Part shown: piece after piece, positions 1-32,000 of the stretch
How the letters are laid out: every line of letters begins with the position of its first letter
Position numbering within the stretch: position 1 is the first letter of the stretch
Source: Patescibacteria group bacterium
GTDB lineage: Bacteria; Patescibacteriota; UBA1384; XYA2-FULL-43-10
Length of the DNA: 32,000 nt
Assembly (NCBI GenBank): GCA_041674405.1
Contig: JBAYVT010000002.1
Span: 120,001-152,000 of the forward strand
Reading direction: 5' to 3'
Notes under the pieces: generated by a model
What the model saw: only the letters and a program-made list of their open reading frames with translations
Databases searched by the model: none
What the model was told of the DNA's origin: nothing
Program-made: the position numbers and the translations under genes

Positions 1-1037
1 AAAGTCAATGATCCGGACGCACGAGATACTGTGACAATTCCATCTTCGAGCGGCTGGCGCAGGGCTTCAAGAACGTTTCTGGGAAATTCGGGGAATTCAT
101 CCAAAAACAAAACTCCGCGATGGGAAAGAGATATCTCACCTGGTTTTGGCCACTGACCTCCACCAACCATAGCAACTCCTGATGTTGTATGGTGTGGCGC
201 TCGAAACGGACGTTTTGTTATCAATGTTTTTGCTCCACTAGTCATGCCGGAAACTGAATAGATTTTTGTTACTTCTAGCATCTCCTCGTTTGCCATATCT
301 GGCAAAATACTCGGGAGCGATCTTGCAAGTAATGTTTTACCCGATCCGGGAGGACCGGATAAGAGAATATTGTGATTGCCCGAAGCGGCAATCTCCATCG
401 CCCTTTTCGCTTGTTCTTGTCCGGCGATATAAGCAAAATCCAATTCATATTTGATAGTTTTTTCTTCAGTAGGCGCTGATCTTTGATATCTATTGATTAT
501 TTCTTCACTCCGAAGATGTTTAATCAATTTCGCTAAGCTTTCTACAGGAATAATCTCAATTCCTTGAACAAGGGCCGCTTCCTCCGCATTTACTTCGGGG
601 ACATAAATTCGATCAAATCCAGACTCTTTGGCATACATTGCTATCGGGAGAATCCCATTTACATGCCGAAGCCTACCGTCTAGTGCTAACTCTCCGACAA
701 ACAGCGCTTGGTTGTATTCGGGAACGTGTTGCAGCTGCTCTGATGCCAAAAGAATCCCTACCGCCATTGGCAGGTCAAAGCTCGGACCCTCTTTTTTCAT
801 GTCGGCAGGCGCCAGATTTACCGTCAGACGATGTTGGGGGAAGGGTAAGTGGCAATTTTTGATCGCCGAGCGAATCCGCTCCTTGCTTTCATCGATGGCC
901 TTATCCGGAAGTCCCACAATAGTAAAAGAGGGCAGTCCTGCTCCGATGTCGACTTCCACCTCGATCGGATAGCATTCCAAACCCATCGTCGTTGCCGATA
1001 GAACACGCGCAACTTTATTCAAATCCCCTCCCTGCAT
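1..1037 (-). CDS. comM: Mg-chelatase-like AAA+ protein, YifB/ComM family (C-terminal part lies beyond the left window edge)
   Basis: The minus-strand frame stays open to position 1. Translation reads ..[55 protein letters not shown].., then Walker [14 protein letters not shown], then ..[43 protein letters not shown]. That is the YifB/ComM pattern. The start is ATG at 1037, or TTG at 1022 directly after GGAGGGG. Confidence 0.85.
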
Positions 1038-1133
1038 TTCAGTTCTTAGCCTCTTAGTCCCAAAAGGCCCCTTTGAGTTATTAGTTTTAACTAACTTAAT
1101 TGTAGAGTAAAATATCGTCTTTTAAAACCACTT

Positions 1134-1160
1134 GACCCGCCCCGAGCTTCGGGGCGGGTC
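1134..1160 (-). terminator. GC-rich hairpin downstream of the small ORF 1181-1315
   Basis: GACCCGCCCCG-agctt-CGGGGCGGGTC forms a perfect 11-bp stem. On the minus strand it is followed by AAGTGGTTTTAAAAG, so the U-run is short and offset. Confidence 0.5.
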
Positions 1161-1180
1161 TCCAGATCTTCTTCCGACCG

Positions 1181-1315
1181 CTAGATGCGGCTCTCTGCCG
1201 TGTCGCAAGCGTCGCGGTACTCCTGGCAGGTGTACCCCGGATGACGCTCGCCGCACTCGCCGCAGACCTGTCCCTCTTCGGCTGCTTCTCTCTCTTTCTC
1301 CGCAAGTTCGCTCAT
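1181..1315 (-). CDS. Hypothetical 44-aa acidic Cys-rich protein (MSELAEKEREAAEEGQVCGECGERHPGYTCQEYRDACDTAESRI)
   Basis: Hand-translated; it is below the 60-aa cutoff of the ORF track. ATG is preceded by acaGGAGGTcaag. It has CxxC plus two further Cys, lies in a GC-rich island and is followed by the hairpin at 1134-1160. Confidence 0.45.
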   Translation of the reverse strand: MSELAEKEREAAEEGQVCGECGERHPGYTCQEYRDACDTAESRI

Positions 1316-1344
1316 CTTGACCTCCTGTGTAATGGCTGCAGGAT

Positions 1345-1572
1345 TCATCCGTGTGCGACTACCGGCTCAAAGGCCAGCATTACTTGAGAAAACGGCGACC
1401 TGGGTTGTTTGGTCGCCTTGTTGGAATCGAGGGCCCTGCGACTGCGTTTGCAGAGCCAGCATCGGTCAGAAAACCCATGATCACTCATGAATCCTCCCCG
1501 ACCATCGCAAACCGGGCACATATAGCAATCACCAGCCCTTTCACATCGGGGATAATACCAAAATTTAAGCAT
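1345..1572 (-). CDS. Hypothetical 75-aa Cys-rich protein (CYMCPVCDGRGG resembles a CxxCxGxG zinc-finger unit; a second CWLC follows)
   Basis: ORF from the track, in the GC-rich island. There is no clear SD at the ATG at 1572. An internal ATG at 1488 (MSDHGFSD...) is preceded by GGGGAGGA, so the true start is ambiguous. It lies 29 nt upstream of ORF 1181-1315. Confidence 0.35.
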   Translation of the reverse strand: MLKFWYYPRCERAGDCYMCPVCDGRGGFMSDHGFSDRCWLCKRSRRALDSNKATKQPRSPFSQVMLAFEPVVAHG

Positions 1573-1583
1573 TTAGACAATTG

Positions 1584-1608
1584 AAAAAGGCCCTCTTAAG
1601 GCCTTTTT
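1584..1608 (-). terminator. Intrinsic terminator after CDS 1629-2324
   Basis: aaaaaGGCC-ctcttaa-GGCCttttt, with A- and T-runs on the two sides. It sits 20 nt past the stop of the upstream minus-strand gene. Confidence 0.6.
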
Positions 1609-1628
1609 CAATTTATTAGACTTACTAT

Positions 1629-2324
1629 TTAGTTCGTGAACTGGAATGAACTTACCATATTATCGATGGCAGTATCATGAACACCATGGGAATCATCATT
1701 TTTCCAAACTATTTGATATCCCCGGCCACCATGATTCAAATATATAGATGTAGAATATGTCCCGTCCAGAAGAGAAGGTTCGTTCTCTGTAACCTTCCAG
1801 CCTGTTGCCCCAGCTAGAGTTATGTCGGATACCGTCTGTTCCTGGCCAGCAGATGTTATTTGGCTTAAGCCAAATTCCTCATCAACCACAGATATCATAA
1901 AATAAGGGATAGGCATCTCAGAATTCGCCCTATATGTGTTATCTGCCACCCTGTCCTTATTTACAATCACATAAATATCTTTTTTGACTTGCTGCCCAGA
2001 TTGGGAATCATACAGATAATCGATAAGCTGAAAAGCACTTTGGTATTTGAAGCTGTATCCATAAGTCTTGTTTGTATAGGTCGTAAGATTATTCGAGGAA
2101 GATGAGGAACTTGAACTAGATACTGAAGTACTGGACGAGCTAGTAGAACTTTCACTATCTGCATCAACCTTTTTCTGCAAATCAGAGATCTGGCTTTTGA
2201 GATTATTTTTATCTTTCGTCCATTTGGAATTCAAATAATAATACCCACCAGCGCCAAGGCCTGCCATGATGAGAACGGTAATAAGTATGATCCAAATTGC
2301 TGCCAAACCATTAGATCGTCGCAT
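1629..2324 (-). CDS. Hypothetical membrane-anchored protein with a Ser-rich linker
   Basis: 231-aa ORF. It has an N-terminal hydrophobic segment (LAAIWIILITVLIMAGLGAGGYYY), then a poly-Ser/Thr linker, then a globular C-terminal region. I recognise no family. Confidence 0.7.
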   Translation of the reverse strand: MRRSNGLAAIWIILITVLIMAGLGAGGYYYLNSKWTKDKNNLKSQISDLQKKVDADSESSTSSSSTSVSSSSSSSSSNNLTTYTNKTYGYSFKYQSAFQLIDYLYDSQSGQQVKKDIYVIVNKDRVADNTYRANSEMPIPYFMISVVDEEFGLSQITSAGQEQTVSDITLAGATGWKVTENEPSLLDGTYSTSIYLNHGGRGYQIVWKNDDSHGVHDTAIDNMVSSFQFTN

Positions 2325-2399
2325 GCTCCTCCTTTTTTAGTAAGTAGAAAGTAGTCCGTAGTCCTTAGATAAATCCTGACTTAAATATTATAGAACAAA

Positions 2400-3335
2400 T
2401 TATTCTTTAAGAAAATCGTCGATAACTCCAAACACATCATTTTTATTTTTTGCCCAAATAATTTCCGAAAACCTTCGGAACCAAGTGAGCTGCCTTCTGG
2501 CGTATTGATGAATTTTCCATTTCATATTCTGTTTTATGACTTCAAAATCTTTTTGATCTTTATCAATATAATTGGCTAATATCTTGTATTCCAACCCGAT
2601 CTTTTCGAACCATGAGAGAGAAACTCCCTTTTCCATTAGATTTGAGACTTCCTCATAAAAGCCCTCCGCAAACCATTCGTCGACCCGCTTATCTATTCTC
2701 GAATACAATTCCTCCCGCGGGTAATCGATAGCAATTTGTAGGACAACAAAATCCGGTTTGATTTTTGTCGGTGCTGTGCCTTCTTGCGCCTTCTCGATCG
2801 CCCTAATTAACCTTCGAGGATTCTGAACGTCAAGCCCATGGTCATTAGTCCGTAGCCCGTAGTAAATTTTCTGCAATTCTTCGAGCGACATCGAATTTAA
2901 TTGTTCCCGGGAAATTTTCGCTTGATTCTTGATTCTTGATTCTTCCGACCTCGGCTCGAGCCTCGGCCGAGACGGGTGATCCTTGATTTCAAATCCCTCA
3001 ATTAAAGCTTGAACGTAAAGCCCCGTTCCTCCGACAATTACCGGCAGTTTGCCGCGGGCAAAAATGCCTTCGATAACTTCGCGGGCACGTGATAGCCAAT
3101 CAAACATTGAAAATTCTTCACCAGGATCGCAAATATCGATGAGGTGATATTTGATATTGCCATATTCGGAGAGATCTTTACCGGTCCCAATATCGAGTCC
3201 GCGAAAAACTTGTCTCGAATCTGCCGAGACTATTTCGCCGTCATATTTTTTGGCAATTGCAACTCCTAGGCCTGTTTTTCCAGTAGCTGTCGGCCCGACA
3301 ATTGCCACAATTTTCTGCACATTTTCCATTTGCAT
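2400..3335 (-). CDS. miaA: tRNA dimethylallyltransferase
   Basis: IVAIVGPTATGKTGLG P-loop, SADSRQVFRGLDIGTGK, VIVGGTGLY and RQLTWFRR are typical MiaA motifs. I place the start at MQMENVQK (ATG 3335, after tAAGGAcc). The 74-codon GC-rich N-terminal extension in the track ORF is rejected. Confidence 0.9.
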   Translation of the reverse strand: MQMENVQKIVAIVGPTATGKTGLGVAIAKKYDGEIVSADSRQVFRGLDIGTGKDLSEYGNIKYHLIDICDPGEEFSMFDWLSRAREVIEGIFARGKLPVIVGGTGLYVQALIEGFEIKDHPSRPRLEPRSEESRIKNQAKISREQLNSMSLEELQKIYYGLRTNDHGLDVQNPRRLIRAIEKAQEGTAPTKIKPDFVVLQIAIDYPREELYSRIDKRVDEWFAEGFYEEVSNLMEKGVSLSWFEKIGLEYKILANYIDKDQKDFEVIKQNMKWKIHQYARRQLTWFRRFSEIIWAKNKNDVFGVIDDFLKE

Positions 3336-3411
3336 GGTCCTTAGCAATAATTTGGGCGCGCACGTCACATGACGCACGCGCCGGCTGTCTCGCCCAGTTC
3401 TCACCCTCCCA

Positions 3412-3564
3412 CTAGCTCTCGCTGCCTTCAACATCAGTCCCCCTGTACCTTGACCTTCCACACTGAAGGCAATTACCATCCGGATCCGGAGGTCGAGTGT
3501 CCCCGCAGTGAGGGCACTTGAACTCCTGCACTTCCGCGGTACCAACTTCCAGATCAACAGCCAT
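3412..3564 (-). CDS. Hypothetical 50-aa zinc-ribbon protein (MAVDLEVGTAEVQEFKCPHCGDTRPPDPDGNCLQCGRSRYRGTDVEGSES)
   Basis: Hand-translated; not in the track. A strong SD GAAGGAGGTG lies 6 nt before the ATG. CPHC-x12-CLQC is a zinc-ribbon spacing. It is in a GC-rich island, in a different frame from the miaA extension. Confidence 0.5.
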   Translation of the reverse strand: MAVDLEVGTAEVQEFKCPHCGDTRPPDPDGNCLQCGRSRYRGTDVEGSES

Positions 3565-3586
3565 TTATGGCACCTCCTTCGCCTAT

Positions 3587-3618
3587 CTTATATACCACAA
3601 ATTAGCCTCGCCTTCCAA
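3587..3618 (-). promoter_or_regulatory. Sigma70-like promoter for the small zinc-ribbon ORF
   Basis: The minus strand reads TTGGAA-(about 18 nt)-TGgTATATAAG, about 25 nt upstream of the ATG at 3564. Confidence 0.4.
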
Positions 3619-3660
3619 TGTGTTGCACAATGCCTTAATTTCAAATTACAATACATAAGC

Positions 3661-4383
3661 ATGATTAAGATATCGCATGTCACAAAAAAGTACGGCAAAG
3701 AGATTATCGTCGACGATCTTTCTCTCTCGATAAAAGAGGGGACGATTTTCGGTTTTTTGGGCCCGAACGGAGCAGGGAAGACGACTACGCTCAAAATTAT
3801 ACTCAGTCTCATCAAGGACTATGACGGCATTATTACGATCGGCGGCGAGATGACCATGGACGCAAAAACAAAAGAAAAAATTGGTTTTATGCCAGAAGAC
3901 CCCTACTTCTATGACCATCTGACCGGTTTGGAATTCCTGAAATTCTGTGGTGAACTTTTCAATTATTCGAGAGAGAAAAATAACGGATATTATCTGAATA
4001 TTCTAGACCAAGTCGGGCTGTACGATGCAAGAAGCATGATGGTGAGAAATTATTCCAAGGGCATGAAGCAGCGTCTCGGCCTCGCGCAAGCCCTCGTAAA
4101 TGATCCAGATTATATTTTTCTCGATGAACCGCTCGACGGGCTTGACCCAATCGGCCGCGCCGATATCAAAAATATCATCAAAGGTTTGAAAAAACGAAAA
4201 AAAACAGTCTTTTTTTCCTCACACATCCTCTCGGATATCGAAGAGTTATGCGATGAAATCGGCATAATTAATAAAGGAAAATTATTATATTCCGGCTCGG
4301 TGAAAAAATTCTGCCGTGGTAGCGCATTTGAAGAAAAATTTGTCGAGGTTATAAAAAATGAAAAACGTACTGGCAATCGCTAA
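3661..4383 (+). CDS. ABC transporter ATP-binding protein (ABC-2 type)
   Basis: Walker A GPNGAGKTT, signature YSKGMKQRL, Walker B YIFLDEPLDGLD, H-loop SSHIL. The start is set at MIKISHV (ATG 3661). The upstream 51 codons of the track ORF overlap the divergent promoter region and are rejected. Confidence 0.9.
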   Translation: MIKISHVTKKYGKEIIVDDLSLSIKEGTIFGFLGPNGAGKTTTLKIILSLIKDYDGIITIGGEMTMDAKTKEKIGFMPEDPYFYDHLTGLEFLKFCGELFNYSREKNNGYYLNILDQVGLYDARSMMVRNYSKGMKQRLGLAQALVNDPDYIFLDEPLDGLDPIGRADIKNIIKGLKKRKKTVFFSSHILSDIEELCDEIGIINKGKLLYSGSVKKFCRGSAFEEKFVEVIKNEKRTGNR

Positions 4384-5119
4384 AAATACATTCCGCGAGA
4401 CCATCCGTGATCGGATTCTTTATTCGATTTTGATATTCGGCATGCTTTTCATCATCTCAACTATTTTTTTAGGTTCAATTTCACTCGGCGAAGATCTAAA
4501 AATAATTCGCGATCTGGGACTTGCCGGAATTTATATCTTCGGTTTGATTATCACGATTTTTCTCGGAACATCACTCATCTATAAGGAGATTGAAGGAAGA
4601 ACGCTTTATATCGTTTTTTCGAAGCCGGTTGGAGCAGCCCAATATATCTTGGGCAAATTTCTCGGACTTTTCACATCCGTGGTTCTAACTATTTTGATCA
4701 TGTCGGTGCTTTATCTTGCAATTGTCGCGGCAAAAGGCGGAGGATTTGATTATTTCGGTCTCGCCGCGATTGGCATGCAGATTTTAGAACTTGCAGTTTT
4801 TATTGCGCTTTCGATCCTATTTTCAACCTTTTCGACTCCACTAGCCTCAACTCTCTACGCGATTTTGCTTCTTTTCATTGGCCATTCACTACCGATGATA
4901 TTAAAATATGCTTTAAAATCGAGCGTGCTTTTCAAATATTTCGCATATGCGATTTACTACATTCTGCCCAACCTCGAGAAGTTCAATCTTAGAAACATTG
5001 CCGTGCACGGAATTTTGCCGAACGGTTTGGCTGTCTTTTCTGCTGTAGCTTATGGTGTAGTTTATACGATAATAATTCTCGCAATCGCAAATTATTCCCT
5101 GTCCAAACAGGAGGTTTAA
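4358..5119 (+). CDS. ABC-2 family transporter permease
   Basis: 253 aa with about six hydrophobic segments. It overlaps the ATPase gene by 26 nt, and GAGG lies 8 nt upstream of the ATG. Confidence 0.8.
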   Translation: MKNVLAIAKNTFRETIRDRILYSILIFGMLFIISTIFLGSISLGEDLKIIRDLGLAGIYIFGLIITIFLGTSLIYKEIEGRTLYIVFSKPVGAAQYILGKFLGLFTSVVLTILIMSVLYLAIVAAKGGGFDYFGLAAIGMQILELAVFIALSILFSTFSTPLASTLYAILLLFIGHSLPMILKYALKSSVLFKYFAYAIYYILPNLEKFNLRNIAVHGILPNGLAVFSAVAYGVVYTIIILAIANYSLSKQEV

Positions 5120-5122
5120 CCA

Positions 5123-5187
5123 GAATCAAGAATCAGGTATTAAGAATTAAGCTCACTGCTTGATACTTGATACATGATACTTAATAC
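5123..5187. repeat. Inverted arrays of four 7-nt units (GAATCAA GAATCAG GTATTAA GAATTAA / loop / reverse complements)
   Basis: The 29-nt arms 5123-5151 and 5159-5187 pair with 22 Watson-Crick, 2 G-T and 5 mismatched positions (hand count) around a 7-nt loop. The ATG at 5174 lies inside the 3' arm. Confidence 0.6.
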
Positions 5188-5992
5188 AATAAAAAATAAA
5201 TCCTTTTTAAAGATGATTATTTTCATCCTTTTATCCGTCTTGGTTATTGCGACCCAGATTTTTTCCGATGGAGCAAAGGCGGAAACGAAAAAGCCCTCCC
5301 CTCTTGTCATGCCGGCAAAAGTTATCGAATTTGTTGATTTAGGATTAAAAAATGCCGCCGCAGATTTAAATTGGCTAGCTTCCATACAATATTTTGGCGA
5401 TTGGCAAGATGATGATTATGCGAAACTCACCGCTTATATAAAAGCGACAAACGAACTAGATCCGAAATTCTCCTACCCCTATGCTTTTGGCGCCATAATT
5501 TTACCCGGACTGGGCAAAACTAACGATGCTATCGCGATCGCCAAAGACGGGATAGCTAACTCCGACCCGGACTACCGCATCCCCTATTATCTTGCCGTTA
5601 CTTATTTCTTGAACAAGCAAGACTATGCAAACGCAGCATATTATTTCGATGTTGCCGCAAGGACAGCCGGCGCACCGGATAACGTAAAAGCAATATCTGC
5701 AAGTTTCAATTCCCGGCCGGATCTTAGAGCACAATCAATCGCTATTTGGACTTCGATTTTTGAAAATTCGAACGATGAAGTTATTCAAGAACGCGCGAAA
5801 GCTTACATCATACATTATGAAATTCTAAACATTCTCGAAGTTGCTGCGGAAGAGTACAAAAATAAGACCGGAAATTATCCGGCAAATATCGAAGACTTAG
5901 TGACTGCAAAAATTCTTACAGCAGTGCCAAAAGATCCTTTTGGGTTTACATACCTTATAGACAACGACGGCAGAGCTAGAATAAATCAATAA
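5174..5992 (+). CDS. Hypothetical N-terminally anchored protein, helical-repeat (TPR-like) appearance
   Basis: 272-aa ORF with an N-terminal K-rich stretch plus TM (MIIFILLSVLVIATQIF). The rest is rich in Y/A/D helical stretches. It follows the ABC pair. An alternative in-frame start is at 5213. Confidence 0.6.
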   Translation: MILNTIKNKSFLKMIIFILLSVLVIATQIFSDGAKAETKKPSPLVMPAKVIEFVDLGLKNAAADLNWLASIQYFGDWQDDDYAKLTAYIKATNELDPKFSYPYAFGAIILPGLGKTNDAIAIAKDGIANSDPDYRIPYYLAVTYFLNKQDYANAAYYFDVAARTAGAPDNVKAISASFNSRPDLRAQSIAIWTSIFENSNDEVIQERAKAYIIHYEILNILEVAAEEYKNKTGNYPANIEDLVTAKILTAVPKDPFGFTYLIDNDGRARINQ

Positions 5993-6175
5993 TTACTCTT
6001 CTTTCTTGTCGTCCTTGTGCTCCTCTTCCCGCTTTCTCTGCACTCTTTGGATTTCGAAAACCGATTTTCCCGAAACTGGCATATCTTCCTCGCGCTCTTT
6101 CTCCGCTTCTTCGAAGAGCTCATCCTCTAAATTTTCGAGATCCTCATCGGTGTAATTTGTAAGATTTCCGCTCAT
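5993..6175 (-). CDS. Hypothetical 60-aa highly acidic/charged protein
   Basis: Track ORF. TATAAT (6187-6182, minus strand) lies 6 nt before the ATG, which suggests a leaderless mRNA. No homology recognised. Confidence 0.4.
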   Translation of the reverse strand: MSGNLTNYTDEDLENLEDELFEEAEKEREEDMPVSGKSVFEIQRVQRKREEEHKDDKKEE

Positions 6176-6216
6176 GGTTCAATTATATCGAATGTTTCGT
6201 AAAATTTTAATGTGGC

Positions 6217-6240
6217 CGCCTGCTCGCCATCGGGCAGGCG
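6217..6240 (-). terminator. GC-rich hairpin after ORF 6245-6472
   Basis: CGCCTGC(tcg)-ccat-(cgg)GCAGGCG gives about 10 pairs including one G-T and a tetraloop. On the minus strand it is followed by ..ATTAAAATTTTAC. Confidence 0.4.
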
Positions 6241-6244
6241 CGGC

Positions 6245-6472
6245 TCACTGGTTTCCGGCTAGCACTTTCGCACCCAAATCTCGAAGCTCAATAAACAACT
6301 CCTCAGCTTCGCTCGAGAGCATAGCAGTAAGATCCGCAAGATCAATCTTGTCGAGAAGTTCAGAGGCCTTGAGGGAAAACTGCCTTTTTTGACCCTCGTG
6401 TACCCCTGCGTCTTCCGCATTTAGATTGAAATTGCTCACGTACCGCATTACGTCATCAGTCGTCGACGGCAT
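6245..6472 (-). CDS. Hypothetical 75-aa protein
   Basis: Track ORF. SD GGAAGGGGG lies 6 nt before the ATG, and a TTGTGT-N18-CATAAT promoter-like element lies upstream. It looks more GC-rich than its neighbours and is followed by a GC hairpin. Confidence 0.45.
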   Translation of the reverse strand: MPSTTDDVMRYVSNFNLNAEDAGVHEGQKRQFSLKASELLDKIDLADLTAMLSSEAEELFIELRDLGAKVLAGNQ

Positions 6473-6547
6473 GGCCTTGCCCCCTTCCTAGAAGTCAGTA
6501 CTCAATTCGTAGCACAAGAATTATGAAAATTCTATGAATTTCTACAC

Positions 6548-6580
6548 AAAAAAAATCAGGCAATGCCTGACTTGTTTTTT
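6548..6580 (-). terminator. Intrinsic terminator after the HD-domain gene
   Basis: The minus strand reads aaaaaacaagTCAGGcattgCCTGAtttttttt: a short stem followed by a T8 run, starting about 10 nt after the stop at 6591. Confidence 0.55.
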
Positions 6581-6590
6581 GAATCAATAA

Positions 6591-7184
6591 TTAGAGCTCT
6601 ATGTTGCTTGCGATTTGTTTCATTGAATCGAGGCAAATCTCGATGAATTTATCTACGGGAATGTTGAGACCATCCGCTTTCTCGCACATTGAGACTTCAT
6701 CTCGTCTCGTACCAGCTGCAAATCTTGGTTCTTTGTGAAACCTTTTTGTGACAGATTTTAGCTTCACTTCATCCAACTTTTTTGATGGATAAACGAGAGC
6801 GACCGCGGTAATCAAGCCCGTTAGGCTGTCGGCACAGAAAATCGCCCACTCTGCTTTACTCTCCGGATAGATTTTAGTTAACTCCGGACCGTGCGCTTTC
6901 ACAATCCGGTCGACTTTATCCGAAATCTCAAGCTTATATTTTGCAAGGACCTCGCGCGTTTTATGCGGATGATCAGCTTTATTTTCTTCAGAGTAATCAA
7001 TGTCGTGGATTAGCCCAGCAAGAGCCCACTCATCGCGATCATCATCCGCTCCTAGTTTGTTTTGCTCTTTTAAATAATCAAAAATCCCGCCCATGCAGGC
7101 TTCAAGCGCCAGAGAATGATAAAAAATATTGGTTTCAAGCTCCGCCCTTATCGCCTCCAAATATTTTTGCCTATCATAGGTCAT
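6591..7184 (-). CDS. HD-domain phosphohydrolase
   Basis: 197 aa. It has H..(HSLALEA) and the AGLIHDIDY HD dyad with a downstream KAHGPE, which is the HD superfamily pattern. Confidence 0.8.
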   Translation of the reverse strand: MTYDRQKYLEAIRAELETNIFYHSLALEACMGGIFDYLKEQNKLGADDDRDEWALAGLIHDIDYSEENKADHPHKTREVLAKYKLEISDKVDRIVKAHGPELTKIYPESKAEWAIFCADSLTGLITAVALVYPSKKLDEVKLKSVTKRFHKEPRFAAGTRRDEVSMCEKADGLNIPVDKFIEICLDSMKQIASNIEL

Positions 7185-7189
7185 TTCTT

Positions 7190-8101
7190 TTACTTTCCCA
7201 AAACTTGAAAATAATAGGAAAAAATTTTGTTTTTTATCGCAGCCGAAAGAAACATTCCAGCAGCAAAACTCATTAAAATATCTTGTGAAAAAATTGGACC
7301 AAATAATTTACCCTTCCACGTAGTTCTCCCCAATATATGCAATGATCTTTCTCGCAGCATATCTGCAGTCGGAATTACCAGGTTAGAGATAACATCATTT
7401 TTTTCAATAATCATTTTTGCTTTTTCAACATCTTTTTTGAATTTTTCAATTGATTCGAATTCATCTACCGCCATTCCTTTCGCCACCAACGATTTTATCA
7501 ATAGCTCATTTTCCGAGAGACCAGATTCATCTCTCACAGAATACATGTCGAAACAGATGAAGACCCCTCCCGGTTTTAGAACTCTCTTAATCTCTTCGAG
7601 AACTTTGGTTTTATTGCTAGTATGACAAATCGTCTCAATTGCAAAAACAATCTCAAAAGAATCTTCCTCATACAAACTTAGATCGTGATAATCGCCAACA
7701 ACCTGAGAAAAATTCTTATTTTTTCGATATCTCGCAAGTGGTTTAAGAGAATAGTCTAGCGCAAAAAAACTGATTGATGGATATTTTGAGGCAAGTAACC
7801 CGCTATTAGCGCCATTTCCAGCTCCTAGCTCTAAAATTTTTTTTGCTTTTAGGCTCTCAATATATTTCTCAATAATTTTGATTGGCCCCAGATAGTCTAA
7901 CTTTTTGAATTTTCCGTCATACGACAAACCGGAGTGCATCATGCCACTACGATCGTAAAAAATGATATACGGCAGTCTATTGATCCTGTAGTACTTTTTA
8001 ACCCCCTTGCCCTGATATTCATTTTTGAGCACAGCATCAATGTCTATCCGTTTCCGCACAATGTTTAAATCTTGATTGATTTTTTGGTCAATGATATTCA
8101 T
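7190..8101 (-). CDS. Class I SAM-dependent methyltransferase
   Basis: Motif I ILELGAGNGANS, acidic loop FALDYS, and post-II VLKPGGVFICFD. Confidence 0.8.
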   Translation of the reverse strand: MNIIDQKINQDLNIVRKRIDIDAVLKNEYQGKGVKKYYRINRLPYIIFYDRSGMMHSGLSYDGKFKKLDYLGPIKIIEKYIESLKAKKILELGAGNGANSGLLASKYPSISFFALDYSLKPLARYRKNKNFSQVVGDYHDLSLYEEDSFEIVFAIETICHTSNKTKVLEEIKRVLKPGGVFICFDMYSVRDESGLSENELLIKSLVAKGMAVDEFESIEKFKKDVEKAKMIIEKNDVISNLVIPTADMLRERSLHILGRTTWKGKLFGPIFSQDILMSFAAGMFLSAAIKNKIFSYYFQVLGK

Positions 8102-8112
8102 GTTTACCTTAT

Positions 8113-8198
8113 TGGTGCTCGGGAGAGGACTTGAACCTCCATGGATGTTACTCCGCTAGCTCCTAAGGCTAGTGCGTCTACCATTTCGCCACCCGAGC
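8113..8198 (-). tRNA. tRNA-Leu, anticodon UAG, class II long variable arm, CCA encoded
   Basis: The minus strand reads GCTCGGG TG GCG AAATGGTAGA CGC A CTAGC CTTAGGA GCTAG (variable arm CGGAGTAACATCCAT) GGAGG TTCAAGT CCTCT CCCGAGC ACCA. The acceptor pairs 7/7, and the T-loop (TTCAAGT) and D-loop (GG) conserved bases are present. Confidence 0.9.
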
Positions 8199-8231
8199 AT
8201 TATTGAACATACGAATTATAGCAAAAAAAGA

Positions 8232-8888
8232 TTATATTGTCACGAGGTCGGCAAGCTTTTCGAAGGTCTTGTCGCCAATTCCTTTTACATTTTTGAGCTC
8301 TTCTATCGATTTAAATCCGCCATGTTGAGTTCGATAGTCAATGATTCGAGTCGCATATGCCGTGCCGATGCCTGGTAACGTGTCTAGCTGTGCCGCCGTA
8401 GCGGTATTAAGATTAATCTTTCCAACAGGTTTGTTTGCCGATGACGCCGACACCGAAGTCGAAGCGCCGGCTATCTGTCCAGTTTCAGCAGGCGCAGTTG
8501 CCGTAACAGCCGCAGAGCTTGACACAGGCGCATTTTGTTTCGACAAATCGCCTATCTCTGCTTCCAATTTTTCTATTCTTGCATCCTGATCAGTGATTCT
8601 CTTCTCAAGCACCGGCTTGAAATAATTTTCGCGATAGAGCAAAAAACCGCCCGAAAGGAGTATTAGAACAAGCAAGATTCCCCCAATAGCAACCCGATGT
8701 CGCTCGACAAATTCCGCGGAAAATATGCTTTCCTCCGGCAAATCGGGTAAAACATTTTTTATTTTCGGGTCTTCGGGTTTTTTCCTAATATGAATTGAAA
8801 TCAAAAATCTTCCCCACCCCTCCTTAACAGAGTCCAACTTTCGCCGCCGCCACTCTTTAAATTTGATCTTTGGCTTTTGCTTCCACAT
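8232..8888 (-). CDS. comEA: ComEA-like DNA-binding competence protein (TM plus tandem helix-hairpin-helix)
   Basis: The C-terminus INLNTATAAQLDTLPGIGTAYATRIIDYRTQHGGFKSIEELKNVKGIGDKTFEKL is the ComEA HhH pair. There is one central TM (IGGILLVLILLSGGFLL). Confidence 0.8.
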   Translation of the reverse strand: MWKQKPKIKFKEWRRRKLDSVKEGWGRFLISIHIRKKPEDPKIKNVLPDLPEESIFSAEFVERHRVAIGGILLVLILLSGGFLLYRENYFKPVLEKRITDQDARIEKLEAEIGDLSKQNAPVSSSAAVTATAPAETGQIAGASTSVSASSANKPVGKINLNTATAAQLDTLPGIGTAYATRIIDYRTQHGGFKSIEELKNVKGIGDKTFEKLADLVTI

Positions 8889-8927
8889 TTTGGTTACTAG
8901 TTTTAAGTTTTAAATTGAAATTTTGAG

Positions 8928-11054
8928 TTATTCTAAGTGTTTATGCGTTAAAAATTCATCAATTTTCTCCATAACTGCCGGATATTTTTCAATATTATTC
9001 GTAACGATCTTTGCCCCTTCCGCCGCTTCATCGATGAGCTCGATGTCGGAATACGATGCCATCCTGAGCTCATTATACCCCGACTGTATGGTTCCAAACA
9101 TATCACCAGCCCCGCGGTTCTTAAGATCTTGCTCTGCCAGCTTGAACCCATCAAGAATGTTTTCAAAAGATTTCAGTCGCTCTATCGCCCGCGGGTTCTG
9201 GGTACTTGAAAATACAAAGCAGAAGGACTGATGCTCGCCACGGCCAACTCTGCCACGGAATTGATGCAATTGTGCCAGCCCAAACCGCTCAGCATCTTCG
9301 ATCATCATGATCGTTGCATTCGGAATATCCACCCCTACCTCGACCACCGATGTAGATACCAATATATCAAGTTTACAAGCTTTAAATTCAGCCATTATTT
9401 CGTCTTTTGATTTTCCGCCTTTGGCGAGACCTCGCCTGCCCCGTCGGGGCGAGGCGGGCATTCGACCGTGGAGCATTCCAATCTTTAGATCAGGAAAGAT
9501 CTGTTTGCTCAATCGATTGTATTCCGCCATTACCGATTTTCTATCTTCGTCGAATAGTGTTTCTCTCGTTTGCGCTTCCGATTCTTCAATCAGCGGGCAA
9601 ATCACAAAGGCTTGGCGGCCAGATTGAATCTGCCGGCGAATGAAGTCATATGCTTTTAGCCTATTTGTCTCCTCAACAAATCTGGTTTTGATCGGTTTTC
9701 GGCCTTTCGGCATGGATTTGATAATCGACAAGTCAAGATCGCCGAAGAGCGCGAGATGCAATGATCTTGGAATTGGCGTCGCTGTCATCGATAGAAAGTG
9801 CGGCCTTAACCCTTCTCTGCTCTTCGTGAGTTCCGCCCGTTGATTTACACCGAATCTATGTTGTTCGTCCACGATCACGAGCCCCAAGTTCTTGATTTCA
9901 ACTTTGCCCTGAACCAAAGAATGCGTCCCCACTATCACCTGCCTCTCGAGCTCGCCCGCAACATTTGCCTTTCTCGTAGAGGAAGTCAAAAGCCCGACTG
10001 AAACATCTGATTTTTCTAAAAGCTTATTAAGTGTTTCAAAATGCTGTTTGGCAAGGATCTCTGTCGGCGCCATAAGTGCCGTTCGGAAGCCGGCTTTCGC
10101 AGCAATGTAGGCAGCGAATGCAGCAACCGCAGTTTTTCCGCTCCCGACATCCCCGTTAAGTAGCCTATTCATTGGTTTTTTTAATGCTAGATCTTTAGCG
10201 ATTTGCCAAACAGCCTTTTTCTGATCGGTGGTAAGCTCGAATGGCAGAGCATCTGCAAATTTCTTAAGTTCGGGATCTGCGGTCTCAATTTTTGGGGCTG
10301 ATTCTGTTGCGATCTCTTCCTTGATTAATTGCGAACGGATGGCAATCAGAAATAATTCGTCGAATGCTATTCTCCGCCTCGCTTTCGATAAGGCTTGCGA
10401 ATCCTCCGGCTCGTGGATATTTTTCAGAGCCGACCGGATTCCTAAGAGATCATATTTATCTAAAATGGGTTGTGGTAAATATTCCTCAAGTTTTGAGATT
10501 TGTCCGCCAGCCGGCGGATTAATATTTGAGATCAATCGAGCTATGAAGTAGCTCGACACACCCGCCGTCTCAGGATAAACTGGAACAATTTTTGGCCGGT
10601 TCGCTCGGTTTGGCGACTCCATCACAAGCGAATGAGAAAAAGAATCGTAGGAAACTTTGCCGTTTAATATAACTTCGGATCCAGCTTTCAGCATTTTTGC
10701 CAAGTATGGTTGATTAAACCAAACAACTTTGAGCGATCCGGAGTTGTCTTCAACTACTGCTTCTGTCACGGTAAACCCCCTGCGTCTCGTTCTTTTATTG
10801 GCAATGCCCACTACTCGAGCTCGGATCGTGAAGTTATTAGTTTTTAGTTCTAAGTTATTAGTTAAGTTACTAATTTTAGTGACTTGGGTATAGTCTTTAT
10901 ATCTTCGTGGATAATGATAAATCAAATCTTGGGCTGTATAAATTCCCAGCTTATTGAGCTTCGGTGCAACCTTTGGCCCGACACCCTTCAAATATTTAAT
11001 TTCGGTATTTAAATTTATTTCCATTTCACCAACATTATACTTTATACTTTTCAC
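8928..11054 (-). CDS. recG: ATP-dependent DNA helicase RecG
   Basis: Walker A GDVGSGKT, motif II VIVDEQHRFGV, MTATPIPRS, QLHQFRGRVGRG, and an N-terminal wedge region with LKGVGPKVAPKLNKLGI. The track start is GTG at 11054 (no SD); ATG (MEINLN) 10 codons downstream is an alternative. Confidence 0.93.
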   Translation of the reverse strand: MKSIKYNVGEMEINLNTEIKYLKGVGPKVAPKLNKLGIYTAQDLIYHYPRRYKDYTQVTKISNLTNNLELKTNNFTIRARVVGIANKRTRRRGFTVTEAVVEDNSGSLKVVWFNQPYLAKMLKAGSEVILNGKVSYDSFSHSLVMESPNRANRPKIVPVYPETAGVSSYFIARLISNINPPAGGQISKLEEYLPQPILDKYDLLGIRSALKNIHEPEDSQALSKARRRIAFDELFLIAIRSQLIKEEIATESAPKIETADPELKKFADALPFELTTDQKKAVWQIAKDLALKKPMNRLLNGDVGSGKTAVAAFAAYIAAKAGFRTALMAPTEILAKQHFETLNKLLEKSDVSVGLLTSSTRKANVAGELERQVIVGTHSLVQGKVEIKNLGLVIVDEQHRFGVNQRAELTKSREGLRPHFLSMTATPIPRSLHLALFGDLDLSIIKSMPKGRKPIKTRFVEETNRLKAYDFIRRQIQSGRQAFVICPLIEESEAQTRETLFDEDRKSVMAEYNRLSKQIFPDLKIGMLHGRMPASPRRGRRGLAKGGKSKDEIMAEFKACKLDILVSTSVVEVGVDIPNATIMMIEDAERFGLAQLHQFRGRVGRGEHQSFCFVFSSTQNPRAIERLKSFENILDGFKLAEQDLKNRGAGDMFGTIQSGYNELRMASYSDIELIDEAAEGAKIVTNNIEKYPAVMEKIDEFLTHKHLE

Positions 11055-11072
11055 TTTGCACTATCACAGGTA

Positions 11073-11101
11073 TTGACATTTATTGACCAGCGTGATATAA
11101 G
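11073..11101 (+). promoter_or_regulatory. Sigma70-like promoter, unit A of the GC-rich island
   Basis: TTGACA (11073-11078), a 17-nt spacer ending in TGa, then TATAAG (11096-11101). Confidence 0.5.
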
Positions 11102-11159
11102 TGATCTTGTCGTACCGCGAAGCTTAGGCTCGCGGATCTTCGTCAGGGAGGTAGTGCCA

Positions 11160-11285
11160 ATGCTCGATCGTCTCGGTCACCGTCTCGCGAAGTCGCCGAT
11201 ATCGTACCCGGTTCTCGGGAAGACCATCGCCGCGATGTCGCGAGTGACCCGCTGGGTCCAGCGGGTGCACGAGATGCCTGGCTAG
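11160..11285 (+). CDS. Hypothetical 41-aa basic peptide (MLDRLGHRLAKSPISYPVLGKTIAAMSRVTRWVQRVHEMPG)
   Basis: GGGAGG lies 8 nt upstream of the ATG, and third codon positions are G/C-biased. The region is also strongly hairpin-forming, so coding status is uncertain. Confidence 0.3.
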   Translation: MLDRLGHRLAKSPISYPVLGKTIAAMSRVTRWVQRVHEMPG

Positions 11286-11604
11286 CGGTTCCACCCTGCG
11301 GACGTCCGGATAGGTGGCTGTTGAACTGGCCGTAAGATCCGGACAGCGGAAGGTGGGAGCCGGCGGTTGCGTCGTAGGTCGCAAGGACCAACGCGCCGCC
11401 GGCTCCCGCCGGCAAGCCTCATCCATCCTTTCTTCTCGGAGGTGCTATCATTATCCTCCCCACTTCCGAGATTGGTGGAGAAGGAGTTCCCTGGCGGACG
11501 CTCCCTCTCCACCACCGCCCCCCAAGACAGGGCACATCGTCGGTTCCCAAACCGGTGCTCTGTCTGAGTGTAATGCGCCGACCTCCTCGAGGCCGGCGCT
11601 TTTG
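11286..11604 (+). ncRNA. Candidate structured RNA / highly structured 3' region of unit A
   Basis: It holds successive strong hairpins. 11304-11311/11337-11344 is 8 bp perfect. 11355-11366/11396-11407 is 12 bp perfect, extendable to 15. 11474-11486/11501-11513 is 8+4 bp with 1 mismatch. 11525-11535/11555-11565 is 11 bp with one G-T, plus an inner CGGTT/AACCG. A terminator follows. No known RNA family motif recognised. Confidence 0.3.
11575..11603 (+). terminator. Intrinsic terminator of unit A
   Basis: GCGCCG-a-CCTC-ctc-GAGG-c-CGGCGC followed by TTTT. Confidence 0.55.
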
Positions 11605-11665
11605 CGTCTAATGAGGGTATTCTAACTTCTGTGATCTTCAGTGAAACAATTCTGTGATCGTATAT

Positions 11666-11694
11666 TTGACTTAATGCAGAGCTTCGTATATATT
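11666..11694 (+). promoter_or_regulatory. Sigma70-like promoter, unit B
   Basis: TTGACT (11666-11671), a 17-nt spacer, then TATATT (11689-11694). Confidence 0.5.
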
Positions 11695-11737
11695 ATTTCC
11701 GTCGCACTCATCAACTGCCCACGGGAGGGACAACCAC

Positions 11738-12064
11738 TTGCTCACCATGCTGTTTCTGATGTTGACGTTGATGGCGATCTTGCCACGGCCAGCCCTCCTG
11801 TTGGGGCTGATCAGCTTTTTCGGTCGGCGGAGCTCGCCCCCCTGCGATCCCGCTCCGGTCCTGGAGAGACCGGTCTCTGGCGCCGAGCCATCGGGCCAGG
11901 GAAAGTATCAGATGAATGTGTGGGGGTCTGAAGGACCCACCGTTGCCCCGGCCTTGCAAGCCCAAGTTTTTTCACGAGTGTCTTCAGGACACTCCTATCG
12001 CCTTACAAGCGACTTACTGACAGAGCGGCCCCTGGTATGGGTCGCTCTCGCTCTTTTTATTTAA
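11738..12064 (+). CDS. Hypothetical 108-aa protein with hydrophobic N- and C-termini
   Basis: TTG start lies 7 nt after GGGAGGGA (an in-frame ATG is at 11747). Third positions show strong G/C bias over the first two thirds. The N-terminus is LFLMLTLMAILPRPALLLGLISFF and the C-terminus is PLVWVALALFI. The terminator overlaps the 3' end. Confidence 0.35.
   Translation: MLTMLFLMLTLMAILPRPALLLGLISFFGRRSSPPCDPAPVLERPVSGAEPSGQGKYQMNVWGSEGPTVAPALQAQVFSRVSSGHSYRLTSDLLTERPLVWVALALFI
12023..12058 (+). terminator. Intrinsic terminator of unit B
   Basis: GAGCGGCCC-ctggtat-GGGTCGCTC forms 9 pairs with one G-T, followed by tcgctcTTTTTaTTT. Confidence 0.5.
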
Positions 12065-12078
12065 GCTTATCAATATTA

Positions 12079-12087
12079 TGATATAAT
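12079..12087 (+). promoter_or_regulatory. Extended -10 promoter element, unit C
   Basis: TGaTATAAT at 12079-12087. The -35 is poor. Confidence 0.4.
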
Positions 12088-12143
12088 GCTCTTGCAGAAC
12101 GCCAACAGATTTTCCACGTCGGATAACGAAGGAGGGTTGTGCT

Positions 12144-12206
12144 ATGAGGGTTCTGTTCTCTGCCTTGGCATTGCTGGTGCTGGTGGCGCTGGTGGTCGTG
12201 GCCTAG
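12144..12206 (+). CDS. Hypothetical 20-aa hydrophobic peptide (MRVLFSALALLVLVALVVVA)
   Basis: GGAGGG lies 7 nt upstream of the ATG. The peptide is a single TM-length hydrophobic stretch. It is followed by hairpins 12206-12223 and 12256-12272 and then a terminator. Confidence 0.35.
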   Translation: MRVLFSALALLVLVALVVVA

Positions 12207-12284
12207 GTCCTAGCAAGAGGACCGCGGTGGCTGGATCAACAGCAAGAATCGGATCATCCGCCCTGGGCGGATGGCGAGATTAAA

Positions 12285-12312
12285 ACGACGGCTGTCCCTA
12301 GCCGTCGTTTCT
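12285..12312. terminator. Hairpin terminator, plausibly bidirectional (unit C on plus, mnmA on minus)
   Basis: ACGACGGCT-gtccct-AGCCGTCGT is a perfect 9-bp stem, flanked by AAAA on the 5' side and TTT on the 3' side. Confidence 0.55.
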
Positions 12313-12366
12313 CGTCGTATGAGATAGTTGCCCAATAGTTTTTAGTTTTAACATTTGAGTTTTGAG

Positions 12367-13476
12367 TTATTTAATGTATCCCCCTCCCAAAACTTCATCA
12401 CCCAAGTAGAACACTGCGGATTGACCGGGAGTAATCGCTCTTTGCGGCTCATCAAATTCAACTACAATGTTTTTGATCTTTGATATTTGACCTTTGATCT
12501 CGCATGGCACCGCTGCATGCCGATATCTTATTTTGACCTTAAGGCTCATAAGTTCTTCAGCCCTTAAGTTTTGAGGTTCGATCAACCAATTCAAATCTGT
12601 CACCGTCATCTCTTTGCTATATATATCCTCATCGTCACCCACGATCAGTTGGTTTTTCGAAACATTAAATCCAACCACATAAAGTGGTTTTTTTTGAGTT
12701 TTTAGCTGACAGCTTGCAGATTGCAGTTGATCTATTCCTTTGCGTTGTCCGATTGTATAATTGACCAATCCTTCGTGAGTCCCGAGTACATTCCCCTCTT
12801 TATCGGCAATTTCGCCGGGTTTAAAATATTTCTGATCCAAATATCTTTTCAAAAAAAAGCGATAATCACGATCACCAAAAAAGCAAATTTCCTGGCTTTC
12901 CGGCTTTTCCTTGACCGGCAGATCCCACTTTTTTGCCAGTTCCCGCACATCTTTCTTCTTCATTTCTCCGAGCGGAAACAGAGTTTTTGATAGCTGATTC
13001 TGATTCAATCGATAGAGCATGTAGCTTTGATCCTTGGTGCCGTCGATACCAGCTAAAAGCTGATAACTGGCTACTGGCAGCTTCTGGATTCGCGCATAAT
13101 GTCCTGTCGCAAGATAATCACAGCCGATAGAAAGCGCTTTTTTAAGTAGAAGATCAAATTTGATTTTTTCATTACAGACAATGCACGGGTTTGGGGTTTT
13201 TAATTTTTTGTATTCATCGATGAAATAGTCAACAACATCTTTTTTGAATTCATCCACAGCGTTTATAACATAGAACGGGATACCAAGGCCGTGCGCCACC
13301 TTTCGCGCGTCTTCGAGCGCCTCATAGTTGCAACATCGATTTTCCTTTACCACATTACACATAGGGTCAGACCATAATTTCAAAAAAAGCCCGACTAATT
13401 CGTGGCCCTCATCTTTTAACATTTTTGCCACGACGGAAGAATCAACTCCACCGGACATTGCGACCGCAATTTTCAT
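12367..13476 (-). CDS. mnmA: tRNA-specific 2-thiouridylase
   Basis: The N-terminal PP-loop is VAMSGGVDSSV. Also CNEKIKF, ATGHYAR and a C-terminal GQSAVFY..GGG. The length is typical at 369 aa. Confidence 0.93.
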   Translation of the reverse strand: MKIAVAMSGGVDSSVVAKMLKDEGHELVGLFLKLWSDPMCNVVKENRCCNYEALEDARKVAHGLGIPFYVINAVDEFKKDVVDYFIDEYKKLKTPNPCIVCNEKIKFDLLLKKALSIGCDYLATGHYARIQKLPVASYQLLAGIDGTKDQSYMLYRLNQNQLSKTLFPLGEMKKKDVRELAKKWDLPVKEKPESQEICFFGDRDYRFFLKRYLDQKYFKPGEIADKEGNVLGTHEGLVNYTIGQRKGIDQLQSASCQLKTQKKPLYVVGFNVSKNQLIVGDDEDIYSKEMTVTDLNWLIEPQNLRAEELMSLKVKIRYRHAAVPCEIKGQISKIKNIVVEFDEPQRAITPGQSAVFYLGDEVLGGGYIK

Positions 13477-14294
13477 TATGCTTGTCTCGTTTCCGCTGAT
13501 TTAACTAAGTTCGCAAATAGCATCGCTACTGTCATTGGCCCGATTCCACCCGGCACAGGAGTATAAAAGGACGCCTTGCGATAGCAATTTATATCTATAT
13601 CACCGCGCAATTCCCCGCCAACCTCGGTGGTCCCCGCATCGATCAAAACCACCCCGTTTTTGACCATATCCGGCTTGATCAGATTTGCCGTTCCGGTTGC
13701 CGAAATGACAATATCGGCATCGGAAGTTATCGTTGCTAGGTATGGCGTCTCTTCATCAGCAATTCGAATATCGGCATTCTCCGATTCCAGCATACGAGCA
13801 AGAGGTGAACCTACTAAAAAGCCTTTGCCAATTATCGCAATTTTTGATTCCTTATAATTAATACCGGATCGCTTGATCGCTTCCATTATCGAGATCGTGA
13901 CTGGCGGCCGGAAATTACAGATTCCACCCCTGCAAAAGTTTAAGCCATCGACATCTTTTGCCGGATCAATTTGTTTGATTAGGTCATTTAGATTCAAATA
14001 TTCTGGAATCGGAATCTGGATCATAATTCCATCAACCGATTGATTTTGATTGAGTTCTAGAATTTTTTTCTCAACTTCTTCTTGAGTTACCTCTGTCGGA
14101 TATTTGAACAAGTCAAAATGCACACCGATTTTCTCCGCTGCTCGTTCTTTTGACTCAATATAACGCGCCGTCGCAAAATCTTCACCGATCCAAATCACCG
14201 CAAGAACAGGCTTTTGTTGAAAGCTTGCAACTCGAATTTTCAAATCATCGAGTATTTCGTTTCTGATTTTTCTGCCATCAAACATGTTCATCAT
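13476..14294 (-). CDS. folD: Bifunctional methylenetetrahydrofolate dehydrogenase/cyclohydrolase
   Basis: YIESKERAAEKIG, IMIQIPIP, VDGLN, IIGKGFLVGSP and VPGGIGPMTVAML are the FolD pattern. Its stop overlaps the mnmA ATG by 1 nt (TAATG). Confidence 0.92.
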   Translation of the reverse strand: MMNMFDGRKIRNEILDDLKIRVASFQQKPVLAVIWIGEDFATARYIESKERAAEKIGVHFDLFKYPTEVTQEEVEKKILELNQNQSVDGIMIQIPIPEYLNLNDLIKQIDPAKDVDGLNFCRGGICNFRPPVTISIMEAIKRSGINYKESKIAIIGKGFLVGSPLARMLESENADIRIADEETPYLATITSDADIVISATGTANLIKPDMVKNGVVLIDAGTTEVGGELRGDIDINCYRKASFYTPVPGGIGPMTVAMLFANLVKSAETRQA

Positions 14295-14355
14295 ATTAAC
14301 TAATATCTAATAACTAATAACTTAAAACCATTTGAATCAAAACATCTAAAGCTTT

Positions 14356-14754
14356 TCAATTTTTGAGTTGTATTTTTGATTTGTTTTTGTAATCCTCTAT
14401 CGCCTTATGAATTCCTTCTGCTGATAGGATCGAACAATGATACTTCTGAGCCGGTAATTTGCCCAAGGAGTCATTGATATCATCGCGAGTAATTTCAAGC
14501 GCTTCATCCAAAGTTTTGCCCTTAGAAAGATCCGTCATCATCGAGCTTGCGGCGATTGCTGCGGCACAACCAAGTGTTAAAAATTTAACATCCTCGATAT
14601 ATTCTTTGCCGTCCTTTTTTCCAACTTTGATAGTAATTTTCATCATATCGCCGCATTTCGGATTGCCGACCTCGCCAATTCCATCGGCATTTTCAATTTC
14701 CCCCACATTGTGAGGGCTTGAAAAATGTTTCATTACTTCATCACTATATTGCAT
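14356..14754 (-). CDS. iscU: Fe-S cluster assembly scaffold protein (IscU/NifU N-terminal type)
   Basis: The three conserved Cys contexts are present: NPKCGD, LGCAAAIASS and KYHCS. 132 aa. Confidence 0.9.
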   Translation of the reverse strand: MQYSDEVMKHFSSPHNVGEIENADGIGEVGNPKCGDMMKITIKVGKKDGKEYIEDVKFLTLGCAAAIAASSMMTDLSKGKTLDEALEITRDDINDSLGKLPAQKYHCSILSAEGIHKAIEDYKNKSKIQLKN

Positions 14755-14878
14755 ATGCTCCTTATGTAAAAACTTAAATGTAATAACTAATTGAATTACT
14801 CCATTGGTTCTTAGATTTAAGTTATTAGTTTTTAGTTAATTGTCCTATGGTTTTTCGTTTTTCGATATTAGTTTTTAG

Positions 14879-16141
14879 CTATCCAATTGGGCTTATCTTT
14901 CTTAATTTCTCAATTATTCCCGGCAATACTTCCATAAGGCGATCTATTTCTTCTTCGGTGGTGTATCTCCCAATTGTGAATCGAATTGAGCTATGTGCTC
15001 TTTCTTCGGGGTATCCAAGCGCCATTATCACATGTGAGGGTTCAAGGGAACCCGATGTACAAGCCGAACCTGTAGAGGCCGCGATCCCTAGCATATCCAA
15101 ATTGAGCAGAATCGACTCGCCTTCGATGCCGGCAAATGAAATATTTACATTATTCGGGCTTCTGCAAATATCCGTGCCATTCAATTTGGCATTTGCAATA
15201 TTATCGACAATACCCCTGATTAATTTTTCTCTCAATTTCAATGATTTTTCCGTTGCATTAGTCATTTTAAGAGATGGAAAATCCTCTGACACAATCGCCC
15301 CATCGGTGTCAGCGGCATCGCGGATTACTAGTTCGGCCGCCTTGGCAAAACCGACTATGCCCGCGACATTCTCCGTGCCCGCTCGCTTCTTGTATTCTTG
15401 TCCACCACCGGTGATTTCCGGCTTAAGCGGGGTGCCTTTTTTGGCGAATAAAAGGCCGACTCCCTTCGGCCCATAAATTTTATGAGCCGTCATTGTAAGA
15501 AGATCGACATGCAAATATTTAGTTCCCATTTCGAAATACTCTGCTGCTTGCACTGCATCGGTATGGAAATAAATTTTTTGGGCATTGGGGTTTTTTTCAA
15601 GCCGACCCAGGTTTTCCTTCTCAATCATCTTGCCAATTTCGCGGATCGGCTGTGCTGTGCCAATTTCATTATTTACATACATTACAGAAACCAGGGCAGT
15701 GTTTTTACGGATTGCTTTTACTACTTGCTGGCTATTGATTACGCCATCTTGCTCCGGGCTTATGTAGGTAGCTTCGATTTTCCCCTGTTTCTCTAGATCT
15801 TTTACGGTATCCAAAACTGCATGATGTTCAAATGTTGAAGTTACAACATGAGGTTTTTTATTCATGCCTTTATAGTCTGGCAACATCGATTCGATCACGC
15901 CGCGGATAGCCAGATTATCCGATTCCGACCCGCCAGATGTAAATAGAATTTCGCTTGGAGCGCAATCAAGAAAAAATGCCAAAAATTCTCTGGCTTTGTC
16001 GACTGCCGCTCTCGCCTCCTGCCCAAACCCGTGAACCGACGAAGGATTGCCGAAACTCACGCCAAAATATGGCGTCATTGCTTCAATAACTTCCGGCGCA
16101 ACTGGCGTGGTCGCAGCATTATCTAGATATATTCTCTTCAC
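14879..16141 (-). CDS. nifS: Cysteine desulfurase (NifS/IscS family)
   Basis: N-terminal IYLDNAATTP, PLP-lysine context TMTAHKIYGPKG, and active-site loop STGSACTSG. GTG start. Confidence 0.92.
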   Translation of the reverse strand: MKRIYLDNAATTPVAPEVIEAMTPYFGVSFGNPSSVHGFGQEARAAVDKAREFLAFFLDCAPSEILFTSGGSESDNLAIRGVIESMLPDYKGMNKKPHVVTSTFEHHAVLDTVKDLEKQGKIEATYISPEQDGVINSQQVVKAIRKNTALVSVMYVNNEIGTAQPIREIGKMIEKENLGRLEKNPNAQKIYFHTDAVQAAEYFEMGTKYLHVDLLTMTAHKIYGPKGVGLLFAKKGTPLKPEITGGGQEYKKRAGTENVAGIVGFAKAAELVIRDAADTDGAIVSEDFPSLKMTNATEKSLKLREKLIRGIVDNIANAKLNGTDICRSPNNVNISFAGIEGESILLNLDMLGIAASTGSACTSGSLEPSHVIMALGYPEERAHSSIRFTIGRYTTEEEIDRLMEVLPGIIEKLRKISPIG

Positions 16142-16362
16142 TTATCTTCCTTTGATTTCTCAACGATCGATACTACTTTTCTTAAATCAGAAACGCACTT
16201 CTTGCAATTTTCCTGTTTGGACAAATTATCAAAATCAGATTTAGATATTAAATAAGCCACCGGCTTGGAATACCTGACAACCTCAAACACATCTCCGTCC
16301 TCAACTTCTTTAAGAACCTTAGAAATGTTATTTTGCAATTCGTTTACGTTGATATTTTTCAT
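16138..16362 (-). CDS. Phd/YefM-family antitoxin-like protein (no adjacent toxin)
   Basis: The N-terminus MKNINVNELQNNISKVLKEVEDGDVFEVVRYSKPVAYLISKSDFDNL matches the Phd/YefM pattern. The C-terminal tail carries CKKC. Its stop overlaps the nifS GTG (GTGA). Confidence 0.55.
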   Translation of the reverse strand: MKNINVNELQNNISKVLKEVEDGDVFEVVRYSKPVAYLISKSDFDNLSKQENCKKCVSDLRKVVSIVEKSKEDK

Positions 16363-16379
16363 TGGCTTTCGGCACTAAA

Positions 16380-16410
16380 ATTATACTCATCTAAGGTAAC
16401 ATCTTAGGTA
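16380..16410 (-). promoter_or_regulatory. Promoter -10 plus operator-like repeat upstream of the Phd-like gene
   Basis: On the minus strand TATAAT is at 16385-16380. Directly upstream are ATCTAAGGTA (16389-16398) and ATCTTAGGTA (16401-16410), which match 9/10, start 12 nt apart, and contain the inverted pair CTAAG/CTTAG. Confidence 0.35.
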
Positions 16411-16451
16411 GATTTAGTCAATAGATACAAATATAAATAATATTTAGAATC

Positions 16452-19400
16452 TTAAGATTTAGAATTTCTCTTTTCCATCTCAATCTTTTTATTTACGGCA
16501 GAAATTTCTTCATCCGTATCAAACCTTACCGGTTTTGGCAGAGTGTAACCTTCCTTGGTAGCTAAAATTGTGTACCTACCCCGTTTCAAAATCGCCGAAA
16601 ACTTACCTTTGTCATCAGTTACCGCAGTCTTTACAAGCCTTGTGTTATCTCCGGTCATTATCCTAACCAACGTTAGGCCGATAGGCTCGCCCTTATGTCG
16701 GTCTACCACCATGCTCCATGGCGACTTTCTTATGACCAGTGAGAAATTGATAACCCAAAGCAGAATATAGCCGGCAAGGATCAGATAATTTAACAAATTT
16801 GGGTCATGAATTAAATTGTTCAAGACCAATATGGTACCGGCCGTAAGTACAACAATCGAAGCATAATTGAAGAATCTTTCCATTTTTCTAAGCCAACCCA
16901 AGATTGCATGAATACCAGAAAGGCTTTTGCCATTTATACTCATTATGATCGTCGGCACCAAAAATCCTTTGGTATAGCTATCAATCTCATATATTTTCCC
17001 TGTGTCAAAATCATAATATTGATCCGGTTTTGGTGCGAGCTGGTACTTGTCTTTCTTCGCGATGATTTTGTATTTGCCCGGAGGTTCGGCGAATCCGTAC
17101 ACGCCTGATTTATCGGTGGTTGTTGTCTCAATAACCCTTTCTGTGCCATCTTCGCCTACTTTAATCAAGCTAACCATCGCTCCAGAAAGCGGCAAACCGG
17201 TTCCATCCTCGAGCACTTGGCCCCATTTTTTGCGTTTCTTTTTAACCGTACCGAAAGATAGAATGGAATAAACAATTATATGAATGACTTCCTTGAGTGA
17301 GAATAAAGTTATTAAGTTTGTTGCGGGTGCCAATCCGGCGACAACTACTGCCATGCCCAGAGCTGCTGCGGCAGTCACTGGCGGAGCAGCCTCTTTTGAG
17401 ATACCAACAGCTGCATAAACTTTTTCTATTCCCCCTGCAACAATATCGATTGAAACCGCCACATCTTCGACGCCGCCGACAATGCCACCAATAATAACTT
17501 CACCGATTGTTTCTTTTCGTACATTTACTGACGCAGCAGCCTTCACATCACCGAATGAAGCTTGAACGGTGTTTTCAAATGAGCCAACTTCCTTACCTGC
17601 GGTGAATAATCCGGTTTGGTCAATCTCCCCGCCACCATTCATAACCGACCACACGATAATTGCTGTTGGAATTTCTGAATCATCTGAGGCAAAAGCTTTT
17701 GCACTAAACTGCACGGAGTCTTCAACTTTTATTTTCGCACTTGTCGGTGAAATGATAATGTATGATGCAGTTTTTTCCGGATTTCCCAGAGTTGTCACCT
17801 CAGACGCAGTAGAAAAATCAGTTTCAACGTTGCTATTATTTCTTGCCTTAAGCCTATAAGCATAATTCGTAGAAGCTGCAAGGCCTGTGTTTATAAATCC
17901 GTCGCTTCCACCCCAGTCGGCATACAATTGCCAATCGGGACTATCGGAAAATGCCCCATCGGAATGCCTGACATACTTACCTGCGGTGTCATTGTAAATC
18001 GCATATCGTGTGTTAGCTGGGTTGCCGTTTTGGTTAATCGCAATTTTTACTGATGACTCGGAAACTACTGAAAGAATTGGGGCATCTGGTGTGTTCGCAA
18101 GAGTATAAGATGTAGCAAAATTTGACTTTTCCGTTCCTTTCCTATTGGTCACGGTAACTTGGCGAGTATATGCCGTATTCGGAGCAAGAGATTGTTCTAG
18201 CCAGGACGAGGCAGAAGCTGCAAGTGTTCCCGAGAGCGGATTGCCAGCGGCATCTAACACTGCCCAACTGGTGTGATCATCGTCGGTATTTGACCAAACC
18301 CAATTAATCTGGCTGGTAACAATGTCTGTTCCCCTGAAATCTGTAGAGGGTGTAGGCCCAAGGCAATTCGCCGTTGTGAAATTTATGATTGCAGAATAAT
18401 TCCCCGCGCCATTCTGGTTTGACGTTGCGGACACCTTGGCGTAATACTTTGTTTTTCTTGCAAGGCCCGATAAAGAAGTGGCTGTTGTGCTGATATCCGA
18501 AATTGTGCCTTTATTTGAAGCTCCGGAATCCGTTCCGTACGAAAGAGTATATTTATCCGCGCCCTCTGGCGCAATCCATGTCAGGTTCGCCGAAGTTCTG
18601 CAAACGGCATTTGCTTCTAGGCTCGCTGGAGCAGCTGGCGGAGTGACTTTTGCCGAAGATGGAGAATAAGTTGTGTCGGTATTGTCCCCATTTCTTGCTT
18701 TGGCCTTGATCCAATACTGGGTATTTGGATCAAGATTAGCCAATGTATATGATGTACTTGTCTGCCAGGACATGCCGGCGGGATCGGTAAAATCCGTGCC
18801 ATTTATTGAATATTGGATCCAATAGTTTGTTCCTGATGGATTCAAACTTGGGCTAATTGTTCCTGTTACGAAATATGCCCCCGCCACCGTTGAAACCGTC
18901 GGCATATTGGCAAGCGTGTACTTTGGAGATGAATAGGCGCTTGTTGAGTTGCCGGCGTCATTAAACGCAACAACTTTAGCACAATATTGTGTATTTATAT
19001 CCTTACCATCAACGTCTTGCGAGGTTTCCCCGGCACCAGTCGTATAGTCGGGAGAATCTGGATAAGAAGCCTGTGAACAATCAGAATTCGGAGTGGTAGA
19101 AATATAAACCTTGAATCCGGTTTCATCAGATGAGTTGTCGTCCCAAGTCACTTGGAAAGAATCGTTTTGGATGGTGCCTATTGCTGCATTAGTTGGCGCA
19201 CTCGGCGCTGTAACACAAGAGCCGGTGGGAGAAATATTCCAATCGGTATTACTTCCCCCATCCGTAGAATAAGTAGCACAGAAAGAGGCACCCGAATTGG
19301 TAGAATTTGAGATGGTGGCGTACGAAATAGTTGCGGTGGCCGGGTTAATATTCCAGCCACCAGAACCACCAGACCTCTTAAGAACTACATGGCTTCCCGA

Positions 19401-22400
19401 AGTTCCGGTTACCGTCCATGTGCCAGATATCGTTTGGGTCGAGCCCGCAGAAAAGGATAAGGTTTTGCCTGCAGTAGCGGCAGTGAGGTTATTAAAAGTC
19501 GTATCTCCCTCTATCAAGGAGTCACCAGTTAGCGTAACTGTACCGCTCCCAGGAGTGAAGATACCGCCTGCATGGTTCCAACCGCCAGATACACTCATGG
19601 TGGATGGAGCACTGAAGCTAGCATTACCGTTTAAGATGAAATTACCAATGTTCATCGAAGGGTTATTTGTGATTCCATCAACATCGGTCTGGTTGGTTCC
19701 ATCACCAATTGTAAGATTGTTAGTAACACCAAAGCTACCGGAAGATAGAGTCAAAGTTTTGTTTCCAACAAAGCTCTGCCAGATAAAACCGGTCATATCG
19801 CCAAAAGAGTGATAAGGACCTGAACCAACATTATAGGTACCAATGACGGCACCAGTCGAGCCGTTAAGCTTTGTTATGGTGTTGCCGCCAATGCTCGTTA
19901 CCCATACATTGCCGTCGCCATCAATTCCCGGATGGTCGCCATTGCCGATCGAATAAGTTCCGATTACTGCACCAGTCGAGCCGTTAACTTTGTAGACCGT
20001 TCCGCTATTAACAACCCAGACATTGCCGCTGCCATCAACTGCCAGATTAGCACCAGGAACCGAGTAGATATCAATGACAGCGCCGGTCGAACCGTTAAGC
20101 TTGGTAATGCCAATATCGCCGTCGCTAGCCGTCCAGACATTCCCATCACCGTCGACTGCTATGCTAAAAGGAGCGCCGTTAACCGAATAAGTGCCGATCA
20201 GTGCACCAGTTGAGCTGTCAAGTTTAGTAACGTTACCACTTCCGTGATTGCAAATCCAAACATTGCCACTACGATCAGCCGCCACTCCCGAAGGACTAGT
20301 ACCCGTTGAATATGTGCCCATGACTGCACCAGTCGAGCCATTAACCTTATTAATATGGCTGCTATCGTAGGGGACCCAGACATTGCCAGCATTATCAACG
20401 CCCGGGTTACCACCACCGACCGCATAAGTGCCGATCAGTGCGCCGGTCGAACCATTGAGTTTAGTAACGTTGCCGCTGTAAGGATTGCCGACCCAGACAT
20501 TGCCACTGCCATCAACTGCCACACCATAAGGACCAGTACCCACCGCGTAAGTTCCAATGACGGCACCAGTTGAACTGTTAAGTTTGGTTATATTGTTGCT
20601 ACCGCTATTAGTCACCCAAACATACGGTGTTACCGCTGGATCCAGCAATTCTAGGTTATAATAATTTGCCGCCGTAATGTTTGTGTTAGAAGAAGCACGA
20701 TATATAAAGGTAGAAGTCGAAGCAGTAAATGTACCCGTTTTAACAAACGGCGTGCCCGAACCGGTCAAAGTTATTGTCCGATTTGAAGCATCGAAGGTAC
20801 CAGCATTGATCGTCAGTATGTTTGTAGTTGTGATATCCCCGGCTGCAGTGAAAGTCGTTCCCGCATGATCAAGGTAAAGATTGTAGTAAGTGGTCGCCGT
20901 AATATTAGTTGCCAATGCTCCGGTATACTTGAGGGTTGATGTGCCCTCTTGGAAAGTTCCGGTTACTACCAATGGCGTTCCTGGCGCGGCCAAAGTAATC
21001 GTTCTGGAGGATGCAGCAAATGTGCCGGCATTGATGGTAAGGACTCCATTGATTGTGATATTTCCGGCAGCAGTAAAGGTTGTGCCGGTATGGTCTGCAG
21101 CGTAGAGGTTGCAATAGGTAATAGCATTAATGTTTGTTGCGCTTGTTCCTTGGAATTTGACTGTCGATGTACTTTCGGTAAATGTGCCGCTGATGGATAG
21201 TGGATCACCTGATTCTGTCAAAACTAAGGTAGTATTATCCAGATTGACAACAGCAGTTGCCGGGATTTTAAGATTTGGGATAGTGGAGGTGGGAGCAGAT
21301 GATGAATTAGGTCTCCAGGTATCAGTGCCTATGACATAGAGTATCTGGGAGGTTAGAGTTGCTTGATTGTAGGGCATAGCTAGGTCATTGGTTGCATTAC
21401 CAATATCAAAGAGGATATCAGCATCAGACGAAACTGAACCATCGTATTGTGATAAATCGGTATTGGATAGTGTTTGGGCAGTACCATTACCGACGACCAA
21501 ATGCTGCTCAAAGAGAGTAACTCCAGTAATATCTCCCGATGTGTACTTGGTAACAGCATTGGCTCGATGGGATTCAGTCGCGCCATCGATGAATACCGTA
21601 ATTACATCACCGGCAGAGGGTTCGGTAACGCCAGAAATCGTCCAGGAACCAGAAGCAGTGGTGCCTGTAGCTGCATCCAAGGTGCCATTGATCGCTACCT
21701 TGACCGTCTCACCATCAGCACAAGCGGTTGATTCATCATACTGCTTACAAGTGCCGGAGATAGAGAAGGATGAACAGCCACTTGTTACAGTTGGAGCAGG
21801 AAGGGTACCATTGAACGAGGTCCAAGTCCCAGTCGTTGGCAAGACAGTGGGAGCACCGGCACTACCCCAGTCCACATAAGCCGACTGATCAGCAGGCGCA
21901 AGAAGTTTGCTGGTGTCCGACAACAGGTACCAACTACTGTCCCATGGATCTACTGCCAAAACCCTATTACTTGTATTGGTGTAATAAGGATTACTCCTAG
22001 CATCTACACTCGCATAAGTATACGACCCATTATAGCTTGAATCGCCCGCTCCAGAAAAAGTATACGACGAACATGCGGAGCATGATCCGGTTAAACTAAT
22101 ATTCCAGCCGGTATTTCCCCCGCCGTCAACTGAGTAAGTCGCACAGAAACTACCTGTATTACTAGACTTAGAAACATTGGCGTAGGATATTGCAACATTA
22201 TTACTTGCAGATAAATTCCAGTTGGCACCGCCCGATGGAGCTAAAGTAATTAAGTTACCGGAAGTCCCAGCAATATTAATTGCATAATTGAAATTATAGT
22301 TTGAACCCGAGTTGAAAGTTAGGGTTGAGGGCGCAGTTGTGTTGGTAAATGTACGCGTGACCGACGTTGCCCCAGTGAAGGTGAAATTTGTATTAGCATG

Positions 22401-25400
22401 CTCAGCCGTAAGGTTGTAATAAGTTACTGGTGTAATATTTGTTGCGGAAGAACCTGTATATTTTATCGTTGAAGTCGAGTAAGTAAATGTACCTGTGGCT
22501 ACGAAAGGTGTACCTGATCCAGACAAAGTGATGGTTTTATTTGATGCATTAAATGTGCCGGCATTTATTGTCAAAACATTGTTTGCGGTGATGTCGCCCG
22601 CCGCAGTGTAGGTTTGGCCAGCTTTATCGATGTAAAGATTGTAATAGGTCGCAGAAGTTACATTAACCGGACCTGTACCTGTGTATTTTACAGTTGAAGT
22701 AGAAGCGGTGAATGTTCCGGTTTTAACAAACGGCATGCTAGTTCCAGATAAAGTAATTGTCTTATTTGATGCATCAAAGGTTCCGGCATTGATGGTAAAA
22801 ACACCAGTTCCGTTTGAACCAGTTGAGATATCACCGGCTGCTGTAAAAGTTGTTCCTGCGTGATCTAAATAAAGATTATTATAGGTAGTTGATGCAATAT
22901 TAGTCGCAGAAGCGCCTGTGTATTTGACTGTGCCAGTCATACACTGAAATGTACCGTTGATCACAAACGGCGTACCAGAACCGGAAAGGGTGATGGTACC
23001 TGTCGGCGAATCATTAAATGTACCAGCATTAACGGTGAAAACATTTGTTGATGTAATATCCCCTGCTGCGCTAAAGATGGTCCCTGCACGATCTAAATAA
23101 AGATTGTAATAGGTAGTCGCTGTAATATTCGTTGCCAACGAGCCAGTATATTTAACTGTGGATGTAGAAGGTGTAAAAACGACATTATTTACAAAAGGAG
23201 TACCTGATCCAGACAAGGTAATAGTTTTATTGGACGCATCGAAAATCGAGTCATTGGTCAAAACATTAGTGACATTTATATCGCCCATGGCTGTAGATAC
23301 TGCTGTGGTTACTAAGTGGAGGTTGTAATAGGTGGTAGAGGCAATGTTTGTTGCCGCTGCGCCGTAATATTCTACGGTTGAAGTTGATGCCGTAAAAGTA
23401 CCAGTAACAACAAATGGCGTTCCCGTTGACATGAATGTAATAGTCTTATTAGAGGCATCAAAGGTGCCAGCATTGATGGTAAAAATATTTTCCACCTTGA
23501 TATTTCCAGCCGCAGTAAATGTAGTACCTGCATGGTCCAGATACAGATTATAATAACCAGGAACCATTCCCGAACCCATTGCAGTTACGTTTGTCGCCGA
23601 AGCACCGGTATATTTGATCGTTGAAGTTGAAGATTGAAACGTTCCGTTATTAACAAATGGCGTGCCCGAACCAGATAATGTGATTGTTTTATTGGATGCA
23701 TTAAATTCACCAGTGGTAATGCTTAAGACACCAGATACATCAATATCGTTATTTGCTGTCCAAATCCCCGAGCCATCATTGAAGGTCAAATTATTAAAGG
23801 CCGATCCTCCCGTCATATTTCCGGAAAGAGTTTTATCAGCTCCACCCGTCTGAAAAGTAACGGTTCCGGAATTGTTGTCAAATGTTCCGCTTGAATGATT
23901 CCAATTTCCATTAACAATAAAATTATTAGATGATGCGGGCGCACTTAATGACCCGCCCGAAATTGTGACATTACCAGCACTAATATCATGTGCCCCAGCG
24001 GTTAAGGTACCGGATGAAACAAGGAGATTGTTTGTAACATCAATATTGCTGGAAAGAGACCAGGCTGAAGATGGGATCGAATAATAAATCGTGCCTCTTA
24101 CATAATTTATAATTGCATTTGAAACAGATGGAGTTATTTTCTTAATTGTCATCGCAACGCCAAAGCTTGAATCGTTAACATCATTTGGCGTCCAAGTTAA
24201 TCCCCACAGATTTCCATCCCCACCAAACGGAACATAATCCTCTGTCCCCGACCATAATGCATCCGCAGATTGATTGGTGCCCCCAATGGTACCAGACTTA
24301 ATGATTTCAATAATATCATCGGAAACAGGAGGCGAACTACCCATCCTTTTTGCTTCCATTTTAATACCTGTAACCGTTGCATTGGTTGGAATATTAAAAC
24401 CAAAATTTGTCGCTTTTAGATAATTAGAGCGTTTTCCTTGGGGAATACCAACAATTCTCGCATAATTTCCATCATCAGCAGTGATATCTTCGGGAGTTGA
24501 CCAAGGACCATCTCCATAGCTTGCATCATTGGTTCCTGTTCCACATCCCAATGTGGAACTAGTACTTCCCCCGCCGTTCTCACCTGCGATTGTAAGATTA
24601 TAAAATTTCTGCCCAGAACCCAATATGATTGAGAAGTCTCCGCTTGTCCCATTAAAATTTATTGTAGAATTTCCTTCATTGAAAGTAACATTTGAAGAAT
24701 CCCAATCACCTGCAATATTAATTATGTGGCTTCCAGGGCTAAAGCTACCTGACGTCATAGTAAAACCATCCGCAATCGTAATATCTCCAGCTGCAATAAA
24801 GTCTGTATTCGCATGGTTGATGACTAAATTATTATACGTCACGGAAGCCAAATTTGTATCTGATGATCCTTCGTAGGAAATTGTTGAAGTTGACGGAGTA
24901 AAGGTACCGGTCACAACAAACGGGGTTCCACTCCCTGATAAAGTAATGGTTTTATTGGAAGCATCAAATGTGCCTGCATTGATAGTAAGGACTCCAGAAA
25001 CGGTAATGTTCCCTGCTGCAGCAAAGGTAGTACCAGTCTTGTCTGCCGCGTAGAGATTGTAATAAGAAAGAGCATTAACATTCGTAGCGCCTGATCCCTG
25101 GAATTTAATGGTGGAAGTGCCAATTGTGAAGGTGCCGGTGATAGAAAGTGGTGTGCCGGAGGCGGTTAATGCTAGTGTTGTGCCGGTAAGGTTGACGATG
25201 GCTGATGTCGGAATTACAAGGTTAGAAATGGTGGATGTTGGAGCATCAGTAGCAGCCGGTTGCCAAGTGTTGGAAGCCAAAACATAAAGCTTCTGGTCGG
25301 TATCTGTTTGGGTGCCTGACTCGGGCAGTGTTAAGTCTTTGGTTGTGGCATTAACTTCAAAGAAGATATCTTCATCAGACGAGACAGAGTTATCGTATTT

Positions 25401-28400
25401 CTCCATATCAGCATTTGAAAGAGTTTGGTTATCAGCTGAACCGATGGATAAATGTTTTTCATAAAGTGCTATGCCGGATACATTACCGGAGACATACTTT
25501 GTCACTGCATTTGCTTCATTGGCATCAGCAACACCATCGACAAAGATGGTGATAGTGTCGCCAGCCGATGGGGCTGTTACTCCGGTGATAGACCAGGACC
25601 CGCTTGAAGTTGTACCGGTAGCCGCATCGAGGCTCCCATTGATTGCTACTTTGATCGTTTCGCTGTCAGCACAATTCGAGGATTCGTCATATTGTTTGCA
25701 GGTACCGGAGATGGAGATGCTGGCCGGCGGAAATGCCCAATGATGGTTATTTCCACCGTCATATCCGCCAGTCGTGGCATTTACCAAGCTTCCTCCAGTT
25801 GCATCGGAATCGGTGACATTAACATAAGAAGCAGGTGGGCTATCCTGGACAACATTAAAATTCCAATGGTTGGTAGGTGTAGATGAAACCATAAATATTC
25901 TAGTACCTACTGCTCCGCCATTGATATCAAGGCCCATGATTGAATAAGTTGATCCAGCATGGAATGTAAGTTTAGAGGAAGGGGTAGTATCAGTAAAGAC
26001 CCCATTGATAGTTGCCGAATCTGCAAAATAAACACCATTTGCCGACGCATTAGTAATAGTAATGCTGTTAAAATCATGATTTCCATTTGTTCCACCAGCA
26101 GTGATGGTCTGTAAATCACTACCATCCAAGGTTAGTGTTCCGGTACCAGAAGTAAAGATGCCAGTGGCCGAATTCGTATAATCGCCTGCAAGATAAAATG
26201 CAGCCGTACTTGAAGCCGTGAGAGTATTACCAGCGTCAATAATAACATCTCCATCAACGTTAACTATGGGATCGTTTGTTTCGAATGACAATACGGCAGT
26301 TAATGCGCCTCCTCCAACATGCAAATTATTTGAAACATTTAAAGTGCCTGCCTGAACATTATGGGTACCTGAAAAATTTTCACGCGCTATCTGAAGGTTA
26401 TAATATGTAGTCGCGGTTACATTTACAGCGGCGCCGACTGGGTCCGGGCAATCATAAAATAATGTTGAATTGTTGGCAGTGAAAGTGCCGTTGATCACAA
26501 AAGGAGTGTTAGTTCCTAATAGTGTAATTGTTTTATTTGAAGCGTCGAATTCACCTGCATTAATTGTTAAAAGATTTGAAACAGTCATATCCCCAGCCGC
26601 GGTAAAAGTCGACCCAGTTCGATCAAGATAAAGATTGTAGAATGTCGTCGCCGTCACATTTGTCGCAGATGAACCCTTATACTGAACGGTAGATGTGCCC
26701 TCCTGAAAAGTAGCGTTTATATTCACAAAAGGCGTGCCTGAGCCATTCAAAACAATTGTTTTATCGGAGGCATTAAAGGTTCCTACATCTAGCGTCAAAA
26801 CGCTGCCAACGGTAATATTTCCAGCTGCGGTAAAGGTGGTACCAGTATGAACCAAATATAGATTATAATACGTCGCACTAGTTACATTGGTAGCGCTCGA
26901 TCCGGCATACTTTATGGTTGAAGTAGCTTCTTGAAAAGTACCATTTACAACAAAAGGTGTACCAGAACCATATAGATAAACTGTCTTATCCGATCCGTTA
27001 TATATCGTCCCGGTCTGAATAGTGAAAACTCCGTAGACCGAGAACGAGCCGGAAGAAAGCGGAGTAAATGTCGTGCCCGAATGGTCGAGGATTAGATTGT
27101 GGAACCCGAGTAACGCAACGTCAGTTGCTGACGCACTCTGATATGTGACGGTTGAAGTGTCGTAATTGAAGGTACTGCCCGTCTCCATTCTAAGAGGCCT
27201 CGACGAACTTTGTCCTGAGCCAGTAATTACTAAAGAATTATTATCCAATGTCATCGTAGACGATGCTTCGGCATATGATTTCGGCACAGTTGATGTGGTT
27301 CCACCACCGGATGCAGGCCGCCATGTATTATTTGCCTTAATTATAATCTTTTGGTCTGCATCAGTTTGGGTTCCGACTGCCGGCAGGGTTAGATTGTTTG
27401 ATCCGTCAATTTCGAAAAAGATATCTTCATCGGAGGAGACGGAATTATCGTATTTAGAGATATCGTTGTTCGATAATGTTTGATTATCGTCAGAACCTAG
27501 ATACAAATGCTTTTCGTAAAGGCTAATTCCTGTAATATTGCCCGAACCATCGTATTTGGTAACAGCATTCGCTTCGTTACCGTCAGCCACTCCATCGATA
27601 AATACGGTAATTGTGTCCCCAGAAGCAGGTGCTGTAACACCGCTTATGCTCCACGAACCTCCGGATGTGGTTCCGGTTTGGGCTTGAATAGTACCATTTA
27701 CCGCAACTTTTACAGTCTCTGAATCAGCGGCATTTGTCGATTCGTCATATTGCTTAGCAGTCCCTGAGATTAAAATTGTGGCAGGCCCACCTCCGCCTTC
27801 AGAAATAATAACCCCCGGCTCGACTTCTCCTGAAGCATCCCAGTCGTAAGGAGTCGGGTCACTAACTGGATCAGCATTAAACCAAGTATACCCAGGGTAA
27901 AAACTACCCAAAGTTGATGAAACAGCCCAAGATCCTCCCATATTTCCACTAAACCAAAGATAAGAGTTATTTTCATTTTTATAGACAGGGTACGGCGACG
28001 AACCGATATCTCCAAAGTATTGATCGTTATATGCAAACGTACCATTTGCATTCGTATTACCAGCATTTGTGCCTGTATATGTATGGCCCGGATCTCCTCC
28101 CGGCGTTACGCCGCTTGGCGCCGGAGCGGTTCCCAGATTGGCCGTCCAGCTATTGCTTCCGGGAAGCGCGCCCTCCATAAGATAATAGTGTACATCCATC
28201 ATCGCATCATTAAGAACGTCGCTAAGCATATATGCTCCGCCCCCGTCCCAGTACAAGTACATATTATTAGCGTTTTTCCAATAGTCACTTCCATAGGCAT
28301 CCGTTCCGCCGTAAGAGTATTCGCCGTTATAATTGGCATCTCCTGCTCCCGCAACAGTCCATGTGGTTGTATTAGCAGCTAGAGCTTTAGGAGGCTTTTC

Positions 28401-28628
28401 AAAATTGATTGATGGGTTGACCATAACAAACCCAAGAACCGAAATCGCCACAATATATAAGGTCAAGAACATCCAATGAAAGGGTGACGAAGATCCCGAA
28501 AGATGCCACTTGTAATACCAACCGAATTTCATGCGAAGAGCATTGTGCCATGGAGAAAATCGGGAGAATGTGGTTCTCGTGCTTTTTTGTACTTTCATTA
28601 TTTCCCTGTCAAGCTCCACAGTTGTCAT
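16452..28628 (-). CDS. Giant (4058-aa) multi-domain surface protein
   Basis: 12,177-nt uninterrupted ORF. It has an N-terminal TM (FHWMFLTLYIVAISVLGFVMV), three 153-154-aa modules, and at least 15 copies of a roughly 75-aa unit with a beta-helix look. A roughly 8-blade propeller-like block has the pattern G.P.G.A.D..GNVWV....N.VTKLNGSTGA.IGTY. FN3-like units (..SFQVTWDDNSSDETGFKVY..) and a Big_2-like domain follow. The C-terminus is TM, CarboxypepD_reg-like, 2 TM, CarboxypepD_reg-like. Confidence 0.9.
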   Translation of the reverse strand: MTTVELDREIMKVQKSTRTTFSRFSPWHNALRMKFGWYYKWHLSGSSSPFHWMFLTLYIVAISVLGFVMVNPSINFEKPPKALAANTTTWTVAGAGDANYNGEYSYGGTDAYGSDYWKNANNMYLYWDGGGAYMLSDVLNDAMMDVHYYLMEGALPGSNSWTANLGTAPAPSGVTPGGDPGHTYTGTNAGNTNANGTFAYNDQYFGDIGSSPYPVYKNENNSYLWFSGNMGGSWAVSSTLGSFYPGYTWFNADPVSDPTPYDWDASGEVEPGVIISEGGGGPATILISGTAKQYDESTNAADSETVKVAVNGTIQAQTGTTSGGSWSISGVTAPASGDTITVFIDGVADGNEANAVTKYDGSGNITGISLYEKHLYLGSDDNQTLSNNDISKYDNSVSSDEDIFFEIDGSNNLTLPAVGTQTDADQKIIIKANNTWRPASGGGTTSTVPKSYAEASSTMTLDNNSLVITGSGQSSSRPLRMETGSTFNYDTSTVTYQSASATDVALLGFHNLILDHSGTTFTPLSSGSFSVYGVFTIQTGTIYNGSDKTVYLYGSGTPFVVNGTFQEATSTIKYAGSSATNVTSATYYNLYLVHTGTTFTAAGNITVGSVLTLDVGTFNASDKTIVLNGSGTPFVNINATFQEGTSTVQYKGSSATNVTATTFYNLYLDRTGSTFTAAGDMTVSNLLTINAGEFDASNKTITLLGTNTPFVINGTFTANNSTLFYDCPDPVGAAVNVTATTYYNLQIARENFSGTHNVQAGTLNVSNNLHVGGGALTAVLSFETNDPIVNVDGDVIIDAGNTLTASSTAAFYLAGDYTNSATGIFTSGTGTLTLDGSDLQTITAGGTNGNHDFNSITITNASANGVYFADSATINGVFTDTTPSSKLTFHAGSTYSIMGLDINGGAVGTRIFMVSSTPTNHWNFNVVQDSPPASYVNVTDSDATGGSLVNATTGGYDGGNNHHWAFPPASISISGTCKQYDESSNCADSETIKVAINGSLDAATGTTSSGSWSITGVTAPSAGDTITIFVDGVADANEANAVTKYVSGNVSGIALYEKHLSIGSADNQTLSNADMEKYDNSVSSDEDIFFEVNATTKDLTLPESGTQTDTDQKLYVLASNTWQPAATDAPTSTISNLVIPTSAIVNLTGTTLALTASGTPLSITGTFTIGTSTIKFQGSGATNVNALSYYNLYAADKTGTTFAAAGNITVSGVLTINAGTFDASNKTITLSGSGTPFVVTGTFTPSTSTISYEGSSDTNLASVTYNNLVINHANTDFIAAGDITIADGFTMTSGSFSPGSHIINIAGDWDSSNVTFNEGNSTINFNGTSGDFSIILGSGQKFYNLTIAGENGGGSTSSTLGCGTGTNDASYGDGPWSTPEDITADDGNYARIVGIPQGKRSNYLKATNFGFNIPTNATVTGIKMEAKRMGSSPPVSDDIIEIIKSGTIGGTNQSADALWSGTEDYVPFGGDGNLWGLTWTPNDVNDSSFGVAMTIKKITPSVSNAIINYVRGTIYYSIPSSAWSLSSNIDVTNNLLVSSGTLTAGAHDISAGNVTISGGSLSAPASSNNFIVNGNWNHSSGTFDNNSGTVTFQTGGADKTLSGNMTGGSAFNNLTFNDGSGIWTANNDIDVSGVLSITTGEFNASNKTITLSGSGTPFVNNGTFQSSTSTIKYTGASATNVTAMGSGMVPGYYNLYLDHAGTTFTAAGNIKVENIFTINAGTFDASNKTITFMSTGTPFVVTGTFTASTSTVEYYGAAATNIASTTYYNLHLVTTAVSTAMGDINVTNVLTNDSIFDASNKTITLSGSGTPFVNNVVFTPSTSTVKYTGSLATNITATTYYNLYLDRAGTIFSAAGDITSTNVFTVNAGTFNDSPTGTITLSGSGTPFVINGTFQCMTGTVKYTGASATNIASTTYNNLYLDHAGTTFTAAGDISTGSNGTGVFTINAGTFDASNKTITLSGTSMPFVKTGTFTASTSTVKYTGTGPVNVTSATYYNLYIDKAGQTYTAAGDITANNVLTINAGTFNASNKTITLSGSGTPFVATGTFTYSTSTIKYTGSSATNITPVTYYNLTAEHANTNFTFTGATSVTRTFTNTTAPSTLTFNSGSNYNFNYAINIAGTSGNLITLAPSGGANWNLSASNNVAISYANVSKSSNTGSFCATYSVDGGGNTGWNISLTGSCSACSSYTFSGAGDSSYNGSYTYASVDARSNPYYTNTSNRVLAVDPWDSSWYLLSDTSKLLAPADQSAYVDWGSAGAPTVLPTTGTWTSFNGTLPAPTVTSGCSSFSISGTCKQYDESTACADGETVKVAINGTLDAATGTTASGSWTISGVTEPSAGDVITVFIDGATESHRANAVTKYTSGDITGVTLFEQHLVVGNGTAQTLSNTDLSQYDGSVSSDADILFDIGNATNDLAMPYNQATLTSQILYVIGTDTWRPNSSSAPTSTIPNLKIPATAVVNLDNTTLVLTESGDPLSISGTFTESTSTVKFQGTSATNINAITYCNLYAADHTGTTFTAAGNITINGVLTINAGTFAASSRTITLAAPGTPLVVTGTFQEGTSTLKYTGALATNITATTYYNLYLDHAGTTFTAAGDITTTNILTINAGTFDASNRTITLTGSGTPFVKTGTFTASTSTFIYRASSNTNITAANYYNLELLDPAVTPYVWVTNSGSNNITKLNSSTGAVIGTYAVGTGPYGVAVDGSGNVWVGNPYSGNVTKLNGSTGALIGTYAVGGGNPGVDNAGNVWVPYDSSHINKVNGSTGAVMGTYSTGTSPSGVAADRSGNVWICNHGSGNVTKLDSSTGALIGTYSVNGAPFSIAVDGDGNVWTASDGDIGITKLNGSTGAVIDIYSVPGANLAVDGSGNVWVVNSGTVYKVNGSTGAVIGTYSIGNGDHPGIDGDGNVWVTSIGGNTITKLNGSTGAVIGTYNVGSGPYHSFGDMTGFIWQSFVGNKTLTLSSGSFGVTNNLTIGDGTNQTDVDGITNNPSMNIGNFILNGNASFSAPSTMSVSGGWNHAGGIFTPGSGTVTLTGDSLIEGDTTFNNLTAATAGKTLSFSAGSTQTISGTWTVTGTSGSHVVLKRSGGSGGWNINPATATISYATISNSTNSGASFCATYSTDGGSNTDWNISPTGSCVTAPSAPTNAAIGTIQNDSFQVTWDDNSSDETGFKVYISTTPNSDCSQASYPDSPDYTTGAGETSQDVDGKDINTQYCAKVVAFNDAGNSTSAYSSPKYTLANMPTVSTVAGAYFVTGTISPSLNPSGTNYWIQYSINGTDFTDPAGMSWQTSTSYTLANLDPNTQYWIKAKARNGDNTDTTYSPSSAKVTPPAAPASLEANAVCRTSANLTWIAPEGADKYTLSYGTDSGASNKGTISDISTTATSLSGLARKTKYYAKVSATSNQNGAGNYSAIINFTTANCLGPTPSTDFRGTDIVTSQINWVWSNTDDDHTSWAVLDAAGNPLSGTLAASASSWLEQSLAPNTAYTRQVTVTNRKGTEKSNFATSYTLANTPDAPILSVVSESSVKIAINQNGNPANTRYAIYNDTAGKYVRHSDGAFSDSPDWQLYADWGGSDGFINTGLAASTNYAYRLKARNNSNVETDFSTASEVTTLGNPEKTASYIIISPTSAKIKVEDSVQFSAKAFASDDSEIPTAIIVWSVMNGGGEIDQTGLFTAGKEVGSFENTVQASFGDVKAAASVNVRKETIGEVIIGGIVGGVEDVAVSIDIVAGGIEKVYAAVGISKEAAPPVTAAAALGMAVVVAGLAPATNLITLFSLKEVIHIIVYSILSFGTVKKKRKKWGQVLEDGTGLPLSGAMVSLIKVGEDGTERVIETTTTDKSGVYGFAEPPGKYKIIAKKDKYQLAPKPDQYYDFDTGKIYEIDSYTKGFLVPTIIMSINGKSLSGIHAILGWLRKMERFFNYASIVVLTAGTILVLNNLIHDPNLLNYLILAGYILLWVINFSLVIRKSPWSMVVDRHKGEPIGLTLVRIMTGDNTRLVKTAVTDDKGKFSAILKRGRYTILATKEGYTLPKPVRFDTDEEISAVNKKIEMEKRNSKS
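19790..20630 (-). repeat. Coding repeats: about 8 NHL/YncE-like beta-propeller blades (about 40 aa each)
   Basis: A recurrent DNA word cc(c)agacattgcc(a/g)ctgccatc(a/g)ac is the reverse complement of D(G)SGNVW(V). The protein period is ..GNVWV.N..(S)GNVTKLNGSTGA(V/L)IGTY.VG..P.G(V/I)A(V)D... Boundaries are approximate. Confidence 0.7.
21303..21761 (-). repeat. Copy 3 of the 153-154-aa module (ISGTCKQYDESTACADGETVKVAINGTL...TDTWRPNS)
   Basis: Aligned by eye with copies 1 and 2. The codon phase agrees with the ORF. Confidence 0.8.
22395..23765 (-). repeat. Longest run (about 6-7 units) of the roughly 225-nt / 75-aa tandem coding repeat
   Basis: The unit is TFTAAG(N/D)IT...VLTINAGTF(D/N)ASNKTITLSGSGTPFV..GTFT.STST(I/V)KYTG.SATN(I/V)T..TYYNLYLDHAGT. 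It splits into three sub-units of about 25 aa. Boundaries are approximate. Confidence 0.7.
25251..25712 (-). repeat. Copy 2 of the 154-aa module (ISGTCKQYDESSNCADSETIKVAINGSL...SNTWQPAA)
   Basis: Aligned by eye; phase consistent. Confidence 0.8.
27309..27770 (-). repeat. Copy 1 of the 154-aa module (ISGTAKQYDESTNAADSETVKVAVNGTI...NNTWRPAS)
   Basis: Aligned by eye; phase consistent. Confidence 0.8.
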
Positions 28629-28643
28629 TCCGTTTTATATTTA

Positions 28644-31600
28644 TTAGGTAATTGATTTTTTCTTTAGTTCCAACTTTTTACGAAGTGCAGCCATATTATC
28701 TTGATTGGCAAATTCCACCGGATGATCAAGCTCATATCCCTCCTTCGCTGCAAAAATGTTATATTTGCCTTTCCTTAACATAGCAGAGAATTTTCCCTTT
28801 TGGTCCGAAACAGTAGTTCTGACTAGTTTGTGGCTGTCTGAATTCATCACCCGAATCAAGGTTAGAGGGACCGGCTCTCCGGTATTCGATTCAGCCACAA
28901 TACTCCATGGCGAATTTCTAATGATGAAAGATGCGTTGATAATCCAAAGCAAAAAGTATCCAACAACAATAACGTAATTTAAAAGAGTGTGCTCGTGTAT
29001 GACGTTATTGGCCGCTAATATTGACCCGAGTGCAAGTAATACGAATGAAAAATATACAAAATATCTTTCTAATTTCCTAAACGATGCGACTAATTTTGCG
29101 ATATTACCGAGCTTCTTTCCGTTGACGTTCATAATAATTGTGGGAACAATCAAACCTTCTTCGTAGCTCAAAACATTAAATATCTTTTTGGGGTCAAAGT
29201 TATAAAATTGGTCTTCAATAGATGCAACCGTGTGTTTTTCTTTGCTCGCAATGACACGATATTTGCCAGGTCCAGCAGCAAAACCATATACCCCGTCTTT
29301 ATCAGTAAATGACGATTCTATGACTTTCTCAGTATCAGCATCGTCCACCTTAACCAGGCTTACCTGAGCCAGATATAAGGGCATTCCTGTTCCATTTTCA
29401 ATTACTCTTCCCCATTTTTTCTTCTTTCGTTTTAAAGTTCCAGCCGAAAGAATCGAGTAAGACAAAACATGATATATTTCATTCAGAGAAAACAGCGATG
29501 ATGCTGTGGCCATCGGAGTCATTGCAGCTGCCATTCCAGCAGCACCCAGCGCTGCAGCTGAGGTTATTGGGGTCGCTGCTTGTTTAGATATCCCGACCGC
29601 TTGGTATATTTTTTCAATTTGTCCTGCAGTGGTATTAATGACACCAGAAATTAACGTCGCACTCTTAACAATTCCATCGACTAAATTATTAATGATTGTA
29701 TCGTTTTTTATAATAACGGTGGCGAAAGATTGGCTCTCACCCACAGAGGCTTCAATTGTATTATTATATGTTCCAGTATCTGGTCCCGCAGTGAAAAATC
29801 CATTTTTATCGATTGCTCCGCCTCCATTTACCACTGACCAAACAATATTGACGTTGGATATTTCTTTGTTATCTAAAGTGAATGCTCGGGCTTTGAACTG
29901 AAGGGTTTCATTTGGCCCGATTGTGGCGGTTACCGGATCAATGGCGATTGAAGCAATATTTGAAACAGGGCTATCTCCACCTTTTGGACTATCTGGAAGT
30001 GTTAAATTCTCTCCGGGCGATGAGAAAGAAGTTTCTATGCTATCTCCATTTTTTGCCTTAACCAGATAATCATATTGCGTGCCGACCAAAAGATTGTAAT
30101 TAATAATGCCCGAACTTCCCCCCCACACGTTTCGCGTTTGCCAAACGGCGCTATTGCCCAGGGATCCATCAGCTTGCACATACTTTCCGGAAGTTTGATT
30201 ATAGATAGCGTATTGGGTCGAAGGCGGATTGTTATTTGAGTTGATGATGATCTTTAAAGAATTACTAGATAATGCATTGACCATCGGTGCATTTGGTTGA
30301 TTAGCCAGCGTGTAGAAAGGAGCAGTATATGATCCAGGCGAGTCATTACCAGAATTGGTTGCCGTAATTCTGGCGCAATATTGAGTATTAACACTTTTTC
30401 CTGAGATAAATTGCGAGGTCGTATTTGCACCCAAAGCATAATCCGGGTAATCCGGATATGAGGCAAACTCGCAATTATCACTTGTGGCAGTTGAAATAAA
30501 GATATTAAAGCCAGTTTCGCTTGAAGAGTTATCGATCCAATTCAGAGTGAAGAAAGTTGTGTCCACCCCTACAACCGAAGCCCCTGTGGGGGCAGCAGGG
30601 GTCGCTTCGCAGATCGTAGATGAACCAATCTGCCAGCCAATATTACCCCCCACATCAATAGAATAGTTTGCACAGAATTGGATTCCTGAATTAGTTGATT
30701 GAGAAATTGAAGCGTGAGAAACTACGGCTTTCGCCGGATTTATTATCCAATTTCCTGAACTGCCAGACCCTCGTAGATTAATATTGTGGCCACTAGACCC
30801 AGAAATACTCCATGTGCCGGTAATTGTTTGGGTTGAGCCGGCTGAAAAAGATATGGTCTTTCCACCCGTAACGGCCGTGAGATTGTTGAAAGTGGTATTT
30901 CCCTGAATCAGAGAATCGCCATTCAAAGTTACTGTCCCGTTGCCGGGAGTGAACGTGCCACCATTATTGTTCCAGCCGCCCGAAAGATTAATGTTTGAGG
31001 GAGCGTTAAAGTTCGCATTACTCTTTAATGTAAAATTTCCGCCTATGTTAATTGTTGGATTATTTGCCAATCCGTCAACAGTGGTTTGATTAGCGCCATC
31101 ACCAATCTGAAAATCGTTAGCGATATTAAACGTACCATTTGATAAAGTTAAAACTTTTGGATCGGCAAAAACTTGTCGAGCAAATCCTGTGGAATCTCCC
31201 ATTGAAATATAGGGGTTGCTAACCGGGTAGGTACCGAGAATTGCCCCTGTTGTTCCACTTAACTCCTTAATATTATTTGTATTGACCACCCAAGCATTGC
31301 CATTTTGGTCGATTGAGATACCATTTGGCCAACCATCTCCGTTAGCAAAGGTGCCAACAATATATGTACCCAGGACAGCACCGGTTGAGCCATTTAGCTT
31401 GCTCACGCTGTTGTCATAATGATTAGTGACCCAAACATTCCCAGATTGGTCAATGGCTATTCCATAGGGGTTTCCATGAACGGAATATGTACCTATAGTG
31501 GCGTTCGTCGAACCGTTAATTTTAGTAACGCTGTAATTGTCCCAGTTTCCTACCCAAGCATTACCGCTGCTATCGACTGCAATGCCCATTGGCCTGCTGC

Positions 31601-32000
31601 CAACCGCATGGGTAAAGATGGTTGCACCGGTCGTGCCATTCAGCTTCATAACATTATTACTTCCAGTATTTGCAACCCAGACGTTCCCGTCTCGATCAAT
31701 TGCAATACCTTCAGGATTAATACCCACACCATATGTGCCGATGGTTGCACCGGTCGCGCCACTTAGCTTGGTAACACTGCTGCCACCAGTATTAGTAACC
31801 CAAATATTCCCACTGCCATCGACTGCCACCCCCCAAGGAGCATTGCCAGTCGGGTATGTACCAATAGCAGTGCCTGTAGCTCCGTTAATCTTTGAAACGC
31901 TATTTGCCCAGTAATTCGCCACCCATAAATTATTATGACCATCCACTGCGAGACCATAGCATGGGCTTTCTGACACCGGATACGAACCGACGGTTGATCC
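28644..32000 (-). CDS. Giant surface-protein paralog (N-terminal part lies beyond the right window edge)
   Basis: The frame is open from the stop at 28644 to position 32000 (3357 nt, exactly 1119 codons). The sequence upstream of the track's Met at 31976 (..GSTVGSYPVSESPCYGLAVDG) continues the blade repeat, so that Met is internal. The domain order matches the C-terminal 1400 aa of the 4058-aa protein: propeller, beta-helix-like segment, FN3-like, Big_2-like, TM/CarboxypepD_reg-like module. Confidence 0.9.
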   Translation of the reverse strand, partial: GSTVGSYPVSESPCYGLAVDGHNNLWVANYWANSVSKINGATGTAIGTYPTGNAPWGVAVDGSGNIWVTNTGGSSVTKLSGATGATIGTYGVGINPEGIAIDRDGNVWVANTGSNNVMKLNGTTGATIFTHAVGSRPMGIAVDSSGNAWVGNWDNYSVTKINGSTNATIGTYSVHGNPYGIAIDQSGNVWVTNHYDNSVSKLNGSTGAVLGTYIVGTFANGDGWPNGISIDQNGNAWVVNTNNIKELSGTTGAILGTYPVSNPYISMGDSTGFARQVFADPKVLTLSNGTFNIANDFQIGDGANQTTVDGLANNPTINIGGNFTLKSNANFNAPSNINLSGGWNNNGGTFTPGNGTVTLNGDSLIQGNTTFNNLTAVTGGKTISFSAGSTQTITGTWSISGSSGHNINLRGSGSSGNWIINPAKAVVSHASISQSTNSGIQFCANYSIDVGGNIGWQIGSSTICEATPAAPTGASVVGVDTTFFTLNWIDNSSSETGFNIFISTATSDNCEFASYPDYPDYALGANTTSQFISGKSVNTQYCARITATNSGNDSPGSYTAPFYTLANQPNAPMVNALSSNSLKIIINSNNNPPSTQYAIYNQTSGKYVQADGSLGNSAVWQTRNVWGGSSGIINYNLLVGTQYDYLVKAKNGDSIETSFSSPGENLTLPDSPKGGDSPVSNIASIAIDPVTATIGPNETLQFKARAFTLDNKEISNVNIVWSVVNGGGAIDKNGFFTAGPDTGTYNNTIEASVGESQSFATVIIKNDTIINNLVDGIVKSATLISGVINTTAGQIEKIYQAVGISKQAATPITSAAALGAAGMAAAMTPMATASSLFSLNEIYHVLSYSILSAGTLKRKKKKWGRVIENGTGMPLYLAQVSLVKVDDADTEKVIESSFTDKDGVYGFAAGPGKYRVIASKEKHTVASIEDQFYNFDPKKIFNVLSYEEGLIVPTIIMNVNGKKLGNIAKLVASFRKLERYFVYFSFVLLALGSILAANNVIHEHTLLNYVIVVGYFLLWIINASFIIRNSPWSIVAESNTGEPVPLTLIRVMNSDSHKLVRTTVSDQKGKFSAMLRKGKYNIFAAKEGYELDHPVEFANQDNMAALRKKLELKKKSIT

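What the first reader, a model, noticed from the sequence alone, without database searches (positions are those of the whole stretch)
11073..12312. 1.2-kb GC-rich island between recG and mnmA with three promoter-to-terminator units on the opposite strand
The flanking genes are AT-rich and on the minus strand. I counted 19 of 60 G+C in line 13141-13200 (inside mnmA), against 43 of 60 in line 11341-11400. Within the island there are three consecutive plus-strand units, each opening with a good sigma70-type promoter: TTGACA-17-TATAAG at 11073, TTGACT-17-TATATT at 11666, and TGaTATAAT at 12079. Each closes with a hairpin terminator (about 11575-11603, 12023-12058 and 12285-12312). Each has a GGAGG-type SD in front of a small ORF: a 41-aa basic peptide, a 108-aa membrane-like protein, and a 20-aa hydrophobic peptide. 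The compositional jump, opposite orientation and self-contained expression signals suggest acquired small-gene or RNA cassettes, not native intergenic DNA. I recognise no family for any of the three.
Basis: partly seen in the sequence, partly recalled or inferred. Interest (0 to 1): 0.75.

Follow-up and report, generated by a model that had tools for sequence, protein, structure and literature searches.

The report
Three conserved GC-rich small-gene units
Between two housekeeping genes of an uncultured, AT-rich Patescibacteria (CPR) bacterium sit three GC-rich mini-genes, each with its own promoter and terminator: a ~500-base highly folded RNA, a small protein gene and a 20-residue membrane micropeptide gene. 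All three recur in related genomes, belong to no described family, and have no known function.

Summary
Window 11100-12310 is 58-66% G+C against about 42% around it. It splits into three plus-strand units, each with a promoter, a GGAGG-type ribosome-binding site and a hairpin terminator. It is not an assembly artefact, because four assemblies carry it.

The mnmA-recG gap is a hypervariable slot in this Berkelbacteria-like lineage. It is nearly empty in some genomes and holds unrelated GC3-rich orphan cassettes in others. This trio, however, is not a recent import. Relatives whose MnmA is only 69-71% identical carry homologous units in the same place.

- **U1** is a strongly structured RNA (fold z-scores -7 to -9 in three genomes). 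Its stems differ in sequence between genomes but still pair, and it has C-rich single-stranded linkers. Its 41-aa ORF is not conserved.
- **U2** encodes a protein of about 58 aa.
- **U3** encodes a conserved 20-24-aa all-hydrophobic peptide. Codon changes are mostly synonymous and the stop codon is conserved.

Nothing matches Rfam, Pfam, PHROGs or NCBIfam. Function is inferred only. The leading idea is membrane micropeptides plus an anti-Shine-Dalgarno-like regulatory RNA, with a type I toxin-antitoxin-like system as the main rival.

The parts
11073..11101 (+). U1 promoter: TTGACA-17-TG-extended TATAAG
   Evidence: Read directly. Homologous promoters of the form TTGAC(A/T)-17-TGnTATAAA occur in L097, L098, L099 and L101.
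11108..11604 (+). U1 transcript (predicted, about 500 nt): a structured RNA with a short 5' ORF
   Evidence: Fold z-score is -6.2 for 11102-11606. The G+C-rich body is bounded by the promoter and the terminator.
11146..11285 (+). U1 ribosome-binding site (GGGAGG, 11146-11151) and 41-aa basic ORF (11160-11285, stop TAG)
   Evidence: G+C at codon positions 1/2/3 is 0.66/0.49/0.80. A ribosome-binding site plus short ORF sits at the same place in homologues (18, 22, 31 and 34 aa), but the sequence is conserved only between L098 and L099 (13 of 20 residues).
11286..11604 (+). U1 3' structured domain, non-coding
   Evidence: Fold z-score is -8.0. G+C is flat across the three codon phases, and stops occur in all three frames. 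The homologous domains fold with z = -9.2 in L098 and -6.8 in L097.
11434..11471 (+). U1 hairpin with a 16-nt loop, CUAUCAUUAUCCUCCC (anti-Shine-Dalgarno-like CCUCC)
   Evidence: closing pair probability 0.98. ATCATTATCC recurs in the U1-like RNA of L099. Shorter ATCAT or TCAT variants seen by eye in the L097, L098 and L101 U1 RNAs are too short to count as evidence.
11473..11514 (+). U1 hairpin A: a purine-rich 5' arm (GGUGGAGAAGGAG) paired to a pyrimidine-rich 3' arm (CUCCCUCUCCACC)
   Evidence: Similar hairpins in L098 and L097 are matched by covariance model R1.
11515..11526 (+). U1 conserved single-stranded C-rich linker, CCGCCCCCCAAG
   Evidence: The motif CC(C/T)CCCAAG sits in the same position in L098 and L097.
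11525..11565 (+). U1 hairpin B, directly after the linker
   Evidence: MFE folds of the three sequences, made independently, give the same architecture. The stems are ACAGGGCAC/GTGCTCTGT (window), CTGGGCCGAT/ATCGGCCCAG (L098) and CCAGACCGTC/GACGGTCTGG (L097). Seven of nine stem positions differ on both sides with pairing kept (read). Model R1 hits L098 6899-7008 at 19.4 bits, E = 0.037.
11576..11604 (+). U1 terminator hairpin plus TTTT
11627..11656 (+). TTCTGTG / TTCAGTG / TTCTGTG repeats (spacing 10 and 13 nt) just upstream of the U2 -35 box
   Evidence: Similar arrays of 6 and 9 copies lie upstream of the GC-rich units in L007.
11666..11694 (+). U2 promoter: TTGACT-17-TATATT
   Evidence: 10 of 12 matches. 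It is conserved in L098 (about 76% identity over 70 nt) and L097.
11700..12058 (+). U2 transcript (predicted, about 360 nt): small-protein mRNA with a structured 3' UTR
11723..12064 (+). U2 ribosome-binding site (GGGAGGG, 11723-11729) and TTG-initiated ORF (11738-12064). It is 108 aa as assembled. The likely true product is about 58 aa, ending at TGA 11913-11915.
   Evidence: TTG-initiated ORFs in the same position give 55 aa in L098 and 58 aa in L097, which share 35% identity (pairwise E = 4e-11). An exhaustive phmmer search finds only a self-variant.
11837..11842 (+). C6 homopolymer run. A C5 allele exists in L096, so this is a frameshift site.
   Evidence: The C5 allele gives a 58-aa ORF that stops 2 nt before the conserved GTGTGGGGG hairpin, as in L097.
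11919..11994 (+). U2 3' UTR hairpins: 11922-11941 (GGGGGUC..GACCC) and 11976-11994 (GAGUGUC..GACACUC)
   Evidence: Changes that keep pairing are seen against L097 (GGGCC..GGCCC) and L098 (GATGCCC..GGGCATC).
12022..12058 (+). U2 terminator
12079..12087 (+). U3 promoter: extended -10 box TGaTATAAT, with no good -35 box
   Evidence: The L098 homologue has a TTGACA -35 box.
12094..12312 (+). U3 transcript (predicted, about 220 nt)
   Evidence: Fold z-score is -3.6. The ribosome-binding site and start codon lie inside a 5' hairpin in the MFE fold.
12129..12206 (+). U3 ribosome-binding site (AAGGAGGG, 12129-12136) and 20-aa ORF (12144-12206): MRVLFSALALLVLVALVVVA, stop TAG
   Evidence: Homologous ORFs are MLRVLVCALVLLALLAAVAVVA (L098) and MSRKLLSALALVALVALAAVTIVA (L103). 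Window versus L098: 6 identical codons, 9 synonymous-only differences and 6 hydrophobic replacements. GRAVY is 2.0-2.8.
12196..12207 (+). Invariant 12-mer TCGTGGCCTAGG, spanning the last codons and the stop codon of U3
   Evidence: It is identical in the window, L098 and L103 and absent from the other fetched loci.
12284..12312 (+). U3 terminator hairpin with a weak T-tail

Best explanation
The island is a set of three independently transcribed small genes. It is old and conserved within one sub-lineage of Berkelbacteria-like Patescibacteria. It sits in the mnmA-recG gap, which across the wider lineage is a hypervariable slot for G+C-rich, self-contained promoter-to-terminator units.

- **U1** is a structured RNA of about 500 nt. 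A short, poorly conserved ORF opens it. The conserved part is a chain of hairpins, in which purine-rich arms pair with pyrimidine-rich arms, separated by C-rich single strands (CCGCCCCCCAAG and the loop ..AUCCUCCC).
- **U2** is the mRNA of a small protein of about 58 aa with a basic C-terminal tail, followed by a structured 3' UTR. In the assembled strain a C6 run shifts the frame, so the ORF reads on to 108 aa.
- **U3** is the mRNA of a 20-24-aa, entirely hydrophobic peptide that most likely inserts into the membrane. A 5' hairpin is predicted to occlude its ribosome-binding site and start codon.

**Shown here:** the anatomy, conservation of the units in relatives, translation-level constraint on U3, protein-level conservation of U2 between L097 and L098, and strong RNA structure in U1 with stems that change sequence but keep pairing.

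**Inferred only:**
- The peptides act in the membrane.
- The C-rich motifs of U1 pair with GGAGG-type ribosome-binding sites, including those of U2 and U3, to control translation. This would resemble C-rich-loop regulatory RNAs such as RoxS/RsaE or RNAIII.
- The high G+C reflects RNA structure plus an originally foreign, GC3-rich codon usage.
For: **The island is real.** The composition jump is clear, and four assemblies carry the island.

**The slot is variable but syntenic.** The order iscU-folD-mnmA-[gap]-recG-comEA is conserved, while the gap ranges from 370 to 3400 bp with unrelated contents.

**Homologues of the trio.**
- blastn links window 11961-12235 to L098 (E = 9e-7) and 11664-11730 to L098 (E = 2e-5).
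- The U3 region matches L103 (E = 3e-7).

**U1.**
- Fold z-scores are -8.0 (window), -9.2 (L098) and -6.8 (L097). Ordinary genes and most GC-rich coding cassettes score between about -2.7 and +1.8; one exception, the L004 ORF, scores -6.4.
- All three genomes show the same hairpin-linker-hairpin architecture with different stem sequences.
- A covariance model built from the window alone finds L098.

**U2.**
- The promoter, leader, ribosome-binding site and TTG start are conserved.
- The L097 and L098 proteins share 35% identity (E = 4e-11).
- The C5 allele gives 58 aa ending at the conserved hairpin.

**U3.**
- Three homologous ORFs show many synonymous codon changes and share an invariant 12-mer around the stop codon.
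- TAG is a genuine stop in this genome.

**Composition.** GC3 is 0.80 for the U1 ORF and 0.85 for the U3 ORF, against 0.38-0.45 in host genes.

Against: - There are no expression data, so promoters, transcript ends and translation are all predicted.
- Only 3 to 5 homologous sequences exist per unit. Covariation therefore rests on few, related sequences, and the alignments were partly made by eye because MAFFT could not align the hairpins.
- The window's U2 protein is not significantly similar to the L097 protein (E = 0.27). Its homology rests on position, promoter, start type, length and stop context.
- The C5 allele comes from one short 744-bp contig and could be an assembly error in a homopolymer.
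- No complementarity beyond chance was found between U1, U2 and U3, so a regulatory link among the three is speculative.
- The origin of the high G+C and GC3 is unexplained.
Confidence: 0.55

Rival explanations
1. The island is a type I toxin-antitoxin-like module. U3 (and perhaps the hydrophobic N-terminus of U2) would be a small membrane toxin held in check by mRNA structure and by a neighbouring RNA such as U1 acting as a trans-encoded antitoxin.
For: - The U3 peptide is 20-24 aa and all hydrophobic (GRAVY 2.0-2.8).
- It has its own promoter and terminator, and its ribosome-binding site and start codon lie in a 5' hairpin.
- It is intergenic and lies next to structured RNAs.
- Fozo et al. 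(PMC2887945) describe type I toxins as under 70 aa, with a transmembrane region, often far from flanking genes and unannotated.
Against: - No antisense promoter lies opposite U3.
- No complementarity beyond chance exists between U3 and U1 or U2 in the window or L098.
- The peptide lacks the polar or aromatic C-terminal cluster typical of type I toxins. It ends in VVA.
- U3 is single copy, not a tandem repeat.
- No match to any toxin family was found.
- Toxicity was not tested.
Confidence: 0.2
2. This is the first reader's view: the three units are recently acquired foreign cassettes (moron-like or integron-like) inserted between recG and mnmA.
For: - GC3 is 0.66-0.85 against 0.38-0.45 in host genes.
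- The slot is hypervariable, with empty sites in L049 and L052.
- Other relatives carry unrelated GC3-rich orphan genes there. One is an Lnt-like gene whose closest named relatives are Verrucomicrobia.
Against: - Homologous U1, U2 and U3 units occupy the same slot in genomes whose MnmA is only 69-71% identical, and the units themselves have diverged to about 60-76% identity. Any acquisition therefore predates that divergence.
- The promoters are host-type and carry lineage-specific TTCTGTG repeats.
- No integrase, attC-like sites or flanking direct repeats were seen.
- There are no matches in phage or plasmid collections. The one viral-contig pattern hit was a chance match.
Confidence: 0.1
3. 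All three units are purely non-coding structured RNAs, and the small ORFs are incidental.
For: - Fold z-scores are very strong for U1 and moderate for U3.
- The U1 ORF is not conserved.
- Gene callers skipped almost the whole island.
Against: - The U3 ORF keeps its start, length class, hydrophobic character and stop across three genomes, with 6-9 synonymous-only codon changes per pair.
- The U2 ORFs of L097 and L098 align without gaps at 35% identity.
- Strong GGAGG sites lie 5-9 nt before every start codon.
Confidence: 0.1
4. The units are decayed remnants of larger secreted-protein cassettes. U3 would be a signal peptide cut short by a nonsense mutation, and U1 and U2 would be frameshifted genes.
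For: - The U3 peptide resembles the signal peptides of GC-rich secreted orphan proteins in the same slot of other relatives, for example MKTTLLVLVALLALLASVAMA| in L043.
- U2 carries a frameshift-prone C-run.
Against: - The U3 stop codon and its 12-nt context are invariant in three diverged genomes.
- No longer ORF can be reconstructed in U1 in any frame.
- The U1 structure signal (z = -8) is unlike that of coding cassettes.
Confidence: 0.04
5. The island is an assembly chimera that joins GC-rich foreign reads into an AT-rich contig.
For: The only support is the sharp composition boundaries.
Against: - The same junctions appear in four assemblies made by different pipelines.
- Homologous islands lie in the same slot in relatives.
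Confidence: 0.01

Closest known systems
Dual-function / C-rich-motif regulatory RNAs (S. aureus RNAIII with hld; RsaE/RoxS of Firmicutes)
   Same: - U1 is about 500 nt with a short ORF near its 5' end, followed by a chain of stable hairpins. It carries unpaired C-rich motifs (CCUCCC loop, CCCCCCAAG linker) that could pair with GGAGG ribosome-binding sites.
- RoxS uses C-rich regions to pair with G-rich target sequences (PMC5419742).
- The RNAIII comparison (about 514 nt, encodes the 26-aa delta-haemolysin, C-rich loops) comes from my own knowledge.
   Different: - There is no sequence or covariance-model similarity.
- The host is a CPR bacterium.
- No targets have been identified, and pairing with U2 or U3 is not above chance.
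- The U1 ORF is not conserved.
Type I toxin-antitoxin loci with very small hydrophobic toxins (ibs-sib, shoB-ohsC, zorO-orzO)
   Same: - The peptide is tiny and all hydrophobic. At 20-24 aa it is close to Ibs (about 19 aa, from my own knowledge).
- The unit is an unannotated intergenic gene with its own promoter and terminator and a structured mRNA, next to other small RNA genes (PMC2887945).
   Different: - No antisense or complementary RNA was found.
- There is no polar or aromatic C-terminus and no tandem duplication.
- There is no family match, and toxicity is untested.
Alphaproteobacterial ar14 ('cuckoo' RNAs with CCUCCUCCC motifs), Rfam RF02344
   Same: This is the best, though weak, Rfam match to 11486-11604. 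Both have hairpins with CCUCC-type motifs and a terminator.
   Different: The score is 24.8 bits against a gathering score of 58.8, with E = 0.037 in a search of only 1.6 kb. It is not a member.
Phage 'morons' and integration hotspots between core genes
   Same: Both are autonomous promoter-gene-terminator units of deviant composition inserted between conserved genes. The contents differ between related genomes, and empty sites exist. The moron concept comes from my own knowledge.
   Different: - The setting is a bacterial chromosome, not a prophage.
- There is no recombinase, att site or phage or plasmid match.
- This trio is inherited across a sub-lineage.
Large structured bacterial ncRNAs found as GC-rich intergenic regions in AT-rich genomes (OLE, GOLLD, ROOL, HEARO, raiA)
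   Same: U1 is a long, highly structured, GC-rich intergenic RNA in an AT-rich genome. This is the signature that GC-rich intergenic-region pipelines such as DIMPL exploit (PMC8723152).
   Different: - None of these Rfam families matches.
- U1 is known from only a handful of genomes.
- It evolves by module turnover rather than keeping a fixed core.

Membership tests
Any Rfam 15 RNA family | Covariance-model score at or above the family's gathering threshold | tested here: not met
   The only hit in the window is a tRNA-Leu at 8116-8198. In the E-value mode the best island hit is ar14 at 24.8 bits against a gathering score of 58.8. There are no hits in 18 related loci.
tRNA / tmRNA | ARAGORN detection | tested here: not met
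   Only tRNA-Leu at 8113-8198 is found.
Type I toxin (criteria of Fozo et al. 2010, PMC2887945) | Protein under 70 aa with a transmembrane stretch (at least 10 hydrophobic residues in 15) | tested here: met
   The U3 peptides are 20-24 aa and almost entirely A, L, V, F, I or C. GRAVY is 2.0-2.8.
Type I toxin (criteria of Fozo et al. 2010, PMC2887945) | Cluster of polar, charged or aromatic residues at the C-terminus | tested here: not met
   All three peptides end in (V/I)VA.
Type I toxin-antitoxin | Antitoxin RNA: either cis-antisense or an adjacent RNA complementary to the toxin mRNA | tested here: not met
   No promoter lies on the minus strand opposite U3. The longest perfect complementarity of U3 to U1 or U2 is 8 nt, which equals the shuffle expectation, in both the window and L098. 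Imperfect pairing is not excluded.
Type I toxin-antitoxin | Tandem duplication of the locus in one intergenic region (frequent, not obligatory) | tested here: not met
   The three units share no repeat family, and no other copy exists in the window.
Type I toxin-antitoxin | Toxicity of the peptide on overexpression | not testable with these tools
   This needs an experiment.
Pfam / NCBIfam / PHROGs protein families | Profile HMM hit above the curated cut-off for the 41-aa, 108/58-aa or 20-aa products or their homologues | tested here: not met
   Searches return nothing. The best hit is OapA_N at E = 0.66.
Any known protein (U2 ORF) | A homologue among 1.84 billion representative proteins | tested here: not met
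   Only a self-variant, P0001, was found. The other four hits are low-complexity matches to giant proteins.
Integron gene cassette | attC recombination site at the cassette end, an integrase nearby, and a cassette that usually lacks its own promoter | tested here: not met
   - The hairpins at the unit ends are short (about 25 nt), G+C-rich and followed by T-runs, so they look like terminators.
- Each unit has its own promoter.
- The neighbours are recG, comEA, mnmA and folD.
- No dedicated attC model was run.
Dual-function regulatory RNA (RNAIII-like), functional class only | One transcript both encodes a translated peptide and base-pairs with target mRNAs | not testable with these tools
   The anatomy is compatible. 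Translation and targets are unknown.

The most novel reading that the evidence does not exclude
U1 would be the first member of a new class of large (0.5-0.8 kb), extremely structured RNAs in CPR bacteria. It is built from repeated Shine-Dalgarno/anti-Shine-Dalgarno-like hairpins and C-rich linkers. It would act as a sponge or mimic for ribosome-binding sites, or for the 16S rRNA 3' end, and so gate translation of neighbouring micropeptides. The mnmA-recG slot would be a dedicated expression platform, with host promoters and TTCTGTG arrays, in which these episymbiotic bacteria keep and exchange GC-rich orphan genes, many of them secreted proteins.
Probability: 0.15. Interest if true: 0.8.

Novelty: new variant of a known kind. 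Interest (0 to 1): 0.58.

Why it matters
- **Hidden gene content.** CPR/Patescibacteria have tiny genomes and are assumed to carry few regulatory RNAs and little accessory DNA. Here gene callers missed a 1.2-kb stretch almost completely, yet it holds three conserved genes: a large, highly structured RNA, a small protein and a 20-aa membrane micropeptide.
- **A lineage-wide pattern.** The same slot in related genomes collects G+C-rich orphan cassettes, several of which encode secreted proteins. If these are effectors or regulators of the episymbiotic lifestyle, they are new candidates for how these organisms interact with hosts.
- **A practical lesson.** G+C-rich islands bounded exactly by a promoter and a terminator are a simple way to find unannotated genes in AT-rich uncultured genomes.

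Tried and rejected
- **Known structural RNAs.** RNase P, tmRNA, 6S, SRP and all other Rfam families were rejected.
- **Internal repeats.** The three units are not paralogues of each other. They have no other copy in the window, so a MITE or REP origin is rejected.
- **Phage or plasmid origin.** blastn against both collections found nothing. A U3 pattern scan of viral contigs gave one hit, which lies inside a helicase-like ORF on the other strand and is a chance match.
- **Strain variation in L003.** I hoped to use it for covariation, but apart from 3 substitutions its differences are runs of N and one deletion.
- **Hidden longer ORF in U1.** Translating all three frames shows stops in each.
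- **Stop-codon recoding of U3's TAG.** TAG ends iscS, and no in-frame TAG occurs in the 4058-aa and 1110-aa genes.
- **Secreted orphan proteins as one family.** The L007b protein has no homologue other than itself among 5.8 billion proteins, and blastn and tblastx between islands found nothing beyond gene ends.
- **MAFFT alignment of U1 hairpin domains.** It failed. I used a single-sequence covariance model and separate folds instead.
- **RNA-RNA duplex prediction between units.** It gave meaningless full-length duplexes for these GC-rich RNAs. I replaced it with an exact-complementarity test, which was negative.
- **Literature.** Searches for GC-rich islands or structured RNAs in Berkelbacteria and CPR found nothing relevant.


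Full report

Yes. In 200-nt windows the G+C fraction rises from 0.34-0.44 in the recG 5' end to 0.625-0.66 across 11100-11599. It dips to 0.455-0.50 at 11500-11799, rises to 0.615-0.64 at 11700-11999, dips again, reaches 0.58 at 12100-12299, and falls to about 0.40 in mnmA. The whole 32-kb window otherwise averages about 0.42-0.45.

- TTGACA 11073-11078, 17 nt, TATAAG 11096-11101. This -10 box lacks the canonical last T but is preceded by TG.
- TTGACT 11666, 17 nt, TATATT ending at 11694. This was the best hit of the promoter scan.
- TGaTATAAT at 12079-12087.
- Terminator-like hairpins at 11576-11604, 12022-12058 and 12284-12312.
- GGAGG-type ribosome-binding sites 7-9 nt before ATG 11160 (41 aa), TTG 11738 (108 aa) and ATG 12144 (20 aa).

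The G+C-rich body of each unit begins a few bases after its -10 box and ends with its terminator. The spacers that carry the promoters are AT-rich.

The flanking genes are recG (8928-11054, minus strand) and mnmA (12367-13476, minus strand). They sit in a conserved order: iscS-iscU-folD-mnmA-[gap]-recG-comEA.

**2. Not an assembly artefact.**

Contigs encoding the identical MnmA protein were found in three independent assemblies: ENA ERZ27247358, Logan SRR6484325 and JGI 3300037067. The island is 100% identical in the first two. The JGI copy differs by three substitutions, one 15-nt deletion and runs of N. A fourth, short contig (ENA ERZ27247363, L096) carries an allele.

**3. Whose genome, and what do relatives have at this site?**

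The best MnmA matches are MAGs labelled Patescibacteria or Candidatus Berkelbacteria (a few are labelled Saccharibacteria) at no more than 71% identity. The species has no close sequenced relative.

Synteny around the gap is conserved, but the gap length varies:
- 370 bp in L049 and 550 bp in L052, which are near-empty
- 970 bp in L006
- 1.0-3.4 kb in L004, L005, L007, L039, L041, L043 and L078

Many of these gaps contain islands of 0.57-0.66 G+C on the strand opposite mnmA. By blastn and tblastx these islands are unrelated to each other and to the window.

Their units share one grammar: a near-consensus TTGACA-17-TATATT promoter, a GGAGG site, an ORF and a terminator. Several ORFs encode orphan proteins of 158-259 aa with clear N-terminal signal peptides.

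These ORFs have GC3 of 0.70-0.86, against 0.38-0.45 in host genes. They have no Pfam, PHROG or NCBIfam family. One that I tested has no homologue other than itself among 5.8 billion proteins.

One cassette, in L039, is an Lnt-like CN-hydrolase. Apart from one unnamed hit at 49%, its relatives score 33-37% identity, and the few named ones are Verrucomicrobia. This is a plausible horizontal acquisition from a diderm bacterium.

**4. The trio itself is conserved.**

Using the protein database I fetched contigs of the closest MnmA relatives.

- **L098** (MnmA 69% identical) carries three units in the same order and orientation. blastn links window 11664-11730 and 11961-12235 to it (E = 2e-5 and 9e-7).
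- **L097** (71%) carries U1 and U2.
- **L103** (70%; a short contig) carries U3 next to mnmA.
- **L099/L100 and L101** carry U1-like units.

Motif searches show three signatures restricted to these genomes among about 100 fetched loci. They are the U2 promoter signature, the U3 12-mer GTGGCCTAGG context, and the U1 linker followed by its hairpin.

The trio is therefore older than the divergence of these genomes. It is not a recent insertion.

**5. Unit 3: a conserved micropeptide gene.**

The three ORFs are:
- MRVLFSALALLVLVALVVVA (window)
- MLRVLVCALVLLALLAAVAVVA (L098)
- MSRKLLSALALVALVALAAVTIVA (L103)

Between the window and L098, 6 codons are identical, 9 differ only synonymously (for example AGG/CGA/AGA for Arg, and GCC/GCA/GCG for Ala), and 6 change one hydrophobic residue for another. 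That is the pattern of a translated sequence.

The last codons, the TAG stop and the next base (TCGTGGCCTAGG, 12196-12207) are invariant. TAG is a real stop in this genome: iscS ends in TAG, and there is no in-frame TAG in the 4058-aa and 1110-aa genes. U3 is therefore not a truncated pseudogene.

The predicted mRNA (about 220 nt, z = -3.6) buries its ribosome-binding site and start codon in a 5' hairpin. A three-sequence consensus fold shows 21 pairs kept through changes on both sides, but three sequences is too few for statistics.

**6. Unit 2: a small protein, not 108 aa.**

The promoter, leader, GGGAGGG site and a TTG start 5-8 nt downstream are conserved in the window, L097 and L098.

The ORFs of L098 (55 aa) and L097 (58 aa) align without gaps at 35% identity (pairwise E = 4e-11).

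In the window, a run of six C (11837-11842) keeps the frame open to 108 aa. The ORF then reads through the 3' hairpins and even through the terminator.

The L096 allele has five C. Its three nearby substitutions are, in this frame, one synonymous change and one Ile-to-Leu replacement. It yields a 58-aa product that stops (TGA 11913-11915 in window coordinates) 2 nt before a conserved hairpin, GTGTGGGGG.., exactly as in L097.

The 3' hairpins keep pairing through changes on both sides: GAGTGTC/GACACTC versus GATGCCC/GGGCATC, and GGGTC/GACCC versus GGGCC/GGCCC.

An exhaustive phmmer search of 1.84 billion representative proteins found only the self-variant.

*Caveats.* The window's protein is not significantly similar to the L097 protein (E = 0.27). 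The C5 allele rests on one short contig.

**7. Unit 1: a large structured RNA.**

The region 11286-11606 shows no codon-phase signal and has stops in all three frames. It folds far better than shuffled controls, with z = -8.0.

The homologous domains give z = -9.2 (L098) and -6.8 (L097). For comparison, recG, mnmA and most GC-rich coding cassettes score between about -2.7 and +1.8. One exception, the L004 ORF, scores -6.4.

The promoters are homologous (TTGAC(A/T)-17-TGnTATAA(A/G)). A ribosome-binding site plus short ORF always follows, but its length (18-41 aa) and sequence vary. Only L098 and L099 share a recognisable peptide, with 13 of 20 residues identical.

The 3' domain is modular. It is built from hairpins whose 5' arms are purine-rich (GGUGGAGAAGGAG, UCUCGGAGGUG) and whose 3' arms are pyrimidine-rich. 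These are separated by C-rich single strands.

One module is clearly shared: hairpin A, then the linker CC(C/U)CCCAAG, then hairpin B. Hairpin B has completely different stems in the three genomes, and 7 of 9 positions changed on both sides with pairing kept.

A covariance model built from the window sequence alone recovers the L098 module (19.4 bits, E = 0.037 in 236 kb). With filters off it also recovers a second similar module in L098 and one in L097.

A 16-nt loop, CUAUCAUUAUCCUCCC (11445-11460), presents a CCUCC anti-Shine-Dalgarno-like sequence. The 10-mer ATCATTATCC recurs in the U1-like RNA of L099.

No Rfam family matches. The best hit, ar14, is far below its threshold.

**8. How it most likely works.**

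*Shown:* three autonomous, conserved genes. One is a structured RNA, one encodes a small protein, and one encodes a hydrophobic micropeptide.

*Inferred:*
- The U3 peptide, and the hydrophobic N-terminus of the window's U2 product, insert into the membrane.
- Their translation is limited by mRNA structure.
- The C-rich loops and linkers of U1 pair with GGAGG-type ribosome-binding sites, as the C-rich regions of RoxS/RsaE pair with G-rich targets (PMC5419742) and as RNAIII does (my own knowledge).

I found no complementarity between the units beyond chance. A regulatory link among them therefore remains a hypothesis.

The type I toxin-antitoxin reading is the main rival. U3 meets the size and hydrophobicity criteria of Fozo et al. 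(PMC2887945). It lacks the polar C-terminus, tandem copies and any identifiable antisense or complementary RNA.

**9. Why G+C-rich?**

For U1 and the UTRs, selection for stable structure in an AT-rich genome is sufficient. For the ORFs, a GC3 of 0.80-0.85 points to an origin in, or exchange with, a G+C-rich gene pool. The rest of the slot's cargo in relatives shows the same bias.

The units nevertheless use host-type promoters. In the window's U2 and in L007, these are preceded by phased TTCTGTG repeats, which also occur at other promoters of these genomes. I cannot resolve this tension. Ancient acquisition followed by domestication is the simplest account.

**10. Verdict.**

The finding is real and better than ordinary intergenic DNA. 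It contains three unannotated, conserved genes of unknown families in an uncultured lineage, including a large and very structured RNA.

It is not a recent foreign insertion. One of the three proposed products (108 aa) is probably a frameshift artefact, and another (41 aa) is not conserved. Function remains inferred.

I rate it a new variant of known kinds (regulatory RNA, small protein and micropeptide genes in a variable slot), of moderate to good interest.

Noticed in passing
window 1120-1575 (minus strand): A second GC-rich (0.55-0.60) promoter-to-terminator unit lies between two minus-strand genes. It has a TTGTCT-17-TATTAT promoter near 1575-1547 and a terminator hairpin at about 1160-1133. 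It carries two small Cys-rich ORFs, one at 1345-1488 (or from 1572 with a CxxCxGxG motif) and one of 44 aa at 1181-1315 with CGECG. Its fold z-score is -4.2. No family matches.
   Followed up: partly
window 11627-11656; L007 6328-6393 and 8255-8367; L005 3887-3916; L006 2188-2218: Phased arrays (10-14 nt spacing) of TTCTGTG/TCTGTG lie just upstream of -35 boxes. There are 3 copies before the window's U2 and 6 and 9 copies before the GC-rich units of L007. They also occur between iscU and mnmA or folD in relatives. They look like binding sites for a lineage-specific transcription factor.
   Followed up: partly
window 11837-11842 versus L096 (ENA ERZ27247363): A C6/C5 length polymorphism in a homopolymer switches the U2 ORF between 108 aa and 58 aa. 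It could be phase variation or a homopolymer assembly error.
   Followed up: partly
window 12207-12340; L098 and L103 equivalents: The frame downstream of the U3 TAG stays open for 41-50 codons in all three genomes. The window and L103 share QES(D/V)H 13-14 codons after the stop. TAG is a normal stop in host genes, so this is probably RNA-level conservation, but programmed read-through is not excluded.
   Followed up: partly
L039 6068-7321 (minus strand): A GC3-rich (0.70) 417-aa Lnt-like apolipoprotein N-acyltransferase (CN_hydrolase) gene sits in the mnmA-recG slot of a CPR genome. Apart from one unnamed hit at 49%, its relatives score 33-37% identity, and the few named ones are Verrucomicrobia. 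This is probably horizontal transfer from a diderm bacterium.
   Followed up: yes
L007 6512-7057 (minus strand) and flanks: A 181-aa IS200/RAYT-like ORF (identified by eye, not searched) lies between the two GC-rich islands of L007. Repeated GAAGCTTGCTCTAC-type elements surround it.
   Followed up: no
L005 6760-6850 and 5790-5880: A repeat of about 100 nt (hairpin CCCCTCCTT..AAGGAGGGG followed by CAGTG(T/G) repeats) precedes each of the two GC-rich units of L005. It looks as if a shared upstream module had been duplicated together with each cassette.
   Followed up: no
window 16452-28628 (minus strand): A giant 4058-aa ORF (only a weak fn3 hit on record) is followed by a 1110-aa ORF. A PhdYeFM-type antitoxin gene lies directly upstream of iscS (about 16138-16362).
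   Followed up: no
L004 versus L042: These two related strains are 95% identical overall, but divergence is mosaic. There are no differences across the GC-rich cassette and most of iscU-folD-mnmA, while differences cluster at the mnmA 3' end and the recG 5' end. This suggests recombination tracts bounding the slot.
   Followed up: partly

Follow-up and report, generated by a model that had tools for sequence, protein, structure and literature searches.

Stable GC-rich stem-loops past the coding region are familiar from the enterobacteria, where PNPase and other 3' exonucleases can be stalled by 3' stabiliser hairpins of mRNAs and by REP/BIME elements. The hairpin array described here resembles these elements in being GC-rich and placed 3' of an ORF, in a genome which encodes PNPase. 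Whereas REP elements form multi-copy families, however, the array is single-copy and consists of five unrelated stems.

The transcription unit which would carry this array, unit A, invites comparison with phage morons (concept of Juhala and Hendrix; definition in PMC3594210). Like a moron, unit A has a promoter and a terminator of its own, both called at sequence level, differs from its neighbours in GC content, and lies between genes whose order is conserved in relatives lacking it. Unlike a moron, it is chromosomal, the island in which it resides has no match in phage or plasmid collections, and its payload is not a normal gene but an orphan ORF of 41 aa with a hairpin array of 320 nt behind it.

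Two further groups of systems are close enough to merit discussion. Firstly, a pipeline for non-coding RNAs in GC-rich intergenic regions (GC-IGRs) assigns comparable regions to the label "Unnamed: insufficient evidence to classify" (PMC6429828). The present locus is, like these, long, intergenic and GC-rich within an AT-richer genome, with predicted structure and no homologues; it departs from them in its clear context of promoter, small ORF and terminator, and in having a non-homologous analogue in the same genomic slot which does covary. Secondly, the segment has the high GC content, the strong folding, the lack of coding capacity and the length of several hundred nucleotides seen in OLE, GOLLD, ROOL, HEARO and raiA, large structured bacterial RNAs of unknown function, but it lacks the Rfam match, multi-stem junctions, conserved loops and family which accompany those RNAs.

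The segment in question, positions 11286-11604 of the window (the whole 32,000-nt stretch of DNA analysed), is real, statistically exceptional and non-coding. It is most likely an orphan, the structured 3' UTR of a cassette which is rich in GC and carries a small ORF. For unit A as a whole, the best reading of the sequence would be a self-contained, lineage-specific GC-rich minigene cassette, moron-like but chromosomal. A new RNA class or family cannot be established by a single orphan locus.

The gap between recG and mnmA

The window belongs to a genome of 0.93 Mb (929 kb, seven contigs, 98.7% complete) with a GC content of 42%. A 1312-nt gap (11055-12366) with a GC content of 55-69% separates recG from mnmA, and the GC-rich island within it, which also has folD and one tRNA among its neighbours, is set apart by a GC content of 56-69%. 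The gap holds three units (A, B and C) on the plus strand, opposite to recG and mnmA. Each has its sigma-70-type promoter within an AT-rich spacer and carries, besides a terminator, a small ORF with a strong Shine-Dalgarno site. Since the island is identical in three independent assemblies, save for N-masking and contig-end errors, it is no assembly artefact. The features are as follows.

8928-11054, minus strand: recG (Pfam identification)
11073-11101, plus strand: putative unit A promoter, -35 TTGACA at 11073-11078, 17-nt spacer, -10 TATAAG at 11096-11101 (read from the sequence)
11115-11135, plus strand: 5' leader hairpin CCGCGA/TCGCGG (sequence; full-transcript fold)
11146-11151, plus strand: Shine-Dalgarno site GGGAGG, 8 nt ahead of the ATG (sequence)
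11160-11285, plus strand: 41-aa ORF, MLDRLGHRLAKSPISYPVLGKTIAAMSRVTRWVQRVHEMPG (GC3 periodicity, codon log-likelihood)
11286-11362, plus strand: hairpin H1, core GTCCGGAT at 11304-11311 with ATCCGGAC at 11337-11344; extended arms 11286-11311 with 11337-11362, 26 nt each, 73% complementarity
11352-11410, plus strand: hairpin H2, arms 11352-11366 with 11396-11410 (15 nt, 93%); perfect 12-bp core, with a small stem-loop nested inside
11434-11471, plus strand: hairpin H3, arms 11434-11444 with 11461-11471 (11 nt, 91%), including GGAGG/CCTCC
11473-11514, plus strand: hairpin H4, arms 11473-11486 with 11501-11514 (14 nt, 93%), one A/C mismatch
11525-11565, plus strand: hairpin H5, outer stem of 11 bp, one of them G-U; inner CGGUU/AACCG stem
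11575-11604, plus strand: putative unit A intrinsic terminator, GC hairpin 11575-11599 followed by TTTTG
11627-11661, plus strand: two TTCTGTGATC boxes, 23 nt apart, directly upstream of the unit B -35
11666-12058, plus strand: unit B, promoter 11666-11694, Shine-Dalgarno site GGGAGGG, ORF 11738-12064, terminator 12022-12048
12082-12310, plus strand: unit C, -10 TATAAT at 12082-12087, Shine-Dalgarno site AAGGAGG, 20-aa ORF 12144-12206
12367-13476, minus strand: mnmA (Pfam identification)

Unit A thus runs from promoter through leader hairpin, Shine-Dalgarno site, 41-aa ORF and H1-H5 to the terminator, and the segment at 11286-11604 would make up the 3' two thirds of the predicted transcript. 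The first-pass annotation of this DNA had placed the segment on the unit A transcript, ahead of a terminator, and sequence-level calls of a promoter at 11073-11101 and a terminator at 11575-11604 agree with this. Every stem it had listed was recovered from the sequence, as were its two 5' hairpins (11115-11135 and approximately 11244-11270). The promoter is divergent from recG and was missed by an automated promoter scan because its -10 ends in G. Hairpins H1-H5, none of which is followed by a U-tract, are independent, near-perfect local stems arranged in series, with no multi-junction fold or pseudoknot. When the whole transcript is folded, the sole long-range helix pairs the Shine-Dalgarno site with 11291-11298, just past the stop codon.

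The recG ATG at 11024, which is the start chosen by gene callers and gives a 698-aa product, has a perfect TATAAT 9 nt ahead of it on the minus strand (window 11024-11054). The recG mRNA, divergent from unit A, may therefore be leaderless or nearly so.

The gene order mnmA-recG is kept across the order, with gaps as short as -28 nt, where the genes overlap, and as long as 3.4 kb. Many of the relatives' gaps carry blocks of 60-72% GC which bear no relation to the window's island, and most promoter- and terminator-like sites in these gaps are opposite in strand to mnmA and recG. Ordinary small genes account for some blocks, for example one for a conserved protein of approximately 150-190 aa (G010, L055, L052 and L082). 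The slot turns over fast, its contents being unrelated in every lineage examined.

Coding potential

ORFs are present in every frame of the segment, and coding readings of 11286-11604 were considered and rejected on two measures. Phase-specific GC is flat within it, and codon log-likelihood, trained on 30 GC-rich genes of the window's genome, is negative in all six frames. The first-pass annotation had held the segment to be non-coding, which is borne out by the lack of any frame with coding-type codon usage or GC3 periodicity.

The 41-aa ORF directly upstream does display GC3 periodicity, with a codon log-likelihood of +0.116 per codon (+0.21 for the genome's GC-rich genes), and is probably translated. 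Its product would be basic and amphipathic, without a transmembrane stretch, and searches of 5.8 billion clustered proteins and of 1.84 billion protein representatives turned up no homologue.

A small ORF behind a strong Shine-Dalgarno site on a highly folded mRNA brings to mind a type I toxin-antitoxin-like arrangement, in which the fold would keep a small toxic peptide untranslated until the mRNA is processed. The predicted pairing of the Shine-Dalgarno site with 11291-11298 would suit such a scheme, as would the hydrophobic peptides encoded by the neighbouring units B and C. For unit A we nevertheless find it hardly credible. The 41-aa peptide, basic and amphipathic, has no membrane helix, and neither an antisense partner nor extended complementarity was found in the island or the genome, where matches did not exceed the 10-15 nt expected by chance. 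The Shine-Dalgarno site, moreover, is paired equally with the native tail and with 100 shuffled tails (0.86 against 0.83). Since shuffled tails pair the site equally, the pairing appears to be compositional, and we do not take sequestration of the site as evidence for a switch.

Folding, hairpin density and GC-rich islands

The minimum free energy of the 319-nt segment is -162.3 kcal/mol, compared to -124.0 ± 5.7 kcal/mol for dinucleotide shuffles, which corresponds to a z-score of -6.7 on the plus strand and -5.9 on the minus strand. The comparison with shuffled controls, proposed in the first-pass annotation, thereby came out in favour of its view. Counting stems of at least 10 Watson-Crick pairs, in which a single mismatch and loops of up to 45 nt were allowed, gave five in the segment, while 1000 shuffles averaged 0.13 with a maximum of two; none reached five.

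For a comparison within the genome, GC-rich islands were defined as stretches with a minimum length of 450 nt and a minimum GC content of 60%, of which there are 35. The hairpin density of the segment (15.7 per kb) is 14-fold that of the 34 other islands (1.14 per kb over 32 kb; Poisson P = 4e-5), where the highest individual density is at most 4.6 per kb. The z-score is less exclusive. GC-rich 300-nt windows of the genome (at least 56% GC, mostly coding) have a mean z of -1.39 (sd 1.65), with two of 123 at -6 or lower, and are over-folded relative to native AT-rich windows, whose mean is -0.38 and minimum -3.6 (Mann-Whitney P = 1e-6).

The islands also bear on the notion, invoked in the first-pass annotation, that GC-rich intergenic sequence in an AT-rich genome signals functional RNA. 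This is a weak rule here, as all 34 of the other islands contain an ORF with coding-type GC3 bias, filling 80-100% of the island in most cases. Because its peers hold such ORFs, the island under study is exceptional; it is the least ORF-covered of the 35, at 21%. Judged by translation, products of the GC-rich genes resemble purine-synthesis enzymes, an aminotransferase, a nicotinamide phosphoribosyltransferase and many lipoproteins.

The strand on which the stems act is not revealed by their base pairs. G-U pairs number 7 and 8 on the two strands, favouring neither, and a strand call based on them was dropped as uninformative. As these counts are neutral, the assignment of unit A to the plus strand rests on its promoter, Shine-Dalgarno site and terminator.

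These observations raise the prospect that the segment has no function of its own, being the by-product of a process which generates and preserves GC-rich self-complementary cassettes in genomes of this kind, or else a decayed cassette, whether a former coding region or a stack of ex-terminators. GC-rich DNA in this genome is, after all, over-folded in general, coding or not. Perfect Watson-Crick stems without strand bias would fit an origin at the DNA level equally well, the recG-mnmA slot exchanges its contents quickly, and a sole ORF-poor island among 35 is what decay predicts. We consider this somewhat unlikely. No frame retains a coding signal, the hairpins lack the U-tracts which ex-terminators should have, and the promoter, Shine-Dalgarno site and terminator of unit A are intact. 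Long near-perfect stems should also erode when unselected, and a general tendency to over-folding must be set against the 14-fold excess of hairpins over the other islands.

Searches for relatives

Compared to the covariance models of Rfam 15, the island gave no gathering-level match and none that was credible at E-values up to 10, so that the Rfam search which the first-pass annotation had recommended yielded no family. The best sub-threshold match in the island was ar14 (24.8 bits, against a gathering score of 58.8), and the sole gathering-level match in the window was a tRNA at 8116-8198. A retron-type RNA was excluded separately, there being no match to RVT_1 (PF00078) in this 98.7%-complete genome.

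No match to the island was found in 40 relatives or in 162 genomes of the class (blastn, tblastx and nhmmer), nor in any of the recG-mnmA gaps fetched, which included those of genomes and of 80 metagenome loci reached through recG. For both mnmA and recG, the cluster at 90% identity has a single member. A search for the exact stem pattern in genome and viral contigs returned only chance palindromes in high-GC actinomycetes. The tail thus has no homologue in the collections searched, and the identical assemblies which carry it offer no variation to compare. The proposal of a novel structured RNA, with which the first-pass annotation began, accordingly stands in part: the segment is non-coding and richer in hairpins than shuffled or composition-matched DNA, but the searches found no homologue with which it could form a class.

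Within the 929-kb genome, the island is single-copy by blastn and tblastx. Membership in a REP/BIME or MITE family was rejected, as the palindromes have no further genomic copies. The first-pass annotation had named three findings which would speak against a structured RNA, namely conservation of a reading frame among homologues, folding no better than that of dinucleotide shuffles, and derivation of the stems from a dispersed palindromic repeat; none of these was made.

The palindromes may alternatively serve at the level of DNA, as cruciform or hairpin sites for the insertion or exchange of cassettes, much as integrons use attC sites and IS200/IS605 elements their ends. Such a role would account for cassettes which come and go at exactly the recG-mnmA gap with no insertion enzyme in sight, and would agree with perfect Watson-Crick stems which are equally stable on both strands; inverted CTGTGAT motifs, furthermore, bracket unit A (11060-11069, a partial box copy, and 11652-11661). 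We regard it as very improbable. An attC site was taken to be an imperfect palindrome, 57-141 nt in length, between the core sites R'' (RYYYAAC) and R' (GTTRRRY), and no such core pair occurs on either strand of 11055-12366. The sequence is single-copy, the hairpins lie inside one unit rather than at unit borders and were not found bordering other cassettes, and the CTGTGA boxes belong to a genome-wide motif which also occurs beside ordinary genes.

Analogous tails in other cassettes

A usable comparison is offered by the recG-mnmA gap of L048, which has a three-unit layout like that of the window and in which a small ORF is followed by a tail of approximately 290 nt with long hairpins. Its unit A' consists of a promoter, a Shine-Dalgarno site, a small ORF, a GC-rich multi-hairpin tail and a terminator, and shares both strand and order of parts with unit A. 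Units B' and C' are predicted to be hairpin RNAs running from promoter to terminator without a convincing ORF. The two cassettes show no similarity by sequence or covariance model, and the 83-aa ORF of L048 is unrelated to the 41-aa ORF of the window.

The L048 ORF has two homologues (63% and 59% identity) on contigs L146 and L147, where it is likewise accompanied by a tail. The conserved ORF of 82-93 aa and its tail, opposite in strand to the two flanking genes, are found at:

L048, 1380-1916, minus strand
L146, 413-1026
L147, 541-1082

In these three sequences the 3' half of the tail can be aligned and five helices are kept. Over 40 pairs, 88% of cells are paired and both sides have changed in 10, a number equalled by none of 500 shuffles, while slid controls gave 0-3. 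The tail features invariant G-U pairs and an unpaired conserved motif, GGCCGCAAUCAUCC, between covarying helices. With three sequences this covariation is suggestive, not conclusive. As its changes are compensatory, tails of such cassettes can be selected RNA structures. A covariance model of the L048-family tail found no match to the window's tail, and the two appear to be analogous, not demonstrably homologous. Weak matches of the same model in G009 and G006 proved to be generic hairpin-plus-terminator hits on both strands, and these were rejected as members. The L048-family tail constitutes a small candidate RNA motif in its own right.

The window's genome has a further cassette of this layout at C4:21950-22720 (minus strand), where a Shine-Dalgarno site precedes an orphan ORF of 114 aa, followed by approximately 210 nt of GC-rich tail with multiple hairpins; it has no homologue in 44 genomes of the order. 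Hairpin densities in the tails of L048 unit A' and the C4 cassette are 7-10 per kb, and both resemble unit A in layout without homology.

Some features of the L048 cassettes lend weight to the idea that the window's segment functions by itself as a non-coding RNA. It might be a stand-alone RNA or one derived from the 3' UTR, and might act in trans, as a scaffold or decoy for a protein or RNase III, with the 41-aa ORF incidental or providing a second function. The L048 units B' and C' occupy the same slot as hairpin RNAs without a convincing ORF, and the unpaired motif kept between covarying helices of the L048-family tail would be in keeping with such an RNA. In the window itself, the hairpin density is extreme for the genome, two thirds of the predicted transcript are untranslated, and the genome encodes RNase III, a cutter of long duplexes. 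We judge a non-coding RNA of this sort to be unlikely here, given that the segment has no Rfam match or homologue, comprises serial near-perfect stems with no multi-helix junction or pseudoknot, lacks extended complementarity elsewhere in the genome, and has no evident internal promoter.

Possible role of the hairpin array

Of the readings considered, we lean, tentatively and at somewhat less than an even chance, towards a cis-acting 3' UTR hairpin array which would end transcription and protect a short mRNA. Transcription would begin at the promoter at 11073-11101, producing an RNA with the leader hairpin, the Shine-Dalgarno site, the 41-aa ORF, approximately 320 nt with five stem-loops, and the intrinsic terminator. 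The array would then halt the polymerase before unit B, providing insulation, and block 3'-to-5' decay of this very short mRNA. That unit A is transcribed, that its ORF is translated and that the array stabilises and insulates are inferences from the sequence. Several observations speak for them: promoter, Shine-Dalgarno site, ORF and terminator share the plus strand; the ORF has a coding signature which the segment lacks; the hairpins, well in excess of chance, are local and serial and lead up to a terminator; the layout recurs without homology in L048 unit A' and the C4 cassette; and the L048-family tail has compensatory changes.

The genome's complement of RNA-processing factors bears on this 3' UTR reading. 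No match to the Rho RNA-binding domain or to the RNB domain (RNase II/R) was found in the genome, which does encode PNPase (C3:128100-129425) and RNase III (C1:39433-39828). As no Rho was found, a long untranslated tail would escape Rho-dependent termination. Of the 3' exonucleases looked for, PNPase alone was found, and against it stable stems should give a short mRNA strong protection.

Several observations count against the 3' UTR reading. Firstly, G-U pairs are neutral and the minimum free energy is the same on both strands. Secondly, H1-H5 lack U-tracts and would not be classical terminators. Thirdly, five hairpins exceed what protection of a 3' end requires, and most other GC-rich cassettes of this genome manage with a single terminator hairpin. 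Finally, the searches found no homologue of the window's tail which could speak for selection on its stems.

A bolder proposal is that hairpin-array tails represent a new, lineage-wide RNA module of the Patescibacteria, whose cassettes would be kept GC-rich by selection for hyper-folded transcripts, with the array as a functional domain. That this is so seems decidedly unlikely at present. Under it, the array would be more than a terminator, for example a stability switch gated by RNase III or PNPase, or a double-stranded RNA decoy or scaffold.

If the array is functional, the locus would show how ultra-small symbiotic bacteria express short accessory genes, with oversized RNA "tails" on such genes where no Rho or RNase II/R was matched. 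It would also bear on why Patescibacteria keep GC-rich over-folded minigenes in AT-rich genomes, of which we found no description in the literature searched. The locus adds one well-documented example and, in the L048 family, a usable comparative case.

Units B and C and recurrent motifs

The unit B ORF encodes 108 aa with a hydrophobic N-terminus, shows coding-type codon usage in its first 60 or so codons only, and matched itself alone in the protein search. The terminator of unit C (12283-12310) is bidirectional and common to mnmA. Its 20-aa peptide, MRVLFSALALLVLVALVVVA, encoded behind AAGGAGG, is all-hydrophobic and without homologue, and would resemble a type I toxin or a lone signal peptide.

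Two motifs recur beyond this locus. The hexamer TCGTAC is rare, with 161 copies over both strands of the window's genome, and is found 7-10 nt past the -10 box in three otherwise unrelated mnmA-recG gap cassettes (window 11110-11115, L048 unit A' and G005/L066 unit 2), where it may form a transcription-start context common to the cassettes. The boxes upstream of unit B belong to a motif, TTCTGTG(A/G), which forms tandem clusters of 2-6 at a spacing of approximately 10-25 nt in at least eight places of the genome, including C1:187359, C3:129741, C3:129806, C4:30299, C5:129771, C6:34680 and C6:37602. Clusters, but not single boxes, are over-represented, and are candidates for a DnaA-box-like motif or for the operator of a transcription factor. 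The copy in C5 is close to TGTGGATAA.

Follow-up and report, generated by a model that had tools for sequence, protein, structure and literature searches.

Patescibacteria (CPR bacteria) are believed to live bound to host cells, but few of the molecules that make this contact are known. A role in recognising hosts and attaching to them has been proposed for giant CPR membrane proteins (PMC8080830); the ten longest proteins of Vampirococcus lugosii span 1392-4163 aa (PMC8080830), and large extracellular proteins have been noted in Gracilibacteria (PMC6851277). Here, we analysed a 32,000-nt stretch of Patescibacteria DNA (the window) that holds two adjacent giant genes, A and B. They resemble the Vampirococcus lugosii and Gracilibacteria giants in phylum-level host, size range and membrane localisation, in their mix of FN3, propeller and PKD/Ig domains, in their housekeeping neighbours within a small genome, and in the attachment role proposed for them. 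Compared by description, those giants carry generic domains, and neither a common leader nor a three-TM, two-sandwich anchor is reported for them (PMC8080830, PMC6851277).

The best explanation, to which we assign a probability of roughly 0.6, is that A and B are genuine neighbouring genes, probably transcribed together, for giant membrane-anchored surface proteins that most likely serve attachment. Giant CPR surface proteins are themselves of a known kind; the pairing of leader and anchor described below appears undescribed.

Two adjacent paralogous genes

The neighbouring genes, including those for MiaA, RecG, ComEA, MnmA, FolD, IscU and IscS, exactly matched NCBI proteins MFA7244053-68 of "Patescibacteria group bacterium", which identified the source as a Patescibacteria MAG, from an uncultured, ultra-small bacterium. 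ORF A starts with ATG and runs for 4058 aa without an internal stop, while ORF B ends at 28644 and stays open up to base 32000, the window edge. An earlier sequence-only reading had described a 4058-aa ORF and a co-oriented paralog 15 nt apart, and our ORF reading agreed. That reading gave no strand; both giant genes lie on the minus strand, which puts B upstream of A. It had also proposed extending the contig to reach the N-terminus of B: in the source contig (L004:2-7315) B grew to at least 2437 aa, with the N-terminus still beyond the contig end that cuts the ORF. A search of metagenome contigs with an exact DNA pattern, aimed at the B N-terminus in the longer NCBI/JGI contig of 155,940 bp, returned no match. 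The locus thus spends at least 19.5 kb on two surface proteins (B, at least 7.3 kb; A, 12.2 kb).

A and B share a reading frame that is divided by TAA TAA ATA TAA, and they are therefore separate genes. Co-transcription is plausible, as the 15-nt gap shows neither a promoter-like nor a terminator-like site. Three pipelines disagreed on the start codon of A (codon 4 GTG, M11 or M53). An exact-product look-up found the 4055-aa version with the GTG start on record, and no record for the 4058-aa, 4048-aa or 4006-aa versions. The conserved leader motif begins at residue 10, which favours M1, V4 or a codon close by as the true start.

BLASTP aligned residues 1-672 of the B segment in the window with A 2688-3334 (48.9% identity, E 8e-174), and residues 523-1115 with A 3469-4054 (47.5% identity, E 1e-171). 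The two blocks run in the same order, so the domain order of A and B is alike, with about three more FN3 units in A. An old duplication best explains this pair of sequences, which are now ~48% identical. Among relatives, the tandem pair sought at other loci was not seen: at the inspected loci, both giant relatives stood as single genes, as did the smaller genes that bear Mem, the C-terminal membrane module.

Assemblies typically break at repeats; the ENA contig does stop within the repeats of B, and a Logan contig stops inside gene A. It is nevertheless very improbable that repeat collapse, expansion or chimerism in the assembly gave rise to the long ORFs. The repeat copies were only 64-75% identical at the DNA level and the longest exact repeat was 25 nt, which makes collapse unlikely; the name of the ENA contig points to k = 141, well above that length. 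Window positions 6452-32000 were 100% identical to ENA contig ERZ27247358 k141_1736407. Over the compared stretches the Logan contig matched the window at 100% and the ENA contig at 99.97%, with a single 7-nt indel between ENA and window, outside the giant genes. Moreover, the same protein is present in NCBI and JGI with differing start codons, HMMER found hundreds of homologs of 2000-6500 aa, and chance cannot produce a 12-kb open frame. The coordinates of both genes and their modules are given in Table 1.

Table 1. Features of the A/B locus, in window coordinates (all on the minus strand).
Feature	Residues	Position	Strand	Remarks
Gene A, giant surface protein	1-4058	16452..28628	-	NCBI MFA7244068.1, hypothetical protein WC080_02170
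A, putative cytoplasmic N-terminal leader	10-52	28473..28601	-	Conserved; IxxIQKSTRTxxPxFxxxHNxLRMKFxWYYxWHxxPxAxxVH
A, predicted N-terminal TM helix (signal anchor)	53-73	28410..28472	-	Hydropathy 2.33
A, two N-dom copies	84-283	27780..28379	-	~95 aa each; motif YNGxY...W; low pLDDT
A, third N-dom copy		21729-22013	-	
A, X-dom copy 1	297-450	27279..27740	-	Motif ISGTxKQYDES...; first half a beta-sandwich
A, X-dom copies 2 and 3		25221-25682, 21270-21731	-	52-65% identity to copy 1
A, R75 array 1 leading into cap 1	483-882	25983..27182	-	~75-aa repeat; predicted all-beta, solenoid-like
A, R75 array 2	1154-1361	24546..25169	-	3 copies
A, U-dom	1360-1510	24099..24551	-	Unique in A
A, R75 array 3	1580-2098	22335..23891	-	7 copies
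A, cap 2	2100-2205	22014..22331	-	End ..SNTGSFCATYSVDGGGNTGWNIS
A, R75 array 4	2470-2687	20568..21221	-	3 copies
A, beta-propeller, YVTN/NHL type	2688-2950	19779..20567	-	~7 blades; pLDDT 85-94
A, all-beta solenoid-like segment and cap 3	2950-3160	19149..19781	-	Cap ..SNSGASFCATYSTDGGSNTDWNIS; pLDDT ~88-93
A, FN3 domains	3160-3650	17679..19151	-	About five
A, Big_2-like Ig domain	3656-3740	17409..17663	-	Weak Pfam match
A, membrane module Mem	3741-4058	16455..17408	-	~315 aa
Intergenic gap		28629..28643	-	15 nt, TAAATATAAAACGGA, after the TAA of B; in-frame stops between B and A
Gene B, paralog, upstream of A		28644..32000	-	C-terminal 1118 aa in window
B, NHL/YVTN propeller		31221..32000	-	First blades past window
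B, all-beta solenoid-like segment and cap		30591..31217	-	Cap ..STNSGIQFCANYSIDVGGNIGWQIG
B, FN3 units, then Big_2-like domain		29601..30590	-	About two FN3 units
B, Mem module		28647..29600	-	53% identity to Mem of A

Ectodomain modules and propeller folds

Thr, Ser, Asn and Gly are very abundant in both proteins. The R75 repeat occurs 19 times in A and at least 15 times in B. X-dom, which B carries in one copy outside the window, and N-dom are nearly confined to the A/B locus; no N-dom homolog was found outside it. U-dom recurs in P0075, a 904-aa Mem-anchored protein, and had no Pfam or PDB sequence match. PDB sequence searches with X-dom, U-dom and N-dom were empty, and lenient Pfam scans of these three and of R75 gave no credible match.

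An AlphaFold model of A 2205-3165 was all-beta, with a pLDDT of 85-94 for the propeller and its cap and a moderate 60-80 for the R75 region; N-dom was poorly modelled. In Foldseek, the best solved match of the A propeller was 1L0Q, an archaeal S-layer YVTN propeller (E 1e-17, 26% identity), the next was the surface lipoprotein BtuG, and further matches included Vgb lyase and YncE. A viral fold search (BFVD) returned generic propellers only. No solved beta-helix was among the structural matches listed for A 2205-3165, and the R75 repeats are predicted, by their strand pattern alone, to be solenoid-like. The B propeller matched Pfam NHL (E 4e-19) and, barely over the cut-off of 50 bits, Vgb_lyase (53.1 bits); TIGR02276 (YVTN repeat) matched both proteins. 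These results place the A and B propellers in the NHL/YVTN beta-propeller superfamily. The ordered C-terminal architecture that the sequence-only reading had ascribed to both proteins was borne out by the BLASTP blocks. Pfam and structure prediction supported the domains on its list, with an NHL/Vgb_lyase propeller, fn3, Big_2 (weak, E 0.054) and two CarboxypepD_reg copies.

The Vgb_lyase score of B and the presence of virginiamycin B lyase among the structural matches of A bear on another reading, in which A and B are surface-displayed enzymes, such as polysaccharide or cell-wall lyases, whose arrays and propeller degrade host envelope polymers. The giants of Omnitrophota predators have likewise been proposed to join attachment with carbohydrate degradation (10.1101/2023.11.21.568195). 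We consider such a role quite unlikely: Pfam and NCBIfam scans of A and B revealed no family of glycoside hydrolases, lyases or peptidases, the A propeller is only ~17% identical to Vgb lyase, and its blades have the high regularity seen in YVTN propellers of the binding type.

Several described classes of large surface protein were considered and rejected. No autotransporter or YadA-anchor domain was detected in A or B (Pfam, NCBIfam), and the C-terminus of A consists of alpha-helical TM segments and beta-sandwiches without a beta-barrel, unlike type V and trimeric autotransporters. By regular expression, the LPXTG that would mark a sortase-anchored MSCRAMM was absent from the C-terminal region of A and from all of B; a single LPTTG at A residue 2263 is internal, with no TM segment after it. 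Neither protein has a GGxGxD motif or an RTX family match, as in type I secreted giant adhesins (LapA, SiiE, MpIBP type). Rhs/YD-repeat and CDI polymorphic toxins were set aside in the light of lacking YxYD motifs and a C-terminus that is the Mem anchor, not a toxin. An Omnitrophota giant of the Archaeovorin type was rejected because A has 4058 aa and TM segments only at its ends, and neither A nor B has a SecA_DEAD match. As the sequence-only reading had held, the whole protein cannot be assigned: no named or characterised family among Pfam, NCBIfam and the homologs covers its full length.

A conserved leader and a C-terminal anchor

The leader of A contains the core motif HNxLRxKFxWYYxWH and precedes the TM helix, and residues H28, W37, Y38, W41 and H42 were invariant across 24 homologs. 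It was found in 29 proteins (A and 28 of 161 relatives), always within the first 200 aa, and had no Pfam or NCBIfam match as a unit. A possible A-L-A cleavage site lies ~12 residues past the N-terminal TM helix of A. The leader was seen in A; the N-terminus of B lies past the contig end. Leader and C-terminal anchor occur together in 22 of the 29 leader proteins, and about half of the complete Mem proteins carry an ordinary signal peptide in place of the leader.

Mem comprises, in order, a TM helix, an amphipathic helix, KKKRKK, a transthyretin-like sandwich, a TM hairpin and a second sandwich. Its AlphaFold model (pLDDT 82) exhibited a helical hairpin between the two sandwiches, with helices 1 and 2 at low confidence (pLDDT 44-65). 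The sandwiches matched PF13620 in two stretches (E 2e-16), and solved Foldseek matches in Mem were confined to them: CnaB/SdrD-B (CnaB2), the carboxypeptidase D transthyretin-like domain and NOMO. The sandwiches thus have the CarboxypepD_reg/transthyretin-like (prealbumin) fold; as a unit, Mem had no Pfam or NCBIfam match. Aligning 28 members revealed 9 invariant and 12 nearly invariant columns. Across 28 homologs, helix 1 has 26 uncharged residues. The stretch that follows the amphipathic helix carries a net charge of +4.6, the flanks of the hairpin carry +2.5 on the N-terminal and +1.4 on the C-terminal side, and the loop of the hairpin is close to neutral (~0). By the positive-inside rule, both sandwiches are probably cytoplasmic. 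Cytoplasmic transthyretin-like domains would be unusual, CnaB and carboxypeptidase-regulatory domains being normally extracytoplasmic. By hydropathy, A has TM segments only at its two ends, and the sequences support A and B as surface-exposed, membrane-anchored proteins.

An exhaustive HMMER search returned 6570 hits. Word-indexed search was nearly blind to the family, giving 1 match with the C-terminal 409 aa and 3 with a 28-sequence profile; pattern-based locus searches found one genome locus and four metagenome loci, all of smaller relatives. Among 161 related proteins of 383-5960 aa, 66 end in Mem (E below 1e-10), which takes up their extreme C-terminus, and the passenger domains ahead of it vary (Calx-beta, InlB B-repeat, GLUG, FN3, NHL). 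Architecture is highly variable among relatives. On sequence grounds, A and B carry the module by which we define a provisional "Mem-anchored" family of Patescibacteria surface proteins, large and as yet uncharacterised. The sequence-only reading had overlooked the leader, the triplicated super-modules inside A, and the nature of its "membrane module" as a widespread, family-defining C-terminal anchor.

This variability also bears on the view that A and B are structural envelope or S-layer-like parts, forming a regular layer or fibrous coat and not binding a partner. The match to 1L0Q, the membrane anchoring, the abundance of Thr, Ser, Asn and Gly, and a leader-bearing relative directly 3' of PMT-type and GT2 glycosyltransferase genes are all in keeping with a coat, and the fibrous surface of Vampirococcus has been attributed to giant proteins (PMC8080830). 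However, neither SLH nor any other S-layer domain was detected by Pfam or NCBIfam; the lack of SLH also excluded an SLH-anchored S-layer protein, the propeller alone resembling an archaeal S-layer domain. Variable architecture and the nearly locus-restricted X-dom and N-dom fit diversifying recognition modules better than a conserved lattice protein. We regard a purely structural role as unlikely, and S-layer and attachment roles are not mutually exclusive.

Proposed function and comparison with known systems

In the attachment reading that we prefer, the basic, His/Trp-rich cytoplasmic leader and the TM helix would insert the N-terminus with its end inside. The ~3,650-aa ectodomain would then be exported as a long stalk of all-beta, solenoid-like R75 arrays, each closed by a conserved cap, with small sandwich domains between them. 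Past the stalk would follow the ~7-bladed YVTN/NHL propeller and the FN3 and Big_2-like spacers, before the chain re-enters the membrane through the three TM helices of the 315-aa Mem module. Unless cleavage removes the leader, both ends of the protein would be anchored, and variable binding modules could be displayed far from the cell, most likely for attachment to a host cell or surface. Such a cell-cell or host-attachment role is suggested by the domain types and by the proposals made for other CPR bacteria (PMC8080830, PMC6851277). No domain in A or B is diagnostic of adhesion, and polysaccharide lyases, S-layer proteins and enzymes likewise make use of beta-helix and propeller folds.

We also put forward, tentatively and as a rather doubtful possibility, that leader and Mem form an undescribed Patescibacteria-wide system for export and double anchoring, in which the cytoplasmic ends contact each other or a dedicated partner. 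If so, a transporter, a pilus or the division machinery would be a candidate partner, and the contact might control insertion, positioning or signalling of attachment fibres. In many giant CPR proteins, the conserved leader and anchor bracket freely shuffled passenger domains. As simple sequence marks, they allow CPR genomes to be searched for candidate attachment proteins, and they are defined localisation and topology targets in the few cultivable CPR-host pairs.

Among giants outside the CPR, the Omnitrophota proteins (Archaeovorin, Dockerin) share with A and B an origin in ultra-small bacteria, a mostly extracellular extent, beta-helix segments, TM segments and a proposed attachment role, but they exceed 10,000-30,000 aa, and most have SecA_DEAD and many TM helices (10.1101/2023.11.21.568195). 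Apilactobacillus kunkeei Giant1-5, as far as their description in PMC12863079 allows comparison, are likewise extracellular, encoded by consecutive genes, 3,000-8,000 aa long and a sizeable share of a small genome, but belong to another phylum.

1L0Q, a tandem of YVTN propeller and PKD, resembles A in placing a propeller before Ig-like domains on the cell surface, but covers ~300 of 4058 residues and lacks repeat arrays, caps, leader and Mem. MSCRAMM and pilin adhesins (SdrD B, SpaA/CnaB) share the prealbumin/CnaB-type sandwich fold with Mem and, like A and B, combine a C-terminal anchor with a long stalk and binding modules. Unlike them, A and B have no LPXTG sorting signal at the C-terminus, and their sandwiches follow the first TM helix, beside a TM hairpin, and are probably cytoplasmic. 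The autotransporter ESPR and the Gram-positive YSIRK-G/S motif are conserved N-terminal extensions of very large surface proteins and lie ahead of a hydrophobic segment for export. The leader of A occupies a similar position, but its motif HNxLRxKFxWYYxWH is unrelated. If the double-anchoring proposal were true, leader and Mem would correspond, in monoderm CPR bacteria, to the pairs YSIRK/LPXTG or ESPR/autotransporter.

Gene pair, assembly and neighbouring features

ORFs A and B share a reading frame across a gap of 15 nt, but TAA TAA ATA TAA stands between them; they are therefore two distinct genes without a read-through product. Inspection of this gap revealed no promoter-like or terminator-like site, which is compatible with co-transcription of A and B. 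BLASTP aligned B to A in two long collinear blocks (47–49% identity, E about 1e-172) spanning the propeller, the solenoid-like segment and cap, the FN3 units, the Big_2-like domain and the membrane module in identical order, with about three additional FN3 units in A. The ORF coordinates and these blocks bear out the sequence-only reading of tandem, co-oriented giant paralogs sharing an ordered C-terminal architecture; an old duplication at this locus would account for the pair.

Exact sequences of five small neighbour genes (ABC permease, HD-domain protein, MnmA, FolD and IscU) were present in NCBI, JGI, Logan and ENA sources, and those of the neighbouring cysteine desulfurase and methyltransferase genes in three of the four. 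The NCBI entries (MFA7244053-66) belong to a 'Patescibacteria group bacterium' MAG in which A is named 'hypothetical protein WC080_02170'. ENA contig ERZ27247358 k141_1736407 was 100% identical to window 6452-32000 and carries B on to a length of at least 2437 aa, which makes B a giant protein too. Extension of the contig, proposed earlier for locating the start of B, thus lengthened the gene, while its N-terminus lies beyond the contig end. Over the compared stretches, identity to the window was 100% for the Logan contig and 99.97% for the ENA contig, with one 7-nt indel outside the giant genes. Repeat copies shared 64–75% DNA identity, and exact repeats within the 19.5-kb region reached no more than 25 nt; repeat collapse or expansion is therefore unlikely. 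That the long ORFs are assembly artefacts, an alternative raised by the sequence-only reading, is highly improbable given this divergence and the ENA and Logan agreement.

Features of the window and of the compared contigs
Contig	Feature	Position	Strand	Description
Window	Range containing the 7-nt indel	2360-6451		
Window	miaA	2400-3557		intact, 385 aa
Window	recG	8928-11054		
Window	G+C-rich stretch	11100-12300		~1.2 kb, recG/mnmA interval
Window	mnmA	12367-13476		
Window	PhdYeFM-type antitoxin-like gene	16138-16362	minus	74 aa, between A end and iscS
Window	ORF A	16452-28628	minus	4058 aa
Window	ORF B	end 28644, open to base 32000	minus	directly upstream of A
L001 (ENA-derived)	miaA	20046-21070		split into 175-aa and 163-aa fragments
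L010	Region at Mem-anchored giant gene	8996-20968		3164 aa, between rplA and rplJ-rplL genes
L013	Region at complete giant relative	15974-18942		4313 aa, leader present, Mem absent
L014	Region at complete giant relative	12883-15118		3657 aa, leader present, Mem absent

Three further features were observed in the window. The 7-nt indel may have caused the miaA split in the ENA contig, and reflects either a difference between strains or an error in one of the two assemblies. The stretch between recG and mnmA has a G+C content of 0.56 compared to about 0.44 in the rest of the window; it contained no convincing gene, with none called by the gene callers on the ENA contig, short ORFs lacking Pfam matches, and only a sub-threshold Rfam match to ar14 (24.8 bits; gathering score 58.8). 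Candidate explanations for the stretch are a non-coding RNA, a degraded insertion and foreign DNA. The antitoxin-like gene has 4 nt in common with the start of iscS, and no toxin partner was visible adjoining it.

Modular architecture of A and B

Self-comparison and HMM scans divided A into three super-modules (residues ~80–930, 930–2200 and 2200–3160). Each contains an X-dom (~150 aa, ISGTxKQYDES...; copies 52–65% identical to the first), an array of the ~75-aa repeat R75 (consensus TYYNLYLDHAGTTFTAAGNITV..LTINAGTFDASNKTITLSGSGTPFV..GTFT.STSTVKY) and a conserved cap ending in ..SN.G..FCATYS.DGG.NT.WNI. R75 occurs in 19 copies in A and at least 15 in B. Modules 1 and 3 open with N-doms (~95 aa), module 2 includes a unique U-dom, and module 3 also has a propeller. 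C-terminal to module 3 lie some five FN3 domains, then a Big_2-like domain with a weak match, and finally the membrane module. Matches were limited to fn3, NHL/Vgb_lyase/SGL, CarboxypepD_reg/NOMO-like and marginal Big_2 in Pfam, and to YVTN-repeat in NCBIfam; N-dom, X-dom, U-dom and R75 had no Pfam match and no PDB match by sequence.

The AlphaFold model of A 2205–3165 was all-beta (mean pLDDT 74), with a confident propeller and cap (pLDDT 85–94), a sandwich in the first half of the X-dom (pLDDT about 80), and short, regularly spaced strands of solenoid type in the R75 array (moderate pLDDT, 60–80); the N-dom showed no resolved fold in this model. The closest solved structure was 1L0Q, a YVTN propeller from an archaeal S-layer protein (E 1e-17). 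A structural S-layer or coat role for A and B is rather unlikely, and it would be compatible with attachment, the two not being mutually exclusive. The next structural matches were BtuG (a B12-binding surface lipoprotein), virginiamycin B lyase and YncE. An enzymatic role, as a lyase or hydrolase displayed on the surface, is less probable still, as no catalytic family was detected in A or B.

At the N-terminus, A carries the leader motif IxxIQKSTRTxxPxFxxxHNxLRMKFxWYYxWHxxPxAxxVH, directly followed by a transmembrane helix (residues 53–73). Because the motif begins at residue 10, it supports a start of A at or near M1 or V4, not at the JGI start M53. The motif has no Pfam or NCBIfam model and was found in 28 other members of the 161-protein set of relatives, always within the first 200 residues. 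In a 24-sequence alignment, H28, W37, Y38, W41 and H42 (A numbering) were invariant. The conserved leader histidines at residues 28, 42 and 51 (two invariant, one nearly so), together with the two invariant tryptophans, suggest possible metal binding or a membrane-interface helix.

The C-terminal membrane module of ~315 aa (Mem) was modelled with AlphaFold from an alignment of 28 sequences (pLDDT 82). In the 330-aa query, beta-sandwiches (75–170 and 244–325) lie on either side of a helical hairpin (172–213 and 217–238), and two helices of low model confidence come before them. Solved-structure matches were restricted to the sandwiches (SdrD B, SpaA/CnaB, the carboxypeptidase D transthyretin-like domain and NOMO of the BOS complex), and no entry matched the whole module. 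Across the 28 homologs, the first helix has 26 uncharged hydrophobic residues, and the second is short, amphipathic and followed by a segment of net charge +4.6 (KKKRKKW in A). Net charge was +2.5 before and +1.4 after the hairpin, with a neutral hairpin loop. According to the positive-inside rule, this pattern points to three transmembrane helices with both sandwiches probably cytoplasmic, an unusual location for this fold.

Distribution of the leader and anchor

An exhaustive HMMER search with the C-terminal 857 aa of B recovered 6570 proteins at E <1e-3 and 298 at E <1e-30, many of them 2000–6500 aa long. Named matches came from Candidatus Berkelbacteria and unclassified Patescibacteria, annotated only as 'GLUG motif-containing', 'fibronectin type III domain-containing', 'carboxypeptidase-like regulatory domain-containing' or 'hypothetical'. 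Mem was the element most often common to relatives, located at the extreme C-terminal end in 66 of the 161 (lengths 383–5960 aa) behind diverse passengers (Calx-beta, InlB B-repeat, GLUG, FN3 and NHL). Within this set, R75 repeats occurred in 18 proteins and caps in 17, and X-dom and N-dom were confined to A and B; a separate search for X-dom elsewhere returned nine short fragments only.

Leader and C-terminal Mem occurred together in 22 of the 29 leader-bearing proteins; among complete Mem proteins, roughly half carry an ordinary signal peptide in place of the leader. Of the leader proteins lacking Mem, P0040, P0087 and P0107 have one transmembrane helix and a basic tail at their C-terminus. 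P0015 and P0105 are complete genes without a C-terminal transmembrane segment and have a MacB-type ABC transporter gene within about 1 kb downstream; P0037 and P0150, possibly incomplete, also show no such segment. At L013 and L014, one or two small ORFs lie downstream of the giant gene, then a transporter gene that fuses ABC_tran + MacB_PCD + FtsX, and at L013 PMT-type and GT2 glycosyltransferase genes lie upstream. In this arrangement the C-terminus may be handled in another way, linked to the transporter.

Two inspected giant relatives were single genes amid housekeeping genes, one of them between rplA and rplJ, and the smaller genes encoding Mem proteins at four further loci were single too. 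The tandem pair, for which a search of related genomes had been suggested, was thus seen only at the A/B locus. The rplA/rplJ-rplL cluster is normally tightly conserved; L010, where it is interrupted, is another Patescibacteria contig from the same ENA sample.

Interpretation and relation to known surface proteins

On the best-supported reading, A and B are two giant surface proteins anchored in the membrane of a CPR bacterium. The basic leader, together with the first transmembrane helix, would place the N-terminus of A inside the cell, the ~3,650-aa ectodomain would form a long stalk displaying the propeller and small sandwich domains, and Mem would bring the chain back to the membrane. A would then be tethered at both ends, unless the leader is cleaved, for example near A-L-A at residues 83–85. 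Giant membrane proteins are already regarded as the probable means by which CPR bacteria recognise and attach to hosts (PMC8080830, PMC6851277), and the domain types of A and B would fit such a putative role.

When tested for membership, A and B did not qualify as an autotransporter, LPXTG adhesin, RTX adhesin, Rhs toxin or the Omnitrophota giant protein type; the sequence-only reading had likewise assigned the whole protein to no named family. Giant CPR surface proteins as such are already known and would not surprise a specialist. Leader and Mem are absent as units from Pfam, NCBIfam and PDB, and the literature consulted, which was not selected for these end pieces, gave no description of either; both are widespread in Patescibacteria metagenome data. 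What A and B add to the known giant proteins is a modular plan of conserved leader, shuffled ectodomain and conserved anchor, in which the leader/anchor pair offers a concrete, testable handle on how giant CPR surface proteins are exported and retained.

Follow-up and report, generated by a model that had tools for sequence, protein, structure and literature searches.

The LPXTG sorting signal of Gram-positive bacteria consists of a motif, a hydrophobic stretch, and a basic tail. Mycoplasma cytadhesins of the P1 and MgpB type combine a large ectodomain with a C-terminal transmembrane (TM) segment and a cytoplasmic tail. Patescibacteria (CPR) live attached to other cells; we know of little that would account for the fastening and organisation of their numerous large surface proteins. 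Sandwich domains of the CarboxypepD_reg, CnaB, and SdrD-B families, as far as known, occur outside the cell, in the periplasm, or in a lumen, where they have stalk or regulatory roles. In the AtaA–TpgA system, a periplasmic partner is reported to raise the resistance of the adhesin anchor to extraction (PMC13082670).

The stretch of DNA analysed here (32,000 nucleotides, hereafter the window) contains two genes, A and B, whose giant products end in a conserved unit of ~310–330 amino acids. With some reserve, we favour the reading that this unit is a portable C-terminal membrane-anchor module of patescibacterial surface proteins, including two predicted cytoplasmic sandwich domains, D1 and D2. 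Like LPXTG anchors, the module is terminal on Sec-exported adhesin-like proteins, has a hydrophobic segment followed by a K/R cluster, and occurs with many ectodomains; unlike them, it has no signature motif, contains two more helices and two folded domains, and shows no apparent sortase logic. With the Mycoplasma cytadhesins it shares the setting, a large adhesin fixed in a small cell that lives attached to a host and has just one membrane, and a C-terminal part predicted to be cytoplasmic; however, there is no sequence relationship, and the cytadhesin tails are single-TM and proline-rich, as opposed to a module of three helices and two sandwiches. D1 and D2 have the sequence family and fold of CarboxypepD_reg/transthyretin-like, CnaB, and SdrD-B sandwiches, but in the module a basic P-W-G junction fuses them directly to helix ends, and their predicted location is the cytoplasm. 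The likeness to AtaA–TpgA is one of concept, a folded element behind the membrane helping an adhesin anchor to resist pulling; that system is reported to combine a beta-barrel of the outer membrane with a periplasmic partner encoded as a separate protein, and the comparison is an analogy only (PMC13082670).

Genes A and B are co-directional, head to tail, and surrounded by bacterial housekeeping genes, NifS, NifU, FolD, MnmA, RecG, and ComEA (for coordinates, see Table 1). B encodes at least 2437 aa on the source contig, the end of which cuts the gene; its part beyond the window was read from ENA ERZ27247358 k141_1736407 (137.9 kb). The database product for A is a 4055-aa version with a GTG start, and the exact 4058-aa product has no match among recorded proteins. 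The peptides quoted in the first-pass annotation of the window were all found in frame on the minus strand. Its proposal that both giants end in the same module agrees with the comparison of the tails, the last 368 aa of which align without a single gap at 51% identity (E = 7e-134). However, A and B are paralogous along a stretch exceeding 1,300 aa, with the part of B seen in the window matching A 2688–4054 except for an fn3 insert; hence, the two window genes alone are no proof of portability.

The N-terminal TM segment ascribed to the 4058-aa protein was located at aa 52–70. It is preceded by a K/R-rich motif, ..IQKSTRT..F..H..LR.KF.WYYKWH, with 8 K/R versus 3 D/E among the residues ahead of the segment. 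Motif and TM of this type are common to 13 other module proteins; a search with the motif of A yielded six short fragments only. Judging by sequence, the motif and the TM segment are predicted to set the N-in, ectodomain-out orientation of A.

Table 1. Genes A and B and the parts of the C-terminal module, with positions in protein A and in the window.
Feature	Position in A (aa)	Window coordinates	Strand	Characteristics
Gene A		16452..28628	minus	4058 aa
Gene B		28644..>32000	minus	cut by window end
N-terminal motif and strong TM	1–70	28419..28628	minus	KD 2.33
Leading amphipathic helix (module start)	3727–3743	17400..17450	minus	hydrophobic columns
H1	3751–3770	17319..17378	minus	Ala-rich, uncharged, ends P-x-x-N
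H2	3772–3794	17247..17315	minus	amphipathic, conserved P-E..R/H
KKKRKKWG	3796–3803	17220..17243	minus	basic stop-transfer cluster and W-G junction
D1	3803–3898	16935..17222	minus	PF13620; AF2 pLDDT 81–95
Basic amphipathic helix	3900–3920	16869..16931	minus	continuous with H3
H3–loop–H4 TM hairpin	3921–3966	16731..16868	minus	KD 1.79, 2.20
RKSPWS	3967–3972	16713..16730	minus	basic P-W-G/S junction into D2
D2	3972–4058	16455..16715	minus	PF13620/PF13715; pLDDT 88–97; extends to C-terminus
Same module in paralog B, C-terminus		28647..29639	minus	51% identity; PF13620 twice

The anatomy of the module was derived from an alignment of 111 sequences and from an AlphaFold2 (AF2) model based on 30 diverse modules (mean pLDDT 82); the model obtained from the two-sequence alignment of A and B had a pLDDT of 47 and was not usable. 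From the N- to the C-terminus, the module consists of an amphipathic helix, H1, H2, (K/R)5-W-G, D1, a basic amphipathic helix, the H3–H4 hairpin, R-K-S-P-W-(S/G), and D2. The order given by the first-pass annotation, a TM segment, a sandwich, two TM segments, and a second sandwich, is correct. The Kyte–Doolittle (KD) scan of the tail of A places the hydrophobic segments at aa 3751–3769, 3772–3790, 3919–3940, and 3948–3966. The start of the module lies ~50 nt upstream of the end coordinate assigned to it there, because a conserved amphipathic helix precedes H1. Periodic hydrophobic columns of this helix are kept in the 111 members, and residues 2–14 of the AF2 model form a helix here.

H1 and H2 together make up ~40 residues nearly without K, R, and D in the 111-sequence alignment; in H1, K, R, D, and E are all nearly absent across the family. 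The first segment that had been taken for a TM helix is hydrophobic in A (KD 1.98 for H1) but weak in B, where both H1 and H2 fall below KD 1.4, and the crude Hessa sums also count against it, with medians of 3.7 for H1 and 6.7 for H2; the values for H3, H4, and the N-terminal TM of A are 1.45, 1.9, and −1.7, respectively. The muH of H2 is 0.33, as opposed to 0.15 for H1 and 0.15–0.19 for H1, H3, and H4 as a set. Structure prediction is similarly divided: D1, H3, H4, and D2 are modelled with pLDDT 81–97, but H1 and H2 with 42–60 only. Most likely, H1 is the single membrane crossing, from outside to inside, and a marginally hydrophobic one; H2 probably lies flat within the inner leaflet.

Five columns of the basic cluster contain K or R in 69–93% of members, followed by W (87%) and G (99%), and the first strand of D1 in the AF2 model begins at this junction G. 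The basic amphipathic helix has on average 3.9 K+R and a muH of 0.30, and is seen in the model as a 42-residue helix (173–214). The hairpin (pLDDT 88–96) is marked by G in H3 (93%), by Y (80%) and W (64%) in H4, and by a seven-residue P-N..N loop between them; D2 starts five residues past H4.

Each tail has two stretches matching PF13620 (CarboxypepD_reg), with 59.4 bits in A and 53.4 bits in B, above the gathering threshold of 32.3, and the proposed CarboxypepD_reg-like sandwiches are thereby confirmed. The AF2 model has the seven-strand, transthyretin-like beta-sandwich fold in both domains, with pLDDT 81–97 over D1 and D2. Foldseek superimposes them on the transthyretin-like (TTR-like) domain of carboxypeptidase D and on CnaB2 with rmsd 2.4–3.3 over 84–94 columns. 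Sequence and fold searches of the PDB yield SdrD B, CnaB2, SpaA pilin, the carboxypeptidase D transthyretin-like domain, and NOMO; these are single-sandwich matches, and none in these searches has the helix–sandwich arrangement. Aligned with each other by hhalign, the first and second units match including both junctions (probability 99.9%, E = 1.3e-31), and this comparison shows D1 and D2 to be duplicates, the basic P-W-G junction included. Their conserved residues are the generic structural ones of PF13620.

Pfam matches none of the hydrophobic parts of the tails. The two sandwiches are the sole parts recognised by Pfam and NCBIfam, and the tails correspond to no described sorting or anchor domain in these collections; the composite module is absent from both, and no description of it was found in literature searches or in a paper on Saccharibacteria genetics. 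We propose the composite anchor module of three helices and two sandwiches as a new family; the sandwiches themselves are ordinary members of PF13620. Its unusual predicted feature is the presence of transthyretin-like domains in the cytoplasm.

The C-terminal place and the succession of a hydrophobic stretch and a basic cluster would also suit a sorting signal, recognised and removed by a sortase- or exosortase-like enzyme, as in the case of LPXTG or PEP-CTERM. We regard this as highly improbable. LPXTG-like strings, [LIVF]P.[TSA][GAN], precede the hydrophobic segment in only 5 of the 111 members, and no column ahead of H1 is conserved above 42%; with this motif not found, the sortase-type signal was dropped. 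The PEP-CTERM, PGF-CTERM, GlyGly-CTERM, and MYXO-CTERM models (NCBIfam/TIGRFAM) match neither tail at E ≤ 1. Furthermore, an LPXTG protein would end shortly past its basic tail, whereas the cluster of the module is followed by ~260 well-folded, conserved residues.

Portability of the anchor module was assessed by an exhaustive HMM search of 1.84 billion cluster representatives with a profile seeded by A and B, which gave 3621 matches at E ≤ 1e-3, 1823 at E ≤ 1e-10, and 53 at E ≤ 1e-30. Among the best 150 of the 3621 representatives, the module is complete, H1 through D2, in 109; these proteins are 326–5,960 aa long, and the distance from the end of the module to the C-terminus is 0–149 aa, mostly below 10. 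A full-length H1-to-D2 match at the C-terminus is thus seen in A, in B, in these 109 representatives, and in 92 genomic loci (see below). The ectodomains are mutually unrelated, and include Calx-beta, Big_12, Big_13, fn3, InlB B-repeat, PEGA, and GLUG domains. An N-terminal signal or anchor is present in 60 of the 96 members that start with M, and a further 13 members of this set have the K/R-rich A-type motif and a TM segment; one module protein has a canonical type IV pilin N-terminus, G|FTLPELLVV. A few proteins contain little beyond the module itself, and the module is far better conserved than the ectodomains. The idea of a portable anchor attached to different ectodomains has therefore held: the module is a conserved unit, always in terminal position, that recurs on a wide variety of ectodomains, Sec-exported or pilin-like and unrelated to each other.

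When GTDB species, each represented by one genome, were scanned with a degenerate D1 motif made by hand, at least 120 loci were identified. At least 90 of them have the full module, the set reaching 92 with L001 and L002, obtained via protein look-up. Named members come from "Patescibacteria group" and Candidatus Berkelbacteria; scan loci, among the matches listed, come from Saccharibacteria, Uhr-, Magasanik-, Nomura-, Doudna-, Vogel-, Lloyd-, Moran-, Campbell-, and Dojkabacteria, Paceibacterota, and Parcubacteria. All informative titles among the matches listed are CPR, save for 15 (14 "uncultured Gammaproteobacteria" and one "Methylomirabilis"), which we regard as doubtful because the modules of these loci share 40–82% identity with those under CPR titles, apart from one weaker match of 31%. 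Loci titled Clostridium, Gemmatimonadota, Arenimonas, or Bacteroidota were chance matches to the motif, without the module. Word-indexed search was far less productive, with no matches for a single tail and only 14 proteins for the 30-sequence profile; for query A1, no related loci were found in genome or metagenome collections. Mere paralogy of two neighbours is ruled out as an explanation of the module by its wide distribution.

The membrane side of D1 and D2 was approached from geometry, charge, composition, and parity. D1 and D2 have to be on the same side, as both flank the tight H3–H4 hairpin, D1 being continuous in the AF2 model with the helix that forms H3. The mean K+R numbers in the flanks on the D1/D2 side are 5.2, 3.9, and 3.0, as opposed to 0.5 in the H3–H4 loop and 1.8 in the flank ahead of H1; the excess of K+R on the D side is positive in 111 of 111 members, with a mean of +8.8, in line with the earlier positive-inside prediction that both domains face the cytoplasm.

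In composition, D1 and D2 (K+R 11.6% and 15.5%, respectively; charged residues 24–26%; S+T+N+G 24%) resemble the cytoplasmic enzymes encoded in the window (11–15.5%, 24–33%, and 16–26%) rather than the ectodomains of module proteins (5.0%, 14%, and 39%) or the homologous sandwiches within these ectodomains (4.4%, 13.6%, and 36%). D2 of A is even richer in K+R, 20% versus the family mean of 15.5%, with P(cytoplasm-like) of 0.99. A composition classifier trained to separate CPR cytoplasmic ORFs from ectodomains reached a balanced accuracy of 0.92 in cross-validation. By this classifier, D2 is cytoplasm-like in 84% of members and D1 in 61%, as compared with 16% for control extracellular sandwiches. 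D1 is intermediate, with a median P(cytoplasmic) of 0.57, and a value of 0.32 for the D1 of the window itself.

The segment ahead of H1 is placed outside by a signal peptide, a pilin leader, or a basic N-tail with a TM segment, and with a single crossing in H1/H2 the basic cluster comes to lie inside. A small-scale example of the whole pattern is P0005, with a basic N-tail, a TM segment, an acidic 45-aa loop, H1/H2, and RRKKR. Tails beyond D2, where present, are K/P-rich, disordered, and without TM segments. From charge, composition, and parity, all of them properties of the sequence, we consider it quite likely that D1 and D2 are cytoplasmic, a prediction that depends on the marginal crossing by H1. 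Counting against it are the poor TM scores and low model confidence of H1 and H2, the intermediate character of D1, and the side on which relatives of the fold are found: all structural relatives retrieved by Foldseek and from the PDB are extracytoplasmic, as had been pointed out for such domains at the outset.

In the opposite topology, H1 and H2 would not span the membrane or would form a hairpin of their own, D1 and D2 would be an extracytoplasmic, membrane-proximal stalk, only H3–H4 would dip into the membrane, and the basic clusters would bind an anionic lipid or a wall polymer at the outer face. The weak hydrophobicity of H1/H2, the extracellular CarboxypepD_reg, CnaB, and SdrD-B relatives, the ectodomain-like score of the window's D1, and the resemblance of the H1-P..N-H2 segment to the H3-P-N..N-H4 hairpin all speak for this arrangement. 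We nevertheless find it unlikely, as it would leave ~12 K/R per molecule outside and almost none inside in every one of the 111 members; besides, D2 and most D1 copies are cytoplasm-like, unlike the homologous extracellular sandwiches, and the acidic loop between two basic ends in A and P0005 fits an odd number of crossings.

For the anchor with cytoplasmic sandwiches, the following course of assembly can be proposed. The ectodomain would be exported until the uncharged H1/H2 and the subsequent five or six K/R stop the transfer, so that H1 spans the membrane, and both H2 and the basic residues remain at its inner leaflet. Next, D1 would fold in the cytoplasm, H3 and H4 would be inserted as a hairpin with the short loop outside, and D2 would fold in the cytoplasm directly against the membrane. 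Since the same (K/R)n-P-W-G junction is found at the helix end in both cases, both sandwiches would be held tight on the inner face. The module would serve to hold large adhesin-like proteins in place in the cell's only membrane. Its cytoplasmic sandwiches might act as translocation stoppers and as "rivet heads" that resist pull-out, compensating for the weak first helix in proteins that would be load-bearing during attachment; this role of D1 and D2 is purely conjectural. They may serve as docking surfaces as well, and, as module-only proteins exist, anchoring may not be the sole function of the module.

The module looks like a lineage-wide way to fasten exported proteins to the membrane. Such a recognisable tail would do for Patescibacteria what LPXTG does in Gram-positive bacteria: it would make it possible to survey a CPR genome for surface proteins anchored in the membrane, and would flag candidate host-contact proteins. 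D1 and D2 would offer a defined handle for localisation, pull-down, and deletion work in those Saccharibacteria that can be cultivated. Should the cytoplasmic location of the sandwiches be confirmed, a fold considered extracytoplasmic would have been recruited to the inner face of a membrane anchor.

To characterise gene neighbourhoods, all ORFs of the 92 module-bearing loci (scan matches listed, plus L001 and L002) were clustered. One subfamily has a co-directional arrangement in which C1a and C1b are followed by a module protein of 650–1200 aa and then by the giant C2 (~2040 aa). Among the loci listed, C1 is upstream in 28 of 53 evaluable cases, and C2 is directly downstream in 21 of 66. C1a, C1b, and C2 each have a signal peptide, and C1b also has a C-terminal TM segment followed by RRRR; none of the three has a Pfam match. 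No fixed partner genes were seen around P0161, around P0154, or in the window, and the window contains no relatives of C1 or C2. The neighbourhood analysis suggested in the first-pass annotation thus revealed a conserved surface-protein operon in one subfamily, but no conserved cytoplasmic partner gene beside the module genes in the 92 loci. The operon points to participation of module proteins in surface assemblies.

The first-pass annotation had also raised coupling of the surface protein to an intracellular partner. Here, D1 and D2 would bind a conserved cytoplasmic partner, or the giant's own N-terminal motif, and the module would be a transmembrane device linking ectodomain contacts to something inside the cell. 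Conservation of the module far above that of the ectodomains, the module-only proteins, and a conserved K/R-rich cytoplasmic N-terminal motif in thirteen module proteins, A included, are compatible with such a device. Still, it seems to us distinctly unlikely, given that neither Pfam nor NCBIfam detects an enzyme or a known signalling domain, that C1 and C2 as conserved neighbours are exported rather than cytoplasmic, and that the conserved residues of D1 and D2 are the generic structural ones. A connector between inside and outside, with both ends of a 3,600-aa surface loop meeting at one cytoplasmic hub, is to be viewed with the same strong doubt. If true, the hub would sense or transmit the force of host contact, an integrin-like link in ultrasmall episymbiotic bacteria. 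As a separate observation, the module-only proteins, together with the higher conservation of the module relative to the ectodomains, keep an active role of the module in play.

The N-terminal region of giant A carries a K/R-rich motif with the pattern LD..I..IQKSTRT.F..F.P.HN.LR.KF.WYYKWH, followed by a strong TM segment. Among the matches listed, the motif is common to 13 other module-bearing proteins, with invariant residues S16, T17, H28, R32, W37, Y38, Y39, W41, H42, and H51. No Pfam match is found at E<=10, and a word-indexed search with the motif returns only six short fragments, one of them from Candidatus Berkelbacteria. The motif may be a second cytoplasmic element, acting as a partner of the C-terminal anchor module. 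A different N-terminus is seen in the module-bearing protein P0161, whose leader and N-terminal helix are those of a canonical type IV pilin (MKKNSARG|FTLPELLVV). Since this pilin N-terminus and the C-terminal anchor module are combined in one protein, P0161 is predicted to be tethered at both ends. Its gene is surrounded by glycolysis genes.

In other CPR loci, module genes of one subfamily belong to a conserved co-directional cluster, C1a and C1b being followed by the module protein and then by C2, a giant of ~2040 aa. Among the matches listed, C1 is upstream of the module gene in 28/53 evaluable loci, and C2 is downstream in 21/66. C1a, C1b, and C2 are all exported proteins, and no Pfam match is found for them; C1b ends with a TM segment and RRRR, and a repeated S-x-N-Y-x-L...GG motif opens both C1a and some module proteins. 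The window does not contain this cluster.

Coordinates of the discussed features
Feature	Location	Strand	Description
N-terminal motif of A	A aa 1-70; window 28419-28628	(-)	conserved motif
P0161	L001 7388-8938		516 aa
C1a/C1b/module protein/C2 cluster	L002, L011, L020, L035, L039, L043, L057, L090, L104, L116, L120, and others		
ORF between A and NifS	window 16138-16362	(-)	74 aa; PhdYeFM antitoxin (PF02604) in the source-contig record
Paralog B	window 28644-32000; L125 2-7315	(-) in window	truncated where the 137.9-kb source contig ends

Several module loci have doubtful record titles (L043, L056, L068, L077, L079, L080, L086, L090, L094, L095, L104, L106, L116, L121, and L044): 'uncultured Gammaproteobacteria' (TPA_asm SRP..._co series), some of these records being contigs or chromosomes of ~0.9-1.0 Mb, and one 'Methylomirabilis'. 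Their modules are 40-82% identical to those from CPR-titled genomes (82% for L090 with L039; L094 is weaker, 31%). Judged by sequence, both titles look wrong.

Paralog B is also a giant, with at least 2437 aa on the source contig. Several repeated blocks are common to A and B (40-54% identity), and NHL/beta-propeller repeats are seen in the visible part of B; an extra fn3 block of A, at aa ~3334-3469, is absent from B.

The small putative antitoxin ORF shares 4 nt with the start of NifS and has no visible adjacent toxin partner. The plus-strand GC skew is -0.16 at the module-coding end of A (window 16000-18000) and flips sign, to about +0.05, in the ectodomain-coding part (18000-26000), which mirrors a sharp change in amino acid composition within the same gene.
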